Virus record (IMG/VR): IMGVR_UViG_3300005976_000005
Location: 36,448 to 100,447 of that record
Direction: 5' to 3' (one strand)
DNA length: 64,000 nucleotides
DNA from: a virus
A program made the position numbers and the translations under genes. The notes under the pieces were generated by a model. It was not told the DNA's origin. It ran no database searches and saw only the letters and a program-made list of their open reading frames with translations. Positions 1 to 64,000 of this stretch are shown piece after piece (within the stretch, counting starts at the first letter, position 1; each line of letters begins with the position of its first letter).

Positions 1-259
1 ATTCACAACCGGCAGAAGAAGGATTTTTAATATTTGTAGATTCTTTAACTGGTTCACTTTCACGAATGACTGGTCGGAAAGCATCTCTTAGTCTTGATAC
101 TGATTCACTGAGGTGACACAGAGACTTCTCAATCGTATCAATATGAGATACAAACTTTCTTTCAGTATCAATTCTTGCTTTGTCTTTCATTGGTTCATTT
201 ATACATCTTCATGATATGTGTTCAATCTCATTCATAAACCTCCTTTTCAATTCAATAAT

Positions 260-288
260 AATATAACATATTCAAGATTGATTGTCAA
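260..288 (-). promoter_or_regulatory. sigma70-type early promoter
   Basis: Minus strand TTGACA (288-283), 17 nt spacer, TATATT (265-260). Confidence 0.7.
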
Positions 289-295
289 TATCTTA

Positions 296-589
296 TTATG
301 GAAACTTTGCTCCATCTGGAATGGAGACTTTTTCATGTTTGTCTATTTTGAAGTAAGCAATATCACCGAGTTTCTCATGAGTCCTGTAGAGAAGAGCACC
401 TTTATCAGATTCCATTATAGCCCTAAACATTTCAACCTCATCTTTACTTAACTCTAAGTGAAAAACTTCTCTGTAGTTCTCGTCAACTATTTTTGCTGAG
501 AAGCTTTCATGTCTTATCAGATTGGATGAAGCACTTGACTCATATAAGTTGATATGAGGACCTGTTATAAAGTATTTAAAATTAGTCAA
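296..589 (-). CDS. hypothetical protein
   Basis: 97 aa ORF in a tightly overlapped minus-strand run. Confidence 0.7.
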   Translation of the reverse strand: MTNFKYFITGPHINLYESSASSNLIRHESFSAKIVDENYREVFHLELSKDEVEMFRAIMESDKGALLYRTHEKLGDIAYFKIDKHEKVSIPDGAKFP

Positions 590-884
590 TTATGACACCT
601 CTATTTTTAGCTAACTCTATATTGGCTTCTTCCTGTTCTTTTATCTTCTCAATCTTTCTTTCAAAGTCAATTTTATTTGGCTCAACTCCCTTCTTACAAT
701 CATTACATGTTGTTTGATTCGTTGACATATCAACACTAATATTAAATCCCTTACATTCTGGGCACTGCCTTACTTTAGTAAAGTCCGGTTCTTCATCAAC
801 CATTGGTGTTGGTATATTGTGACTAAGTGACCTTCCTTTACCTTCCTTGTATCTCTTATACTCTTCGTCAAGAAAATTTCTCAT
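582..884 (-). CDS. hypothetical zinc-ribbon protein
   Basis: CPECKG...CNDC motif. Confidence 0.7.
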   Translation of the reverse strand: MRNFLDEEYKRYKEGKGRSLSHNIPTPMVDEEPDFTKVRQCPECKGFNISVDMSTNQTTCNDCKKGVEPNKIDFERKIEKIKEQEEANIELAKNRGVIID

Positions 885-885
885 A

Positions 886-1122
886 CTAACCTTCCTTTTT
901 GAAAACTTCTATACCGCAGATATCATCTCCTTGCCAGTCAAACTCAAATCTAAACAAATCCTTTATCTGAGTTTTTGTTGCGTCACTTCTAGCTTTATTT
1001 ATCACACTTATGGTTAGTGTTTCCCTTCCTGGCTTGACACTTTTTATTGCCTTGGAAAATATTGGAAAGAAGTTTGACTCAGTTGTTACAATACATCTTT
1101 TCCAACCATTTAATTCTTCCAT
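886..1122 (-). CDS. hypothetical protein
   Basis: 78 aa ORF, operon context. Confidence 0.65.
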   Translation of the reverse strand: MEELNGWKRCIVTTESNFFPIFSKAIKSVKPGRETLTISVINKARSDATKTQIKDLFRFEFDWQGDDICGIEVFKKEG

Positions 1123-1583
1123 CTTTTGTTCCTCTTCAATATTGACTGAATGTTATCAATTATACTGATTCTAGTTTCCAATCCAGAAGAAACCATTCCA
1201 CCTATCATATCGTTATTCAAGTCTATTGGGTGTTTCATTTCTATACGATAGTTTTCACAACCAGAGTATTCTATCAATCCTTGTATAAATGAATTCCATT
1301 TACCTAATGAATACCTTTTCCATATTACTTTATATCCAATAGTTCTTTTGATGATGTCGGATATATTATCATTATTGATGTTCAGTATAGACTTCTTGTT
1401 GTTGTTTACAATACTCTTTATAAGCTTAGTTTCTTCGTTTGTTTTGAATGACTCATACACGACTGAGTCATCAATATCAAAATTTTCTGATATAATAGTG
1501 AAAGGAATATCATTATCAGCAAGAGCAAGAAAGCTCAATGGACTTTTACCGAATTGAATTTGGTAGATTGTAAATGACTTCAC
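1110..1583 (-). CDS. hypothetical protein
   Basis: 157 aa ORF, GGAG before GTG start. Confidence 0.65.
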   Translation of the reverse strand: MKSFTIYQIQFGKSPLSFLALADNDIPFTIISENFDIDDSVVYESFKTNEETKLIKSIVNNNKKSILNINNDNISDIIKRTIGYKVIWKRYSLGKWNSFIQGLIEYSGCENYRIEMKHPIDLNNDMIGGMVSSGLETRISIIDNIQSILKRNKRWKN

Positions 1584-1646
1584 ACTATCTTCTCCGGCAT
1601 TATCTCATCACGCTTTGAAAAGTATTTTGAAAGAATCCATGCGAAC

Positions 1647-2339
1647 TTAGCAATCTCCGGGTCTGGATGTTTTATTAGAATGGGCAATCTCTGGAAGCCT
1701 CACAAATTTTTCAATGTTGTAGTCATAAGTAATTCCCCACTTATCTCTCATATGATCCTTTACGTGAATAGGAAATCCCTGGTATATGATATAGCATCTC
1801 TGCTCAGAACAGGCAACAGGAGATTTGAAAAATCTTTTACAAAAAGACCAGTGCTTCTTGGATATCATCTTCAGCAAGAAAGGATTAGTAATATACAACG
1901 TCATTACTTCTGCTAGTTCATCAAACAAAGTCTCGTTACAATATTCGTTTAGGTAAATTCTTTCAGTGGGAAACTCTTTTCCGTATTCTGGAATTATGTT
2001 TTCGTAAACTTGATACTGAAGAAGGTGACAGAATTCGTGAATGGTGACCCCAAACAAAGTTGAGTCCGCGCAGTATCCGGGGCAGAATGGTTCTGACTTT
2101 GTATTACTAAGTATGTCTTCCTCCGTGCTACAGTTCAATGGATTCACAAATATCCTATGCGATTGACCTTTGTGGTTGGGCAAATACAAACCACTTTCCT
2201 CACAGTCATAAGCATATGATATTGACAAATCCATACTCAAATTGTTTACCCTAAGCAACTTAGTTATCATTTGAATAGCTGCGTTGGTGTCGCTCAAAGG
2301 TGAATCAATCTCAACAACTATCGAAATATCATTTTTCAT
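1647..2339 (-). CDS. zincin-like metallopeptidase
   Basis: HEFCH (HExxH) plus downstream ELAE. Confidence 0.6.
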   Translation of the reverse strand: MKNDISIVVEIDSPLSDTNAAIQMITKLLRVNNLSMDLSISYAYDCEESGLYLPNHKGQSHRIFVNPLNCSTEEDILSNTKSEPFCPGYCADSTLFGVTIHEFCHLLQYQVYENIIPEYGKEFPTERIYLNEYCNETLFDELAEVMTLYITNPFLLKMISKKHWSFCKRFFKSPVACSEQRCYIIYQGFPIHVKDHMRDKWGITYDYNIEKFVRLPEIAHSNKTSRPGDC

Positions 2340-2367
2340 TTAGTCCTCCACGCAAACTTAAAATAAT

Positions 2368-2763
2368 TTATTTTACATAATAATCGGCTAAAAGTTTCCC
2401 AAGAACTTTGAAAAAATGTTGAAGTGTACATCTAGGGCAAACATTTATGTTACAAGGGTTTTCATCTGAGCACTTTTCAGTTGACCAAGGTATACTCGCA
2501 ACCATTGTTGTAGAGTCATTTCCCTCTAAGTTTATTTCTCTTGGAGGAGGAACCTTATGTTTCGGAGCTACCTTCTGTAAAATTGTAGGCATGTTCTGAT
2601 GTACAAACCTAAACGATCCAAAGTCCTGTTGTTCTTTCAGTTCAGAAATCTGGCTGGAAATACTTTCTATTTGTTGCTTTGTTTTACTGACATTTACTTC
2701 TTGCTCTTCCAGTTCCTCAAGAAGCTTAACCTGTCTGTCAATCAATTCCTGAATGTTGTACAT
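2368..2763 (-). CDS. hypothetical coiled-coil protein
   Basis: 131 aa ORF with heptad-rich N-terminus. Confidence 0.7.
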   Translation of the reverse strand: MYNIQELIDRQVKLLEELEEQEVNVSKTKQQIESISSQISELKEQQDFGSFRFVHQNMPTILQKVAPKHKVPPPREINLEGNDSTTMVASIPWSTEKCSDENPCNINVCPRCTLQHFFKVLGKLLADYYVK

Positions 2764-3430
2764 TATATAAACTCCTTTTCAAAAACGTATCAGCATTGTC
2801 TTCGCCATTGTTGAGATTCTTTTTTCCAATCTCACAAATCTTTTTGACTCCAATCTGATAGTTGTCTATGATGACTTCGTACTGACCTTTGTAAACCGCG
2901 AGAAAAGCATCTATTGCTTCTTTTGGATGATGGAAAGTAAGTCCTTTGTATTCGCTAAACTCCTTGTGCATCATGTAGAACCAAGGGTCTCCTATTTCCA
3001 TAAGGTAATCATCGAATAAGAGAATGCCACCTTTCTTTAAAATTCTCCAAGAAAGTACAGCATCCTCAAGAACACCATTAGCATTGTGGTCACCATCTAT
3101 GTATATAAAGTCAAACACATGTCCTTTGAAACCTGTCAAGGCATCAAATGAATATTTCTCCAACCAGCTAAGTCTTCCTGAATCGAACCATCTGTCAAGA
3201 TTGTGGTGAAAGTTTGGTCCTGGGTCTGGATCAACAATCACAGCATTTGAGTTGTGTACAACATCAAGAATCTTGGTTATTGTTCTTCCCTCAAATGTTC
3301 CTATTTCAAGAACTTCTACTGTACTATCTTTTGTACCTAAACTACTAAGTGATAATTGTAGGCAAACTTCTCTAAAATTTTTATAGTGGTCTTCGTTCCA
3401 GAAATCAATCGTGAACTTATAATCACTCAT
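2738..3430 (-). CDS. class I SAM-dependent methyltransferase (Methyltransf_24-like)
   Basis: VLEIGTFEGR, FDFIYIDGDH, GGILLFDDY motifs; start refined to MSDYK. Confidence 0.85.
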   Translation of the reverse strand: MSDYKFTIDFWNEDHYKNFREVCLQLSLSSLGTKDSTVEVLEIGTFEGRTITKILDVVHNSNAVIVDPDPGPNFHHNLDRWFDSGRLSWLEKYSFDALTGFKGHVFDFIYIDGDHNANGVLEDAVLSWRILKKGGILLFDDYLMEIGDPWFYMMHKEFSEYKGLTFHHPKEAIDAFLAVYKGQYEVIIDNYQIGVKKICEIGKKNLNNGEDNADTFLKRSLYNVQHSGID

Positions 3431-3644
3431 CTTCTTCCCTCTCAAATTGTTCAACCATTGAGTCAACAAGTTTTGTTACTTTACATTTGTATTCATTTTG
3501 AATTTTTTTGAACTTCTTGTTAGCTCTACATTGATTGAGAAAAGATGCGGAACCTTTTCTATCACAAATTCTACAGCTACAGAAAAATCTCTTGCTATCC
3601 CAGTTGAAGCAACATTCGTTCTCACATGAAAAATTATCACTCAT
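3423..3644 (-). CDS. hypothetical Cys-rich protein
   Basis: 73 aa ORF with GGAG SD. Confidence 0.6.
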   Translation of the reverse strand: MSDNFSCENECCFNWDSKRFFCSCRICDRKGSASFLNQCRANKKFKKIQNEYKCKVTKLVDSMVEQFEREEDE

Positions 3645-3806
3645 GGAATTCTCCTTGATATGCCAAGTAATTGTTTCCTTCTCACATATTCAGTATTATC
3701 TGGATTAGTATTTTTTGTATATACCTGGTAACAATTTTCGATACTCTCTGACAAAATTGATAAAATTATTACCAAAGTTCATCGGCAATTGTTATAGCGA
3801 CTCCAA

Positions 3807-4154
3807 TCATTTTCCAACCTGCTTTCTGTTTATTCGTTCAACAATTTCATCAACAAACCACTCGTTATTGATTTTGGAATCGACAACTCCTTTGACCTTA
3901 CTATTGATTTTGGAATCAACAGCACAAATCAAAGCATCTTTTATAATCCTCTTGTCGAATGTTTCACGAAAGTAATTCGAATACTCTCCAGAAAGCGAAG
4001 CACTATCACTGAATGCTGATGTGATAGCATCTGCTGTCATACCGGAAACTATTTCCTTTACTTGAGACTTCATATCTTTTTTTATTTCATAAACAGCATT
4101 TTGAAGTTCTTCTCGTATCTCTTTCTTGATTTCTTCCTTCATCTTCTTGAACAT
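3807..4154 (-). CDS. hypothetical protein
   Basis: 115 aa helical ORF. Confidence 0.65.
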   Translation of the reverse strand: MFKKMKEEIKKEIREELQNAVYEIKKDMKSQVKEIVSGMTADAITSAFSDSASLSGEYSNYFRETFDKRIIKDALICAVDSKINSKVKGVVDSKINNEWFVDEIVERINRKQVGK

Positions 4155-4158
4155 GTTT

Positions 4159-4758
4159 TCAATCCTTATTCAGGTTAAAGTAATCATCAAAATTATTCAT
4201 ATGAGCATGAGTCCAGTAAGCACCAGAGTATTCATTATCATCAATCCAAAACATGACGCAATAGCAATCTGGTTTTGGTCTGAAAGTAACATCCATCGAA
4301 TCACAGTACCCAATGACTGGAAACTTATATGGAAAAGGATAATGATTATTTTTAAAAATATAAATGTCGTTGGGCATTCCATTATGTATAAATGAATTTT
4401 TAATTGTGAAATCATCCGGACTCATTATTTTTGGAGGTTGTTTATTTTCTTCATTTATCTTTTTATTTCTACCTTTCTCATAAGCATCTGTTTTTGATAG
4501 ATAAAACCATTCAGGAGCATCATCCATTTCACTAAAATTTAGTTCGTTTTGTGTAAAGACTAGTTTTGAAACGGGAATAGAAAACCCAACTTCATAAAAC
4601 CGAGGACCGGTGATTCCTGCGAATTTTCTACCGTTTTCAATTTTTATAACGAACTTTTCTTCCATTTTCCATATATTAATCTGATCCTTATAGCAAACAA
4701 TCTCATTAATCCAAACAAACTTTGTATTTGGTAGAAAATTGAATTTGAACTTTTTCAC
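4159..4758 (-). CDS. hypothetical protein
   Basis: 199 aa ORF in operon. Confidence 0.65.
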   Translation of the reverse strand: MKKFKFNFLPNTKFVWINEIVCYKDQINIWKMEEKFVIKIENGRKFAGITGPRFYEVGFSIPVSKLVFTQNELNFSEMDDAPEWFYLSKTDAYEKGRNKKINEENKQPPKIMSPDDFTIKNSFIHNGMPNDIYIFKNNHYPFPYKFPVIGYCDSMDVTFRPKPDCYCVMFWIDDNEYSGAYWTHAHMNNFDDYFNLNKD

Positions 4759-4760
4759 TA

Positions 4761-5258
4761 TTAGTCCTCCTTATAAGCTCTGAAAACGCAACTCAGATAC
4801 TTTCTTGAAACCTGAAATATTTTTGAAGACTGTATTTTTGTTTTTCCACAATTCCCAGCAACATTCAATACTTCTATTTTGTTTTTGTCAATCCATTCGA
4901 CTACATCAAACAAAAAAGGTAAATCATTCAAATCACAATCAAAAGATGGCTTATTATAAAAATTGATAGCCTTCTTAGTACAAATAGTCCCTGGTGAATT
5001 GAAGTCGTATGCCAGTATTATTGTTGCTTGTGTATCCCTGACATTAGCATAAGTTCTTGGTTGATACCTACTAGAATCATGCTCAATCAATCCTAGCTTA
5101 CAAAGTTCAGGTCTAGGACCATATCTTGTTTTCCAACCCTTAGGAGCCCATCCACCAGTTTTGATACCCATATCCCTGGCTGCGGCAAGGCCAGCAATAT
5201 CGGCACCGTACTGGCCTCCACTATGGACTTCGATAAGTTTGTGTTGTTTGTAATTCAT
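4761..5258 (-). CDS. SLOG-superfamily protein (putative molybdenum-carrier-like family)
   Basis: SGGQYGADIAGL, GGWAPKG, RTYANV, LNVAGN motifs. Confidence 0.75.
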   Translation of the reverse strand: MNYKQHKLIEVHSGGQYGADIAGLAAARDMGIKTGGWAPKGWKTRYGPRPELCKLGLIEHDSSRYQPRTYANVRDTQATIILAYDFNSPGTICTKKAINFYNKPSFDCDLNDLPFLFDVVEWIDKNKIEVLNVAGNCGKTKIQSSKIFQVSRKYLSCVFRAYKED

Positions 5259-5313
5259 ATTTTTTTACCCACTAAGTTTGTGTTGTTTGTAATTCATATT
5301 TTTTTACCCACTA
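5234..5313. repeat. 39-bp tandem duplication covering the start codon of the SLOG gene
   Basis: taagtttgtgttgtttgtaattcatatttttttacccac at 5234-5272 and 5273-5311. Confidence 0.95.
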
Positions 5314-5330
5314 TTTTTACCCACAACAAT

Positions 5331-5370
5331 AATATAATGTATTCCGGGATGTTTGTCAATAGTTTTCTTC
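5331..5370 (-). promoter_or_regulatory. sigma70-type early promoter with GAAGAAAACTA upstream element
   Basis: TTGACA 5359-5354, 17 nt, TATATT 5336-5331; overlaps terminal CRISPR repeat. Confidence 0.75.
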
Positions 5371-6784
5371 TCTCGCACCAAAGTGCGAATAGCAACCCAA
5401 GTATAGGATTTTACCAACCAAAGAACAAGACTTTCAACTCGCACGTATGTGCGAATAGCAACCCCTTGAAGGACTCCTTAACAATGGTGGTGGTGGGCGT
5501 CTTTCAACTCGCACGTATGTGCGAATAGCAACTGGTATTATACAGGTACTTGAGGACAAACCAAACCTTTCAACTCGCACGTATGTGCGAATAGCAACAT
5601 CCATAATATATCCCCGGTCACAGTCCAGAAATTCTTTCAACTCGCACGTATGTGCGAATAGCAACGAGGGATGCTCCTTAACAATGGTGGTGGGCGTCTT
5701 TCAACTCGCACGTATGTGCGAATAGCAACCAATATAACGGTAGCAATGCCAACGCATGAGCTCTTTCAACTCGCACGTATGTGCGAATAGCAACTACAAA
5801 AGCAAGAATGTTTTTGTAGTGGAGATAGCTTTCAACTCGCACGTATGTGCGAATAGCAACGAAAAAGTACCCGAACTAATATATAATATTAGACCTTTCA
5901 ACTCGCACGTATGTGCGAATAGCAACGAGACAATACGGTCCATTCTGGATATGGCGGACACTTTCAACTCGCACGTATGTGCGAATAGCAACGTCTGCTA
6001 AATCCTGTCCTCTCAGAAGTGGACTTACTTTCAACTCGCACGTATGTGCGAATAGCAACGTCCAGAGTATACGAAGATGATTGAGCACCTGCGCTTTCAA
6101 CTCGCACGTATGTGCGAATAGCAACCTGACTAAAAGGCATTTTTTTCCTGCTTTTAGACTTTCAACTCGCACGTATGTGCGAATAGCAACACCGTTACAA
6201 CCGTTACAAATTAGATACTCCTCGCTTTCAACTCGCACGTATGTGCGAATAGCAACGCTGAAGAAAACGAAGTCATAAAGCGAGACATAACTTTCAACTC
6301 GCACGTATGTGCGAATAGCAACTATCGTATTCAAAAATCGTTTATCTAGTCTATCCTCTTTCAACTCGCACGTATGTGCGAATAGCAACTATACTTCCCT
6401 AGCGAAATGAAGTCAGGATACCTTTCAACTCGCACGTATGTGCGAATAGCAACATTTTGGACTGGAGACTTGGAAAAGGACTGTAACTTTCAACTCGCAC
6501 GTATGTGCGAATAGCAACTCAAGGAGAAGGGTTTTCTCTCAGAAGAAGATTGTCTTTCAACTCGCACGTATGTGCGAATAGCAACCCCTTTCAAACTCAC
6601 TAAGTGCCCCGAAAATGTGCTTTCAACTCGCACGTATGTGCGAATAGCAACATCCAAACAGCCCATAAGTTGTTTAGCGAAGATACTTTCAACTCGCACG
6701 TATGTGCGAATAGCAACACTTTACGAGTCTCACCGGCCAAAAACAAGGGAAACTTTCAACTCGCACGTATGTGCGAATAGCAAC
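5365..6784 (-). CRISPR. CRISPR array, 21 identical 32-bp repeats plus one degenerate terminal repeat, 21 spacers of 32-38 bp
   Basis: Repeat GTTGCTATTCGCACATACGTGCGAGTTGAAAG (minus strand), first perfect copy 5431-5462, last 6753-6784; degenerate copy 5365-5396 sets the orientation, leader on the cas side. Confidence 0.99.
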
Positions 6785-6950
6785 CATTCATTTGTAAGTC
6801 CTTGATTTCAAATGTCCCAAAACCAGGTTTCCGGGAACCACCCAAAAATCAGGCTTACAATCACAACAAACAACCATAAGAATTACATAACTCATTGATT
6901 TGAAACAAGCGCGAAACCTCCAGTCTTTTTATGATAGATTGTGGTTCCCG
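6785..6950 (-). promoter_or_regulatory. CRISPR leader with two IHF consensus sites
   Basis: Minus strand AATCAAggacTTA (6807-6795) and AATCAAtgagTTA (6900-6888) match WATCAANNNNTTR. Confidence 0.75.
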
Positions 6951-7469
6951 CTATTCAAATATGTTTATCATTCCATATCCAACAAACTTGAGATTTCCTA
7001 TTCCATTTGTCAATGCTTCTCTGAACTTTTCAGAATCTATAACAGTAAGAAAACCTTTCACCATCACAGTCCAAGCAGGAACCTCCAATCCATTCTTTGA
7101 GTATGTCCTGTACCCATCAAAGGATAATTTGAACTTAGCATCAACACCAGATTCCTTGAGTTTTCTATTCACCCATTCATTTGTTTTGTCATTATCAATC
7201 TTAATTTTCTTTCTTGTCTTTGTATCCCTGTAAACAGGATTCATTCTTATACTGAATATATGTTGCTCGCCTTTCTGAGTAACATCACCAATGTCAATCT
7301 GACGGCAATCATCCAATTCTTTACCAGGAGCAATTTCACTCAATACATATAAAGAATGACTATTCTGTTGCCAAAGAACCTTTTGATCTCCCTCAAATAA
7401 TGACTTCACCTTCTGATGAATCTTGTAGTCATTACTTTCGTTTATTGGGCTTCTTCTCGATATGTACAT
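6951..7469 (-). CDS. cas6e: Cas6e (Cse3)-like crRNA endonuclease
   Basis: MYISR, YKIHQ, FSIRMNP, EWVNRKL, V-KGFLTVIDSEKF, GIGNLKFVGYGM glycine-rich loop. Confidence 0.85.
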   Translation of the reverse strand: MYISRRSPINESNDYKIHQKVKSLFEGDQKVLWQQNSHSLYVLSEIAPGKELDDCRQIDIGDVTQKGEQHIFSIRMNPVYRDTKTRKKIKIDNDKTNEWVNRKLKESGVDAKFKLSFDGYRTYSKNGLEVPAWTVMVKGFLTVIDSEKFREALTNGIGNLKFVGYGMINIFE

Positions 7470-8361
7470 AACATTCTTCTCCCTTCATAAGAGGCAATGT
7501 TTCTTTCTCAATTATGTTTGTCCAATGATGAATACCAACAATCTTGACAAGTCCACCTTCCATAAATGTGGCTGTGCCAGTACCCATAGAAATTCTCTTT
7601 TCAAGTTCATCATCCATTGGTACAACAATAGTGGCATTTATCTTTGATATAGACTCAGGCCATCTACCAACCATTAGTCCATTAAGTTTCTTACAAGCAC
7701 AATGAATACTTATTGAGTCAGCCATATGTGCCTTATTATTTTTCTTAGTTATTATCTCATCGTTCAGGATGGCATTACTTATAGAAGTCTTTCTATTGGA
7801 TTTGAGCAAATCACACAGATTTTTGACTTCCTTAGTCTTCTTCTTTGTATTGAGAAAACTAATAGCATCTTTCATACGCGAAACATCACTAAACTCAAAA
7901 CCAAGATTAGTTAGTGTTTCTTTTATCTTCTCAAAGATTTCATCACCAACTTCTCTTCTTACTCTTTCCCAAGTAAAGAAACCTCTAACAGGATAGTTCA
8001 CTCCATTCAGTCTAATAGATTCCTTTACTGGACTCCAGGCTTGTAATGATGACTTTTGTGATGCCTTCGTTTCTCTTGGGTAAGGAGCCTTCATTTCATT
8101 ATCATCAAAATAAAATGAGTGGACTAATGCTCTTGACTTTTCAGCAAGATCATCAAAGTACTTGTCTCCAGTATATTCAACCTTTCTTAGTGAAGGTACT
8201 GGTCTCTGTCCACATAAGACTCTCAGTAAGTTGGCAACTTGATTCGTTGCCAACCTACCAGGAGGAATTTTGTAGTGGCTGACCTGTTTTTTCATCATAC
8301 CATTCGGTCTATGATATGGAAAAATACCAGCACCCCTAACTTCAAGTATCAAAGCTTTCAT
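7432..8361 (-). CDS. cas5: Cas5-family subunit with large central insertion, Cas5fv (type I-F2)-like
   Basis: N-terminal MKALILEVRG strand, VANLLRVLCGQR helix, C-terminal TATFMEGGLVKI loop; lies between cas7 and cas6. Confidence 0.7.
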   Translation of the reverse strand: MKALILEVRGAGIFPYHRPNGMMKKQVSHYKIPPGRLATNQVANLLRVLCGQRPVPSLRKVEYTGDKYFDDLAEKSRALVHSFYFDDNEMKAPYPRETKASQKSSLQAWSPVKESIRLNGVNYPVRGFFTWERVRREVGDEIFEKIKETLTNLGFEFSDVSRMKDAISFLNTKKKTKEVKNLCDLLKSNRKTSISNAILNDEIITKKNNKAHMADSISIHCACKKLNGLMVGRWPESISKINATIVVPMDDELEKRISMGTGTATFMEGGLVKIVGIHHWTNIIEKETLPLMKGEECYVHIEKKPNKRK

Positions 8362-9512
8362 ATGATTTCTCCAAGAATATTCTCTTTCTTAGCAGTTTTC
8401 TTTTTAGTTGTCTTCTTGGCTGCCTTTTTAGCAAGAGCAACTTCCTTAGCAGATGCTTTTGAATCCGATATATTATCATAGAGAGCAACAGCATCTTCTT
8501 CTGATACTTGATTGTAGAAAACCTCAAGGTCGCTCGGTTTGACTTTGATATCTTTTATTGAACTGATAGAATGATAATTGCTCTCATTGGATGGATTATC
8601 ATTCAGTGGGTCCTTCAGATACATAATCTTTACATCTTCAACTCTGGCATATGCCTTAGTCTTTTCTATACGGAGACTCATTAGTCTTTTCAGAAATTCC
8701 TTTACAAGAAACAAACACTGTTCTTGACTAAGAAGAATACCTTCTTCTGGAAGTTCATTGACAGCAGTCTTCTTCTGATACCATCCCCAATCACTCACTT
8801 CGGAACCAAGATTCTTACTGAGATTCTTGATAAAGAATTCTACGTGATCTGGATGAACTGCCATTCTGTCGTACCTATTTGACATTGAGATGAACTGAAG
8901 ATTATCGATATCAATACTACCCTCGAAAAGGTACTCAATGTCACCAACAGATTCCTTATAGTAGAGTGAAGTGTTACCTTCATCATCATTGGACTTCTTT
9001 CTATTCTTTGGTACTCTGGCACTGTGGACCTCGAAGTTGGGATGAGTCTCGCTTGTTTGAACAGCATCACAAGTATTCACAGGAGACTTTCTTTTCAATG
9101 TAGAATCATCCTTGATTGTAAACATATGTCCCTTCAAAAGATTAGCAGGAGAAGCCAACAGCTTTACCAAAGCAGTTGGTGCGTGAACTATATCATTGTT
9201 GTGAAAAGGGAAGTCATCTCCAAGAATATGACTACGAAGACACTCAGCAGAAATCTTGACCTTTGCCTCGCATTCATAAACTTCATCTCCATTGTCAAAA
9301 GTCTTCTTGATTCTGTTACCATTACTATCAGTCTTGTAGGTATACTCGTGTTTAGCAAGCATTATGTTTTTCGCTTGCTTTCCATTATTGTTGAATACTG
9401 CGCTGAATTCTGGAAAGCATCTCCTTACAATTGTAACAGAGTCCTTAGAATCATAGTTGACAATACCTCTTCCGACAATCTTTGCTCTGAAATAAATTGA
9501 CCTAATTCCCAT
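8358..9512 (-). CDS. cas7: Cas7fv (type I-F2)-like backbone subunit
   Basis: GIRSIYFRAKIVGRGIVNY, ISAECLRSHI, KRKSP, VGDIEY..GSIDIDNLQFISM...DR, EEGILL, L.SLRI..KAY are collinear with Shewanella Cas7fv as I recall it. Confidence 0.85.
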   Translation of the reverse strand: MGIRSIYFRAKIVGRGIVNYDSKDSVTIVRRCFPEFSAVFNNNGKQAKNIMLAKHEYTYKTDSNGNRIKKTFDNGDEVYECEAKVKISAECLRSHILGDDFPFHNNDIVHAPTALVKLLASPANLLKGHMFTIKDDSTLKRKSPVNTCDAVQTSETHPNFEVHSARVPKNRKKSNDDEGNTSLYYKESVGDIEYLFEGSIDIDNLQFISMSNRYDRMAVHPDHVEFFIKNLSKNLGSEVSDWGWYQKKTAVNELPEEGILLSQEQCLFLVKEFLKRLMSLRIEKTKAYARVEDVKIMYLKDPLNDNPSNESNYHSISSIKDIKVKPSDLEVFYNQVSEEDAVALYDNISDSKASAKEVALAKKAAKKTTKKKTAKKENILGEII

Positions 9513-11820
9513 TTTCTGACATCCTTTCTTTGAGTGTTTTCAAATCATCCTTTTCAATAATACCTAACTCATGACTATAGACTCTGGAAACATCCGGCAA
9601 AGGTGTATCCGGGTCTAAAGAAATTCTAAACCACTGCGCTATACTTTTAGGAAACTTCTTCTTTTTGAGCATTGATTCTATTTCTTCGAATCCTGCTCTG
9701 GCTAGTGCCTTCATACAAAACTTTGAATCAATTTGGTAACCCTTATTTTCATACCTCCTTTTCAATTCAAAACCATCACTGAGTCCAACAATCTCATCTG
9801 GTCCTAACCAATCATCAGAGTCTACCTTCTGTAAAGAAAAGTTGTATGATAATCCCGGACTTCTTAGAGACTTGTTATTCACAGTTTTTGAAAATCCATC
9901 TTTATCTTTCTTTTTGGTTGGAGCAAAAGTATTCAAACCAACTTTAGAGTTCAGACCATTTATGTAAGAATCCCTTATATAGTTGTAAACATCATTTCCA
10001 TACTTCTCATAGAAGCTATTGTATATGTTGTAAAGGTCATTCTGAGTAATAAGCGAATCATTCTTTATCGAATTTCTAAGATGGCCAATCCACAATTCTC
10101 TGAGCTTCAGATTGTATGTACACATTATAGACATTCTTTCAGAAGCATCTTGAGAAATATCAAGAGATACAAAATTTATAGTTGGATTGAAATTCTGTAA
10201 ATTTCCCCATCTATCTATTCTTCCACATATTTGTACATCCGACTCAGGTGAATGTATGGAAGTAGAAAGGTGAGCAAAAGAAATATCCATTGCTGCTTGT
10301 ACAACCATAGCTGAAGAAAGGTTTTTACCATCATTGATACCACTACCTTTCTTACCGAATATATCCAATATTCTTTCTTGTTTGGCGCTCCTGTCTATAT
10401 CATTGAATTTACTATGAAGAATATTATCATATCCTTCAACATATTCAAATTGAGTATTCCTTACTGAGTTATGCTTTGTGAGCTTTCCTTTTTCACAATT
10501 ACCCATTGTGTTTGAAAATCTTGCTTTGTACACACCAACATGTGCCGAAGGATAGTGACTATTCTTACTAGGAAGAATCAGTGTTTTGTTATAGTCGTCC
10601 CATAATTCGTTTATATTCATTGGAGTGGCACTAAGAAGCATCGTCCTGGAATTTTTAGCAACCTGATGTCTTGCCTTCATAAATGTTATGAATGCCGCAA
10701 ACAAAGGCTGATTCGATACTAACTCGTGGAACTCGTCAAAAATAACATCAGAACCAATGGTTGTAAAAAGTCTATGTCCAGTCTTATTCTTTACCATTGG
10801 AGAAAGTAAGTTGTCTATGTTAGTCACAACTATATCCGAGTTGAACTCATCATCTTCATCTTCTCGAATATTAATTCCATCAACTCTTCTTCCAGTTAGA
10901 TAAAGCTCAACACTACATTTTACATCAAGTAAATCCATTTCACTTTTTATGTTTCTGTAAACTGCTTCTGCTACTGAGTTTCTTGGACAAACCCAAATTA
11001 TCTTTCTCTTTCTATCCAATGCCCAGTTTATTCCTATAAGTGTTTTACCAAAACCTGCTGGAGCCTTTATAATAGTAGTCTTGGAATTTTTAGAATCATC
11101 GATACATTTCTGCTGTATAGAAAATCTTTCTTTGTCATAAGTATCAGGACATTTTATGATACCTGATATACTACTCGATACCAATTCTTTTATTGCTATT
11201 TCATCTCTTTCATGTGATGAAACATATCTGTCAGCAGAAATCAAACAAGTTCTGAGTATCAACTGGACAGAATTGAAGTCATTGTTCATTGATATTATTC
11301 TATTACCTGTCTGTATCTTTCCGTAAAGACGCGGCACATTGATACTTTCTTCTGGTTCCCAATCTCTGGTTCCTGGTATGTTGACATTACCAACCACAAT
11401 ATCCCAAAACTCATTCATTATTCTTTCATCTGAATCGGAAATCAGCGAAAGAATATTGTCATGAGTGTCGTAACAACTCCCGTCTGGAAGTTTTGGCTTT
11501 GGGTGATGCCAATATATAGGATTCAGTATCTTACTTGACGATATTCTCTGGGCACAATAAGCCCAGGAAATCTCGTGGTGGCCTGGAAAATTTACATCAT
11601 AGTTAGATAAATCAATACCATTCATAGCATTGTTGAGAAATGACTGAAAGTAATCAGTACATTTTCCAATGTCGTGAAGTAAACCAGAATAGTAAACACA
11701 TTCAACCAAGTCATTCGACAGACCTATATACTCTGCCATTTCCTTGGCTAAGTTTGCTACTCTGGTGCTATGCTCAATAAGAGTTTGACCGTTTGATTTA
11801 GCAAGTAGATTTTCAATCAT
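9502..11820 (-). CDS. cas3: Cas3 HD-nuclease / SF2 helicase, no Cas2 fusion
   Basis: AKS..QTLIEHS, LLHDIGK, HHEISW, WHH, ADRYVS; APAGFGKT, DEFHE, SAT, QICGRIDR; start refined to MIENLL. Confidence 0.95.
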   Translation of the reverse strand: MIENLLAKSNGQTLIEHSTRVANLAKEMAEYIGLSNDLVECVYYSGLLHDIGKCTDYFQSFLNNAMNGIDLSNYDVNFPGHHEISWAYCAQRISSSKILNPIYWHHPKPKLPDGSCYDTHDNILSLISDSDERIMNEFWDIVVGNVNIPGTRDWEPEESINVPRLYGKIQTGNRIISMNNDFNSVQLILRTCLISADRYVSSHERDEIAIKELVSSSISGIIKCPDTYDKERFSIQQKCIDDSKNSKTTIIKAPAGFGKTLIGINWALDRKRKIIWVCPRNSVAEAVYRNIKSEMDLLDVKCSVELYLTGRRVDGINIREDEDDEFNSDIVVTNIDNLLSPMVKNKTGHRLFTTIGSDVIFDEFHELVSNQPLFAAFITFMKARHQVAKNSRTMLLSATPMNINELWDDYNKTLILPSKNSHYPSAHVGVYKARFSNTMGNCEKGKLTKHNSVRNTQFEYVEGYDNILHSKFNDIDRSAKQERILDIFGKKGSGINDGKNLSSAMVVQAAMDISFAHLSTSIHSPESDVQICGRIDRWGNLQNFNPTINFVSLDISQDASERMSIMCTYNLKLRELWIGHLRNSIKNDSLITQNDLYNIYNSFYEKYGNDVYNYIRDSYINGLNSKVGLNTFAPTKKKDKDGFSKTVNNKSLRSPGLSYNFSLQKVDSDDWLGPDEIVGLSDGFELKRRYENKGYQIDSKFCMKALARAGFEEIESMLKKKKFPKSIAQWFRISLDPDTPLPDVSRVYSHELGIIEKDDLKTLKERMSENGN

Positions 11821-12163
11821 TGAATATCCTTTTCCCAAATTCATACAACTTTACTGGATACCTTCTATGGATAAGCCTCAAAGCAAAGTACTCCCTCAAG
11901 TTCCTTCTGACGACCTCAAGAAAATCTGTAGCAATTGTTGAATCGTTGCTTCTTCCCTCAACAAGTAATGGATGTTTTATATGAGTCACACAGAATACTA
12001 AGTCAGGAGATTTAGTTATAATCATATCCAAATCAGCCATTGTTTCCTTTGGGATTGAGTTCATATAGATATCCCAGGAACCAATCATTACATCCTGTTG
12101 GACTCCAAATTCATAAGTATAAATATCTTTTTTAGTTGAACCTCTATCTACAATTAAAATCAT
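11813..12163 (-). CDS. hypothetical protein translationally coupled to cas3
   Basis: Stop overlaps cas3 start (ATGATTGA); start refined to MILIVD. Confidence 0.7.
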   Translation of the reverse strand: MILIVDRGSTKKDIYTYEFGVQQDVMIGSWDIYMNSIPKETMADLDMIITKSPDLVFCVTHIKHPLLVEGRSNDSTIATDFLEVVRRNLREYFALRLIHRRYPVKLYEFGKRIFND

Positions 12164-12202
12164 AGTAGACTTCTTTTCTGTCAACCATACCAACTATACA
12201 TG

Positions 12203-12511
12203 TCATTTGCTTTCCTCCTGAAGCTCATTGAGTTCCCTCTCTATCTTCTCAATCTCAACTTCGATACGGCTCTTGTCAACAGTCAGCTTATCCAACTGCG
12301 CACGGAGATTGATGGCTTTGTCTTCACTCGAAATCTGTTTACAATGTGGACAACGACGTTCTCTCTTGAAGTCAAAAGTATCCATTACTCGGGTTACGTG
12401 AATATCAGTATTCTTTCCACACAAACTACAGTGGAACTCAGCAAAGACCTTATCACGCGGGTCTCTACGATTCTTGTCCAAACCAGAACCAAATAACCGT
12501 AAAAAATACAT
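12203..12511 (-). CDS. zinc-finger / coiled-coil hypothetical protein
   Basis: CSLC...CPHC plus heptad tail. Confidence 0.7.
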   Translation of the reverse strand: MYFLRLFGSGLDKNRRDPRDKVFAEFHCSLCGKNTDIHVTRVMDTFDFKRERRCPHCKQISSEDKAINLRAQLDKLTVDKSRIEVEIEKIERELNELQEESK

Positions 12512-12724
12512 TCAGTCCTCCTTGCTATAATCCCAGTTCTCGTTGAAGACCCCAGTACCATTACACGCCTGACATTTCCTGTACATTGAAAACAATTCGT
12601 TTCCGGTACCTCCACATCTAGTACAAAGCTTTTCACCTTTGTCAATGTTCTCGTTTCTTGTCATAGCATCACCCCTCATATGAAGTGGGTATCTTTTTAC
12701 GTCTTCCTTTTTATCTGACATCAT
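12512..12724 (-). CDS. small protein with DnaJ-type CxxCxGxG zinc finger
   Basis: CTRCGGTG and CQACNGTG. Confidence 0.75.
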   Translation of the reverse strand: MMSDKKEDVKRYPLHMRGDAMTRNENIDKGEKLCTRCGGTGNELFSMYRKCQACNGTGVFNENWDYSKED

Positions 12725-12879
12725 TCCTCCAAATATTCTCTGACAATGTACCAGGGATTAGACCTTTCAATTAATTTCTTTACCTTCACAATTCCAGCCC
12801 ATATCAGGATGTAAACTAAACCAACAGCAAATGATATACCAAATCCTGTAAGCATTGACTTGACTACTATATCAATCAT
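12721..12879 (-). CDS. small membrane protein
   Basis: One hydrophobic segment; start refined to MIDIVVK. Confidence 0.55.
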   Translation of the reverse strand: MIDIVVKSMLTGFGISFAVGLVYILIWAGIVKVKKLIERSNPWYIVREYLEE

Positions 12880-13042
12880 ATTCTTGTACTCCGATAAGTA
12901 TAAGATTCTTCTCGTTCGGATCGACAACGACTTCAGTAATCACGTTGAAAGAATGTACAACAAGATAATCTCCGTAACCGGAATCATCTGCTTTTTTCAG
13001 TACTTCAATAAGTTTCTTGACATTCAAAGACTCATTCTTCAT
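12872..13042 (-). CDS. small hypothetical protein (56 aa, not in ORF track)
   Basis: MKNESLNVKKLIEVLKK..., overlaps both neighbours in operon fashion. Confidence 0.55.
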   Translation of the reverse strand: MKNESLNVKKLIEVLKKADDSGYGDYLVVHSFNVITEVVVDPNEKNLILIGVQEYD

Positions 13043-13371
13043 TTGACAATATCTCCCAAATTGTTTTCTTTCTTTGGCTTCTTTTTCTTAGAACCTTTCT
13101 TCTGTCCCTTGTCAGAACGCGTCTTCCTTTTTTCCTTCTTGGCTTTCTCTATCTCAGATGGAGTTCTCCTGCCGCTTCTTCTGGCAAGCTCTCCAAGAAC
13201 TCCACCTTTGTTTTTGAATTCCTCAAATGACTTTTGAAAGTTATCATCGAATAACTCACAAGAGACTTTGTTGGGAGACAGCTTTTGAACTATTGTTGGA
13301 ATAAAAATAGAGCACTTGCCTTTATCGTTGTTGAGGCAAGTCTTTATTTTACATTTTATTTCCTTTCCCAT
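13039..13371 (-). CDS. Cys-rich protein with basic tail (DUF1540-like)
   Basis: CKIKTCLNNDKGKC; K/R-rich C-terminus. Confidence 0.6.
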   Translation of the reverse strand: MGKEIKCKIKTCLNNDKGKCSIFIPTIVQKLSPNKVSCELFDDNFQKSFEEFKNKGGVLGELARRSGRRTPSEIEKAKKEKRKTRSDKGQKKGSKKKKPKKENNLGDIVK

Positions 13372-13744
13372 TTATAGCAAGATTCCTTTTGTACTCGTTA
13401 CGATGTTCAGGGCAATACTTTGGATAGACAAACAGGTGGGGGAATACCCTTATCTTGTACTTGTTGTCACAACATTCAAGGTCGCATTCCCTTATAATGT
13501 CACGAGGCTCTGTGAATCCATGATTGAAGATAAGATTGGTGTTAGTCTTATCTGCTTCCTTCTTAGCAGCGACTTTCTTTGAGTCGATTTGCTTGCGGTA
13601 CTTTCTTTTTCTATGTTCATCACAATATTTTGACTTAGCTGTTCCAAAGAAAGTCTCTTTACAACCGGGAAAACTACAAAGTTTAGGCTTGAGCTTTTCT
13701 CTATGCCTTTTTCCAACTTTTTCCGGGACCACAAAATTTTTCAT
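13349..13744 (-). CDS. hypothetical zinc-binding protein
   Basis: CSFPGC, YCDEH, YCPEH motifs. Confidence 0.7.
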   Translation of the reverse strand: MKNFVVPEKVGKRHREKLKPKLCSFPGCKETFFGTAKSKYCDEHRKRKYRKQIDSKKVAAKKEADKTNTNLIFNHGFTEPRDIIRECDLECCDNKYKIRVFPHLFVYPKYCPEHRNEYKRNLAINGKGNKM

Positions 13745-13819
13745 CTAAAACCTCGCCAGAAAATATAAATATGTAGAGAAGGTTATTATTGTCAACAACA
13801 TATATAAGGATTAAAACAG

Positions 13820-14073
13820 ATGTCGAAAAAATATACCACACAGTCGTTTATAGAAATATCTAATAAAATTCATAACAACTTTTACTCATACGACAAAACA
13901 AAATACATATTGGACTACAGAAGCTAAATGAGACTAAGTTTCGTGACAACATAAAAAATAAATTTTGTAAAGACAATAACATATTTCTACTGAGAATACC
14001 ATTTTGGCAAAAGAATGACATACACAAAATCCTATCAACGATGTTTAACGGTTCGCAATCCACGATACAATAA
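13820..14073 (+). pseudogene. internally deleted homing-endonuclease-like gene (DUF723-type N-terminus, Vsr/PD-(D/E)XK-type C-terminus)
   Basis: MSKKYTTQSFIEISNKIHNNFYSYDKTKY* then, in another frame, RDNIKNKFCKDNNIFLLRIPFW; TATAAATA at 13764-13771 upstream. Confidence 0.75.
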
Positions 14074-14128
14074 ATCCAAACATAAACGGTAGCACAACAT
14101 AGAGCAGAATAAACTCAGCATCAATCAT
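14045..14128 (-). CDS. 27-aa hydrophobic peptide
   Basis: MIDAEFILLYVVLPFMFGFIVSWIANR with GAGGGAG SD. Confidence 0.5.
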   Translation of the reverse strand: MIDAEFILLYVVLPFMFGFIVSWIANR

Positions 14129-14151
14129 AAAAAACTCCCTCAAGTTAAAGT

Positions 14152-14268
14152 ATTGTGAGAGTATGCCCACATTCAACACCATCTTTTCATTTAAGGGTTA
14201 CAGTTTCCCACCATTGAATGGCTGAGCGATTGCTGGCTGGGTCTTGTTTCTTCGTCAACTCTCACAAT
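14152..14268 (-). ncRNA. candidate structured RNA / 5' leader
   Basis: 11-bp inverted repeat (14152-14162 / 14258-14268) encloses nested CATTCAA/TTGAATG and CCCA/TGGG pairings, starts just after a strong promoter. Confidence 0.45.
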
Positions 14269-14282
14269 CTACCAACAATAAT

Positions 14283-14322
14283 AATATAATGGATGGACAG
14301 AAAAATGTCAATAGTTTTCTTC
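14283..14322 (-). promoter_or_regulatory. sigma70-type early promoter with GAAGAAAACTA upstream element
   Basis: TTGACA 14311-14306, 17 nt, TATATT 14288-14283. Confidence 0.75.
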
Positions 14323-14330
14323 ATCTTTTT

Positions 14331-15212
14331 TCAGATGACTATTAATGGCTGTTTAGCCATTCTTTCTCCGAACTCTTTATAATCAGAAATATATTTGACT
14401 CCATCAAGCTTATCCATTTTCTTAGGAATAGTAGTGTCCCAATACCTCATTGATATCACACCATTAGAGTTCCTTGCCAGTTTTTCCAATGCTCCAACTT
14501 GCTCTGACTTTGATTGTTCTCTTGCCAATCCACCATCACCCAAGTCAAAAAACTCCATGAGTTGTCTTGCTGTCCTGTACTTCAAAGCCTTTTCATATGG
14601 AATGTTTTCATCGGAACTACCAGTTCCAATAACATCAAAATGCCAAGGATCATCAGGCCAAAGAAGACTTGCTTCTACTAAGGCATATACAATAGGAGTA
14701 TTAGCCAAACCCATTCCACCGTCGAACCAAACACATTGGTTCTTTGGATCAGGTATTGCTCCAAAATATAATGGTGCTGCGAACGACTTACAAACTTCGC
14801 TTACAAGATACTGCTCACCATCCTCCGTCCATGACTTAAAGAAGTGATTTCTCTTATCGCAAAGATTTAGCGATGTAATCTGTACCTTTGTTTTACATTC
14901 CTTCATCTTAATCATTCCAACTTCAGCTATGAATGAGTCAATGAAGTTCCTTCTGTCATACATTGGGATTCTGAACCATCTTCTTTTGAAGACTCTTTTT
15001 ATCATGTTTGTGTATATCTTGTCAAGTCTCTCCATCGAAATCTTTCCAGAAGCAATCATCGATCCATTTATAGCACCAACAGAGCTTCCACAAACAAGAT
15101 CATAATAATCGCAAAGAGGACCATACTTTTTTTCAAGCTCTTTCAAAACCTGAACCTGAGCATATCCTTTTACTCCACCGCCCGACAACACGCATATTCT
15201 ATGCTTCTCCAT
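14331..15212 (-). CDS. patatin-like phospholipase
   Basis: GGGVKG, GSSVG nucleophile motif, DGG. Confidence 0.9.
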   Translation of the reverse strand: MEKHRICVLSGGGVKGYAQVQVLKELEKKYGPLCDYYDLVCGSSVGAINGSMIASGKISMERLDKIYTNMIKRVFKRRWFRIPMYDRRNFIDSFIAEVGMIKMKECKTKVQITSLNLCDKRNHFFKSWTEDGEQYLVSEVCKSFAAPLYFGAIPDPKNQCVWFDGGMGLANTPIVYALVEASLLWPDDPWHFDVIGTGSSDENIPYEKALKYRTARQLMEFFDLGDGGLAREQSKSEQVGALEKLARNSNGVISMRYWDTTIPKKMDKLDGVKYISDYKEFGERMAKQPLIVI

Positions 15213-15864
15213 AGTTCTCTCCTCCTGATTCAATCATTTCCTTTGCCCTCTGTAATTCTTCTTTCCAGTACTTTAGCTGAGGGTCTTTAAGCTCTCTCTC
15301 AATGTCAATCTTTTCAAGTATATATTCGTCCCATTTCAAGTGACGTATCACGACATTGGATGGAAGATTTGGATTGTATTTCTGACCTTCCAACATATGA
15401 TGTCCAACATCCATTTTGTATATGGCTTTACAAGCACAAATCTTTCTATCCCATGCTCCACATCTCAGTGAGAAGTCGCTTGTAATTATGCCAGGTCCAA
15501 ACTTTTTTATGAATCCATTTGTAGGAGTGTCATACAAAATTCCACCTAACCAGTCTCGGTTCTTTGTACAATCTTCATAAATGTCTGTTGGTTCTTGTAA
15601 CTCGTCAGGATCAGCATATATTACCCATTCATCTGGATCGCATCTTGATGATACTAATTCGTATTCCAGATCAATTCTTTTCCTTTCGTTGAACTCCTCA
15701 TTCCAATGATAGTATTCTATGTCTTCCTTATCCAATGGAATATCGTTATAGTTGTTAAGTATGAATATGAAATTGCTTACTCCCAAATTCTTATAATGTT
15801 CGTAAAAGTCTGGGAGTTTCTTAATGTTCCATTCTTGACCAAATACGGATATTAGATGGATCAT
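15199..15864 (-). CDS. glycosyltransferase family 2-like protein
   Basis: FYEHYKNLGV, WVIYADPDE, HLKW. Confidence 0.65.
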   Translation of the reverse strand: MIHLISVFGQEWNIKKLPDFYEHYKNLGVSNFIFILNNYNDIPLDKEDIEYYHWNEEFNERKRIDLEYELVSSRCDPDEWVIYADPDELQEPTDIYEDCTKNRDWLGGILYDTPTNGFIKKFGPGIITSDFSLRCGAWDRKICACKAIYKMDVGHHMLEGQKYNPNLPSNVVIRHLKWDEYILEKIDIERELKDPQLKYWKEELQRAKEMIESGGENYGEA

Positions 15865-16694
15865 TATTGACCTTTATAGAAATTGTACAATTTCATAATT
15901 TCATCTTTTTGTTTTTCTGGTACCCAGTTCCATTTATCAAATTCTTCTGTCCCTGGTTTCTTTGGACTTGAGAAATGTAAAATCTTTGCTTCATCTAATG
16001 ATATATCAAATCCGGGCACACTGTAGTTTGAAGGTTGAACATTGTACTTCAGTGAATCTCTATCCGATCTTATCTCAATGTTGAAATAATGGCACCACAA
16101 ACTGATTATGCTTTGATCGTCATAAGCAGCATACTTACCGAAATCATTATGAAAATCTATTAGCTTTCTAAAATACATCTCAGTTCTATACTTCTTGGGT
16201 ATCATAAAGACACCAGCATTGCCCATGTCATGCTGTCCGTCTGGATACCTGATATAATATCTATTAAGTAAACTGTCTACAGCAGTCCTATCAGAATCGT
16301 TTGATATTACTCTTATGGAATTGTGAGGATCATAGTTGCTTGCTATAAAGAAATCATTGCTCTCAAAAAGATCGTCAAGAGATTTTAATACTAAAACGTC
16401 AATGTCAAGATAAAGTATATTATCTGATTGAACTAAGTCGCAAGGGTCCCATAGTCTATACCTTTGGAGAACTAACTTCTTTCCAAAGGTTTTTTCTCTA
16501 AATGATATTGGTACTACGTTTGATAATTTCCTAATGTAATTACCTGTGTATAGATTACATTTATAACAGGCAACATATATGGTGGGATGATTTGGATAAT
16601 TTGATTTAATGCTGTTTATAAAAGTTTTAAACAGAGGCAAGTATTCATCATTCAACACTGTGAAAATAGCATTGGTCATTATGTTTCCTTTCAA
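15864..16694 (-). CDS. glycosyltransferase family 8
   Basis: ILYLDIDVLVLKSLDDLF, NAGVF, DQSII, ILHF. Confidence 0.85.
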   Translation of the reverse strand: MKGNIMTNAIFTVLNDEYLPLFKTFINSIKSNYPNHPTIYVACYKCNLYTGNYIRKLSNVVPISFREKTFGKKLVLQRYRLWDPCDLVQSDNILYLDIDVLVLKSLDDLFESNDFFIASNYDPHNSIRVISNDSDRTAVDSLLNRYYIRYPDGQHDMGNAGVFMIPKKYRTEMYFRKLIDFHNDFGKYAAYDDQSIISLWCHYFNIEIRSDRDSLKYNVQPSNYSVPGFDISLDEAKILHFSSPKKPGTEEFDKWNWVPEKQKDEIMKLYNFYKGQ

Positions 16695-16698
16695 AAGA

Positions 16699-16974
16699 TT
16701 ATAAGTCTTCGCTTTCTAAACTCTCAATCTCCTCATCTTTGTCAGGCTCGAAGTCGATACAATCTTGTTTTACTAAATGTCCACAGACTCTCCAGAAATT
16801 ACAATGCTGACACTTTGATAAATCCCACTTGGCTCTTAATTTGGCAGCATTATCTTGTATCCATTGACAAACAAAAAAATTTCCGGGGTCTTTATTTAAT
16901 TTAATACCTTCAAAAAATTTAGCAGTTTCGATGTACTCTATCTCAATTTGAAGAAATTTTTGATTTTTATCCAT
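16699..16974 (-). CDS. hypothetical protein
   Basis: 91 aa ORF with GGAG SD. Confidence 0.65.
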   Translation of the reverse strand: MDKNQKFLQIEIEYIETAKFFEGIKLNKDPGNFFVCQWIQDNAAKLRAKWDLSKCQHCNFWRVCGHLVKQDCIDFEPDKDEEIESLESEDL

Positions 16975-17050
16975 TTTTACTCCGAAAATAATAAAGGGAC
17001 AAAAACATGTTAAGACCTTTGGTAAAAATTAATAAAGGAAACCAATTCAA

Positions 17051-17449
17051 ATGAGACAATTAACTACTGAACAATTTATTCAAAAAGCAATTAAAATTCA
17101 TGGTGAAAAATATAATTACTCTAAAGTTATTTATACAACCAGTCGTTCTCCTGTTATAATTATATGTCCAGTTCATGGAAAATTTAAACAAATCCCGAAT
17201 AATCATTTAAATGGAGGTGGTTGTAAAAAATGTGCAACCGAACAATATTATAATACTTGTATTGAATATGATGGTGAACAACATTTCTTTCCAATATTTA
17301 ATATGGATGAATCTGATATGAAAAAAAGAATCAAAAATGATTTAATCAAAACAAAATATTGTCAAAATAAAAGTATAAAACTAATACGGATAAATTTCAA
17401 AGAACAGAAGAATATTATAGAAATATTAAAAAAAGAAATATACCAATAA
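17051..17449 (+). CDS. shortened homing-endonuclease-like protein (DUF723 zinc module + IEYDGEQH nuclease tail)
   Basis: FIQKAIKIHGEKYNYSKV, ICPVHG, HLNGGGCKKC, IEYDGEQHF, NDLIKTKYC..IKLIRI; nuclease core appears truncated. Confidence 0.75.
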   Translation: MRQLTTEQFIQKAIKIHGEKYNYSKVIYTTSRSPVIIICPVHGKFKQIPNNHLNGGGCKKCATEQYYNTCIEYDGEQHFFPIFNMDESDMKKRIKNDLIKTKYCQNKSIKLIRINFKEQKNIIEILKKEIYQ

Positions 17450-17452
17450 CCT

Positions 17453-18754
17453 TTACCCAATACGACTATCACCAAATCTATCTAAATGAACTTTAAAACC
17501 CCATGATGTAGGAGGGTTTTGATCTTTCTGAGACATCAACCAAAGTACTTTACATCTTGGCTGATGTGGTGCCGGTGCAAAACCATCCGTATAAATAATA
17601 GCCCCATCAACATTTTCTTCATCTGCCATATTCATTATCTGTTCAAAGTCAGTTCCTCCTCTTCCATGAACCTTAAATGTCTTTTTTGCTTTGTTGAAGT
17701 TCTTCTCAACAGATTTGATCTCAGTATCAAATTGAACAAAAGTTATTTTAGCAAAATTAAGCAGACGATTAATTGTATTAAGTCCATAAGCTAAATCTTC
17801 ATCACTCATACTTCCAGAAACGTCAATAGCAAAGATAACGCGAGGTTGATACAATCTTCTATAACCCGGTCGCTCAAGGTCCCATCTACGGTTAATCTTT
17901 AGCCTGCTTGTTTCAGTTCTACACGTCACAACTGAAGAACCAAATCTTCTTATTACATCACGGCAATCGACTTTTGGATCAAGCGCAGCCATAATAGACG
18001 CTTGTGCTGTTCCGGAATATTTTCCCCACATTCTGGTCTTGCTTCTGACTTTATTGACGAAGTTCTTTACATCAGCATCGAACCCGTTATTTTTACCCCA
18101 TGCTTGATTGGCATTACCATTTGGATTAGTGTGGGCTTTCATTGCTTCATCTTCGCTTTCAAACTGTTGGAAGCCCTGTTCGTCAGCATTCTCTTCCTTC
18201 TTATCAAACTGTTGCTCGGCAGATTGAATAGCCTTCTTTACGAAGTCCTGCTTCTCTTCATCTGACATCGAACCCCAAATTTGCTGAATCTTCTCTTCAG
18301 TCTCTTCTGCCTTCTCAAGCAATCCACGATAGTATTCCTCAAAAGCAAGGTTCTGTCCAAGACCAAACCTTTCAGGTGCTGGAGATATTTCATCCAAACC
18401 TTGAAGTAACTTTTCAAGATCGGAATTCATGAGCTGGTTTATAGTAAGAGAAGAAGCAAGCTGAGAGATATTTCCAGGCTCTCTCAACCTTGTCGTACAA
18501 TGTCGAAGAAGAACTCTGAACCCCTCAATGACAAGACACAGCTCAAGTCTCTCAAGAGAGATTTGATTTACGAAGTTAGGGTTGTATCTCAAGGAGACTC
18601 TATCGCTCCTTGAGACATCAATTCCCATCGTATCAAAACCCTGGTCTGGTATCTTGTCAAGAAGGCTAAGTGCTCTAAACATAACATTATCCTTGCGCCA
18701 AAGGCTGAATGTTACTCTGTCTATTCTTTGTTTAGCTTTTTCGATGTCTGCCAT
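17453..18754 (-). CDS. VWA-domain protein (DUF2201-like), MoxR partner
   Basis: DVSGSMS MIDAS, GRGGTDF, YTDG. Confidence 0.85.
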   Translation of the reverse strand: MADIEKAKQRIDRVTFSLWRKDNVMFRALSLLDKIPDQGFDTMGIDVSRSDRVSLRYNPNFVNQISLERLELCLVIEGFRVLLRHCTTRLREPGNISQLASSLTINQLMNSDLEKLLQGLDEISPAPERFGLGQNLAFEEYYRGLLEKAEETEEKIQQIWGSMSDEEKQDFVKKAIQSAEQQFDKKEENADEQGFQQFESEDEAMKAHTNPNGNANQAWGKNNGFDADVKNFVNKVRSKTRMWGKYSGTAQASIMAALDPKVDCRDVIRRFGSSVVTCRTETSRLKINRRWDLERPGYRRLYQPRVIFAIDVSGSMSDEDLAYGLNTINRLLNFAKITFVQFDTEIKSVEKNFNKAKKTFKVHGRGGTDFEQIMNMADEENVDGAIIYTDGFAPAPHQPRCKVLWLMSQKDQNPPTSWGFKVHLDRFGDSRIG

Positions 18755-18768
18755 CTCAGTTCCCTTCC

Positions 18769-20007
18769 TTACAAAAGATCGTTAATGTCTGGGTCCTTGA
18801 AATGATCTTCCTCAGCTTTCTTTTCATCAGGAGTCTTCCCGTGAAGTATATCTATAAAATCTTGAACAAATCCAGCATTGGAAGAAAGCAACTTCTGAGG
18901 CCATGTCTTCTTGTGTTCAACAGTTGCCTCTCCGATATAATCCATGAAGTCAGCAAGAATCTCCCTTGGTACTGACTTGAGGTACTGCCAGATGTTGAAT
19001 GCGTAAGTGTCTCGACTCTTGGAGCTTGACATCTCGCCGAAGTACTGATCCTCTTCTTCCTCAAGGTGCATAGCAAGCTCTGCGTTGAGCATGAGAAGTT
19101 CCTGGTTGTTAAGCTCACGAACCATCTGCTCGACCTTTTCATCCCAAGCAGTAACAATACGACCAGGATGGATTCCCTTCTTCTGTTCCTTGATGAAAGC
19201 ATAGAATGCTGCTGCCGAAGACTCTCCAACAATTCCAATAGCTACGTTTCGAAGAGTCACAAAATCTTCTTCGTTGAGTATTGAAGGATTGTTTTTGATT
19301 ATGTCGCTAACCCTAACCCATGAGCGACGAGATGGGTAAACAACTCCCATCTTACCATTAGAAGGTGGGTCAAGATGGATTGCACCATTCTTAGCAACAA
19401 ATCCAATCACGAGTTTGTGAACCTTATTGTCAACAGCCCAGTGAATCCAGTCATTTCTCGTTGGTCTGAATCCATACACATTGAACCTGTCAAGAAGTGC
19501 GGGATCGAGTTCTGTTACCTGGTAACCATACTTGTCATCAAGCGGGTTTATAGCTGCGATAATCCTTGTGTGTTCAGGAAGCTTCAAACCATTCAACTGA
19601 CGGTTGAGAGCCATATCCATAATACACTGGTAGACTTCCTGCTTTCCACGGTTGAACTCATCCAAGAAGATAACGAGCTTGGATTTCTCACTGCGAGGCC
19701 ACCACTTCGGAGGACAGAACTCGGTAATCTTCTGAGTAATCTTCTCACCGTTATACTCAAAAGTAACCTGGCTTCTGTCAGGCAAACCGATAAGGTCACC
19801 AGCATCGGCCATCTGTCCAAGGAAAAGCATAATGATAGCATAACCCTTCTCGACGAAGTACTGCTTTATGAACTCGGACTTTCCGATTCCGTGAATACCA
19901 ACAAACATGACTGCTTGATCTTCTGGAGTAATGTCCAGAATTTTCTTACAATCCTTGGCATTAAGCTCACTAAAGCTATCAAGTTGAACTGCGTCCATCT
20001 CACTCAT
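18769..20007 (-). CDS. MoxR-type AAA+ ATPase
   Basis: GIHGIGKS, FLDEFNR, AAINP, DPALLDRF, PSRRSW. Confidence 0.9.
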   Translation of the reverse strand: MSEMDAVQLDSFSELNAKDCKKILDITPEDQAVMFVGIHGIGKSEFIKQYFVEKGYAIIMLFLGQMADAGDLIGLPDRSQVTFEYNGEKITQKITEFCPPKWWPRSEKSKLVIFLDEFNRGKQEVYQCIMDMALNRQLNGLKLPEHTRIIAAINPLDDKYGYQVTELDPALLDRFNVYGFRPTRNDWIHWAVDNKVHKLVIGFVAKNGAIHLDPPSNGKMGVVYPSRRSWVRVSDIIKNNPSILNEEDFVTLRNVAIGIVGESSAAAFYAFIKEQKKGIHPGRIVTAWDEKVEQMVRELNNQELLMLNAELAMHLEEEEDQYFGEMSSSKSRDTYAFNIWQYLKSVPREILADFMDYIGEATVEHKKTWPQKLLSSNAGFVQDFIDILHGKTPDEKKAEEDHFKDPDINDLL

Positions 20008-20032
20008 TAAAAACTCCTTTCAAGAGGTTTTA

Positions 20033-20203
20033 TTATTTGTCAAAAATTTCTTCTAACTCATCATCATCAAAGTCTTCGCCGTGTTCTATTAATCTAAGGT
20101 ATTCGTTTACCTTTGTTCTTTTTTGCTTATGAGACTTTCCATTCTTTCGCTTTCCCCAGTTGTCATCTTCATTGAAGTAATTCTCCTTAAAAGTCTTACT
20201 CAT
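20033..20203 (-). CDS. small acidic hypothetical protein (56 aa, not in ORF track)
   Basis: MSKTFKENYFNEDDNWGK...EEIFDK. Confidence 0.55.
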   Translation of the reverse strand: MSKTFKENYFNEDDNWGKRKNGKSHKQKRTKVNEYLRLIEHGEDFDDDELEEIFDK

Positions 20204-20732
20204 TTCCTGTGCTCCTTTTACTAGTTCCTTCTACAATTTTGTTGGGCGTTGAAATATTTTTCTTTCTTTTTATCATTTTTGAGAGCCAACATTTGTCGCA
20301 CGTTGTTACGTTTGTAGCATCAATCTGTCTCAAAAAATACTTTTTACAAAACTTACATCGGCAAATCTTTCCGTGAAGGACAATATCAACCTTCTCACGA
20401 AACGTATAAGTTTCTGTGATAATTCCCCACAAAGATATCTTTTTGAATAATGTTTTCATTTTACTATGAATGTTATAGTTGTATTCGTTGATTTCAGTGA
20501 ACATTGTACAGTTATAACACTCTTTGACTTGGTTCCATATCAAACTTATGTGTTCGAACTGCCAGTCTCCCCTCTTCATAAAGTGACAACATCCATTCAT
20601 CTGGTACGGCTTGTCCTTCCTGATAGTCCAGTAAGGACATAAACCTTCTTCATCGTAACAGTAGCATCCTTGAGGTATTGATTCAATAAGAGGCGCTTTA
20701 TTTGATTTGTTGTATTTTCCTATTCCAAACAT
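20196..20732 (-). CDS. Cys-rich hypothetical protein, possibly a fusion of two small genes
   Basis: IPQGCYCY...CPYW...QVKEC module followed by an unrelated CxxC module. Confidence 0.55.
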   Translation of the reverse strand: MFGIGKYNKSNKAPLIESIPQGCYCYDEEGLCPYWTIRKDKPYQMNGCCHFMKRGDWQFEHISLIWNQVKECYNCTMFTEINEYNYNIHSKMKTLFKKISLWGIITETYTFREKVDIVLHGKICRCKFCKKYFLRQIDATNVTTCDKCWLSKMIKRKKNISTPNKIVEGTSKRSTGNE

Positions 20733-20759
20733 CCTACTAGAACCTTTCCGTCCACATAT

Positions 20760-20788
20760 AATATAACATTAATATTTATTGGTGTCAA
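20760..20788 (-). promoter_or_regulatory. sigma70-type early promoter
   Basis: TTGACA 20788-20783, 17 nt, TATATT 20765-20760. Confidence 0.7.
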
Positions 20789-20824
20789 TAGTTTCTCATA
20801 AAAAATATAAATACTAATTGAAGT

Positions 20825-21001
20825 ATGGAGACAGCTCCGGCCAGAGTTTCTTTGCTTACTCAAGGATTATCCTTACTTCAATACTTCGATACAAGAAGCT
20901 TATACTATTCAAAAAGTATAGAATACAATGACAAAATTAAATCTAAGTTTTGTGTCAACAATAACATAAAACTTTTACAGAATTCAAACGTATTAATATA
21001 A
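20825..21001 (+). pseudogene. homing-endonuclease-like remnant
   Basis: NDKIKSKFCVNNNIKLL C-terminal motif; TATAAATA at 20806-20813 upstream. Confidence 0.55.
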
Positions 21002-21538
21002 TTTTAGAATTCTATATGAGTCGACTACAAACCTAATTTGGAATTTACAATCGGAAACGGCGCTGTGCTTAACATCAAGTTTATCTTCAAACTTTTTAAC
21101 AGAAACTTTAGATAGCCAAGATATAGTACGACAGTCCATAATTCTTTTGTAACTCCAAGGAGTTTTCAAACCAAAGGAGGAATATGCTTGATTTAGTAAT
21201 GGAATATCAAATCCATTACCCCAAACTTTGAAATCGTCAATTAAATTATCTTTACAGAACTCAGACAACTTGTAAAGAGAATTCTTCAAATCAAATTCTC
21301 TGTGTGCTTGTATCTGTTTATTTCTAGCTTCAAATTCCTGACTCATCCAAAACTTTATAGTACTCCACTCAACCTTCCTATTTCCAATTTGTTCTTGAAC
21401 TTCTGGATAAATCTCAAATTCATTTCCAGTCTCTCCTTCAAAATTGAAGGGAACTGCTCCTATTTCTATGACAACAGCATCGGCACAGACTCCAAATGTT
21501 TCTAGGTCAATCATAAGATTATCAAACTTATTCATCAT
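20993..21538 (-). CDS. DEDDh 3'-5' exo(ribo)nuclease
   Basis: MIDLETFG, WGNGFD, HSAVSDC. Confidence 0.85.
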   Translation of the reverse strand: MMNKFDNLMIDLETFGVCADAVVIEIGAVPFNFEGETGNEFEIYPEVQEQIGNRKVEWSTIKFWMSQEFEARNKQIQAHREFDLKNSLYKLSEFCKDNLIDDFKVWGNGFDIPLLNQAYSSFGLKTPWSYKRIMDCRTISWLSKVSVKKFEDKLDVKHSAVSDCKFQIRFVVDSYRILKLY

Positions 21539-21848
21539 TCAAACCTTTCTCTAAACGTTCTCTGGTTTCTTCTACTATCTTTTCGTATTCGTTTATCCAA
21601 TCAACAATCTCGTTTATCTTATCGAGGATGTCATTGTCGTCAACTAGATATTTACTTTTTAGTCTTTCCATGAGCAATTCTCTCCAATACATTTTCTAAA
21701 CAAAGTGTTAATTTATCGATGTTTTCTAACAGCACCATAAATGTGATAGCTAAGAAAATGAAAGCTAGACACGGAAAAAATAAACAAGAATTTCTATGAA
21801 ATTTGAATACATAATTTATCTCCCACTCGTTTTAATAATGAATACGAT

Positions 21849-22040
21849 TTATGCTTTACCAATGGGCATTCCAGCTTTTATGTAGCAATCAGTACAGTAG
21901 AATAAACCAGTTTCTCTGTTGAATGTTCCTTCGTTGTACCTTACATATTCCTCAGGTGTGCATTCACAATCTTCAGCTTCAATGATGTACTCTTTCAATT
22001 CTGAAGGATTCTTGTTACAAACCTTACATCTCATTTCCAT
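21849..22040 (-). CDS. small zinc-binding hypothetical protein
   Basis: CKVC...FYCTDCY. Confidence 0.7.
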   Translation of the reverse strand: MEMRCKVCNKNPSELKEYIIEAEDCECTPEEYVRYNEGTFNRETGLFYCTDCYIKAGMPIGKA

Positions 22041-22995
22041 AATCTCTCCTTACTATCTGTAAAGCTCTTTCTACGACTGGCTTCAAGTCACATCCATATA
22101 AACCGGCACAACTGAAACTATTAAGTTCCATAACGTGAAACTTGTAGTCAGAAGTTTGGCAAATATCAACGGTATACATTGGGTCTGGCTGGTAAACCAT
22201 AGCAGTGTCAGCAGCCAATTCAAATGCTTCATCTTCCCACTTAGCAACATATTCAGATTCGTAATCTCTTTTGTATTGACTTCCTGAAATGATTTCACCT
22301 TCAGAAGCAATGAACCTCCACTCTGCTATAATGTCGTACCAGCTTGGTTTGGCTATAAGAAGTATATCATCTTCCTTACATCCCATCCTTACCCAGAACC
22401 AATCCTGGTTCCAGTAAGGTTCTCTGTACATAAAGACCATTCCTGTAAATGGCTTTAGTCCTGATGAAGGTCTTATGAATATCCTGTTAGTCTTATCCTC
22501 ACCATACTCTTTGAGAATTGAGGGCATGTTTTTCTCTACGTTAGCTCTTGTCTCAAACAGACAATCACCATTGAAGAGAGGTAATCCAGCTTCTTTGAGA
22601 ATTGGATAGTATTTGACACACTCGTAGTTATCAACTGTCAACCAAGGACCTGGCTTCCAGTTGGTTTCCTTCTTTATTTGAAGAGCTAAGTTGATTGAGG
22701 TCTGAGCCAATACAATGTCATCATCGTCGAAGAAGTTGAGCTTAGCACCATCGAATGGGATGTACTTCTCAGAACGGACAACACAACCTTGATTTCTTGC
22801 TTCTTCAGCAAGCACATCAAACTTATTGTCCATAAACCATTTTGAATTTATCATGTAATACCTACCATCTCTTTCTTTTATTATAATATAACATATTATA
22901 CCAATGCTGTCAAGATGCTTCTTCCACATCTCTGTTTCTTTTCTAACGCATTCTGATTTCCATTCTCCAAAACCTTCTATAACGAACTTAATCAT
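22024..22995 (-). CDS. ATP-grasp protein (DUF4343-like)
   Basis: IFIRPSSGLKPFTG, EWRF, VDI, MELNSFSCAGLY; start uncertain. Confidence 0.75.
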   Translation of the reverse strand: MIKFVIEGFGEWKSECVRKETEMWKKHLDSIGIICYIIIKERDGRYYMINSKWFMDNKFDVLAEEARNQGCVVRSEKYIPFDGAKLNFFDDDDIVLAQTSINLALQIKKETNWKPGPWLTVDNYECVKYYPILKEAGLPLFNGDCLFETRANVEKNMPSILKEYGEDKTNRIFIRPSSGLKPFTGMVFMYREPYWNQDWFWVRMGCKEDDILLIAKPSWYDIIAEWRFIASEGEIISGSQYKRDYESEYVAKWEDEAFELAADTAMVYQPDPMYTVDICQTSDYKFHVMELNSFSCAGLYGCDLKPVVERALQIVRRDYGNEM

Positions 22996-23206
22996 TTTTC
23001 TTCCTTATTTCATATCCAAGCTCATGAAGCTCATAAATAAGTTCACAGACAAGCGAAGCTCTTGTTGCTTGTTCTATGTAGTTGTAAAGTTTACCACTCT
23101 CGTCAAATTTAGCATTAGCAGCATTATGAAAAGAAGTATATAATGCGTTATACTCATCATGACCAAACATCTTACATAACTTATTCTTCATCTTTCTTCT
23201 CCACAA
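22988..23206 (-). CDS. hypothetical protein
   Basis: 72 aa ORF. Confidence 0.55.
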   Translation of the reverse strand: MWRRKMKNKLCKMFGHDEYNALYTSFHNAANAKFDESGKLYNYIEQATRASLVCELIYELHELGYEIRKKND

Positions 23207-23333
23207 ATTCTAGACAATCACAATATTTACATCCAACATTTTCCATATTATCGTATGAGTCAAAATGTCCACACTTACATATTCTATCGTCACCATAGTA
23301 AGGATTGTAAACATCGAGAACTATTTCTTTATA

Positions 23334-23477
23334 TTATTCATCATCCTCTATCTTTTGTATCTTTACAGAAGAAGCTGTCATATTCAACTGATCGTAAATA
23401 AACTCCTCACAAGCTTCTTCCATCTCTTCTTCAGTTTCATAACCATCCAACCACAAATCAACAATAAACTTTGGCAT
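23334..23477 (-). CDS. small acidic hypothetical protein (47 aa, not in ORF track)
   Basis: MPKFIVDLWLDGYETEEEMEEACEEF with AAGGAG SD. Confidence 0.6.
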   Translation of the reverse strand: MPKFIVDLWLDGYETEEEMEEACEEFIYDQLNMTASSVKIQKIEDDE

Positions 23478-23479
23478 AA

Positions 23480-24280
23480 TTACTCCTTATCAACGTCTAC
23501 AAATTTCTGAATGTAATCTCTATCCTTAGTAAAGATTGGAGGTTCTTTGTCAATGTAATACTCAGTTCTGATAGTCCCATCGTAATCGTAACCGACTGAC
23601 ACTGCTTTATTATCAACCACATTTATAGATGTCTGTTTCATTTCGGATACAAAGTACCTTTTATAAACACAACTACCCATCTTCTTCTCTGTATCAATGT
23701 CGTTCCAGTTGATGCCTTTCTGACTCCAAAGCATCTCCTGAATTTCATCACATGACTTTCCATGAAGTTCCTTGTGAGAAAAGACGGATTGACCTACCAT
23801 TTGAATACTGTTTCTTGTGGCATCTTGTTGGCGCCAGATGAAGTAGTTCACCACTTCTTCTTTTGGAATACTAAAAACACGGGCATCAAAGAATGCTGGT
23901 TTACCAAATCCATAATTCTTGAAGAATATTCTGTTAAAATAAGCCGTACACATAGAAGCAGCAACAGAAACTATCTTCTGAACCTTATAGTCGAACCATG
24001 CCTGAGTCTTAAACTTTTTATAGTCAGTCAGGAGAAGGCTAATTTCATCTGACTGTGTGTACCCAAACTCACAACCTTCGATATTTTCTACCAAATTTCT
24101 TGTGGTGGTTGTCATACATTGTATTAAGTTTTCATCAAAAGGTCTTTTCATTCCTTTTGTGAATGTATGAAAAGCTTTACCGTCTAAACGAATTATAACA
24201 GGAGTCCTGCGAGTAAGTCTCGTTTGTGAGACAGACTCGTAGTTTGTTTTCATTCTGTCACCAAGTGAAGTTTTATCCAT
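23480..24280 (-). CDS. thg1: tRNA(His) guanylyltransferase Thg1-like
   Basis: RLDGKAFHTFT, YTQSDEISLL, AFFDAR, YFIWRQQDA.RNSI. Confidence 0.92.
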   Translation of the reverse strand: MDKTSLGDRMKTNYESVSQTRLTRRTPVIIRLDGKAFHTFTKGMKRPFDENLIQCMTTTTRNLVENIEGCEFGYTQSDEISLLLTDYKKFKTQAWFDYKVQKIVSVAASMCTAYFNRIFFKNYGFGKPAFFDARVFSIPKEEVVNYFIWRQQDATRNSIQMVGQSVFSHKELHGKSCDEIQEMLWSQKGINWNDIDTEKKMGSCVYKRYFVSEMKQTSINVVDNKAVSVGYDYDGTIRTEYYIDKEPPIFTKDRDYIQKFVDVDKE

Positions 24281-24331
24281 TATTCATTTACCTCTTTTTA
24301 AATCCATTTTCAAAATATACTGCAGGTTCCA

Positions 24332-24556
24332 TTATCTTTTCCTCTTTGGGCACCACTTTGGTACTGGTGGAAGTTTCTCATGCCAATCAACATATCCTGC
24401 TATTAGCCTTGGTAATTCCTTAGGTGTTTTTTTATAGCAATAATAGTCAAAGGCTACCTCAAAAGAATCTCCAGTGTAGGTTCTCTTCTTTTGGCATTCT
24501 TTACATTCCAAACAATCCTTTATATAGATTGCTGTCTTACTCATTACTTTCTCCAA
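24332..24556 (-). CDS. Cys-rich hypothetical protein
   Basis: CLECKEC ... PKWCP. Confidence 0.6.
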   Translation of the reverse strand: MEKVMSKTAIYIKDCLECKECQKKRTYTGDSFEVAFDYYCYKKTPKELPRLIAGYVDWHEKLPPVPKWCPKRKR

Positions 24557-24827
24557 ATGCTCTTACGAAAGCTTTTCCAAAATCTTTTTCTGAGTCTTCA
24601 TCCTCAGTTTCTTCACTCTCACTTTCAATGTCTCTCTCGCTGTCAGTTGTAAATTCTGTTACAAAACACTTCTTGCCTTTTATCTCAGAGAAGTCATTAC
24701 TATTATTGAATTGACAATGCTCAACATTCACTCCGAACTTCTCTAGTGCTTTTGATATAATAGAAACTAACTTCGTTTTACCTGATCTTTCCGCTCCAAT
24801 CACCTGAATAATAAAATCATTTTTCAT
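24537..24827 (-). CDS. hypothetical protein
   Basis: 96 aa ORF with acidic tail. Confidence 0.55.
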   Translation of the reverse strand: MKNDFIIQVIGAERSGKTKLVSIISKALEKFGVNVEHCQFNNSNDFSEIKGKKCFVTEFTTDSERDIESESEETEDEDSEKDFGKAFVRAFGESNE

Positions 24828-24862
24828 TGTTATTTCCTCATCTATTCTCCGATCGTATAAAG

Positions 24863-25264
24863 TTAAGTTCTTTCATAGCCCTTCACAAGCGTATCGTTGT
24901 ACCACTTTCTTCTTTCCAAGTTCATAGCAGTACCCGACTTCTCGCAACCAGGTCTAACCCAAGCAATGTCAGCATCGGATGCCTTTGTCATTGCGAAGTC
25001 TCTATCCGCACCGCTATTGAAATTTCCGATGAGAGTAAACCCTGCGTTGTGTCTGGGATTGTCAAACATATGGTAAATGGTTACTTCCTTTACACCCATA
25101 GCCTTTAGATACTTTTGTGCCAAATCATCAACACCCTCACAATCACCAACCACGAAACTTACATCTGATTCGTTGATCTTATTCCACAGAACAGGTTCGT
25201 AATGCTTAATGAATTCTTCTTCAGTAATGTTCCTGTGACCCGAAATGAAATAAGTCTTACTCAT
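24863..25264 (-). CDS. SLOG-family (YspA/DUF2493-like) protein
   Basis: FISGHR, VVGDCEGVD, RDFAM, SGT motifs. Confidence 0.7.
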   Translation of the reverse strand: MSKTYFISGHRNITEEEFIKHYEPVLWNKINESDVSFVVGDCEGVDDLAQKYLKAMGVKEVTIYHMFDNPRHNAGFTLIGNFNSGADRDFAMTKASDADIAWVRPGCEKSGTAMNLERRKWYNDTLVKGYERT

Positions 25265-25492
25265 TAAACCTCCATATAAATGCGTGCGTTATTTATAACA
25301 ACAAATCCCCATGTAACAATTGCTAAACCGTCAATGAATGTTGTGAACTCAGGTGTAAAGTTGAGTAAATATACCTCTCTTTACATGTTGATGGAAACAA
25401 AAACATGGAGCCTATGTTCATCACTAACAGAGCTACAAGAATGATGTTAATTGTGTGGATCATATAGAACCTTTCGTCGATTGTTTATAAAA

Positions 25493-25534
25493 AATATAAC
25501 ATGTTATGGCTCCCATGTCAAGAAGCCATAACAT
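25493..25534 (-). promoter_or_regulatory. early promoter whose -35 box lies in the loop of an 11-bp stem
   Basis: TTGACA 25521-25516, 17 nt, TATATT 25498-25493; inverted repeat 25501-25511 / 25524-25534. Confidence 0.65.
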
Positions 25535-25538
25535 TTGA

Positions 25539-26483
25539 TTAGCACGAAGCAGGACCTCCTGCCCAACGTGATTCCATCTTGTCAAGCCTTTCCCAAACAT
25601 CTTTGGCTGTTATGTACTCTGATTGTACTTTACCAAAATTATCAAAGCTACCATACCAACTCTCAATACATTCTGCGAGAAGAACTTTTAGTTCTCCAAG
25701 ACGAGGCTTTGGTGAAATAGCATTTTGAGTTAGTGCCTTCTTCTCAAGAGCTTCAAGTCTTTCACTTACAACTCTTTCAAATGTCTTCCATTCGCCCCAT
25801 TCACCCTTTCTCATTGCCTTACACTCTTCCTTGTTTCTCATAAGGTCAATGGTTCCCTCGTCAAGAAGTTGGTTGAGTTGGTCAAGAAGTCTCAATGAAT
25901 GATAAGCCATCTTGGTATCGTAACCCCACTTGTCAAGGTACTCCTGTCTTTTAGGAGTCTCTGCTTTACCTCTTTCAACACAACGACGGATTCGAGCAAC
26001 TTGCTGAAATAAGTATCCTTTGAAGGCATTGAATGTCCTCATAGAAAGAAACTTATGCTTGTTATCTCTGAGCATCCAAGCAATGTCAGTTCCAAATGTA
26101 ACAAGATGTCTCCTTACAAAAAGAACTTCAATAAGGTTTGGAGAACCCTTTACTCCAGCAAGATAGAAAAATCTTACGAGACTGTTCCATTCACCTTCAA
26201 CATCTGAATGAGTACTATCTGGAATAACAATACGCTTGTTCTCACCCTTGACTTCCTTGAACTCAAAGTTTGGAACAGTCTCAAATCCAGGAATGTATCC
26301 GTACCTTTGAGGCCATAGATGTTCCTCTTTTGGCATAACAAGAGCAACAATGTCAACGTCTGATTCTGGAGTTGCCAATCCGTAAGCCTGGCTTCCCATA
26401 ATACATTCGTAAAGAAGATTTGACGAAAGCCATTGCTCGTCCTTATTGAATCTCTCTCTTGCGAAGAGTTCAGTATAAATCAT
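25539..26483 (-). CDS. nucleotidyltransferase (T4 NrdC.11-like family)
   Basis: GSQAYGLATPESDVDI, GSPNLIEVLF, K.AYH.LRL. Confidence 0.85.
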   Translation of the reverse strand: MIYTELFARERFNKDEQWLSSNLLYECIMGSQAYGLATPESDVDIVALVMPKEEHLWPQRYGYIPGFETVPNFEFKEVKGENKRIVIPDSTHSDVEGEWNSLVRFFYLAGVKGSPNLIEVLFVRRHLVTFGTDIAWMLRDNKHKFLSMRTFNAFKGYLFQQVARIRRCVERGKAETPKRQEYLDKWGYDTKMAYHSLRLLDQLNQLLDEGTIDLMRNKEECKAMRKGEWGEWKTFERVVSERLEALEKKALTQNAISPKPRLGELKVLLAECIESWYGSFDNFGKVQSEYITAKDVWERLDKMESRWAGGPASC

Positions 26484-26570
26484 TTTTTACCACTCCTTTT
26501 ATCATTTAATCCAATAGTTCCTCAGCATCTCCTCCATATATACTTCTTATCATTTCTCTCAAAGTCATTT

Positions 26571-27206
26571 CTACCTCAGTTCATTTCTAACAACCTTCTC
26601 ATTCATCCAATGTGTTCCTGTCTGTACGTGGTTCTCTCTCACGTACTTTACTACTGAGGTTCCAAAATCATCGATTCTGAACCTATCAAAAAGCCTCACA
26701 ACATATCCTTCGACTTCATCCTTTGAAGTCCTAACATAATCATTGAAAGCTTTCTGGATTGCTGAGATGTTATATTCTCCCGTGTAAATTACGGGAACTG
26801 TAGCAAGCTCCAAAATATCTGAAATCAGTTTGGTTTCATTCCAATCAAGACAAACGTCGTTTTCCCAAGCAGAAAAAACAAGGAAGTAGTCTTCTAAGTT
26901 CTTGTAATGAATGGAGTGCTTGGCATAAAGGTTCTCACCACATACCCTGACATTCTCTCCAATAATACCCATTACTTTCTCTGCCCAAATCCTTTTTACA
27001 AATGTACGTGAAGGATGATTAGCAGAGTCCATAGAACGAGCATGGATACCTTTATGATACATTGAAGTATTCTCACCATCCATCTTTATGGTTACAACAA
27101 CTTCCTTATCAATAAAGTGCTCATCAGTGCTTAGCACCTTATCATCATTGGTTGCTCCCGGAGACCAAGGGAGATGAAATGTTCTCGGATACTTGTACGT
27201 TCTCAT
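26571..27206 (-). CDS. RNA ligase (Rnl2-like family)
   Basis: KYPRTFHLPWS, KMDGEN, GENL, EGYVVR, KYVR. Confidence 0.85.
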   Translation of the reverse strand: MRTYKYPRTFHLPWSPGATNDDKVLSTDEHFIDKEVVVTIKMDGENTSMYHKGIHARSMDSANHPSRTFVKRIWAEKVMGIIGENVRVCGENLYAKHSIHYKNLEDYFLVFSAWENDVCLDWNETKLISDILELATVPVIYTGEYNISAIQKAFNDYVRTSKDEVEGYVVRLFDRFRIDDFGTSVVKYVRENHVQTGTHWMNEKVVRNELR

Positions 27207-27216
27207 AATGACAATC

Positions 27217-27489
27217 CTATTTGACCTTCAGATTCAATCCTCTCTTTTTCCATTCTCCAGTACCAAAGCACCAATTACACAAAACCTTATTGGGACATGC
27301 TACAAAGCAATCGAAAAGTTCGCTGAACTCAACTTCAATAGCCATCCACCTTCCATCAAGTTTATAGCTACTATTCCAAAAAGTTTCAAGCTTTTTTCCA
27401 CAACACATACAGATATGAATAATTTTGAAGTGTCTTATCTTATCAACCTTGTTCTTTCTTTCTTGCCAAGTAGTCGCATAGTCAAACAT
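27217..27489 (-). CDS. hypothetical zinc-binding protein
   Basis: CMCC...CNWC. Confidence 0.55.
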   Translation of the reverse strand: MFDYATTWQERKNKVDKIRHFKIIHICMCCGKKLETFWNSSYKLDGRWMAIEVEFSELFDCFVACPNKVLCNWCFGTGEWKKRGLNLKVK

Positions 27490-27664
27490 TGTATTCTATT
27501 CAAGACCGTGACCAAGAATAGTTCCTATCACACCCACAAATTCTACTTCACTGTCTGACCTATCAAAAGCTCTCACCATGTCTCCTATCATATCCATTAC
27601 TCTGCGAAGGAAGAACAAACAAATGGCACACCACATAATGAAGGTAAGCATATCTAATCCTTTC

Positions 27665-28501
27665 TTACTTTTGAAGATTTTCGCTCTCTTTGAGAATAAG
27701 CTCGATTACTTTACTAATCCTACTAACAAGAGGAATCACAGCATCGATTGGGTCCTTACTGAGATTGTCCGCGTACTTCTTGACATACTCATAGGTATTC
27801 TTGGTTCCTGCCTTCAGTCCAAACATTCTCATAAGTACAGAAGCTCCGAACTCTGCGACGATCTCCTGGACTTCGTCCTGACCAGTCTTAATTTTTCCCT
27901 GAACTTTGGCATCGGCAACATGAGCTAATTCGTGGAAAAATGTCTGTTGGTTATCAGTCGCCATAACGATTTCTCCTTTTTCAGGAGAAAAGTAAGCATA
28001 AAACGATGGGTTATCGAAAGTCTGCTTGACTTTGATACCCCACTTCTCAGCGACTTCCTTACACATGAACTCAGGTAAATCTTTATCGATTTTGTAGTCG
28101 ACTTCCTTACCTTCAGTCTTCTCAACAGGCCAGACGGGAATTGGTTTGAAGCCAACCAGGATTACCTTTTTCTTTTCCTTTCCGTTACTGTCAAGAATAG
28201 GATTTCCGTTTTCATCCTTCTCAGGAATCTGAAACATCTTTGGAGCAATGATACAGAATGATCCACCCTTCATTACCTTACGTCCAATTTTGAACCAGCT
28301 TTTAACACCCCTCGCATCAAAAGTATTGTGTCTCATCATAATAAGACGGTTGAGTACACTCCAGTTGTCGGAAGGAATGTCCCGACCACGACGAAACATT
28401 GACTTTGCGATTGTCTCAAGAGACTCAGGCTCCTTGAACATTTCAATGAGTCCGTTAATCTCAGCACGGACTTTGTCGTTAGTTAGCATTGATCTTGCCA
28501 T
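27665..28501 (-). CDS. ArdC-like ssDNA-binding / zincin protein
   Basis: WSVLNR, W.KIGRKV.KG..IIAP N-domain; FFHELAH and EIVAE metallopeptidase-like domain. Confidence 0.7.
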   Translation of the reverse strand: MARSMLTNDKVRAEINGLIEMFKEPESLETIAKSMFRRGRDIPSDNWSVLNRLIMMRHNTFDARGVKSWFKIGRKVMKGGSFCIIAPKMFQIPEKDENGNPILDSNGKEKKKVILVGFKPIPVWPVEKTEGKEVDYKIDKDLPEFMCKEVAEKWGIKVKQTFDNPSFYAYFSPEKGEIVMATDNQQTFFHELAHVADAKVQGKIKTGQDEVQEIVAEFGASVLMRMFGLKAGTKNTYEYVKKYADNLSKDPIDAVIPLVSRISKVIELILKESENLQK

Positions 28502-28528
28502 TGGGAATTCTTTCTTTTGATTACATAT

Positions 28529-28569
28529 ATAATATAATCAATTACGCAGTATTTGTCAAGAGTTTTCTT
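28529..28569 (-). promoter_or_regulatory. early promoter, copy A of a 41-bp near-repeat
   Basis: TTGACA 28559-28554, 17 nt, TATATT 28536-28531. Confidence 0.75.
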
Positions 28570-28948
28570 TGCGAACTTCTAAAATTCTTCTCACGATCTC
28601 AATAAATCTCTCTGGCTTCATCTTGCTTGTAACATGAGGCTCAACAACATTAATCAGTGACTGAGGAGCCTCTAGTCCATTCTTCTCAATGAATGACTTG
28701 ATTGCTTTCTTCCTTGATTCTATGAGCTGAGGACCACGATTGTTGATTGTACCATTCTGTATGGATTTCTTCTCTATCTTTTTTATCAGACCGAGCTTAT
28801 TAGCTTCTGAAAAATGACGACAGTTCTTACGAAAACCAAATCCAGCACAAGAACAACTATTCTTAGTGATAGTATATTTCTTTCCACTTGTGCTGGTACA
28901 GACCACGGCATTACCATCAATCTCGAATGAGTCTTTGTTTTCGTTCAT
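28556..28948 (-). CDS. SWIM zinc-finger protein
   Basis: CSCAGFGFRKNCRHF; start refined to MNENK directly after a promoter. Confidence 0.75.
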   Translation of the reverse strand: MNENKDSFEIDGNAVVCTSTSGKKYTITKNSCSCAGFGFRKNCRHFSEANKLGLIKKIEKKSIQNGTINNRGPQLIESRKKAIKSFIEKNGLEAPQSLINVVEPHVTSKMKPERFIEIVRRILEVRKENS

Positions 28949-28952
28949 ACAT

Positions 28953-28993
28953 ATAATATAATCAATTACGAAGTCATTGTCAATAGTTTTCTT
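28953..28993 (-). promoter_or_regulatory. early promoter, copy B (37/41 identical to copy A)
   Basis: TTGACA 28983-28978, 17 nt, TATATT 28960-28955. Confidence 0.75.
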
Positions 28994-29057
28994 CAACTCT
29001 TTTCTTAGGCTTCCATATAAAATGTTAGGGAAGGACCGAAGTCCTCCCCTATTACAA

Positions 29058-29690
29058 TCACAACTCATCAATCATACTCATACCAGTTTTGACAAACATG
29101 TCTATCCTTTTATTCAAAATATTTCCAGATTGGATTGCTCCATCGATTTCTTCTATAATTTCATCTACACCATCCAATCCTTTATTGACCTGGAAATATC
29201 CAACCAAATCATCGTACTTCTGAACTGATTGAGCAACTTTTTCGCACACATCTTCTGCGATAACGATCTGAGTTTCAAATTGTTCTTGTTTATCTCTTAT
29301 CTTGTCTTTCAAGATATTTCTCAAATTTTCAGTTTTGTTTTCGTTGGCTCTCCTTGTAAGCAATTTGAAAAGATGGGAACCGTCTGATTTACATTTATTA
29401 ACAGTCCTAACCAATGATTTGTGTTTAGACTTTATACTATCTAAACGAGATTCAAGCCTTATAATGTTCTGATCGGCAAGATTTTTTTCAGAAATGTATT
29501 CTTTCATTTGCGTATAAGCATCTTTGATTTCTTCTCTTGTTTCTTCTGATTGATCTTTGGTTTCTGTTAGAGAAGTGCCTAATGATTGTTTAGCCAAATT
29601 AATCAAAGACAAATTTACTTCTCCTCCACAACCAACCATAGAGATAAGAAAACAAGACACCATCAACAACATAACAAGACGCTTCTTCAT
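29058..29690 (-). CDS. putative lipoprotein, coiled-coil
   Basis: Basic N-terminus, hydrophobic core, lipobox-like MVGC. Confidence 0.7.
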   Translation of the reverse strand: MKKRLVMLLMVSCFLISMVGCGGEVNLSLINLAKQSLGTSLTETKDQSEETREEIKDAYTQMKEYISEKNLADQNIIRLESRLDSIKSKHKSLVRTVNKCKSDGSHLFKLLTRRANENKTENLRNILKDKIRDKQEQFETQIVIAEDVCEKVAQSVQKYDDLVGYFQVNKGLDGVDEIIEEIDGAIQSGNILNKRIDMFVKTGMSMIDEL

Positions 29691-29735
29691 ACGTCAACTC
29701 CTTTGATAAGATTAAAGATTGTTTAGTCTACTTTT

Positions 29736-29764
29736 AATATAATATATTCTAAAATAATTGTCAA
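29736..29764 (-). promoter_or_regulatory. early promoter
   Basis: TTGACA 29764-29759, 17 nt, TATATT 29741-29736. Confidence 0.7.
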
Positions 29765-29819
29765 GAAGTATAAATACATTTAGAAGTTAGAAGACATCAT
29801 AGATTTCCTTTCTACATAT

Positions 29820-29848
29820 AATATAATGAATGTCAGACGAAATGTCAA
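29820..29848 (-). promoter_or_regulatory. early promoter
   Basis: TTGACA 29848-29843, 17 nt, TATATT 29825-29820. Confidence 0.7.
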
Positions 29849-29857
29849 TACCTGATT

Positions 29858-30085
29858 TCAGATATTCAACATTTCATCATAGTCCAAAATAAGTCCGATA
29901 TAATTATCAACGTGGTTCTGGTATTTGTCCACAAATTCCGAAAAGGAATTATAAAGCTCAAGACACTCCATTGCCTTATTTTCATCACGGAGAATCATTT
30001 CGATTCCTTTCTTTTGATTTGGTTGTAGACCAGAGCCATTAGGTTGGCTGAAAAGAAAAGTATTGAGGCAGTTAATGCTTACCAC
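29858..30085 (-). CDS. small hypothetical protein (start uncertain)
   Basis: Probable start MILRDEN after AAGG SD. Confidence 0.45.
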   Translation of the reverse strand: MVSINCLNTFLFSQPNGSGLQPNQKKGIEMILRDENKAMECLELYNSFSEFVDKYQNHVDNYIGLILDYDEMLNI

Positions 30086-30179
30086 TTCCCGTCCAGATTA
30101 CCTACAATCATGAAGAACGAAGCAGTGACAAGCATACATCTGATAAGAGTCTTCATTGAAATCTCCTCCATTCATCTAT

Positions 30180-30218
30180 AATATAATGTATGGAGAGAAG
30201 ATTGTCAATAGTTTTCTT
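30180..30218 (-). promoter_or_regulatory. early promoter with GAAGAAAACTA upstream element
   Basis: TTGACA 30208-30203, 17 nt, TATATT 30185-30180. Confidence 0.75.
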
Positions 30219-30233
30219 CAAAAAAATATAAAT

Positions 30234-30728
30234 TTATGAATTCTGATTGTGAGGCATCTCATCCTTTATTAATTCACGACAATGCGTAAGCACAAAACCC
30301 AATCTATTTTGACCTTGCCACTGAGACATATCATTAGCTCTTGGGTCTTCCTTTCTTAGACCTATTCCCCAAACTCGGTCATATGGAGAAGCTTCTACGA
30401 GTATCGTATCTCCTGTGCTTAGTAAAGCTTCTCTATGCTTTTCATTTTGGCTGAACTTTAGTAAGTTTCCATCAAGCACTATCATCGTGGAATAGGTATC
30501 CCAAATAGTCTGATTGAAGTTCTTTACTTGTCTTCCCAGGTCTTTTTGCTCTCTTGGAGAAGTAGTTGACATAATCTTCTTGAATGTCTCACTATCACTA
30601 AAAAGTAATGCTTTCTGGGCCATCATGTACTGCTCGGCACAGTTATACATCAAACCACTCAAGTCAGCGAATGGTGAAGTACTCCATTGCGTCAGGTACT
30701 TATCTTGCCAAAAAAATGTAAACTTCAT
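30234..30728 (-). CDS. NADAR-family protein
   Basis: AEQYMMAQKALLF, LGRQV, KFSQN, LVEASPYDRVWGIG, G.NRLG..L. Confidence 0.92.
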   Translation of the reverse strand: MKFTFFWQDKYLTQWSTSPFADLSGLMYNCAEQYMMAQKALLFSDSETFKKIMSTTSPREQKDLGRQVKNFNQTIWDTYSTMIVLDGNLLKFSQNEKHREALLSTGDTILVEASPYDRVWGIGLRKEDPRANDMSQWQGQNRLGFVLTHCRELIKDEMPHNQNS

Positions 30729-30834
30729 ATTATTCCTCTCAACAAATCTCTGATTGTTGTGTTGTGGTTGTTTTACTTTCAACTTTTTTTCTTTCCAAAA
30801 AAGAAATTGTCAACTTTGTCAAGCAAATCTTTTA

Positions 30835-31422
30835 TCATATGATATCTCCATTACGAGCGAAGTAATCAAGAACAATCCAAGCCTTGGCACTAAACTTCTT
30901 ATTTGGTTCTTCAAGTAAATTGATTACATCTCGCTGGCTCATTACGAACGCTTCTATATCTTCCGATGATTCTAGGAATTCACTACTAACATCACCTTCA
31001 CATTCAACATAAACCATAGACACAGATTCGTCTGTCATACCAGCAGAACTGTAAATGTAAGGACTGTGTTTTATGACTCTTCTAACTTTCAAACCAGTCT
31101 CTTCCGTTAGTTCTCTTTTAGCCGCTTCTATTGGACTCTCCCCTTCATTGACAAGACCAGCAGGAAATCCATACTCAAAGTCATTGAGTGGTATTCTTTT
31201 CTCTTTTATCACAACAATTCCCAGATTTCTTTTGTACCCAGTTTCGGTCCACGGTGGAACAAAACCTCGATCAACTACGGCCACTATCACAACAGCTTTC
31301 ACTCCACCGGGACGTTGACACCAGACCCAATGCTTGGTGTTGCCAAGATTATCCTCATACTCAGTGTTATTGAATTTGAGAAAAGGTGTTTCTGAAATGA
31401 CTTTATTATCTTTGATTCTCAT
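30835..31422 (-). CDS. Nudix hydrolase (ADP-ribose pyrophosphatase-like)
   Basis: FPAGLVNEGESPIEAAKRELTEETG Nudix box, SAGMTDE. Confidence 0.92.
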   Translation of the reverse strand: MRIKDNKVISETPFLKFNNTEYEDNLGNTKHWVWCQRPGGVKAVVIVAVVDRGFVPPWTETGYKRNLGIVVIKEKRIPLNDFEYGFPAGLVNEGESPIEAAKRELTEETGLKVRRVIKHSPYIYSSAGMTDESVSMVYVECEGDVSSEFLESSEDIEAFVMSQRDVINLLEEPNKKFSAKAWIVLDYFARNGDII

Positions 31423-31716
31423 TACTTCTCCTGAATGTAAAGCGAATTTTTTGTAACATACCTAACTATCTTAGGACTTGTCAATAATGCTGCCAAATTG
31501 AAGTATCCTTTACTAAACATTCCCCTAAGATATGTAGAACTAAACCAGCATCCATCAAGAGAGATAAACTTGTGTGGATTCTTTTTTATACCAATCTTGA
31601 TAGAACAATTATTTTCCTTTGCTGTTTGTACTATTAGCTATACATCCGTCAGCAATATCTTTATGGGATATTGTTGGTGGATTAAAAGAGCCTCCAAATA
31701 TTCCAACTTTTTTCAT
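31422..31716 (-). pseudogene. nadD: nadD/NMNAT-like adenylyltransferase remnant with internal deletion and frameshift
   Basis: MKKVGIFGGSFNPPTISH then, in another frame, SSTYLR...IVRYVTKNSLY; terminal TAA overlaps Nudix ATG. Confidence 0.75.
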
Positions 31717-31726
31717 CTCAATTTCC

Positions 31727-32038
31727 TTATGGAAGGACTATTCCACCCTTTGTTCTTTGTCCACCAGGCATTCCCGGTTTTCCACCTTGTAGCACAGAAA
31801 CAATCTGATTGAAGTTCTGATTGAGTACATTTGTATTGTGAGAGTTAATCTGTACCATCTGAGATATTGATGCGAAATCTTCGAAAAGAAAATCGACTGC
31901 TTTTTTCAAATCACCCTTTGTTACCGGCTCATCTGGATTTGAATTCAAGTCTTCGTAAAATTCTTCCCATTCTTTCTTTCTCTTCTCAGCGTACTCCTTC
32001 ATTTCTTCTTCAGTCATCTGATTTTTTTCTTCAGCCAT
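31727..32038 (-). CDS. hypothetical protein
   Basis: 103 aa ORF with GGAG SD. Confidence 0.7.
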   Translation of the reverse strand: MAEEKNQMTEEEMKEYAEKRKKEWEEFYEDLNSNPDEPVTKGDLKKAVDFLFEDFASISQMVQINSHNTNVLNQNFNQIVSVLQGGKPGMPGGQRTKGGIVLP

Positions 32039-32253
32039 TTTAACTCCTTATTTCATTATGAGGTTTCTTGGAAACAAACTACCAATCTTTATGAAAGCAA
32101 CGATTTTCTTGTGATATAGAAAGGCCAATCTCTCTTGAACTGGGAGCTTTCCATCCTGGTAATAACGGGGTGCGACCTGAGCTTTTCAATCTTATCTTTG
32201 ACAGTTAGATATTTCATGTAAATCTTCCTTTCAAAATTTTTCAATCTTGTTTA

Positions 32254-32826
32254 TCAAAGTTTGGCCACAGCAATAAGCGCACCAGCTTTCTTCATACGTG
32301 CAATAGACTTTTCTCTATTGTCAATATCGTTACAGAAAATACCGTTCTCCATATCCATCCATGTGATTGCGTTCTTGAAAATATAAACTCGAATACCTCT
32401 CTTGAGCAATCCCAAGACAGCAGCTTCCACACAGATGTTTCCAACAACGCCATATACCCAAGCTTCTGTCACGTTGTTTTCCTTCAACCATCTATCGACC
32501 TTCTTATTACCAAGGCTCGAATCAAACACATCATAAGTCTGCTTCTCGAAGATGACAGCATTCTTACACGAAGTTTCTCGAATACTTGCGGCACCTTCAG
32601 TGCCACTCATACAGTGCCACGGAAAAGGCCCTCCATTGGCTTTCATTTCTGGCTCAGTCCCGTCATGTGAGTCATTGAATTTGAGAATTGGAATTTTTTG
32701 GCTCTTAGCGAATTTTGTTATCTTCGCAAGAGTAGGACGGATTTCGTCGGCATCAGGGACGGGCAGTGCTCCACCCTCGAAAAAGTCACCAAGGGTGTCA
32801 ACGTCAACAAAGACCTTCATAAACAA
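32254..32826 (-). CDS. pncA: nicotinamidase / isochorismatase-family hydrolase
   Basis: VDVD..DF..GGALPV, DSH, PWHC..GT.GA, IFEK, GNICV. Confidence 0.85.
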   Translation of the reverse strand: MFMKVFVDVDTLGDFFEGGALPVPDADEIRPTLAKITKFAKSQKIPILKFNDSHDGTEPEMKANGGPFPWHCMSGTEGAASIRETSCKNAVIFEKQTYDVFDSSLGNKKVDRWLKENNVTEAWVYGVVGNICVEAAVLGLLKRGIRVYIFKNAITWMDMENGIFCNDIDNREKSIARMKKAGALIAVAKL

Positions 32827-32849
32827 CTCCTTTTTGATTGTTCAATTAT

Positions 32850-32878
32850 AATATAACATATTACCGGATGTGTGTTAA
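32850..32878 (-). promoter_or_regulatory. early promoter variant
   Basis: TTAACA 32878-32873, 17 nt, TATATT 32855-32850. Confidence 0.55.
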
Positions 32879-33132
32879 GATATCAATTCAAAATACTTTT
32901 TGATGACTTTTGTTATTGTAGCCCAAAAAGCGATGCTCTCAGTCCTCTTAGCAGATTTTATTCTATTATCCACAAACCTTATGGCACTTTCTAAGGACAT
33001 TGTTTCTCTCAATAATCCTTTTATTATTCTTTCAAGCTGATTAGCCAATGTCTCATCTGGGGTTTTACTTTGTAGTTCAGCAAGTTCTTTCATCATATCA
33101 AAGAACTCAAGCTTCTTCTCTTTATTCCTCAT
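32875..33132 (-). CDS. hypothetical protein
   Basis: 85 aa ORF. Confidence 0.6.
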   Translation of the reverse strand: MRNKEKKLEFFDMMKELAELQSKTPDETLANQLERIIKGLLRETMSLESAIRFVDNRIKSAKRTESIAFWATITKVIKKYFELIS

Positions 33133-33487
33133 AGTAAGGATTTACCTCTCTATCAAATTGGTTCTCTGTGTCGTAAGTCTTCCAATGAGAATTGTTCGCA
33201 TTACCCATACAATTGTTCGGATCAAACATACGACATACTCCAAACCTGTCATTGTATATCGTACAAACGCCACTATATTCGTTTATCTTATCATAATACT
33301 TACAATCATCATTTACAATAATAGCCCACTCGTTTTTCTCATTTACAGCCAAACTCATATTCTTATGAGCTATTATCCACTTACAGTAGTCAATAGTGTG
33401 TCCATCCATTATGTTTGGTTGTGGTATTGGTATTGCCACGAACTGACAGCATTTACCACACTTATTACATTTCTTCGTCAATCTCAT
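33122..33487 (-). CDS. YkgJ-like cysteine-cluster protein
   Basis: CNKCGKCC, CKYYD...CTIYNDR..VCRMF. Confidence 0.75.
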   Translation of the reverse strand: MRLTKKCNKCGKCCQFVAIPIPQPNIMDGHTIDYCKWIIAHKNMSLAVNEKNEWAIIVNDDCKYYDKINEYSGVCTIYNDRFGVCRMFDPNNCMGNANNSHWKTYDTENQFDREVNPYYEE

Positions 33488-33833
33488 CTACTCCTAATTC
33501 TGCCGCATATTTCTTTTGATTCTGTTTCTCTTCTTCAAAATGTGAATCACAGAGAGTTCTCTTCCAATCGAGAGAGCCTCTATATTTTCCAGGCTCTCCA
33601 CAAAATTCACAAACTGTATAAGATTTATCTTCACATTCTCTAATAACTTCATACATTTCTTCTGTTGGTTTATCTATCCAGATTCGCAGACCTCCAAACT
33701 TTTCTTTGATGTCAAGTATATTGACTTCAATATCCTCAGACAACGCAGCAATCTTTGTTATCATTTCTTCTATGATAGGATACCACCCTTCACCAACATG
33801 CCAATCGTTGTAGTTATATCTATATCTTACCAT
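33465..33833 (-). CDS. conserved phage hypothetical protein
   Basis: IKEKFGGLR, SYTVCEFCG..G, TLC..H. Confidence 0.7.
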   Translation of the reverse strand: MVRYRYNYNDWHVGEGWYPIIEEMITKIAALSEDIEVNILDIKEKFGGLRIWIDKPTEEMYEVIRECEDKSYTVCEFCGEPGKYRGSLDWKRTLCDSHFEEEKQNQKKYAAELGVDEIDEEM

Positions 33834-34038
33834 TTATTGATTCCTCTTTTTGTAACTTCATCTCTTGAGTCATGGCAGCTAACATTGTTGATAAGTCAAC
33901 CAAAGATGTATCCCAAACAGTAACTCCACCACCAACTTCATCTGAATAATAAATTCTTCCACCAACTTTATTATCATCCCAAAAAAGATAACACCCATTT
34001 GGTAAATCAATTCTATTATTCACCTTCTTCATCCTCAT
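33820..34038 (-). CDS. hypothetical protein
   Basis: 72 aa ORF. Confidence 0.6.
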   Translation of the reverse strand: MRMKKVNNRIDLPNGCYLFWDDNKVGGRIYYSDEVGGGVTVWDTSLVDLSTMLAAMTQEMKLQKEESINGKI

Positions 34039-34591
34039 CGTCTTTTAGATTCTCAATGTAATCCATCATTTCATCAACTGACTTGAATGACTTTCCTCTT
34101 TCTTCAGTCATATTCTCAATCTCTTTAACCTGGTTTTTCAAACCTTCAAGAGTCTCCTGAATTTCATCCTCATCATAACTAATAAATGTCATTTCCCAAA
34201 GACAACGAGCAACAATATCTGCTTTCATAAGTTGAATATTATTAGCAGTGTTCTCGTCAATTTCCATATTCAACCACTCACTCCAATTACTGAACTCAAG
34301 AGCACATTCTTCACTAGAGTTCGGAAAGAGTTCTGCGTCTTCAGTATCCTTATGAAGAGTTCCATTCCTACCGAAAACATTCCAATACCCTTCCTCAATC
34401 AAGTTCCCATCTGGTTCAACAAACTCAATACAGATTCTCATTTTAGTATCTTCATAAGATTCATAATTGATTAGTTTGAAGTAAGCATCTCTATAAGATT
34501 CTAATGAATCATCACTAATGTCAAAGTTTGACTTTAGAGAATTTGCTACACTATCCCAATCTGTATCTGAAATCAATTCCTTAAACTTCAT
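34016..34591 (-). CDS. hypothetical acidic protein
   Basis: 191 aa ORF. Confidence 0.7.
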   Translation of the reverse strand: MKFKELISDTDWDSVANSLKSNFDISDDSLESYRDAYFKLINYESYEDTKMRICIEFVEPDGNLIEEGYWNVFGRNGTLHKDTEDAELFPNSSEECALEFSNWSEWLNMEIDENTANNIQLMKADIVARCLWEMTFISYDEDEIQETLEGLKNQVKEIENMTEERGKSFKSVDEMMDYIENLKDDEDEEGE

Positions 34592-34883
34592 TGTTTTTGC
34601 TAAGCCTCTCGATTGATTTTATACCAAGTTCCATCTTCTGCCTTGCTGATGTGTTAGCAGAGTGGACTTTTATTACAGGTGGCTTGAATTCATCTAAAGC
34701 AACAGCCATTTCAATCCATCTAATTACATCATAACCAGTTCCTCTTTCGTCGTCACCAAGGTCATGATCCAAACTAATCTCTGTAACTTTGTTTGTCTTC
34801 AACAGTTCTATTGCTTCATCAGGCCAGTAAACTCTCTTCCAGCCTTCTGGTGTTTGTCTCTCATCATCTAAAAATACCTTTAT
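34581..34883 (-). CDS. cyclic-phosphate-processing receiver-domain protein, probable ATA start
   Basis: Frame open to IKVFLDDERQTPEGW; ISLDHDLG, GTGYDV, HSAN. Confidence 0.75.
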   Translation of the reverse strand: MKVFLDDERQTPEGWKRVYWPDEAIELLKTNKVTEISLDHDLGDDERGTGYDVIRWIEMAVALDEFKPPVIKVHSANTSARQKMELGIKSIERLSKNNEV

Positions 34884-35209
34884 TTGTTTATTCCTCCATT
34901 TATCTTTCCAGCAATCTCAAACTGGCTCCACAAATGTCCAGCAAATCTACTCTTCTCTTCACCATCAACATAAATGATTGTTGTAGGCATGGCACTGACG
35001 TTAAGAGCTTTCTTTACTTCTGGAGTGTTTGTTATCTGGAAATAAGAAATTTCTTTTCCATGGCTCTCAAGTATTCTAATAGCTTGCCTTGCGTAGTTCA
35101 TAAACTTTCTACAAGGAGCAGTGTTGAATGCTACAAACAGAACCGAAGCACCTTCTTTCTTTATATCACTTGGACTTGTTATTTCTAAAATACTCATATA
35201 TTTTCCCAA
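34880..35209 (-). CDS. thioredoxin-fold protein lacking CxxC
   Basis: APCRKF, VSAMPTTIIYVDGEE. Confidence 0.65.
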   Translation of the reverse strand: MGKYMSILEITSPSDIKKEGASVLFVAFNTAPCRKFMNYARQAIRILESHGKEISYFQITNTPEVKKALNVSAMPTTIIYVDGEEKSRFAGHLWSQFEIAGKINGGINK

Positions 35210-35338
35210 TCCTTTGACTGTTAGTCCGAAGATAATGATAAAATCAGTCAGTGGCCAGACGATTGATCCAGCAATTGCTGAAAGGATATCCTCATCTTAT
35301 TACTATAATCAAAGTAATAGTAAATGTTCTCGATCATA

Positions 35339-37282
35339 TCAATCTCCAATCATTTTTATAAACTGATCCTCACTGAGAATCTTTGTTCCATAACTTCTTG
35401 CCTTGTTTGCTTTACTTGATGTAGAGTTTACATCTGCCATAACGAGATAGTCTGTGTCCTTTGACAATGAGCTTGGGCATTCCCCACCAACGGACTTTAC
35501 AAGTGTTTGAGCATCCTTTCTCTTTATATTTAGAGCACCAGTGAACACAACCTTCTTTCCACTGAAAGGATTGCCTGTATTGGAATTCTCTTCTCTTGAC
35601 TTTATATTTATTCCAACATCTAACAAATCTTCTATTATCTTAATCTTCTTCTGAAGACCTATAATAATTGCTCTTGCTGTTTCGATACCAATTCCCTTTA
35701 TCTCTGTCAACTCATACTCCTGAGCATTCATCATCTTCTTTAATGAGTCGAATCCATTCTTTTCGAGAAGCTCAGCAGTCTTACCAGAAAAGTTAGGAAT
35801 ATTCAAACCGGCAATGAACTCTGACAATGTAACTTCCTTCTTACTATTCAATGTCTCTATGATTCTACTAGCACTCCTTGTCTTGAATCCGTCAATCTCA
35901 CAAATGAGATGTGGCTCAAGTCTGTAAAGATCAGCTGGAGTCTTAACATAATCAGCATCATACAACTTCTCAAGAGTTGCCTCAGCGATTCCCTTGAGGT
36001 CTAACTTCTTCACCCACTTCTTCAAATTTCCAATCTGTCCACCCTTACATTTGTCATTCTTACAGACAAGGAAAACTCCATCCTCATATGCCTTTTCTCC
36101 ACAGACAGGACAGAATTCAGGGACCTCAAGCTTAGGTCCTCTCTCACAACCAGGATGGTCACTCAAGTTCTTCACAACCTTGGGAATGACATCATTGGCT
36201 CTCTCTATAAGAAGTATATCCCCTTCATGTAAATTAATACTTCTGAATATTTCCAAGTTGTGAACTGAAGCTCTCGAAACATTTACACCCATCAACTCAA
36301 CAGTATTCATAATAGCAACAGGAGTTATCCTTCCACTATTACCAAGTTGCCAAACAGAACTCTTTACTGGTGTTTTAGCCTTATCAGAAGTAAACTTCCA
36401 AGCAATCATTCCCTTCCAGTTCTCATGAAGCAATCCAAGGTTCTCAAGAATTTCAATTCTGTTTGGCTCTATTACAAGTCCATCTATTGCGTGGTCAAGA
36501 CCAGCACGAATCTCTTCCTCGTACTCATTATAAACAATCTTGGCTGTCTCTGCGTTACCTACAAAGTGTTTACATGTCTTCAATCCAAGATCATGCTCTA
36601 TAAAATCATATACATTTTTCTTTGTTGTGAAATCTCCACTTGCGTAGTAGTACTCAACATACAGATATTCGCAGTACTTACCATCATAGTTTCTTGCGAT
36701 ACCAGAAGCACCATTCCTTACATTCTGATATGTCCTTTCACCACGAGATTCACAAACAAGATTGACGGAATTGAAGTCATTATTCTTCAACATCACTTCA
36801 CCACGAAGACTTCCAGTATAAGGAATTGGAAGCTTCCGCTTTACGTTTTGCATCCTCAATACGTTGGTTGTTATATCCTCACCTATTGTACCATCACCAC
36901 GAGTTGTTGCTCTAATGAGATTACCCTTCTGATAATCCAATGACAATGATATTCCGTCGAGCTTTTCTGAAATAACAATGTCCTGCTCCATCAAACCAAC
37001 ATTGGACAACCACTTCATGAACTCATCAACAGTGTTGACTTTATTACACGATCTCATTGGAATGAGATGCTTTACCTTATTCCACTTTGTATTCACTGGT
37101 ACAGGAGCACCAATGGTTTTAATGAATGGATCATCTGGCCAATGTTCAGTGAACTCATCCTTGAGCTTATCAAACTCAGCATCAGACATTATACTAAAAG
37201 ACTTATTGTAGTACGCATCCGAAGCATTGATAAGTGCTCTTTTCATTTCTTCATACGACATTGATGGTTCACAGTCTATCAT
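35339..37282 (-). CDS. ligA: NAD-dependent DNA ligase
   Basis: EKLDG, TRGDG..GEDIT, RGEV, DGLVI, IAWKF, zinc finger, HhH and BRCT (VVFTG, KDTDYLV). Confidence 0.97.
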   Translation of the reverse strand: MIDCEPSMSYEEMKRALINASDAYYNKSFSIMSDAEFDKLKDEFTEHWPDDPFIKTIGAPVPVNTKWNKVKHLIPMRSCNKVNTVDEFMKWLSNVGLMEQDIVISEKLDGISLSLDYQKGNLIRATTRGDGTIGEDITTNVLRMQNVKRKLPIPYTGSLRGEVMLKNNDFNSVNLVCESRGERTYQNVRNGASGIARNYDGKYCEYLYVEYYYASGDFTTKKNVYDFIEHDLGLKTCKHFVGNAETAKIVYNEYEEEIRAGLDHAIDGLVIEPNRIEILENLGLLHENWKGMIAWKFTSDKAKTPVKSSVWQLGNSGRITPVAIMNTVELMGVNVSRASVHNLEIFRSINLHEGDILLIERANDVIPKVVKNLSDHPGCERGPKLEVPEFCPVCGEKAYEDGVFLVCKNDKCKGGQIGNLKKWVKKLDLKGIAEATLEKLYDADYVKTPADLYRLEPHLICEIDGFKTRSASRIIETLNSKKEVTLSEFIAGLNIPNFSGKTAELLEKNGFDSLKKMMNAQEYELTEIKGIGIETARAIIIGLQKKIKIIEDLLDVGINIKSREENSNTGNPFSGKKVVFTGALNIKRKDAQTLVKSVGGECPSSLSKDTDYLVMADVNSTSSKANKARSYGTKILSEDQFIKMIGD

Positions 37283-37294
37283 ATCGTGATCTCC

Positions 37295-37624
37295 TCAATA
37301 ATTATTCTTTTTTGAACTTAGATATATTTGGTCAACGAGAGCCTGAGCAAAGTCATCCAGAGAAATCTGTCCAAGAAAAACAACTCCTTTTTCATTGAGA
37401 CTTCTTATTGCTTCTACTATTGCTTCCTTATTCAGGAATGCTTTTAGGTAATCTTGAACTTCAGTATGTGGTGGTAATTCTGTCAATCTACAAGATAGAT
37501 TACTAAAACCTCTTGATCTATCACCGGACTTAAAAAGCCAAAGACCATCTGGCATATAATCAGTATCCAGTCTAGTGCCTACCTTAATATATCTCTTGCC
37601 TTTTTTGATATACAACGTATCCAA
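37295..37624 (-). CDS. hypothetical protein
   Basis: 109 aa ORF, TTG start with GGAG SD. Confidence 0.6.
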   Translation of the reverse strand: MDTLYIKKGKRYIKVGTRLDTDYMPDGLWLFKSGDRSRGFSNLSCRLTELPPHTEVQDYLKAFLNKEAIVEAIRSLNEKGVVFLGQISLDDFAQALVDQIYLSSKKNNY

Positions 37625-37653
37625 ATTATTCTCCTGAAAAATATTCTATTATA

Positions 37654-37682
37654 AATATAACATATTCCAGAAAAAATGTCAA
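37654..37682 (-). promoter_or_regulatory. early promoter
   Basis: TTGACA 37682-37677, 17 nt, TATATT 37659-37654. Confidence 0.7.
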
Positions 37683-37729
37683 TATCTTTCTTCTCCAACT
37701 ACACATGGTTGAAAGTCAAGAGTTCCATC

Positions 37730-37778
37730 TGACGTACTCCCACGACTGAAGTCGTGGGTTTCCCGCTCACTCTCGTAA
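37730..37778 (-). mobile_element. IS200/IS605-family end remnant
   Basis: Hairpin CCCACGAC-TGAA-GTCGTGGG (37739-37758) followed on the minus strand by GAGTACGTCA. Confidence 0.65.
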
Positions 37779-37800
37779 ACCTTTATCGTATTTTTTGGGG

Positions 37801-37899
37801 TCAAAAAAAGAACTTCATGTTAAACGTCTTTGCTGGATAGACATTAACATTAGTTCTTTTCTTTTTCTTTTCTATAAAGTAGTACTCTACAAAATTCAT
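37801..37899 (-). pseudogene. truncated gene with capsid-targeting-like N-terminus
   Basis: MNFVEYYFIE..., 32 codons, ends just before the IS end. Confidence 0.5.
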
Positions 37900-37901
37900 C
37901 A

Positions 37902-38144
37902 TTATGCCTTTGGAAGAGGGCACCACTCAGGAATTCTCCATTCAAAGTCCTTCACACAAATACGGTTTGGACTGTCTGGATGCTTACATCCTCTTGTTCC
38001 AAAATCCATAATGTCAACATAATATGGACAATCACGAACGCTATGTATTACCTTGACGTCACCGTCAACATTTACAAGTCTTTTGTCAGCTTCTTTTCTC
38101 ACATGCCCAAGTTTCTCTTGAAGATATTTTTTATACTCTTTCAT
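37902..38144 (-). CDS. hypothetical protein, CTS-like N-terminus
   Basis: MKEYKKYLQE. Confidence 0.65.
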   Translation of the reverse strand: MKEYKKYLQEKLGHVRKEADKRLVNVDGDVKVIHSVRDCPYYVDIMDFGTRGCKHPDSPNRICVKDFEWRIPEWCPLPKA

Positions 38145-39312
38145 TATGATTCGCCCCCCATTCGTCTATAGATAGAACAGCAACTAATCTACCATCAAAG
38201 TCTTTACGAATTTCGTAAATTTCACCATTATCCATTTCTACTGTATCTATAACTTCATCAGAAACATTAGACAAATCTTTTTCTACAGGTATTTCTCCAT
38301 GATCTAATGTATTAATTGAGTCATGATCTTCAGCAAGTCTTCTTGCCTTGAACTCAGAAAATGATTCTTCTTTCTTTACAGGAAGATTAAGTCTCTTCTT
38401 TATCTTATTCTTGTCTTCTTTTGATATGCCTTTTATACCATCTACCCAGCCGACAGCAGTCTTGGTAGAAGAACCCTTCATCTTATCCTTGAACTTCTTT
38501 ACATACATATCAACCTTATCTTCAGTTGACTCTGAGAGATTGAGTCCTTTCTTTTTTGCGTACTCCTTTGCCTTCTCCTTAGAGTCAAATTCCATGTCTA
38601 CCATCTTAGAACCATCTTTTGTATTCAATACATAAACTGCGGTTTCACCCTTACCTTTCTTGGCAATCTTTACTGAGTCGCCCTTCTTGCCCATATAACC
38701 TTCTGTCTTCAGATCATATGATCCTTCACCCTTATCAAGCTTATCATCTTTCTTGTATGTCATGTACTTCTTATTAGGCTTGATATCCTTTGGTTCTTCG
38801 TATGGTGTCTCAAATTCATCGGAGACCAATGCTTCTCTTTCTTCTGTGTCAACAGCTTCCTGAGGAACCATCTTTGTCCAAGTTATCTTACCAACAGGAT
38901 TACCAGGAATGGTTTCACCTGTTGCCTCAAACTTCTGGTCAGCAGTATCGTCAATAAGGTTGTAACCCTTGACCTTCTTTTTGACTGCTTCTATGATTGA
39001 CTTGATGGACTCAATCTCAGAACCATATGTGTAGAAGTTTAATGGTTGCTTCTCTTTTACCCATTGGTCAACTGCTTCAGCAAATGCCTTGTAAATCTTC
39101 GGATCGTTGTCACCAACACCAATCCTGTGGGATTTGATGTTTTCGAACTCAAGCATCCAACTAGTGTTGTCATCACAACCACCAGCTATTGATGTAGCAA
39201 GAAAAGCATAAGTCACTCCATTAACATCAAATCTTGTCTCATATTTTCCCATTAAACCATCATAGATTTGCTGAGCTTCAAGCTTTTCACTAAGTTGATT
39301 TAAAAATCCCAT
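38131..39312 (-). CDS. large charged hypothetical protein, candidate internal head protein
   Basis: MGFLNQLSE start; internal SFSEFKARRLAE. Confidence 0.75.
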   Translation of the reverse strand: MGFLNQLSEKLEAQQIYDGLMGKYETRFDVNGVTYAFLATSIAGGCDDNTSWMLEFENIKSHRIGVGDNDPKIYKAFAEAVDQWVKEKQPLNFYTYGSEIESIKSIIEAVKKKVKGYNLIDDTADQKFEATGETIPGNPVGKITWTKMVPQEAVDTEEREALVSDEFETPYEEPKDIKPNKKYMTYKKDDKLDKGEGSYDLKTEGYMGKKGDSVKIAKKGKGETAVYVLNTKDGSKMVDMEFDSKEKAKEYAKKKGLNLSESTEDKVDMYVKKFKDKMKGSSTKTAVGWVDGIKGISKEDKNKIKKRLNLPVKKEESFSEFKARRLAEDHDSINTLDHGEIPVEKDLSNVSDEVIDTVEMDNGEIYEIRKDFDGRLVAVLSIDEWGANHNERV

Positions 39313-39323
39313 GTTTTATCCCC

Positions 39324-39635
39324 TTATCTTCTTAGTGCGTCGGCACTAGTGTCTCTTACGTTTCTATCTGCAAACTCTACAACAGCACCATAAAAATTGT
39401 CAAGAGCAGCTTTGATAGGTTCATAATCATCGTCACCATGAGCATTTATGAAATCCACAAACGCTCCTTCTATATCTTGCAACATCTTAGCTGTGCTTCC
39501 ACCAAGACCACCATAGTTATCTGAAATCTTTTGAATAGCGGCCATGTAATCTCTACCTTCTATATTCTCGTTGACGTATGAAGAAACATCATCTTCGCCA
39601 AGAAGATTATCTAAATTGTATTTTAGATTTTTCAT
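39324..39635 (-). CDS. acidic hypothetical protein
   Basis: MKNLKYNLDNLLGE. Confidence 0.7.
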   Translation of the reverse strand: MKNLKYNLDNLLGEDDVSSYVNENIEGRDYMAAIQKISDNYGGLGGSTAKMLQDIEGAFVDFINAHGDDDYEPIKAALDNFYGAVVEFADRNVRDTSADALRR

Positions 39636-39641
39636 AATGTA

Positions 39642-39884
39642 TTACTCCACTATAGACTGAAGTGTTCTAACAACTTCTCTTGGGTCAACTCTCATTTCAC
39701 CAAGAATGTGAATCATGAATTTAGCAAAATCGTTAGAATTCAATTCACTAATCTGACTCTTAAAGCTATCTATATCGTTATCTACGAAAGTATTGTAAAT
39801 ACCAGCAAACCTTTCCGATAAATGTTCCTGAGATGTGTATTCAGTAACTTCATCTTCGCCTAAAAATCTTTCATAATTGCTCAT
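39642..39884 (-). CDS. hypothetical protein, CTS-like N-terminus
   Basis: MSNYERFLGE. Confidence 0.7.
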   Translation of the reverse strand: MSNYERFLGEDEVTEYTSQEHLSERFAGIYNTFVDNDIDSFKSQISELNSNDFAKFMIHILGEMRVDPREVVRTLQSIVE

Positions 39885-39903
39885 AATATTCTATCTCCCA
39901 TTA

Positions 39904-40203
39904 TTAAATTTTCCCGTCACCAATGTCCTTATAAACTTCGTCTGAAAGTTCATGCATCTTAGTCAATGCTTTCCTCAATGACATTTCAGCATCGAATGCT
40001 GCTTCAGCATTTTTACCAGGAGTGAGTCCGTCGATATAATCAGCGGCAGCCTGGACAGCTTCTATATGCTTGACAATATCATCTACACCAGCATCGATGT
40101 CCTTTTCGTCACCATCATCATTTACTTTTGCGGCAATCTTCTCAGCAGATGCCTTTTCTTCATCGTCAACCATCTTGTCAAGTTCGTACAAAATCTTTCC
40201 CAT
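39904..40203 (-). CDS. acidic hypothetical protein
   Basis: 99 aa ORF with GGAG SD. Confidence 0.7.
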   Translation of the reverse strand: MGKILYELDKMVDDEEKASAEKIAAKVNDDGDEKDIDAGVDDIVKHIEAVQAAADYIDGLTPGKNAEAAFDAEMSLRKALTKMHELSDEVYKDIGDGKI

Positions 40204-40214
40204 AGTTACGCTCC

Positions 40215-40544
40215 TTATCTTAAATCTATAAGTCTGTCTTCCAATGCTTTTACAACCACATTCTTTATTTCCTGAAAGTTGTAATTCCTTTCTCTATTCC
40301 AATCCTCAAGAGTTTTACTGACAATCGCAACGATACTTTCAACATCTCTTCTGTCCATTTCCAAGTTATTCTTTTCTATGAACTTGTCAACGGCATCATA
40401 ATCCATTTCTTCTTCAGCATCACCAGGAACTCTCTTGAGAGTTGGATACTTACGGATACCCGCAACATTTCCAACATTAGCATTGTCTGATGAATATGAT
40501 GGGTCTGCCATCATCTCTTCCAAAAATTTAGTAAATCTACTCAT
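40215..40544 (-). CDS. hypothetical protein, CTS-like N-terminus
   Basis: MSRFTKFLEE. Confidence 0.7.
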   Translation of the reverse strand: MSRFTKFLEEMMADPSYSSDNANVGNVAGIRKYPTLKRVPGDAEEEMDYDAVDKFIEKNNLEMDRRDVESIVAIVSKTLEDWNRERNYNFQEIKNVVVKALEDRLIDLR

Positions 40545-40611
40545 TGTTTCTTTCCTCAGGCTTTCATTATAAGCTCTTTGATCTTTTCCTTAGATAATTA
40601 TAATCTATGAG

Positions 40612-40619
40612 TATTTATA
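40612..40619 (-). promoter_or_regulatory. T4-type late promoter motif TATAAATA
   Basis: Exact match 68 nt upstream of the 40544 start. Confidence 0.55.
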
Positions 40620-40714
40620 GTTTAAGTAACTAAAAATTCAATACATTTACGTATTGTCTCATTCTCATTTTTATCAAAATCCTTTCCAAACAACTAATAA
40701 GGAAGTATTTTACA

Positions 40715-41046
40715 TCAAACTTTTACATTTTGAATAAATTGCTTTACTTTATTCAAGTCTTTTTCCAAATCTATATTATTGTTCAATACAAAATCCACAG
40801 CAGATTGTATCACATCTCCTAGCTTTGGTCCTGGTTTAATGTCACTTCTTAAAGACATTACCATTTTACCGTTAACAATTTTCCTAATACTTTCAGTGAC
40901 ACTCCACGGGGCAAGCCCCGTGGCTTCTGCTTAGTTTTCTAAGCATTCTTTTTCTTGCTTCAACGACAGTTCTATTGAACCATCTCCACATATTTCTCAT
41001 CATCTTGATAAAAACTTTCTTTTAAATAATATTCATCGAATATCAT
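40715..41046 (-). pseudogene. disrupted gene: CTS-like N-terminus and CCA-enzyme/HD-like C-terminus, split by an IS remnant
   Basis: MIFDEYYLKES... (ATGA overlap with upstream gene) and ...IVNGK..MSLRSDIKPGPKLGDVI..AVDFVL. Confidence 0.55.
40896..40990 (-). mobile_element. IS200/IS605 right end with tnpB 3' remnant
   Basis: CGD...SLKQEK* coding remnant, hairpin CCACGGGG-CAAG-CCCCGTGG (40904-40923), end GGAGTGTCAC. Confidence 0.7.
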
Positions 41047-42116
41047 TTGTATACTCCATTACTAAATGATAAGTCTCTTGTCGCATAGAAATAGTTTCCA
41101 TCAAAAGCTAATCCGTCTGCTTTCACAACAGCAATGGTTGTCACAGGATTACTTCCAGTCATTTGTGCGTATCTATATGCTGTTTCTCTATCAGGAGCAA
41201 AGTATGTGTTTGTTTTGAATTTTTCCGATCTAAGTATCTTATTTAGATTTGACTTTGATGTTCCGTGGTGAAGTGTTAGATAAAGTTCACCGTCTATGTA
41301 ATTCTTGGGAACATTAAACTTTTCTACACCCTTCAAAACCGAATCCATAAATGCGTCGTTGGATTCGTGGAACTTTGCCGTAAGAGAAGGTTCTCTCAGT
41401 TGCCCGGCAAAGTACTGGTCTATCTTTCTTATTATGTTTGTTGGATTGATTGGTTGGTCAAACTCTTCATAATATCTTCCACCCTTACCATTTAGCTCCA
41501 ACAACACCTGGTCAACACTGTTTATATATCTTCTCAAAGCATTTCTTTGTTGTTGTGTTACCGGTGATTCAATATCAATGAGACCAACATTAGCATCAAT
41601 TCTAATAGGACCAAGTTTCTGAAAAGCAATCATTCCATCAGAGCCACCTTGAGCAGCCGGGTGATCTATATTCTCTAATGCTCTTCCAATTTCTCTATGA
41701 TCCATTTCTCTACCACGAGCGTATGTATTACCGAACTTTCTGCCTGATAAATCGAGAAGCTTACCGTCTCTCATTATATATCCTGCGAACTTTAGATTGT
41801 TTGTCAAACCGAATCTTCTTCTCACCTCATTGAGAACTTGTTCATCGGTGGATACTTCCTTCTTCTCAACAGCTCTTTTTATAGCTTCATAATGATGCGG
41901 TAATGCTTCCTTATTGATTGGTTTATTTCTGTCAAAAAAGTTCCTTTTCAAAATTGCCTTGACATCATCAGGACCTCTCCAATCAAATCCCTTACGCTTC
42001 ATGTAAGTGTTTATCTTACTGAAAACTGTTTTAGGAACGTCATCCAAACTGTTGATTATTATTTTGTCATCAAGGACCTCAAAGTCCTCTCTTATATAGA
42101 AAGCTTCGAATCTCAT
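41043..42116 (-). CDS. multidomain protein with C-terminal ADP-ribosyltransferase-like domain, CTS-like N-terminus
   Basis: MRFEAFYIRE; LHHGTS...ILRS..F...TYFAPDRETAYRYA. Confidence 0.6.
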   Translation of the reverse strand: MRFEAFYIREDFEVLDDKIIINSLDDVPKTVFSKINTYMKRKGFDWRGPDDVKAILKRNFFDRNKPINKEALPHHYEAIKRAVEKKEVSTDEQVLNEVRRRFGLTNNLKFAGYIMRDGKLLDLSGRKFGNTYARGREMDHREIGRALENIDHPAAQGGSDGMIAFQKLGPIRIDANVGLIDIESPVTQQQRNALRRYINSVDQVLLELNGKGGRYYEEFDQPINPTNIIRKIDQYFAGQLREPSLTAKFHESNDAFMDSVLKGVEKFNVPKNYIDGELYLTLHHGTSKSNLNKILRSEKFKTNTYFAPDRETAYRYAQMTGSNPVTTIAVVKADGLAFDGNYFYATRDLSFSNGVYK

Positions 42117-42125
42117 TGTATCCTC

Positions 42126-42458
42126 TTACATAGCATGTGTTGGTACTTCTTCAAATTCTACTTCTTCTGGATTTTCACCCATCTCTCTGAGTTTTCTAAT
42201 AGCGAACTTCTTTGGCATTTCAGTAGGTGTATATCCCCAACGAACTTCTCTTTCTTCCATAGGTTTATGACTGGTATCAAAAACGAACTCAAGATATCTA
42301 CCTTGTGGATTAGGAACATCTCTTGAAACCTTTACAACAATATCACCACTATCCTGGATTTCCTTTCTCCATTTGAAAGTTCTACCTATTTCCATTTCAT
42401 CGTCTTTCCAATCTCGATCTCTTCCAAGAGCCTCTTTAAGATATTCATTAAAAGCCAT
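42126..42458 (-). CDS. hypothetical protein, CTS-like N-terminus
   Basis: MAFNEYLKE. Confidence 0.7.
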   Translation of the reverse strand: MAFNEYLKEALGRDRDWKDDEMEIGRTFKWRKEIQDSGDIVVKVSRDVPNPQGRYLEFVFDTSHKPMEEREVRWGYTPTEMPKKFAIRKLREMGENPEEVEFEEVPTHAM

Positions 42459-42871
42459 TATTCTTCTCCTTCATCTTCCATTGCTTCTTCTTTAGTATCG
42501 TGAACAGTTCCTTCCGGATGTTGTGGTGGTGAGTATATTGCGTAGAGCTTTATACCTTCTTCTCCAGCAATAATGTTATGTTTCACACCACCTGGAACTA
42601 TAAAAGCCGAACCGTCTTTTATGTCATACTTCTTACCGTCCATAACCAGTTTACCAGAACCACCATCAATTCTGAAGAACTGATCTGGATCATGAATCTC
42701 TTCTCCAATATCTTCGTTGGGTTTTAGTGACATTAGTACTAATTGCATGTTGTCACCAGTAAATAATGACTTTCTGAATTTGTCATTATCAACAGTATCT
42801 TTCTCGATATCTGTAACAAATCCAACTTCTTGACTCTCTTCTGCTTCTCTTACAAAATCTCTAAAACTCAT
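42458..42871 (-). CDS. cupin-domain protein, CTS-like N-terminus
   Basis: MSFRDFVRE; IGEEIH..DQFFRI..G.G, VPGG.KHNI, YSPPQHP. Confidence 0.88.
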   Translation of the reverse strand: MSFRDFVREAEESQEVGFVTDIEKDTVDNDKFRKSLFTGDNMQLVLMSLKPNEDIGEEIHDPDQFFRIDGGSGKLVMDGKKYDIKDGSAFIVPGGVKHNIIAGEEGIKLYAIYSPPQHPEGTVHDTKEEAMEDEGEE

Positions 42872-43497
42872 TTTGATTCTCTCACTTTACCTGGTATGAA
42901 AACCTCAAGATGATCTCTTGACATTGTTATTGTTTCGCTTCTTCCTCTCTTGTATGGATCGAAGACTTTAGATTTGTAAGCTTCCTTGTTCCAACTAGAG
43001 GGAGTTCTCAAATACTTTCTATCCATAGCTATAACTTTTTTCAGAAGTTTGGGTAAATCCTTTGTGTGGACTTTTACCCAAGAACCCTTATATTCTTTAC
43101 CAACTCCCATCTTCTTTGCTGGTTCAACAAAGTGAGTCCAGATATCTCCGTGGTGCTGAAACTTCTTTATTGGAGGAAATCTCATTGTTTCCTCTCCACT
43201 TTTGTCAACACCCTTGACCATTATATCCTTATTCCAAGCAGCAAGAAACGGCTCCACATAAGGCCAGATGAAAGCATAAATCCCCTTCTTCTCTGGTGGT
43301 GTATGGAACCCTGCTACTGGATTTTCAGAATCCACGAATTTTCTTTCCTTCTTTTTGTCCCTCTTAGGGTTCATGTGTCCCCATCGAGTAAACATAATCT
43401 TTGGATCAGATTTCTTATCTCTTGCCTTTACTTTGACAACAGAATCATCTTCATCGCCTATATAGTAATGTGCCTCAAATTTATTTTCCGTCTTCAT
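42868..43497 (-). CDS. hypothetical protein
   Basis: Probable start MKTENKFEAHYYIGDE. Confidence 0.65.
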   Translation of the reverse strand: MKTENKFEAHYYIGDEDDSVVKVKARDKKSDPKIMFTRWGHMNPKRDKKKERKFVDSENPVAGFHTPPEKKGIYAFIWPYVEPFLAAWNKDIMVKGVDKSGEETMRFPPIKKFQHHGDIWTHFVEPAKKMGVGKEYKGSWVKVHTKDLPKLLKKVIAMDRKYLRTPSSWNKEAYKSKVFDPYKRGRSETITMSRDHLEVFIPGKVRESK

Positions 43498-44070
43498 CCG
43501 AATTTCCTTCTGGGTCTGAAAGCTGGAAACTAATTTGATCTTTGTACTTAGCAAAGTCTACAAGATAAACGTCATTTTCAGAAAACTTTATTAGCTCAAA
43601 TTTCTTTTCATCTTCTATATCTTTTGGAAACTTCTCCCATTTCTTATCTTCATAATTCCAAAATCTCTTTATTGCGTCGAGCGGAACTTGGTGAGCCGCT
43701 GCGACTTTATGTCCTGCCTTTTCAATTTCGATTGCTTTAGCAGAATCATCTGTTGCTACAACAAGTTTACCTTCATCAAATTCGTCAAAGGATTTTGGTC
43801 TGTCAGCAGAGTAATAGAAAGTTAAAACTCTCTTCTCTTCTGTTTGTGGCTTAGGGACATCGGTCTTGACATGTGGGTCCTTTTGCTTCCTTTTAATCTT
43901 TACTTCAAGAGGAGCATACTTCCACTGCTCATCTGAAGGAAGACTCTTTACCTTGACCTTATTTCTTTGACCAGTAGAAGTTCTATGCCATATTTTTTTT
44001 TTTGCCGCCAATCATCATTCTGACTGCCGGTATCATATTCCGTTATCAAATAAAAAAAAGAAAAATTCAT
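43481..44070 (-). CDS. hypothetical protein frameshifted in an A11 tract (true start 44070)
   Basis: AAGGAGG SD before MNFSFFYLITE; one extra A joins it to the 43481-44011 frame. Confidence 0.6.
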
Positions 44071-44134
44071 AGCAATAGCGCCTCCTTAAGAACAAAAACA
44101 TTATATAAATTCATAATATGTCTCCTAAAACTTT

Positions 44135-44174
44135 TATAAATACAAATTCTGCTGTCTCCCTTATTATATTTATA
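44135..44174. promoter_or_regulatory. two opposed TATAAATA late-promoter motifs
   Basis: Plus strand 44135-44142, minus strand 44167-44174. Confidence 0.5.
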
Positions 44175-44199
44175 TTTTTTATTAAAAAAGGAATTCAAA

Positions 44200-44343
44200 A
44201 TGTCTAAAAAATTAACCAATCAAGAAGTCATTCAAAGAATTCAGAAAACTTTTCCAAATCACAATTATGACTATTCTCAAATTAACTGGCAAGGATTTGA
44301 TAAACCCTTAAAAGTTCTTAATCAGAATCTCTTCTCTTTTTGA
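44200..44343 (+). pseudogene. homing-endonuclease-like N-terminal remnant (DUF723-type)
   Basis: MSKKLTNQEVIQRIQKTFPNHNYDYSQINW; AAGGA SD. Confidence 0.65.
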
Positions 44344-45114
44344 TGAATGTTTCTTTAGTCTATTTCCATTCTGACAGTTTATACCATACTTTACAAAATT
44401 GAACTTGTCAGAAGAGTACATCTTTCTCAAACCATCAAATTCATAATAGCTTATTATAACTTTACCCTTAACTGTATTTATACATTCTGATAATCTATTG
44501 TGAATATCCTTTTTACCAATAGTGTAATATCGCTCACAGTCGAAGTATGGCGGGTCTATATAAAACAACATTCCATCTCTATCATGCTTCCTAATACAAT
44601 CTTCAAAGTCAAGGTTTTCAAAATCAGTAATCTTAGACAAACTATTCAAAATTTTTGGGTTCTTAAGCTTATCTATCAATTGCTCATATTTTGAACGGTA
44701 CTTACTTCTATCAAGAATTGTTATCTTGCTTTTATTACTCAAAGTGTTGCCAGCAAATATTTGAGTCTGTATATAAGCAAATTTAGCGGCAATATCAAAA
44801 TCAGGCTCATCAATTCTACTCTCTATGCCAATGTTAAAAATTTCATCTCTGAATCTAATAAACAATTCTGGGTCCTGTGGTCTGTGCTTTTCAAGCTCTT
44901 TCTTCATTCTGTGAGGATTTATAGAGCAACATTTGAACAAATTGACCATTTGCGAATTCACATCGTTATAAATGATGCTGCTTTTAGTCATTTCAGACTG
45001 AATATAAATCCAAAAAGCACCTGAAAAAGGTTCACAATATCCGTCAAAGTGATTTGGAAACTCTGGTAAAATATACTTAGCGTGAAACTTCTTTCCACCA
45101 ATATACGAAATCAT
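44308..45114 (-). CDS. DNA N6-adenine methyltransferase (D12/Dam class)
   Basis: YIGGKK, YCEPFSGA, NDVN, FYIDPPY; start refined to MISY. Confidence 0.92.
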   Translation of the reverse strand: MISYIGGKKFHAKYILPEFPNHFDGYCEPFSGAFWIYIQSEMTKSSIIYNDVNSQMVNLFKCCSINPHRMKKELEKHRPQDPELFIRFRDEIFNIGIESRIDEPDFDIAAKFAYIQTQIFAGNTLSNKSKITILDRSKYRSKYEQLIDKLKNPKILNSLSKITDFENLDFEDCIRKHDRDGMLFYIDPPYFDCERYYTIGKKDIHNRLSECINTVKGKVIISYYEFDGLRKMYSSDKFNFVKYGINCQNGNRLKKHSSKREEILIKNF

Positions 45115-45159
45115 ACAGACTCCTCGACAAAAATAGACATACCTTACCAATATGTCTAT

Positions 45160-45188
45160 AATATAATAAATTACCAAGTATATGTCAA
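45160..45188 (-). promoter_or_regulatory. early promoter of the methyltransferase
   Basis: TTGACA 45188-45183, 17 nt, TATATT 45165-45160. Confidence 0.7.
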
Positions 45189-45191
45189 ATA

Positions 45192-46457
45192 TTATTCTAC
45201 GAAGAAAGGTTTAAAATCCATCCAAAGATTTAGTTTACCTTCTTCCTTAATTGGTATCTTGAGTCTTAGAAACTCAACATCATTGTTTCCATAGAATACA
45301 AGCGAGAAAGAATTTGTTTTCTCTGAAATTTTTTCCATTCTCATATAGAACTTGTCATTGAAATTATCTACCAGCTTTTTGAACCCTTTACTTGTTTTTG
45401 TTGAAATAACCCTTGTATTGTTAGATTGAGTTACAGCTAAATAAATTTCTTCACTACCAAGACCTATAGAATTAACAAAGCTTTCGTTTATTCTATCACC
45501 ATTATCTTTATATACTTCGTTAAAAATATCTATAACGAAGTCTCTAATTATCTGGTATCTGGATTTACCACCTTCTTCCATTGGCTGGTTCATAAATTCG
45601 GTTGCTAATGTGCTATAATCAGGAACTTTTTTCTTTTTAAGACTTCTTTTCAGTTTACTAAACTCCGAAGCTAACTTAGATATTTCTGGAATTCTTCTAA
45701 TAACATCTTTTGCTTCTGTAGACAATTCATCATCCTCTATCTTATCCAACAAATTTTTCACAAACTTAGCTCCAGTACCTTCAACATTAGGAAACATAAC
45801 TTTCTTTATGAAGCTAATAAATGTAGAATTTACGAGGTTGATACTAAAACCACTGTATGCTTTCAACGAAGCAAAAATCTCCTGAACAACCTTCTGCTCT
45901 GACATCTTCGTAACAATCAAGTCAGCAGTTGTCTCAAACTTCCTAGACTCACCAGCAAGCTCAATATCAAAAAGACAAAGAGCACTATCTTCCGATGATG
46001 AAATTTCTGTAAAGATTTTCTCAGCCAATGCCTCACCTTGTTGCTCTGATGTTCTTATCTTTCCACTTAGATTTTTCTGTTCTTTCTCCCCCCACTTAAC
46101 ATTCTCAATTTTTTCTGTTCTATACCTATTCATTTCATTGTTAAGTTCTTCAAGTAGATTTTTACTCTTGATTTTAAACCCACTATCCAACAAGTTCTTA
46201 CATAGATTATACGCAGTTACTCTTTCCACATAATAACCTATTCTCGACTTGAGGTCCGACTTTCTGTCTTCACCATTTGATTCTTTCATGTTATTGGATA
46301 CTCCTAAACTAATTCTTTTGGTTTGACCAAAATTCAACATAGAAAATAGCTTCTTTATACTATTAACAATTTTTCTAAATGAACTCTTGATCCATTGAGT
46401 TATGTTAGGTATAGTGATGTTCTCATGAAAGTAAAAATCATCGAACCTCATTTTCAT
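45192..46457 (-). CDS. putative PD-(D/E)XK restriction-endonuclease-like protein, CTS-like N-terminus
   Basis: MRFDDFYFHE; IGYYVE helix, TADLIV...ASLK. Confidence 0.5.
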   Translation of the reverse strand: MKMRFDDFYFHENITIPNITQWIKSSFRKIVNSIKKLFSMLNFGQTKRISLGVSNNMKESNGEDRKSDLKSRIGYYVERVTAYNLCKNLLDSGFKIKSKNLLEELNNEMNRYRTEKIENVKWGEKEQKNLSGKIRTSEQQGEALAEKIFTEISSSEDSALCLFDIELAGESRKFETTADLIVTKMSEQKVVQEIFASLKAYSGFSINLVNSTFISFIKKVMFPNVEGTGAKFVKNLLDKIEDDELSTEAKDVIRRIPEISKLASEFSKLKRSLKKKKVPDYSTLATEFMNQPMEEGGKSRYQIIRDFVIDIFNEVYKDNGDRINESFVNSIGLGSEEIYLAVTQSNNTRVISTKTSKGFKKLVDNFNDKFYMRMEKISEKTNSFSLVFYGNNDVEFLRLKIPIKEEGKLNLWMDFKPFFVE

Positions 46458-47986
46458 ATCTCCTTTTTGAGTCTTCTAAAAACTCCAGCATGTTGTTTAG
46501 CAACTGCCTTTGAAACTTTTGGCGTTTCTCCCTTCTTAGCCATCTCTATTGACTTGTTCAAAGCATTTAGGAGAGAAGACCACTTTTTAGCAGCAGGAGC
46601 CTGTCCCTGCGCTCTTGCTCTCTCAAGTTCTGCTTCAAACTTTCCAGTCAAAGCATCCACACTCTTTACCAAACCTTCAGTACTATCCTGTTGAGTAATC
46701 TCTATATTCGCGTCACCATTCTGAATTCTTCCAACTTCAACATACTTCTCAATTGCGTTTATGAGATTTTCTGATTGACCCTTTGATTTGAATATATCAG
46801 CAAATAAGTCTATCCTATCCTGACGAATAGGAACGAGTCTCTGATACTGCTTCTTCAAGTTATCAGGAACAAGATTCATTGCCATCTGTCCCTTCTCCTT
46901 TGGATTTCCTTCACCCGCCATTATCTCAGCAAACTCTGGCATCTCTATAACAGTTGTAAGAATTTTATTCAACTGAACTTGATATTCTGTTCCAGAACCG
47001 TGAATTGGAAGAAAGATATGCTTCTTCGTCTTTTCCTTACAATATCTACATTTTCTACAATCACCCAAACAATGAACTCCCTTGTTCACAGTAACTCCAT
47101 TGAATTCATGTAGCTCGTTTCTTTCTACCAAATCCATGACCTCGTTGAACTCATTGAGTTCAAGAGGAACAAAAGCATTGTCCAACATGAATCCAGAACC
47201 ATTGACACAAATGTTTGGTCCCAAGTCTCCAATGTTGAGGTCTGTTCTGTGGGTGTATGTGTAGAGCTTCAAGTCAGAACCCATACTTATAAGTTCCTTT
47301 CCAACTTGTCTGAGCTTTTCAACATCATCAACACCAGCCATCTGCGCTTTCTTCTCTTCTGGAACTCTTGCCAAAAGCTCTGGGTCAGATGGAAGATTTC
47401 TAAATTCACCAGCTTCATTGATTCTGATGTACTTTATTCTTGGCATTACCTCTGTAATATTGACAAGACCCTGAGCAATTCCTCTTGGTGTCAAACAAGC
47501 CCATTGTTCTTCGTGTCTGATATTTTTCTCCATTGATCCTTTCCACTGCTTCTCAAATCTCAAAGCATAACACTGACCATTAGGACCAAGTTTACAAGTA
47601 CCGAGAATAGCGGACATACAGTTACCGGCAGTTGACATATTGAGAAGAACAGTATCACCACCAATCTTCGCATTACCAGCGGCAACTTCAAAATCTCTGA
47701 CTTCACCAGTCTCCGGGTCTGTTACCTTTGTTCTTGTTCTGTTCTCTTTCTTACTCTTTTTTTCTTGCTCGTTCAAACTGTCATAATGCTCATATGCTTC
47801 TTTCAGTGACTTGAATGTCTTCCCATCTCTGGAAAGTCTTATTACATCATGTTCTACTAATTGAGGAAGATACTTCAAAGGAATGCCAATTTCCATTTCA
47901 CCCCTCTCATTGATCGAACAGAGGTCCAAATCAATTGGCATCATGAAAGTATTATCTTCAAAATAGTGGTCAATGAATCTGTCCAT
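46454..47986 (-). CDS. GP88-like cysteine-cluster protein, CTS-like N-terminus
   Basis: NAKIG, NC...C...CYA, IRINEAGEF, YTYT, CLGDCRKCRYC. Confidence 0.6.
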   Translation of the reverse strand: MDRFIDHYFEDNTFMMPIDLDLCSINERGEMEIGIPLKYLPQLVEHDVIRLSRDGKTFKSLKEAYEHYDSLNEQEKKSKKENRTRTKVTDPETGEVRDFEVAAGNAKIGGDTVLLNMSTAGNCMSAILGTCKLGPNGQCYALRFEKQWKGSMEKNIRHEEQWACLTPRGIAQGLVNITEVMPRIKYIRINEAGEFRNLPSDPELLARVPEEKKAQMAGVDDVEKLRQVGKELISMGSDLKLYTYTHRTDLNIGDLGPNICVNGSGFMLDNAFVPLELNEFNEVMDLVERNELHEFNGVTVNKGVHCLGDCRKCRYCKEKTKKHIFLPIHGSGTEYQVQLNKILTTVIEMPEFAEIMAGEGNPKEKGQMAMNLVPDNLKKQYQRLVPIRQDRIDLFADIFKSKGQSENLINAIEKYVEVGRIQNGDANIEITQQDSTEGLVKSVDALTGKFEAELERARAQGQAPAAKKWSSLLNALNKSIEMAKKGETPKVSKAVAKQHAGVFRRLKKEI

Positions 47987-48001
47987 ATTATTCTCTCCTG
48001 T

Positions 48002-48161
48002 TTATCTGTTTAGAACTTCTTGTATTTCGTCGTATGCTTGTGACTGGTCACTTACAGAACCAGTAATCTCTCTGCGAATTTCGTCAGGACTTACTACTGT
48101 ATATTTTGTTTTTGTTATTTATCCAAGTTGACTTACCTGAACCAGGTATTTAAATAAGCAT
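48002..48161 (-). pseudogene. polynucleotide-kinase-like (AAA_33) remnant
   Basis: MLI*IPGSGKSTWI, then frameshift to VSPDEIRREITG.VSDQS. Confidence 0.7.
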
Positions 48162-48170
48162 TATGAAATC

Positions 48171-48701
48171 TTAAAATCCCAATTGCTTTAACTGTTTAAT
48201 TGTATCATCTGCGTTTTGATGGTGTATACCAATACCATCCCCAAGATTTATCCAGTCATTGATTTTCTTATCATAATCATCTATGAGTATACTTTCTGTA
48301 TCTGCGTGCTCATATTTATCCTTAGAAAAGATATAGTGCACATCTTCTCCAAGTTCTCTCTCAATCCAGATTTTTTTACCTTCTTTACAGAACTTGCTTC
48401 TTGTGGGAGTTGTTAATATCGTAGGATTATATTTTTTGATGTAGTTCCAAAGTTTCTTACCGTCAGGTGTCCAGGGCATCTCACTCCAGAATTCAAGCTT
48501 ACCGTTTTCTGCTATGACTTTCCAAAGCTCTTCTCTTCCATACTTATCTTCGAACTTATGCCCTTCCAATCCCTTGGTTACTTCACTTCCAAGATTTTCA
48601 AATGCTTTTTCCCACCAACAGATTACACCATCCATATCACAAAAGATTTTCAATTGACTTTCCTCATTCTCATACAAATAAAGCATTTCAAGAATTCCCA
48701 T
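48171..48701 (-). CDS. HAD-family 5'(3')-deoxyribonucleotidase-like protein
   Basis: IFCDMDGVI, ILT.P, GKKIW, ILIDD. Confidence 0.85.
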   Translation of the reverse strand: MGILEMLYLYENEESQLKIFCDMDGVICWWEKAFENLGSEVTKGLEGHKFEDKYGREELWKVIAENGKLEFWSEMPWTPDGKKLWNYIKKYNPTILTTPTRSKFCKEGKKIWIERELGEDVHYIFSKDKYEHADTESILIDDYDKKINDWINLGDGIGIHHQNADDTIKQLKQLGF

Positions 48702-48952
48702 CAATTCGCTCCTTGGTTTCTATACATTCTCATTTTATTGGTTATTTCTTCTTCTGTATTAGCAAGGAAAGTATCATTTGTGTCAGGCATAGTGAATGTG
48801 TATGCTATCTACCACCATCCATTGAAATTTAGTCCATACTTATTGGCGAGAGATTGACCTCTTCTCATTAGTTTTTTATCCTCTTTGGATAAATTAGTAT
48901 CCTTTAACTTGATCGTTTTCTCTATCATATAAAATTCTCTAAATTGTAACAT
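48701..48952 (-). pseudogene. 83-codon gene with one in-frame TAG (48809-48811), CTS-like N-terminus
   Basis: MLQFREFYMIE; frame continues past TAG to a TGA that overlaps the next ATG. Confidence 0.5.
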
Positions 48953-48968
48953 TTTTTCTCCCAAAATG

Positions 48969-49333
48969 TGGTGGAGCTGACGGGGACTTGAACCCCGTGT
49001 CCTGAATACGTCGCTGAAAACCTCGTTCACATGGTTAGTCTCTTTCTAATCAGTCATCATAATCGTAAAAAAGACAAAGACAATTATGATGACCCAACAA
49101 AGTCAATTCGGTCCCCTTCTCTATGTTGGCTTCGGTTGTCCTATCCTTCTGTCTTTTCCCTAATCCATCTTAGAAGGAGTCAGATGTTTCGGGCGCTACT
49201 TTAATTAAGCAGCTTGTGCGTAAGCGTAATCTTCTGCGCTTGTCTTTCGGTCAGCTTTTTTTCGTGGCCAACTGACCAACCACGCCATGCAGCTTTTCAA
49301 CTAACACACCCAGTCGAAAACCATTACAGCCCC
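48969..49333 (-). ncRNA. ssrA: tmRNA, tag (A)AEDYAYAQAA
   Basis: 5' GGGGCTGTAATGGTTTTCGAC, 3' T-arm and CAGCTCCACCA with G3.U pair, PK1 pseudoknot, tag frame 49237-49205. Confidence 0.95.
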
Positions 49334-49339
49334 ATATTT

Positions 49340-49726
49340 TTAGTCTTCGGATGATGCCTTGAAAGTTGGTCTTCCCAAAGGTTCTCCACCGATAGCACTT
49401 GGTTCGTATTCGTTCTGTCTTATTTGCTCAGCTCTTACGTACTTCCAATCCTTTCCTTTGAGACCAATCTGGTCTTCAACCTTGGAAAGTAATCCCTCTA
49501 CACCCTCTGATGGAATGCCTTCAAACTTACCAATCTTGGTAATTGTACAAGCATCTGAGTAATACTTTGACCATTCTACGACACCCTTCTCTGCTCTACA
49601 AAGATTAAGGAATTTCTTTGGTTCGCCAGCATTATGTCTTTCTACATTGATAATTGCTACTTCCTGAGAAAGTCTCTCCAATTGTTGCTTGGATAGCATT
49701 TCGCTAAGCACTTCTACAAAAGCCAT
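49340..49726 (-). CDS. hypothetical protein, CTS-like N-terminus
   Basis: MAFVEVLSE; GGAG SD and own promoter. Confidence 0.7.
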   Translation of the reverse strand: MAFVEVLSEMLSKQQLERLSQEVAIINVERHNAGEPKKFLNLCRAEKGVVEWSKYYSDACTITKIGKFEGIPSEGVEGLLSKVEDQIGLKGKDWKYVRAEQIRQNEYEPSAIGGEPLGRPTFKASSED

Positions 49727-49800
49727 TTTAGGTTTCTCCTGTTAGATACGATTTATTACAATATAACATAATTATTTATAGTTGTCAAATGTTTTTCTAA
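49710..49800. repeat. 91-bp direct repeat copy 1 (promoter + RBS + MAFVEV start)
   Basis: Identical to 50982-51072; contains TTGACA-17-TATATT with TATAAATA inside the spacer. Confidence 0.95.
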
Positions 49801-50579
49801 ATTTCCTTTTCTTTAATTTTTTCAAATATGAAATTAGCAATTGATTTTTCACTACAAATACGATTCCACCAATCTAAAGTTTTATTTTGATATTCTTGTT
49901 GTATATTCTCATCTAATATTATATCATAAACTTTTGCAACAATTTCTTTATCATTAATGTTTAACATAGGACATTCTTCATAAATGTAATTTTGGGGCTG
50001 ATTAACCGACAAAACAATACATCCACTTTTGGCAGCCTCAAAAAATCTGAAAGTTTCGCTATTAATATTACCAGTTGGACAAAAAGCAATTTTTGTATTC
50101 ATCAAAAAATTGGAATAATCTTTTCCAGAAAGTCCTTTTGCAAATCCATTACTAATATTCAACTTAACCAAATCTGCAAAGTTATTTGTAATAAAATTAA
50201 GAAGATTTCTTCTATGATTTGTTGGTACTTGACCGGAGAAACCGATATAGATGTTTCTATCTTTAATACTTTTCATTTCAATATCTTGAAAATTTTTAGT
50301 ATAACCCAAAGGAATTTCAAAAATATTTTCTTGATTTCTGTTATAGTGTCTAAATCCTAAAAATATATCATTATTAAAACTAATAGGTCTTCTCCATTCA
50401 TCACTAAGAATTAAAGCAATTGTTTTTTTACAATTATGTGATTGACATGATAATTGTTCTAAACTACCAATCAAAAAATCATATTTTTCAAAATCTAAAT
50501 CTTTTTTTGAAAGCTCATTTAAAATTTTGTCTATGTATTTTTTTTCATAAAAATTTTCAGCAAGCCATTGTATTTTCAT
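49797..50579 (-). CDS. exostosin/GT47-like glycosyltransferase
   Basis: FSGQV, YSNFLMNTKIAFCP.GN...ETFRFFEA..SGCI. Confidence 0.7.
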   Translation of the reverse strand: MKIQWLAENFYEKKYIDKILNELSKKDLDFEKYDFLIGSLEQLSCQSHNCKKTIALILSDEWRRPISFNNDIFLGFRHYNRNQENIFEIPLGYTKNFQDIEMKSIKDRNIYIGFSGQVPTNHRRNLLNFITNNFADLVKLNISNGFAKGLSGKDYSNFLMNTKIAFCPTGNINSETFRFFEAAKSGCIVLSVNQPQNYIYEECPMLNINDKEIVAKVYDIILDENIQQEYQNKTLDWWNRICSEKSIANFIFEKIKEKEI

Positions 50580-50583
50580 TTAA

Positions 50584-50980
50584 TTATCCTCCCACAATTT
50601 CTTCAACTGGTTTTTTTAGAGACCAATCCGCGTCCATAATGTTCTTTGGAAATTTTAATTCGCCTGCTTTTATCAAAGGAATTTTATCAGTCTCTCCCCT
50701 CCAAACAATATACCTCCATTGTTGTTCATTCAACTTTGATCTTGAAATATATTTATTCGAACGAGAATGCCATAAATGATAAGTATTAAATTCATCTAAA
50801 TCAACTTCAAATTGATTTCTTGTTTACAATTATATTGTAATGATTCAAAATCTATTCTATTCTTTTGTGCCGGAGTAATTTGTGATAAAATACTACTCAA
50901 TTCTTTAGAGTATCCACTTATTTCTAAAAAATCAACTAATCCCTCGTCACAATTGCTAATACAGGTTTGTTCACAAATGC
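50584..50980 (-). pseudogene. 5'-truncated, frameshifted glycosyltransferase-like fragment
   Basis: No start; frameshift near 50822; TYHLWHSR motif; ends just before the GT47-like start. Confidence 0.5.
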
Positions 50981-50981
50981 A

Positions 50982-51072
50982 ACTTCTACAAAAGCCATTT
51001 TAGGTTTCTCCTGTTAGATACGATTTATTACAATATAACATAATTATTTATAGTTGTCAAATGTTTTTCTAA
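50982..51072. repeat. 91-bp direct repeat copy 2
   Basis: Identical to 49710-49800; its ORF ends after 20 codons. Confidence 0.95.
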
Positions 51073-51938
51073 TTCGTTCTTTCCAATATTTGAGTTATTC
51101 TTATAGCATCATCAATATTACTTTCTACTTTATCATCTAACAAATCTTTAAAATAACCAATTGAATTATTTAAGTTATTCATTTCATCAAACGCAATATT
51201 TTGTTTGGACTTAATCATTTCGTCAGGAAGAGCCGAATACTTCTTATCATATCTAACTATCGAAACTGGAATGCTATTAGTCGTATCATATCTTGCAAAT
51301 CCTTTACTTCCATAGACATTGACACAAAATTCTTTTTGATAAAAATTCAGACTAACATCTAATCTAGCTTTAAACTTTTTATCAATCTTAGAAATACATT
51401 CTATCGAACCATTTGTACATTTTCCGTCATAATACATGTATTCTTTGAAACTAAAATCAAGTTCATATAAACTAAAAAATCTAGGAAGAACTGATAAGTG
51501 ATGAGATGCTAGTAACCAAAACACATCATAGTTCATAAATCTACCCAAATGTTTAGTTGACATTTCAATAAACTCTATTTCACCAATATCCTGAGATTGA
51601 ATATAATCTAAACCTTTTGAGAACATTTGAGTATATTCAACAGCAATTTTCAAATTTCTCTCTTGTGCTAATTCTGCCAATTCTTTTGCTTCTTCATATT
51701 TTAGAGTTATTGGTTTTTCTACAAATACATTTTTACCAGCAAGAAGAGCTTTCTTTGTCAATTCATAATGTGTCTGTATTGGAGTTACTATAATCACAGA
51801 ATGAATAGATTTGTCATTCCAAATAATGTTTAAATCCGTCTTAGAATCTGCCGCAATAACTAAATCAAAATATTTAGGAATGTATTTTATTATTTTACTT
51901 CCCCAATAACCTTTTCCAATTAACGCTACTCTATTCAT
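51069..51938 (-). CDS. Gfo/Idh/MocA-family oxidoreductase
   Basis: GKGYWG, THYEL..ALLAGKNVFVEKP. Confidence 0.85.
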   Translation of the reverse strand: MNRVALIGKGYWGSKIIKYIPKYFDLVIAADSKTDLNIIWNDKSIHSVIIVTPIQTHYELTKKALLAGKNVFVEKPITLKYEEAKELAELAQERNLKIAVEYTQMFSKGLDYIQSQDIGEIEFIEMSTKHLGRFMNYDVFWLLASHHLSVLPRFFSLYELDFSFKEYMYYDGKCTNGSIECISKIDKKFKARLDVSLNFYQKEFCVNVYGSKGFARYDTTNSIPVSIVRYDKKYSALPDEMIKSKQNIAFDEMNNLNNSIGYFKDLLDDKVESNIDDAIRITQILERTN

Positions 51939-52888
51939 AATTTTGATAACATCCTTTTAAATTGTTCAAACCTATGATACTCTGTATGATTTGATAAAAC
52001 AAACTTTCTTCCGTTAAATCTTATATGGTCAAAGCTTCCTGGATAACTTATTATCGCACTCATCACTTCCCCAAAATTCAAAGCATCTACATGAATATAA
52101 TTGACTGAATGAACGAATCCAAGTTTCTTCATATCTTCACAAGAATCCGATAACAATAAAGAACCAACAGAAGGAATCTCAAAATGTTTCATCAAAGTAT
52201 ATCTCACAATCGCACACGAAGACAAACAACATCTATATTGATAAAGTGTATTTAAAAAGTCATACTTAAATTTAAAACCAGCTCGAAGCGCTTCTTCTGT
52301 TTTAATTTTGTAACCGGGGTGGTTAAGATTTTCAACAAAATTTCCATATTTTTTTAAAACCGTTTGTCTTAAAGGATAGTAAAAACCCAACGCACCAGAT
52401 ACTAAACACTTATTTTTAGGATTTTCATTCATAGGAAGTCTTCTTGAATAATCTGAATTACCAACAAATTGAGGAAACCATTCTGCCTTTTTTACAAACT
52501 GAGGCCACATATTTCTAAAAGCTTCATCATACGCATACATTATTCTGTCACATCTTTCCATTAACTTTTCACTTGCTTCAAAAAATTTGTTATTTTCCTC
52601 TTCCCTTTTAAATTTTTCATGCCAAGGATGAAGATCAATAAAATATCCAATAAGTTTTTGGCTTTTAGGTAATTTGTATAAACTCTTCATCAAATCTGGT
52701 TCGTTCTTTTGGGGACTCTTGAATGTCATAACAACATCATATTTCTTCAATTTAGTCGGACTAATATCATTACATACAATTCTATCAAACCCAAGATTAT
52801 TCTCAATCAACTCAAACAAAGGCAAATATGTTTCAAATGAAGCAAAGTTACCACTATAAACTTCTGGAATCAACAGACACCCTTTCAT
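51935..52888 (-). CDS. glycosyltransferase (CgeB/GT-B-like)
   Basis: YPLR, NLNHPGY, KHFEIPSVGSLL, F....NYI. Confidence 0.65.
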   Translation of the reverse strand: MKGCLLIPEVYSGNFASFETYLPLFELIENNLGFDRIVCNDISPTKLKKYDVVMTFKSPQKNEPDLMKSLYKLPKSQKLIGYFIDLHPWHEKFKREEENNKFFEASEKLMERCDRIMYAYDEAFRNMWPQFVKKAEWFPQFVGNSDYSRRLPMNENPKNKCLVSGALGFYYPLRQTVLKKYGNFVENLNHPGYKIKTEEALRAGFKFKYDFLNTLYQYRCCLSSCAIVRYTLMKHFEIPSVGSLLLSDSCEDMKKLGFVHSVNYIHVDALNFGEVMSAIISYPGSFDHIRFNGRKFVLSNHTEYHRFEQFKRMLSKL

Positions 52889-54021
52889 TTATTCAACTCC
52901 TGATATGCTTTATTTATCTCAAGACCCATTCTGTTACAACGCAGATTACAACCAAAACAACTTTTCTGAGCATTCCAATTCGGATTATAGTTTTTCATAA
53001 TCATATCCTTGAATTTATCCAAGTCAGAAGTTACTTTACCTATCCGGCATTGCTTACCTGTAGGGGTAGCCGTCGTGCTACACTTATACACATATCCATC
53101 AGCACCATAAGTAATCTGATAATATCCATAAACACACTTCTCAAAGTCAAACTTATCAACATCTGTAAACTCTGGTCCTGTATAAAATATATATGGCTTC
53201 TCTGATTTACTTCTTGAAAGATAAGGACTCAAGCGATTATAATAATCTTCATCGTCTGGAAGTTCTCTTTTGTATTTGTATTCTCTAACCTTATCAAAAG
53301 TCTGATTATAGTTGGCAAACGGAATAGAGAATCGCAAACTATCGACTCCTATTCTTCTAGCATGTTTAACAATGGCTTCAAAATTTTCATCGTTATCACT
53401 ATCATGAGATATCAAATAACACATTCTGATAGCATGACTCGGCTTACCTACTTTACGACGAATCTCGGTTGCCATCTCCAAACCTTTTAAAATCTCGTCA
53501 GTAAATAGCTCTTTATGCTTAGTCCCCTTTGTTTTAGCCCAAGAGTCGGGCAAACCGGCATCAACGCTCACTGAGAGATAATCAACATCGTCAGTAGAGA
53601 TTCTATTCAACTCCGTCAAGAAACCCGTTTTCTCTTCAAGAGTTGCTAGTAGACTTCCGTTTGTGTGAATACCGAAATGATTTCCATACATTTTAGTAGT
53701 TGCCAGATAAGCCATACAGTATGGATTCATCAAGGGTTCCGTGTATGCTCCACCATAAATATGAAAAGGAATTGCTCCTTCAAGTTTGTGTAGTAAAGCG
53801 AGACCATCAGATTCCCAGGTTCCTAATGATTTATCAAACAATTTACCAGCACAATGAGGACAGTGAAGATTACATGCTTTTTTATGGTCACCAGGAAGAT
53901 GTATTTCAAATTGCCTTGGAAATATGAAATCTCCATTAAAAAAGACTTTAGGGTCTTTTATATGAGCAATTAACTGGTCATAATAATGATAAGGCGGTAG
54001 TCTCATGTCAATTCTTTTCAT
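52885..54021 (-). CDS. radical SAM protein
   Basis: CNLHCPHC, GGA.TEPL, TNG, C-terminal CVYG...DGYVYKC. Confidence 0.85.
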   Translation of the reverse strand: MKRIDMRLPPYHYYDQLIAHIKDPKVFFNGDFIFPRQFEIHLPGDHKKACNLHCPHCAGKLFDKSLGTWESDGLALLHKLEGAIPFHIYGGAYTEPLMNPYCMAYLATTKMYGNHFGIHTNGSLLATLEEKTGFLTELNRISTDDVDYLSVSVDAGLPDSWAKTKGTKHKELFTDEILKGLEMATEIRRKVGKPSHAIRMCYLISHDSDNDENFEAIVKHARRIGVDSLRFSIPFANYNQTFDKVREYKYKRELPDDEDYYNRLSPYLSRSKSEKPYIFYTGPEFTDVDKFDFEKCVYGYYQITYGADGYVYKCSTTATPTGKQCRIGKVTSDLDKFKDMIMKNYNPNWNAQKSCFGCNLRCNRMGLEINKAYQELNK

Positions 54022-54022
54022 A

Positions 54023-54700
54023 TCAATTCTCCAAATAAAAATGTGGATATTTTTCTCTCAACTTCTGTTTATTATTTTCTTTATTTATTGTTGCTCTATT
54101 TGAATTAAAATTTGTCCCAATCCGATAATACAAAAAAGTATCTGGACATTTCTTGAACTTAAAACCATGGTAAGCACAATTTAACCAAAAATCATAGTCG
54201 GAAGAACCGTTAATAAACGATTCATCAAAACCACCAACAGACTTCCAAACATTCCTTTTAAACATTGCAGAACAATGAATGAAAGGTCCGCGACGAATTC
54301 TTTCAATATCAAATTCTGGCCAGTTGAACATTCTATTTAATTCTCCAAAACATTGAGAATTTGAGTAAGAAATGTCGACTTCATTTTCAACAATGTTGTC
54401 ATAGTTTGATTGTATGTAGTTACTTGGAATCTTATCGTCAGCATCAAGACAAATTATATATTCACCTTTAGTATTTGCGATTCCAATATTTCTTGTACTT
54501 GGTGTCTGTAGATTATTTTTGTTTCTAATAACTTTACAACCCAAACTTCTCGCAATATCATATGAACCATCTGAACTACAATCATCTACAACCAAAATAT
54601 CATAGTACAAACTTGTCTGATTACGATTAATGGATTCAACACACTCACTAATATACTGTTCTTTATTATAACAAGTAACTACAATAGAAACCATTTCCAA
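54023..54700 (-). CDS. glycosyltransferase family 2
   Basis: VVTCYNKEQYI, VVDDCSSD, RNIGI, LDADD, DYDFW. Confidence 0.9.
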   Translation of the reverse strand: MEMVSIVVTCYNKEQYISECVESINRNQTSLYYDILVVDDCSSDGSYDIARSLGCKVIRNKNNLQTPSTRNIGIANTKGEYIICLDADDKIPSNYIQSNYDNIVENEVDISYSNSQCFGELNRMFNWPEFDIERIRRGPFIHCSAMFKRNVWKSVGGFDESFINGSSDYDFWLNCAYHGFKFKKCPDTFLYYRIGTNFNSNRATINKENNKQKLREKYPHFYLEN

Positions 54701-54754
54701 TTCATCCTTTACAATAGGTTTTCATCAAGTCTTCTAAAATTAACTCAACAATTT

Positions 54755-55366
54755 CTATATATTTTGATTTATAATTTCAATCAGTTCTGATGATCTATTA
54801 TCATAAGTATGTTTCGACTTTACAGTTTTATGTCCGTGTTGACTGATCTTCATCATCTCTAATGGATTATCAAGGTAAAAATAAAGCTTTTCAAAAAAAT
54901 CTTCCAAAGAATTATATATAACCAAATCCTTTTCTAAATCAAATAAGTTATCAATTTTGTCAGTCTTGTTAGTAAACAACAAAGTATTACATCCTAATGT
55001 TTCGAAAGTCCTATAGTTTATGTCATTACTAATATTTCTATTCCAATGTATTTTGTATGAATTCACTGCTCTAACCATTTCCTCACCTATTACAAATATA
55101 TCCTTCTTAATAGGAAAATGTTTAGATATGTTATCCAACCAATTTTTACGATTACAATAATTGCCACAAAAACCCAAATCAACATTCTTTTCAACTTCAT
55201 CCATTGGAAAAATTAAGTCGCATGGGTACGCATTTGGAAACCAATACTTTTTTGGAACTCTAAACTTGGGGATGTATTCTGAAGTAGAATTCAGCAAAAC
55301 ATCAATATTTTGTCTCTTACAAGTTGATATATGTTGATTCAGAACAGTTAGATATTTTATGTACAA
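54755..55366 (-). CDS. CgeB/DUF3880-like glycosyltransferase, probably 5'-truncated
   Basis: FPNAYP, GFCG, NYRTFETLGC, HTY.NR; upstream region degraded. Confidence 0.6.
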   Translation of the reverse strand: MYIKYLTVLNQHISTCKRQNIDVLLNSTSEYIPKFRVPKKYWFPNAYPCDLIFPMDEVEKNVDLGFCGNYCNRKNWLDNISKHFPIKKDIFVIGEEMVRAVNSYKIHWNRNISNDINYRTFETLGCNTLLFTNKTDKIDNLFDLEKDLVIYNSLEDFFEKLYFYLDNPLEMMKISQHGHKTVKSKHTYDNRSSELIEIINQNI

Positions 55367-55529
55367 ATATGCAACATGATGTTGCTATTGTGAGAAAATA
55401 ACCTAAAAGAATTTCCAAAGAATTTATCTTTGGAAAAAAGAAACCTATAACTGGATTTAGATTTCTTAAAAACATTATATAGTTCTATCCATGATTTAAT
55501 ATTGTTTGATTTTAATCATTTATATATCC

Positions 55530-56330
55530 CTATTTAAAATCTTTTAATCCAGCATTCCATAAGTTATTCTCAAGACTACAATATGATAAAGCCTTTTTAT
55601 AGTTTTCAACAACAGCATCTTTCATTCGGTTATACTTCTCAAATGACAAACCCTCTATGATTCTTCCCACTTCATCAATTGATTCAATCAATATCATCCC
55701 ATCTGTATTGAAGAACTTTTCTATCTCTGGACAACCCCAATAAATCGGAACCGTGCCTGTAATGAAACAATCTATCAACTTTTCAGTAAAGTAATATTTC
55801 AGAGATGAGTTCTCAATAGCAAAAGAAAAACAATATTCTCCCAAACCGTCTGCTTTATTATCTATTGGTTTGAATTCTCGACCATATAAGTCCATCTGAG
55901 AACCATATCTATCCATGATTTCGATTCTTTTTCTTTGACCAATGGTATTCTTTTTCAGAGAAGTAACCATTGATAATAGTTTACTCTTTTGGTGTATTTT
56001 CCTATCTTCAGTAAAGACCCAAGAACCACCCAGAGGATAAAAGGAAGCGTTCTCATATCTCTGTGCCAAATCGTAATCGAAAGTCAATACCAAATCGAAC
56101 AATCCAATATGCTGTTCAACAAATTCGTATTGGGCAGGAATAATGATTGGTGGTTCAACAAGCCAAGCAATCTTAACATCTACATCATCCTTCATTGCTT
56201 CGGCAAACCTTCTATCAGTATAGACAACAGGAGAGACATTCAAATCCCATTCCCAACGAAAATAGTCTCCAAGTCTCTTATAACTATTGCGGTCAAAATT
56301 AGAATCTTTAATTGAAATCTTAGGAAGCAT
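55530..56330 (-). CDS. GT10 fucosyltransferase-like protein
   Basis: YCFSFAIENS...YFTEKLIDCF.TGTVPIYWG. Confidence 0.8.
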   Translation of the reverse strand: MLPKISIKDSNFDRNSYKRLGDYFRWEWDLNVSPVVYTDRRFAEAMKDDVDVKIAWLVEPPIIIPAQYEFVEQHIGLFDLVLTFDYDLAQRYENASFYPLGGSWVFTEDRKIHQKSKLLSMVTSLKKNTIGQRKRIEIMDRYGSQMDLYGREFKPIDNKADGLGEYCFSFAIENSSLKYYFTEKLIDCFITGTVPIYWGCPEIEKFFNTDGMILIESIDEVGRIIEGLSFEKYNRMKDAVVENYKKALSYCSLENNLWNAGLKDFK

Positions 56331-56868
56331 GTATCAGTTCCTTGACGTTTTCCAAGTTCGTATATTGATTGAGAACTTCAATAAAATCATCACCTCTATT
56401 CCTGAGATAGACTAAGTGCTTAATCTTATCTGGTCTACTACTAATGTATTCTCTATACTCTACAAATCTTAATGCGTCTTCATAGACTGGAAGCGGAACA
56501 TAAACATTTCTGTCGTTCAGCACACGAGTCTCCAATAAGACTTGTTTCAATAACGGGTCAATGTAAGTCTTTGAATAAATTTCAAAGCTATCAAATAAGT
56601 CAAACTTGATGTCCAATTGTCTTGGACTAGAATAATAGTCCACATGAATTCTTCCCGGTAAATGACTAACACGAATATCACCATAAAAAGATATTACGTT
56701 TTGAATTAAAGAAGCCATTCTTGATTTGTCTTCACAGAAGATATCTAAGTCAGAATATTCCCTATAGTTTGGATAGTATTTCGGCAACCTAACTATAACA
56801 TAACGCAATTCTTTCAGTTGTTCAAATAAATGTCTCAAGTCAATAATATTAGAAAATTTCATCTTCAA
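56320..56868 (-). CDS. nucleotidyltransferase-fold-like hypothetical protein
   Basis: SDLDIFC, IKFDL. Confidence 0.45.
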   Translation of the reverse strand: MKMKFSNIIDLRHLFEQLKELRYVIVRLPKYYPNYREYSDLDIFCEDKSRMASLIQNVISFYGDIRVSHLPGRIHVDYYSSPRQLDIKFDLFDSFEIYSKTYIDPLLKQVLLETRVLNDRNVYVPLPVYEDALRFVEYREYISSRPDKIKHLVYLRNRGDDFIEVLNQYTNLENVKELIHAS

Positions 56869-56872
56869 TCCT

Positions 56873-57808
56873 TTATTGAATTACAGCAACATTAACTTTA
56901 TCAAATCCTTTTGATAATAGAATGGCTGCTCGGTGAGCCCCGTCCAATATCCTATATTTATTTCCTTCACGGCGAACCACAATCAAATTAGGTAGTTGAC
57001 CAGAATATTCAAACCTATTTATCAATCTGTCAAATGCTTGTGGAGAGTGGTCCTCTAAAAGAAAAATTCCCCAATGAGTATTCCAATAATCTTCATACAT
57101 TTTCTTAGCTTGAAAGTCTCCTGTCACATATCCATAATGAAAACTTTGTTCAACAGGAACACAACCAGCATTCACATGAGAAACCAATAAGTCATTTAGA
57201 CTGACTTCTTGAACATCAAAATTAAAAGGACTTAAATATGGAGAAGTGTCAATAGCAGGATTTGGTTTGAAAATAAATTTTTCCTTTGTTTGTAAACCCA
57301 ATACTTTCAAAGTATGGTCTACTTGAGTTTCATAGTCAGAACTATGTATGACATGTTCTTCAGTACGAGTACCGTCTGGTCTCCTTGGATTAAACTTATT
57401 ACGTATTGCCTCTTTTAAATCTTTGACCTTCTTACATTGTATGTGTCCAAAAACTCCTTCACCATACCAACGTTCGTCTGGGTTTTTATTCGTAACAAAA
57501 ACAAAGACAACTCGTGGTGGATACTTTAACAAATAACGACTTTTTGCAACCAAGTGGGGCCACGGAACCGTATCACAAACATACACATTTTTAATAAAAT
57601 TCTCCGTAGATGTTTCAAATTTCTTTCTAATGATTGCATGAATAATAAAGTTCTCGTCTTTTCTTATCTCGTCAACAATATCTAAGGCTTTATCATATCC
57701 ATTGCCCCAAATCATAAAATAATCAAATCTTGACATATACATTTCTCCGTTATAATAAAATCCAATTCTTACGAAATACGTCTTTATATTCTTCATACTT
57801 TCTATCAA
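56873..57808 (-). CDS. hypothetical protein with C-terminal ParB/Srx-like motif
   Basis: YRILDGAHRAAIL. Confidence 0.55.
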   Translation of the reverse strand: MIESMKNIKTYFVRIGFYYNGEMYMSRFDYFMIWGNGYDKALDIVDEIRKDENFIIHAIIRKKFETSTENFIKNVYVCDTVPWPHLVAKSRYLLKYPPRVVFVFVTNKNPDERWYGEGVFGHIQCKKVKDLKEAIRNKFNPRRPDGTRTEEHVIHSSDYETQVDHTLKVLGLQTKEKFIFKPNPAIDTSPYLSPFNFDVQEVSLNDLLVSHVNAGCVPVEQSFHYGYVTGDFQAKKMYEDYWNTHWGIFLLEDHSPQAFDRLINRFEYSGQLPNLIVVRREGNKYRILDGAHRAAILLSKGFDKVNVAVIQ

Positions 57809-58511
57809 TCAACCAATTCTTCGGAGCAATAACCTTAGTCTTTTCCTTTATTAAGAAAGAAGACCACCACGAAAAACTACTATTACAAAGTACAAGAGAG
57901 TCGCATTTAGAAAGCAAACATAAGTCTTCAATTTCATTCTTAAATGGCGACTTCACTGCGTTTGAAAAACTCATTTCCTTGTTAACTGAAGTCCAATCAT
58001 CAGTGCAAACAACAGCCGAACTTTTTCCAACAATCTTTGAAGCTTCGCTATAATATTTTGCGTCCTGTATTGCGTGAACATTTGAAAATTTAATATAATC
58101 ACCACGGCGAATATGCACACCAACAACTGGTCTTGCCAATGTGTTCAAAAAAGAGTCAACCATTTCTTCAATATCTTTTGGAAAAACAAACAGACTTCTA
58201 ATAATATCTGTAGCATCTTCAAAATATTTCTCTGATTGGAAATATCCGTCAAACAAAACTCCATCCATCTTTGGAATTTGGTGATATTTCATTCCAAATT
58301 CTTGATAAACTTTCGTTGGTAATTCCGTAGTTGTATGAATATTCCGAAACAAATTATCTTTATATTTGCTGGCTGTAAATCCCTGGTTTGGACAAAAACT
58401 TAATCCGTAGTTAATACCCCAGTCCAATCCATATCTCTTTGCATACGCACATGCGTTCGCAATCTGAAACATTTGATTTCCTAGACCACCTGCTAATTTT
58501 GGAACAACCAT
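57750..58511 (-). CDS. GT11 alpha-1,2-fucosyltransferase-like protein
   Basis: GGLGNQMFQ, GYFQSEKYF, VHIRRGDY, NSSFSWW. Confidence 0.92.
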   Translation of the reverse strand: MVVPKLAGGLGNQMFQIANACAYAKRYGLDWGINYGLSFCPNQGFTASKYKDNLFRNIHTTTELPTKVYQEFGMKYHQIPKMDGVLFDGYFQSEKYFEDATDIIRSLFVFPKDIEEMVDSFLNTLARPVVGVHIRRGDYIKFSNVHAIQDAKYYSEASKIVGKSSAVVCTDDWTSVNKEMSFSNAVKSPFKNEIEDLCLLSKCDSLVLCNSSFSWWSSFLIKEKTKVIAPKNWLIDRKYEEYKDVFRKNWILL

Positions 58512-58608
58512 AAAAATATCCTTATATCAATTATTTATTATGTGTTCCAACATATAAGTATAAAATGCTCTAACATTGATATTATCAAACTTCTTATAAA
58601 TATCCATC

Positions 58609-59367
58609 TCATATCTCCTTATATTGTTGTAATGATTTTATGTATCTTGCTGTTAACAATTGTAAATTAACATTCTTCTTAGAATCTCCAATAGGATTTT
58701 GGTTGTTGTATATATAGAGAATTTTATCAATGTATCTAATACGGTTGTTTCCAGCCATTTCTATCATAGGATACATTATGGCTAAATCCCATGCCATTGC
58801 AAAATATTTTCCATCAAGACCTCTCAAGTCATTGTTTTTCACTTTTGTCCAAATTTTATATTTGAATGTCCTCAAATGTGAAGTAAACCACGGAAACTCC
58901 TTCCTATATCTTTGTGTATGAAAGTCCATAAATCTACCAATACCCTTTCTACCATTACTCAAATCTGAATAACTTCCATACGTCAACCACACACTATCGT
59001 TTTGATACACACCATTCAGATGCTCAAAAACATCATGTGATGCCAACCAATCGTCACCATCAAGAAGAACAATAATATCTTCTGGATTATCACAAATAAG
59101 TTTCGTACCATAAACAATATTCTCAAGAGCACCAACATTTTCAGTTCTTTGTAGAACCCTAAACTTTTTTTTCTTGTGTTGCTCTTCTTTCGGTATATCC
59201 AACATGAACTTCTTTATTTTCTCAAGGGTTTCATCAGTGGAGCAGTCATCTATAATAACACACTCCCAATTCTCATAGCTTTGATTGTACAAAGACCTGA
59301 TACACTTTTCTATCCAGTTCTCTGAATTGTAAACTGGAATAACTACTTTGAATTTGTTATCTTTCAT
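58609..59367 (-). CDS. glycosyltransferase family 2
   Basis: IPVYN, IDDCSTD, LDGDDWL, HLRTF. Confidence 0.9.
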   Translation of the reverse strand: MKDNKFKVVIPVYNSENWIEKCIRSLYNQSYENWECVIIDDCSTDETLEKIKKFMLDIPKEEQHKKKKFRVLQRTENVGALENIVYGTKLICDNPEDIIVLLDGDDWLASHDVFEHLNGVYQNDSVWLTYGSYSDLSNGRKGIGRFMDFHTQRYRKEFPWFTSHLRTFKYKIWTKVKNNDLRGLDGKYFAMAWDLAIMYPMIEMAGNNRIRYIDKILYIYNNQNPIGDSKKNVNLQLLTARYIKSLQQYKEI

Positions 59368-60176
59368 TCCATCTCACTCCAAAATAATTCAGTTTCTTCA
59401 CAAATCTTTCTGTATGTTTTACCCTTCTGTCTGTCCCAGTAGCAGATTTTCCAATCCTGATATTTCTTGTTATCCCATGTACCAGGATGTATAACAAATA
59501 CGTTCTCAAGCACATAGTATCCGAATTTATGTTTATACATATCTTGAATAAGGATAGCATCGTCATAACCGTAAACTCCTATTATCTGATAACCATTTAT
59601 CTTTTTCCATGCTTCCATGCTTATGAACAAACAGCATCCTTGAATTCCACCAGGAGCGCTTGCCCATGAAAGAGTATTTTTACCAATGTTCATCCTATTA
59701 TCAAACTGTTTTATCCAGTGCCCGTTATCCTTTTCAATATTAGGAGCAATCATTCCTGTCTTCTTTCCTGTAACTTTTTCAGCGCTTTTAGCACAATCTA
59801 TTAGATTTTGAATGAAGTTATGTTCATTCTCCTTGAATATTATGTCAGAGTCGCATGTCAACATATATTCTTTACTATTAGACTTTTCCCACTTCCTAGT
59901 CATGTTATTTACATAATATGCCTTACCAAAGTTCTTTTCAAATTTGAAAAGCTTTATTTCAGAAGCATATGGCTTTATCTCTTCTTTTATTATTTTGATA
60001 ATCTTTTCCCAATAATCGTCTTTACAGAACCCTCCAAAGATACAGTCAATCTCTATATTCTGCGTTCTAAGCAATCTACCAAGCGACTTCAAAGATTCTG
60101 CGTTCTGATTAAACATATATTCGTTCGGGGAAAATATAGGATAGCAGCCAAACACATTGTCAATTTTCATAGCCAA
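59364..60176 (-). CDS. glycosyltransferase family 2-like protein
   Basis: NFGKA..VN, CDSDI, GCCL, YGYDD, VIHP. Confidence 0.7.
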   Translation of the reverse strand: MAMKIDNVFGCYPIFSPNEYMFNQNAESLKSLGRLLRTQNIEIDCIFGGFCKDDYWEKIIKIIKEEIKPYASEIKLFKFEKNFGKAYYVNNMTRKWEKSNSKEYMLTCDSDIIFKENEHNFIQNLIDCAKSAEKVTGKKTGMIAPNIEKDNGHWIKQFDNRMNIGKNTLSWASAPGGIQGCCLFISMEAWKKINGYQIIGVYGYDDAILIQDMYKHKFGYYVLENVFVIHPGTWDNKKYQDWKICYWDRQKGKTYRKICEETELFWSEME

Positions 60177-60960
60177 TCTCCTTGACCCAGTTTTTAACTA
60201 TTTCTTTCTTGTCCATCTCCCAGTAACCATCGGTGGAACTGTTACCGTGGTATTCTGTATTTGTCATTTTACATTCACCCTTTATGTATCCCCATGTCTC
60301 TAACTTTGATGAATGGTAAACATCTGTTACAGAATCGTATATCTTCTGTTTATTCTCTTCAAAACCCATAAAAACAACTTTGTCACCATCAACCATATGC
60401 TGGACTTTGGTTTGCCAATACCACGGGTCTGCAATAACTCCATATATAAGAACCTTATCACAACCATCATCAAGCGCCCTTTTAATGGAAATATGGACTC
60501 TTTTGTTTTTGTCAATGGAACCAACTATTCCAGCAATCTTACCACTTGGTTTTTTGTTTGGTTTCAGATCGTCAAGAACATTTGGAAGTATGAAGTGTGG
60601 ATGATCTATGGAATGGAAATCTCTCTGGTGCTCACTGACATAATGAATCTTGTCAAAAATCTCGTACTTGATATCTTTCAATGGAAATATATCCTGTTCA
60701 TGACATGACAAGAAGAACCCTTTTATCGGTGGTCTCTGTATGAAGTTATTTCTGAAGTGTACTATTAGAATGTCTTCTTTCTTTATTTTCAGCTTTTCAC
60801 CTGGTTTACAACATATAGATTTACACTTGTCAAGATGAAATGGATGAGGACCCATAAAGACAGTCTCATACCCAAATTCATTCAGCGCGTTTGTCAGATT
60901 TATGAATGCTGTTGTAGAACCACCAGGATTTGACCAACCAGATAATATACGAATCATCAA
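60160..60960 (-). CDS. GT-B (GT4-like) glycosyltransferase
   Basis: GGSTTAF, VSEHQ, PNV, VGSID.NK, ETWG...EC. Confidence 0.7.
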   Translation of the reverse strand: MMIRILSGWSNPGGSTTAFINLTNALNEFGYETVFMGPHPFHLDKCKSICCKPGEKLKIKKEDILIVHFRNNFIQRPPIKGFFLSCHEQDIFPLKDIKYEIFDKIHYVSEHQRDFHSIDHPHFILPNVLDDLKPNKKPSGKIAGIVGSIDKNKRVHISIKRALDDGCDKVLIYGVIADPWYWQTKVQHMVDGDKVVFMGFEENKQKIYDSVTDVYHSSKLETWGYIKGECKMTNTEYHGNSSTDGYWEMDKKEIVKNWVKEIGYEN

Positions 60961-61994
60961 ACCTCCAACATCGCTTTAATTTTACTTTCTAGTTTATTAA
61001 CATCAACAAAAAAATTTTGGTTTGTATCCTTACCAAAACCGATAATAGCATTGTAGTAAATTCCTTTTTGTTTTGATAACCAATAATAATGTGGTGGGAA
61101 ATCGATGTCCGTATGAACTTCTAACATTTTACATTCACTTCTACAAAAAGCCAAATTTGCTAAAGAAGCCCCATGAATACCTATAATATTCTTGGCATTT
61201 TTGAAGTAAGAAATTTGCTTTTCTATGGATTCATCATCAAACTCAACATACTTGAAACCATTCTTTGTCAGAACTTTTTTAACTTCGTCAATGTTCTTTA
61301 TATGCCTTCTTGTAGAATGACTTCTTCCAACAAATATATTCATAGGAGTTTTTTCTAATTCAAGTATACTGTTAGCATTCGTATCTATAAATTCCCAATT
61401 TAGCTTCGTATTTATAGAATTTCTAATCAATATAAGTTTGTCACATTCAACTATTTCGTTTCCCTGAAAATAGAAATTCAACGTTTTACCAAAGTCAGTC
61501 CTTCTAAAAAAATCAAAAGCTTTACTATTTCTTAAATAATCTGGAATAAGTATAGTAATATTTTTGTCAATCCATTCCCTTAGTTTTATAAGTTGTCCTA
61601 TTAGATCATTATAAAAATGCCAATAGTTATTAGAAGCGTATCTTAAATTAAAAGAGTATGCTATATCAAACTTTTTACCAGATTCTATTCTGTTGATATT
61701 ATTACAAATTTCATAACTTGGGATTCTGAGGGATTCCAAAGAGTCGCAGTTTTCCCAGTAATAAAGAACCGATGCCTCCAAAACATCATTATCTTCAGAT
61801 ACCGCCCATCCGACAGGTGTTACCTTGGTTCTCTTGTCAAAAAAGAAAAAGTATCCTTCTTGAGCTTTTAGACTATTGAGTTCAACCATTCTATCAGAAA
61901 TTGCCTTTTCATCAGAATAAGTGTCAAACAACTTGAAAGGATAACTCTTTTCGTAATGTAAACAATATGGTTTTTTATTAACAGGAATAATCAT
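60957..61994 (-). CDS. GT61/DUF563-like glycosyltransferase
   Basis: NYWHF..D, RHIKN.DEV, QI..F.NAK.IIGIHGASLAN; start refined to MIIPV after AAGGAGG. Confidence 0.8.
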   Translation of the reverse strand: MIIPVNKKPYCLHYEKSYPFKLFDTYSDEKAISDRMVELNSLKAQEGYFFFFDKRTKVTPVGWAVSEDNDVLEASVLYYWENCDSLESLRIPSYEICNNINRIESGKKFDIAYSFNLRYASNNYWHFYNDLIGQLIKLREWIDKNITILIPDYLRNSKAFDFFRRTDFGKTLNFYFQGNEIVECDKLILIRNSINTKLNWEFIDTNANSILELEKTPMNIFVGRSHSTRRHIKNIDEVKKVLTKNGFKYVEFDDESIEKQISYFKNAKNIIGIHGASLANLAFCRSECKMLEVHTDIDFPPHYYWLSKQKGIYYNAIIGFGKDTNQNFFVDVNKLESKIKAMLEV

Positions 61995-62020
61995 CAAACC
62001 TCCTTCAAACTTTATTTTCA

Positions 62021-62049
62021 ATTATATCATGTTATTCATTTTTCGTCAA
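62021..62049 (-). promoter_or_regulatory. sigma70 promoter heading the glycosylation island
   Basis: TTGACG 62049-62044, 17 nt, TATAAT 62026-62021. Confidence 0.7.
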
Positions 62050-62230
62050 TCATAAAAATTTTTCTAACTGTCGCCTTACAAATTGTAGTTTGTTAAAATC
62101 TTCTACTGAACCACCAGGTTTATCAGGGTGGTATTTCAAACATAGAATATCAAAAATAGAATATCAAAAGAAATATGTCAAAGAAAATAAAAAAAATAAA
62201 CACAAGACTTAGAAAATATCAAAAAACATA
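62050..62230 (-). pseudogene. J-domain remnant
   Basis: LKYHPDKPGGSVEDFNKLQ with degraded 5' part. Confidence 0.55.
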
Positions 62231-62235
62231 ATAAA

Positions 62236-62754
62236 CTAATTTAAAATTTCGTCAATATTTTTCGGAGTAAAATTTATCATTTCAACTGAACAATTAAACA
62301 TATTACTTTTTAATTTATCGTTCTCTGAATTGTTATGAATGTGACCACATAATTCATAATCTTGTTCAAATTCATAAATTGGTTCATGACACAGAAGAAT
62401 ACTTTTACCTTTATATTCAAGATAGACTGGTTCTTCATAAGCATTTATATTTGTAAATTTGTTAAGGTGTGTATCGTGATTTCCTAAAAGAAATTTTTTG
62501 ATTCCGGGAAGACTATCAAATAATATTTGAGCAGTTTCATATTTATTTGGATGTCCAATAACCCAATCACCCAAATGAAATATAACATCATTTTCTGAAA
62601 CTGTTTCGCACCAGTTACTAAAAATAGTCTCATTCATCTCATCAATAGAACTAAATTGAGTTCTTAAACCAAAATCAAAAGCTAATCTACTATGAAACCA
62701 ATGACAATCTGAAATAACATAAAAAGGTTTTTCAAAATTTCCTATAAACTTCAT
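62236..62754 (-). CDS. calcineurin-like metallophosphoesterase
   Basis: SDCH..H, LGDW, GNHD, HEP, GHIH. Confidence 0.9.
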   Translation of the reverse strand: MKFIGNFEKPFYVISDCHWFHSRLAFDFGLRTQFSSIDEMNETIFSNWCETVSENDVIFHLGDWVIGHPNKYETAQILFDSLPGIKKFLLGNHDTHLNKFTNINAYEEPVYLEYKGKSILLCHEPIYEFEQDYELCGHIHNNSENDKLKSNMFNCSVEMINFTPKNIDEILN

Positions 62755-62773
62755 TTAATTATAAACTCCTTCT

Positions 62774-63358
62774 TCAATATTTTTTATAATGTACGTAAAA
62801 ATCTACAATGTCATTGTCCTTTATCAATGTCTTGAATGTATTTAGAGCATCTTCATGCGACTGGATTATTCTTTCCATTGGTATTGGATTTCTCTCGCCG
62901 GTCTCTACTCTCTTCTGTGCTTGTTTAGATGCTATCTCTGGTTTGGTATCGATCAGTACAAGTACTGTTGTGAAGTTATTTTCTTTGGCTCTTTGTATTC
63001 TTTTTCTTGCGGCATTCACATTTTGGTTAGTTCCCATATGTACAAATGATTTATCACCTTCTAATGCTTTATTCAATGCCTTATTGAACTTGGCTCTTCC
63101 TGCTCCTAGGTTGGCTCTACTATATTTACCACCACCAACTTCAGAAACGTAATCGTCAACATCTATAATAGGAAGTTCTACAATTTTCTTTGTCAAGAAT
63201 GTTTTTCCTGCTCCAATTCCACCACCAACACTAACAAACAACTTATCGTCTTTGATGTTGTTGATTTGGTCAAGTTCTATCTGTGTTGACTCGTTAATAC
63301 TGTAGTAATTGTAAAAACTAGTAATTGACACCCGGTGATTCTCCTGCTGTTGGTTCAT
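62774..63358 (-). CDS. P-loop kinase (AAA_33/zeta-like), CTS-like segment near N-terminus
   Basis: GGIGAGKT, IDVDD; SFYNYYSINE. Confidence 0.75.
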   Translation of the reverse strand: MNQQQENHRVSITSFYNYYSINESTQIELDQINNIKDDKLFVSVGGGIGAGKTFLTKKIVELPIIDVDDYVSEVGGGKYSRANLGAGRAKFNKALNKALEGDKSFVHMGTNQNVNAARKRIQRAKENNFTTVLVLIDTKPEIASKQAQKRVETGERNPIPMERIIQSHEDALNTFKTLIKDNDIVDFYVHYKKY

Positions 63359-63731
63359 CGCTCATTAAGGGATTACCACCCATTGGAGGTGGTTGTTGTG
63401 GTTTACGTTTTGGTTGAATCTTTATCTTCTCAACTTTATTATATACGTCGTGAAGAAACTTACTCTTAGCTTTGGTTATTATTTCGTGTATTCTTTTCTT
63501 CACTTTCTTTACGTAACTATTATCACCAACCATATGCTTGCGAATCTCATTACCTACAGCAACATCAAAATCACCATAATTTGGAAAACACTTCTCCAAA
63601 TAATTACACATACCAGCTATGAAAGCAGAATCTATTCCAATAGAAGGAGACTCATCCTCAAGGATAATTCTTACTTCATTTGCAAATTGCTTTGCTTCAC
63701 TTTCTCTAAAATAGTATTCTGTAAATTTCAT
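63318..63731 (-). CDS. hypothetical protein, CTS-like N-terminus
   Basis: MKFTEYYFRE. Confidence 0.7.
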   Translation of the reverse strand: MKFTEYYFRESEAKQFANEVRIILEDESPSIGIDSAFIAGMCNYLEKCFPNYGDFDVAVGNEIRKHMVGDNSYVKKVKKRIHEIITKAKSKFLHDVYNKVEKIKIQPKRKPQQPPPMGGNPLMSDEPTAGESPGVNY

Positions 63732-63745
63732 ATAATACACGCGCT

Positions 63746-63940
63746 TTAAGACATTATTCTTTCTATTTTATCACTAATATCTTTAACAATATTGTTAGCC
63801 ATTCTACCAATAGCTTCGTCTGAAAATCTCTGATCTACTCCACTACTCATCATATAGTTAATAATTGAATTAGTCAACTCATCAACATCAGTTTCTACAT
63901 TTCCACCAATATTTTCTTTTAGATATTTATTGAAACTCAT
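63746..63940 (-). CDS. hypothetical protein, CTS-like N-terminus
   Basis: MSFNKYLKE. Confidence 0.7.
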   Translation of the reverse strand: MSFNKYLKENIGGNVETDVDELTNSIINYMMSSGVDQRFSDEAIGRMANNIVKDISDKIERIMS

Positions 63941-64000
63941 TTCTTGTACTCCTGATTGTAAGCTTTCTTTGCTTCCTTAAAACGGTCACTAACTACTTTG

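Follow-up and report, generated by a model that had tools for sequence, protein, structure and literature searches.

Why do so many unrelated proteins encoded in one region of a phage genome begin in the same way? The stretch of DNA analyzed here (the window, 64,000 nucleotides) is part of a 149-kb contig with 204 plausible genes; gene coordinates below are positions in the window, and all tagged genes listed are on its minus strand. The contig belongs to a distant, uncultivated T4-like jumbo phage of about 235 to 260 kb, whose sheath protein is 25 to 34% identical to those of cultured T4-like phages. An earlier note had reported about 20 genes with an N-terminus resembling the capsid-targeting sequence (CTS) of T4. 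We regard it as likely (probability of roughly 0.7), by analogy with T4, that this N-terminus is the version of the CTS used by this phage clade, i.e., a propeptide for packaging into the head and delivery with the DNA.

All 18 N-terminal strings given in the earlier note were located at the 5′ ends of minus-strand open reading frames (ORFs), each with an in-frame stop 1 to 31 codons upstream and usually with a GGAG-type ribosome-binding site. A regular expression defined post hoc ([FYWLIM]xx[FYWLMHQV][FYW]?[LIVFMY]xE, starting at residues 2 to 5) matched 22 of the 204 genes. Shuffling residues 2 to 14 of each protein, which keeps the composition, gave 2.5 ± 1.5 matches (maximum of 9 in 2,000 shuffles), and 2.4 were expected from the internal rate of the motif. 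A motif-free test gave the same picture, with 22 of 169 N-terminal 10-mers having a partner with a BLOSUM62 score of at least 25, versus 0 to 4 for internal 10-mers. These tests confirm a real genome-wide enrichment that rests on the order of the residues. The matches were unevenly distributed: none among the 124 genes at 1 to 74.1 kb of the genome (where window positions 1 to 37.6 kb fall), 20 among the 44 genes at 74.1 to 107.5 kb, and 2 among the 30 genes of the structural (tail and packaging) block at 109 to 149 kb. The motif had been described as nearly absent from early genes, and an equal frequency there was indeed not seen. The tag is also specific in its bearers, as none of the sheath, tube, baseplate, terminase, portal, and MCP proteins was tagged.

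The phage species encodes about 26 unrelated tagged proteins, 22 on the 149-kb contig and 4 on a complementary contig. The tag has 9 to 11 residues (10 in 16 of the 26 cases) and the consensus M-x-F-x-E-Y-(Y)-L-x-E. When the 26 tags were anchored at the final glutamate (P1, 26/26), P3 was Leu in 16, Phe in 5, and Ile in 2, P4 was Tyr in 18 and Phe in 4, and P7/P8 was Phe or Tyr. In T4, the CTS is found on IPI, IPII, IPIII, and Alt and as the propeptides of gp24, gp22, and gp21, all of which gp21, the prohead protease, cleaves off (Mullaney & Black 1996; reviewed in PMC9026906 and PMC3012670). The T4 record gives MKTYQEFIAE for IPII and IPIII, MAKINELLRE for gp24, MELITELFDE for Alt, and MLKEQLIAE for gp22; residues 4 and 7 serve head targeting, residues 8 and 10 serve processing, and gp21 cleaves after L/I-X-E (PMC9026906). 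Like the CTS, the tag is about 10 residues long and borne by proteins with nothing else in common; positions 4 and 7 are hydrophobic or aromatic, position 8 is aliphatic, and position 10 is Glu. Its key positions coincide with the T4 targeting residues and the gp21 site, in keeping with the T4-like N-terminus described in the earlier note. It differs in its consensus (compared with MKTYQEFIAE), in its 9-, 10-, and 11-residue forms, and in the number of bearers, about 26 in one phage versus a handful in T4. Eight of the 26 tags have Phe, Val, Met, or Tyr at P3, outside the strict L/I rule of T4, which counts against a CTS.

The distribution of the tag is modular. The bodies of 28 tagged proteins gave no mutual blastp match at E < 0.01, as expected from the earlier claim that they are unrelated, and the tag DNA (first 33 nt) has a median identity of 42%. 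The profiles of the HAD, kinase, and tRNA nucleotidyltransferase families start 13 to 40 residues into the tagged proteins, and orthologues keep the tag pattern even where the tag sequence has been replaced. Judged from these comparisons, the tag is a modular unit. As in T4, the locus varies between strains; it differs by whole cassettes and behaves as a strain-variable cassette region.

Among the bearers are enzymes as well as numerous small proteins that are acidic or basic. The run from 40544 to 37801 is headed by a 109-aa protein (MSRFTKFLEE, 40215 to 40544) behind a T4 late-promoter-like TATAAATA element in the upstream gap (40612 to 40619). It comprises a loosely tagged 99-aa protein (MGKILYELDKMVDDE, 39904 to 40203), whose orthologue in the complete relative G001 starts with MAILNELDK; an acidic 80-aa protein (MSNYERFLGE, 39642 to 39884) with the same spacing as T4 MKTYQEFIAE; a 103-aa protein whose tag, loose and longer than the others, ends in NLLGE (39324 to 39635); a 393-aa protein (MGFLNQLSE, 38131 to 39312), retained as MGFISQLSE in G001; an 80-aa protein without family match (MKEYKKYLQE, 37902 to 38144); and a 32-aa ORF (MNFVEYYFIE, 37801 to 37899) with only the tag followed by a Lys/poly-A run, possibly a stub or a broken gene.

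A 24-aa stub ORF at 40972 to 41046 (MIFDEYYLKE) is conserved in further strains; behind it, strain L147 has an 81-aa gene and then a tagged 479-aa tRNA nucleotidyltransferase (MRFNEHYFTE) that the 149-kb contig lacks. The neighboring 357-aa two-domain protein (MRFEAFYIRE, 41043 to 42116) ends in 100 residues (41046 to 41345) with an ADP-ribosyltransferase (ART)-superfamily fold, which recalls Alt, the packaged ADP-ribosyltransferase of T4; the nearest relatives of this domain are tagged, and distant stand-alone relatives start right at the domain. Next come a 110-aa protein with the 9-residue form (MAFNEYLKE, 42126 to 42458), a 137-aa cupin (MSFRDFVRE, 42458 to 42871), whose 65% identical G001 orthologue (MSFRDFLKE) is located between the MCP and gp15 genes, and a loosely tagged 209-aa protein (MKTENKFEAHYYIGDE, 42868 to 43497). 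A split gene (43481 to 44070), with TATAAATA upstream (44167 to 44174), consists of a tag ORF with a strong AAGGAGG site (MNFSFFYLITE, 43948 to 44070) and a 176-aa body ORF (43481 to 44011), which are out of frame at a run of 11 A (43993 to 44003); this run has 10 A in another assembly, and 9 or 12 A would fuse tag and body. Four tags head very short ORFs (24, 32, 40, and 47 aa), which also counts against a CTS.

An untagged gene for a D12-class N6-adenine DNA methyltransferase (44308 to 45114, minus strand), which has a separate TTGACA-type promoter, adjoins that of a 419-aa tagged protein (MRFDDFYFHE, 45192 to 46451), whose homologues at 43 to 44% identity retain the tag; its resemblance to restriction endonucleases of the HaeIII, HinP1I, and MspI families is only a lead. 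It is followed by a 510-aa GP88-like protein (PF17338 by atlas; MDRFIDHYFE, 46454 to 47986) and a 176-aa HAD 5′-3′ deoxyribonucleotidase (MGILEMLYLYE, 48171 to 48701), in which residue 14 is the first to match the family profile, so that the tag is an N-terminal extension; its G001 orthologue is 63% identical and carries MKFEEYYLKE. A 47-aa ORF (MLQFREFYMIE, 48809 to 48952) lies directly downstream of the tmRNA gene. For the 128-aa protein MAFVEVLSE (49340 to 49726), a third TATAAATA (49773 to 49780) lies within a TTGACA-type promoter, and promoter and gene start are duplicated from 51003 onwards (91-bp repeat). The last cluster encodes a 185-aa P-loop kinase (Zeta_toxin/AAA_33; 62774 to 63331) with a longer tag (MSITSFYNYYSINE; MALMSFESYYSHTE in the G001 orthologue), a 137-aa protein (MKFTEYYFRE, 63318 to 63731), and a 64-aa protein (MSFNKYLKE, 63746 to 63940). 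The identities of the cupin, deoxyribonucleotidase, kinase, ART-fold domain, GP88-like protein, and, in one strain, tRNA nucleotidyltransferase are supported; of the cargo named in the earlier note, only the nuclease stays a lead. Its observation that TATAAATA heads the tagged runs stood for three of them, where the element, on the minus strand like the genes, is in or near the upstream gap, and TATAAATA also occurs twice ahead of the sheath operon. Per gene, the link was weak on the 149-kb contig (4 of 22 tagged versus 10 of 182 untagged genes, P = 0.049) and lacked significance in both G001 and G006, so that late expression of the tagged genes is faintly suggested.

The clade has T4-type head and late-transcription machinery. 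The head genes are absent from the 149-kb contig and were linked to it through overlapping contigs from other samples: G003 (98.8% nucleotide identity to the contig over 8.2 kb) and G006 (99.9% identity to G003 over 11 kb). On these contigs, which belong to the same phage species, homologues of gp20, gp21 (33% identity), gp22, gp23, and gp55 are encoded. T4-type gp20, gp21, gp22, gp23, and gp55 were also found in the two complete relatives, G001 and G005 (264 and 254 kb), so the gp21 and gp55 anticipated by the earlier note are present; both relatives carry tags, and a Peptidase_S77 protease accompanies the tag in all complete genomes examined. Aligned with FLTE|AEIGG of T4 gp23, the predicted maturation site of the MCP is VISE|ASNHG in this species and VLGE|ASQGS in G001. 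In G001, which has at least 14 tags, tagged genes are interspersed among the MCP, neck, gp15, gp16, and gp17 genes. Of the four tagged genes of G006, two are on the minus strand at 7 to 23 kb, remote from the head-gene block, which counts against a CTS.

The position of several tagged genes of G001 inside the head and neck module is also compatible with another, unlikely reading, in which the tag directs proteins into the prohead and is cut, but the majority of its bearers are parts of the core or of the assembly machinery (scaffold helpers, DNA-condensing or inner-body-like proteins) that are degraded, expelled, or retained, hence no injected takeover or anti-defense toolkit. T4 gp22, gp67, gp68, and gp21, which are core proteins and not injected, share similar N-termini, many bearers are tiny (59 to 110 aa) and have no fold assignment, and a 669-aa bearer with a net charge of about −91 resembles a core or filler protein more than an enzyme. 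However, several bearers are enzymes without an assembly role (cupin, HAD nucleotidase, kinase, ART fold, restriction endonuclease-like protein, tRNA nucleotidyltransferase), and variation by whole cassettes suits accessory functions better than core parts. Much less probable is that the tag is a leader recognized by a modifying enzyme and has no connection with the capsid. A weak radical-SAM gene does lie between two tagged clusters (window positions 52885 to 54021), but it belongs to a cluster of glycosyltransferase and oxidoreductase genes and has no homologue in G001 at E < 1e−5 despite the tags of that phage, whereas the tag determinants match the T4 CTS and gp21 site and Peptidase_S77 goes with the tag in all complete genomes examined. 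Equally improbable is that the similarity is a by-product of an A/T-rich 5′ codon bias in highly expressed genes, of gene starts spread by recombination or cassettes, or of a paralogous family: the tag residues F, Y, K, N, E, and I do have A/T-rich codons, the 91-bp repeat shows that gene starts can be copied, and duplicated alt gene starts are kept in T4 too, but N-terminal shuffling abolishes the signal (22 versus 2.5 matches), the median identity of the tag DNA is 42%, the bodies are unrelated, highly expressed late structural genes are untagged, and orthologues at 43 to 65% identity retain the pattern.

Proteins packaged in the head are known from other phages. In phiKZ, 201phi2-1, and SPN3US, which have processed ejection and inner-body proteins (PMC5694885, PMC9026906), a gp21-related protease cuts many head-internal proteins after Glu, and the phages eject large numbers of their packaged proteins into the host. 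They differ in their S/A-X-E sites, in propeptides mostly longer than 100 residues without a short shared tag, and in the rest of the virion, which is not T4-like. The ART-fold domain that ends the 357-aa protein is, in its homologues, related or adjacent to the ART-PolyVal domain of the polyvalent proteins of phages and conjugative elements (PF18760, match below the Pfam cut-off). It also occurs in giant multidomain proteins of 1,600 to 2,900 aa with Zeta-toxin kinase, GNAT, and PolyA_pol domains, the same enzyme types as those of separate tagged genes here, whereas in our phage each activity is a separate gene with its own tag and not part of a single fused polypeptide. The Dar antirestriction proteins of phage P1 are packaged in the head and injected, and they need N-terminal targeting and head morphogenesis. 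Head-packaged, injected proteins, perhaps with an anti-defense role, are what we propose here by T4 analogy; P1 is of another phage lineage with another head protease, and Dar proteins are not known to carry a short shared L/I-x-E tag.

Wherever the earlier reading could be checked in silico, its predictions held, which supports the tagged proteins as candidate cargo; packaging, cleavage, and injection we infer from T4. As the tag on these roughly 26 unrelated proteins is built like the capsid-targeting signal of T4, they are probably loaded into the head for delivery with the DNA. The aromatic residues of the tag would dock the protein on the scaffolding core while the prohead assembles, the gp21-type protease would cut at the Leu/Ile-x-Glu end and free the mature protein within the head, and this protein would exit with the DNA at infection. 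Some of the cargo, known here from sequence, consists of predicted enzymes that are not among the known internal proteins of T4, and the cupin and the deoxyribonucleotidase have no obvious reason to be injected, which counts against this reading. Among T-even phages, the internal proteins are diverse and the CTS alone is conserved (PMC3012670), and IPI and IPIII are injected anti-defense proteins (PMC9391042). By this analogy, the tagged proteins may have a role in host takeover or anti-defense.

All 18 N-terminal strings that the earlier note had likened to the capsid targeting sequence (CTS) of T4 internal proteins were recovered where it had placed them, each opening an ORF on the minus strand. 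The source contig (G000) is a single linear IMG/VR viral contig of 149,281 bp with 35% G+C, about 58% complete according to CheckV, and its minus strand holds almost all genes; the window covers positions 36,448 to 100,447 of it. The tags occupy the extreme N-terminus (9 to 11 aa), with an in-frame stop 1 to 31 codons upstream and ribosome-binding sites before the ATG. A regular expression for the pattern matched the start of 22 of the 204 plausible genes of G000, versus 2.4 predicted from the internal frequency of the pattern, and permuting residues 2 to 14 of each protein gave 2.5 ± 1.5 matches (maximum of 9 in 2000). The same set of proteins stood out in a motif-free comparison of N-terminal and internal 10-mers. 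Tagged genes made up 20 of 44 genes at 74 to 107.5 kb of the contig, 2 of 30 in the structural block, and none of 124 at 1 to 74 kb, which bears out the reported near-absence of the motif from early genes. The tag is not a general feature of late genes, since the tail, sheath, terminase, portal, and major capsid proteins (MCP) lack it. Four tags lead ORFs of merely 24 to 47 aa, and of the 30 stretches in IMG/VR that match the consensus exactly, roughly half were chance or very short ORFs.

We aligned 26 tags from one phage species, 22 of them from G000 and 4 from the contig G006, anchored on the final Glu. This residue (P1) is invariant. P3 is Leu in 16 tags, Phe in 5, and Ile in 2; altogether, 18 of the 26 tags have Leu or Ile at this position and the other 8 have Phe, Val, Met, or Tyr, such that a strict L/I-X-E rule is satisfied by about 70%. 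P4 is aromatic in 22 of 26 tags (Tyr in 18, Phe in 4), and P7/P8 is Phe or Tyr. Most tags have 10 residues (16), the others 9 (7) or 11 (3). In T4, the first 10 residues of IPIII suffice for head incorporation, with residues 4 and 7 responsible for targeting and residues 8 and 10 for processing, and the prohead protease gp21 cuts after L/I-X-E (PMC9026906). The conserved residues of the tags fall at exactly these four positions. The corresponding N-termini in the T4 record are MKTYQEFIAE (IPII/IPIII), MAKINELLRE (gp24), MELITELFDE (Alt), MLKEQLIAE (gp22), and ...LLIE (gp21). A tag-like stretch also closes a 58-aa protein encoded just upstream of the portal gene (L108:17700-17876, minus strand), whose C-terminus reads ...SFKEFIDNYLSEE*; T4 Alt undergoes C-terminal processing too.

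Homologues of gp15, gp16, gp17, the gp18 sheath, and the gp19 tube follow the T4 order at 109 to 149 kb of the contig and are followed by baseplate and tail genes. The relationship is distant: the sheath shares just 25 to 34% identity with those of cultured T4-like phages, and no DNA-level relative of the region turned up when 50,697 phage records were searched by megablast. Searches of G000 itself returned no match to Peptidase_S77 or Gp23, which is accounted for by the contig being incomplete and terminating within a repeated homing-endonuclease gene. Such endonucleases interrupt the gp17 homologue (large terminase), and several paralogous copies of their genes split this gene and flank the head genes (L005, contig 134.5 to 149.3 kb, and L108). 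The copy at the contig end probably broke the assembly and made another contig of the species, G003, fuse nonadjacent segments.

G003 (18.7 kb) and G000 share 98.8% identity across 8.2 kb, and G003 and G006 (85.4 kb) share 99.9% across 11 kb, while elsewhere G006 has only endonuclease repeats in common with G000. Judging from these overlaps, G006 is effectively the complementary portion of the same phage species. Together, G003 and G006 encode homologues of T4 gp20, gp21 (33% identical), gp22, gp23, gp55, gp43, gp44, gp46, and gp47. The gp21 and gp55 that the earlier note had looked for in the genome are thus absent from G000 but present on contigs of its species. A gp21-family protease, a gp22 scaffold, and a gp23 capsid protein also occur in the relatives G001, G002, G005, and G008. 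The predicted maturation site of the MCP, VISE|ASNHG (VLGE|ASQGS in G001), aligns with FLTE|AEIGG of T4 gp23, and its context matches the tags ending in ...FLGE and ...LLGE. The gp21-like protease (G003 14355-15008) begins with MKLLTEFVSF... and has IKE at residue 18. The tag family and Peptidase_S77 are found together in two complete relatives with terminal repeats, G001 (264 kb) and G005 (254 kb), and in the fragments G002, G006, and G008. Tagged genes of G001, including the cupin orthologue, are interspersed among those for the MCP, the neck, gp15, gp16, and gp17. A complex prediction for the gp21-like protease and an 80-aa tagged protein (score of 0.02, 'no answer') counts neither way.

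The bodies of the tagged proteins had no blastp match among one another, as expected from the claim that unrelated proteins had been tagged. The median identity of the DNA encoding the tags is 42%, indicating that conservation acts at the peptide level. The tag is an extension outside the family profiles, which start at residue 14 in the HAD nucleotidase, about residue 28 in the kinase, and residue 40 in the tRNA nucleotidyltransferase. Homologues that are 42 to 57% identical to the 419-aa and 357-aa proteins also keep a tag. Of 61 relatives of the ADP-ribosyltransferase (ART)-like domain, the nearest are all tagged at their start, and several distant stand-alone copies open directly at the domain. 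Orthologues of G000 and G001 retain the pattern even when one tag has been exchanged for another, as in the HAD enzyme, whose bodies are 63% identical and whose tags are MGILEMLYLYE and MKFEEYYLKE, respectively. Homologues of T4 Alt, IPI to IPIII, gp67, and gp68 were not detected by tblastn, and the resemblance to T4 is therefore one of tags rather than of cargo.

Taken as far as sequence analysis reaches, the capsid-targeting reading of the earlier note is supported, and we consider that the tag is probably (about 0.7) a targeting propeptide cleaved by gp21. By analogy with T4, we infer that its bearers would be incorporated into the prohead, lose the tag after the Glu, and be ejected with the DNA. 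The internal proteins of T-even phages are diverse, with conservation limited to the CTS (PMC3012670), which may be a general means of protein loading in T4-like phages (PMC9026906); IPI and IPIII are injected antidefense factors (PMC9391042). A serious alternative accepts that the tag addresses the prohead and holds that many of its bearers are core or filler proteins, not injected effectors. That the tag is the leader of a radical-SAM modification is disfavored, because G001 carries tags and no such enzyme. Composition bias, paralogy, and DNA-level duplication are ruled out by the residue shuffling, the absence of matches between bodies, and the low identity of the tag-coding DNA.

On the coding strand, the T4 late-promoter-like motif TATAAATA is overrepresented (28 versus about 12.6 expected), and it precedes three tagged runs and the sheath operon. 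The proposal that it heads the tagged runs holds for these three, but its association with the tag gene by gene is weak and marginal. The motif, the gp55 homologue, and the interleaving with structural genes in G001 only suggest that tagged genes are expressed late.

Several of the cargo types named from the sequence were upheld by family or structure searches: a cupin (137 aa), a HAD 5'-3' deoxyribonucleotidase (176 aa), a Zeta_toxin/AAA_33 P-loop kinase (185 aa), a GP88-like protein (510 aa, without relatives in the related-locus search), and an ART fold. A tagged DUF5661 protein (125 aa) is encoded outside the window, and a 479-aa tRNA nucleotidyltransferase with the tag MRFNEHYFTE is found only in the strain contig L147. 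The nuclease-like protein (419 aa) has atlas matches to type II restriction endonucleases (HaeIII/HinP1I/MspI; TM of 0.55) and a conserved D-x17-S-x-K, and is only a lead, since its own AF2 model (pLDDT of 53) was too poor for a structure search. Its gene adjoins that of an untagged D12 methyltransferase. The ART-like domain forms the C-terminal 100 aa of the 357-aa protein and was modeled with a pLDDT of 96.6. Tpt1/KptA accounted for all of its best 19 PDB matches, and Vis, PARP13/14, HopU1, and TreTu ranked next (probability of about 1.0, TMq of about 0.5, E of 7e-3 to 7e-2). Across 40 sequences, H27, G28, T29, and Y85 show little or no variation, giving the conserved His in H-G-[ST] and the aromatic residue of the second motif, and the alignment summary showed no conserved Glu standing out as third catalytic residue. 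By predicted fold and motifs, the domain belongs to the ADP-ribosyltransferase superfamily. Its relatives touch Pfam ART-PolyVal, and it is also found in giant proteins with Zeta-toxin, GNAT, and PolyA_pol domains.

Most of the cargo has no Pfam or PHROGs match, and a 393-aa protein gave no usable match in the atlas search. The charge of the mature cargo is mixed, with 12 of 25 proteins acidic and 9 basic. The net charge is about -91 for a 669-aa tagged protein without family match (MLEFTKYLKE; L003:6754-8763, minus strand; contig 104,754-106,763). G001 retains both this protein and its tag, immediately downstream of the tail-fiber block.

The locus varies between strains. The promoter and start of the MAFVEVLSE gene recur as an exact repeat (window positions 49731-49775 and 51003-51047) on either side of a cassette with a 260-aa gene, and this cassette is absent from the strain contig L149. 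L148 has a DUF723 gene inserted beside the methyltransferase, and L147 has, along with the tagged tRNA nucleotidyltransferase, an additional ParB-like 81-aa gene. At window 43993-44003, a run of 11 A shifts a tag ORF with a strong AAGGAGG site (window 43948-44070) out of frame with a 176-aa body; the run is 10 A long in another assembly, and fusion of tag and body needs 9 or 12. The run could reflect a sequencing artifact, phase variation, or slippage. A phage-encoded full-length tmRNA (window 48969-49333, minus strand; Rfam RF00023, 131.8 bits; ARAGORN tag peptide AEDYAYAQAA*) is flanked by two tagged genes. Two tagged clusters are separated by a low-G+C (27 to 34%) cluster at window 51069-62021, with glycosyltransferases, a GFO/IDH/MocA oxidoreductase, and a weak radical-SAM gene, which may serve in the modification of DNA or surface glycans. 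The phage also carries a CRISPR array with four cas-like genes (172, 309, 384, and about 775 aa; window 5300-11844). About ten small plus-strand ORFs of the early region (L002:13223-17303; contig 31,223-35,303) all start with MI[RKE]W[KR]..., a second and distinct common N-terminus.

The literature search found no description of an expanded CTS-tag family of this size. The set is about ten times larger than that of T4, and its cargo includes types of enzyme that are not known among the internal proteins of T4. What is new is the number of bearers (about 26), a distinct consensus (M-x-F-x-E-Y-Y-L-x-E), the presence of enzymes in the cargo, variation between strains at the level of cassettes, and the distant uncultivated jumbo clade in which the tags occur. 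A broader reading, tentative and at somewhat less than even odds, is that a clade of environmental T4-like jumbo phages made the T4 CTS a general address label, so that an injected proteome of roughly 25 to 30 proteins per phage could be read from sequence. Among its members would be a nuclease resembling restriction endonucleases, whose partner is an adenine methyltransferase that is early and untagged, as well as an enzyme with an ART fold, a kinase resembling zeta toxins, in some strains a tRNA nucleotidyltransferase, and many small acidic proteins that are possible DNA mimics, with strain-variable cassettes exchanged at the sequences of tags and promoters. In other mobile elements, this set of enzymes occurs joined within 'polyvalent proteins', which would connect two ways of delivery, as individually tagged genes and as a single giant fusion.

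The variation of cassettes among strains suggests that the locus lies at the front line of the conflict between phage and host. If the tag acts as in T4, the proteins delivered alongside the DNA, which are the first phage proteins that host defenses meet, would be predictable from sequence in uncultivated phages. This would provide a concrete list of candidate antidefense and takeover effectors and a second natural tag to load foreign proteins into T4-type capsids.
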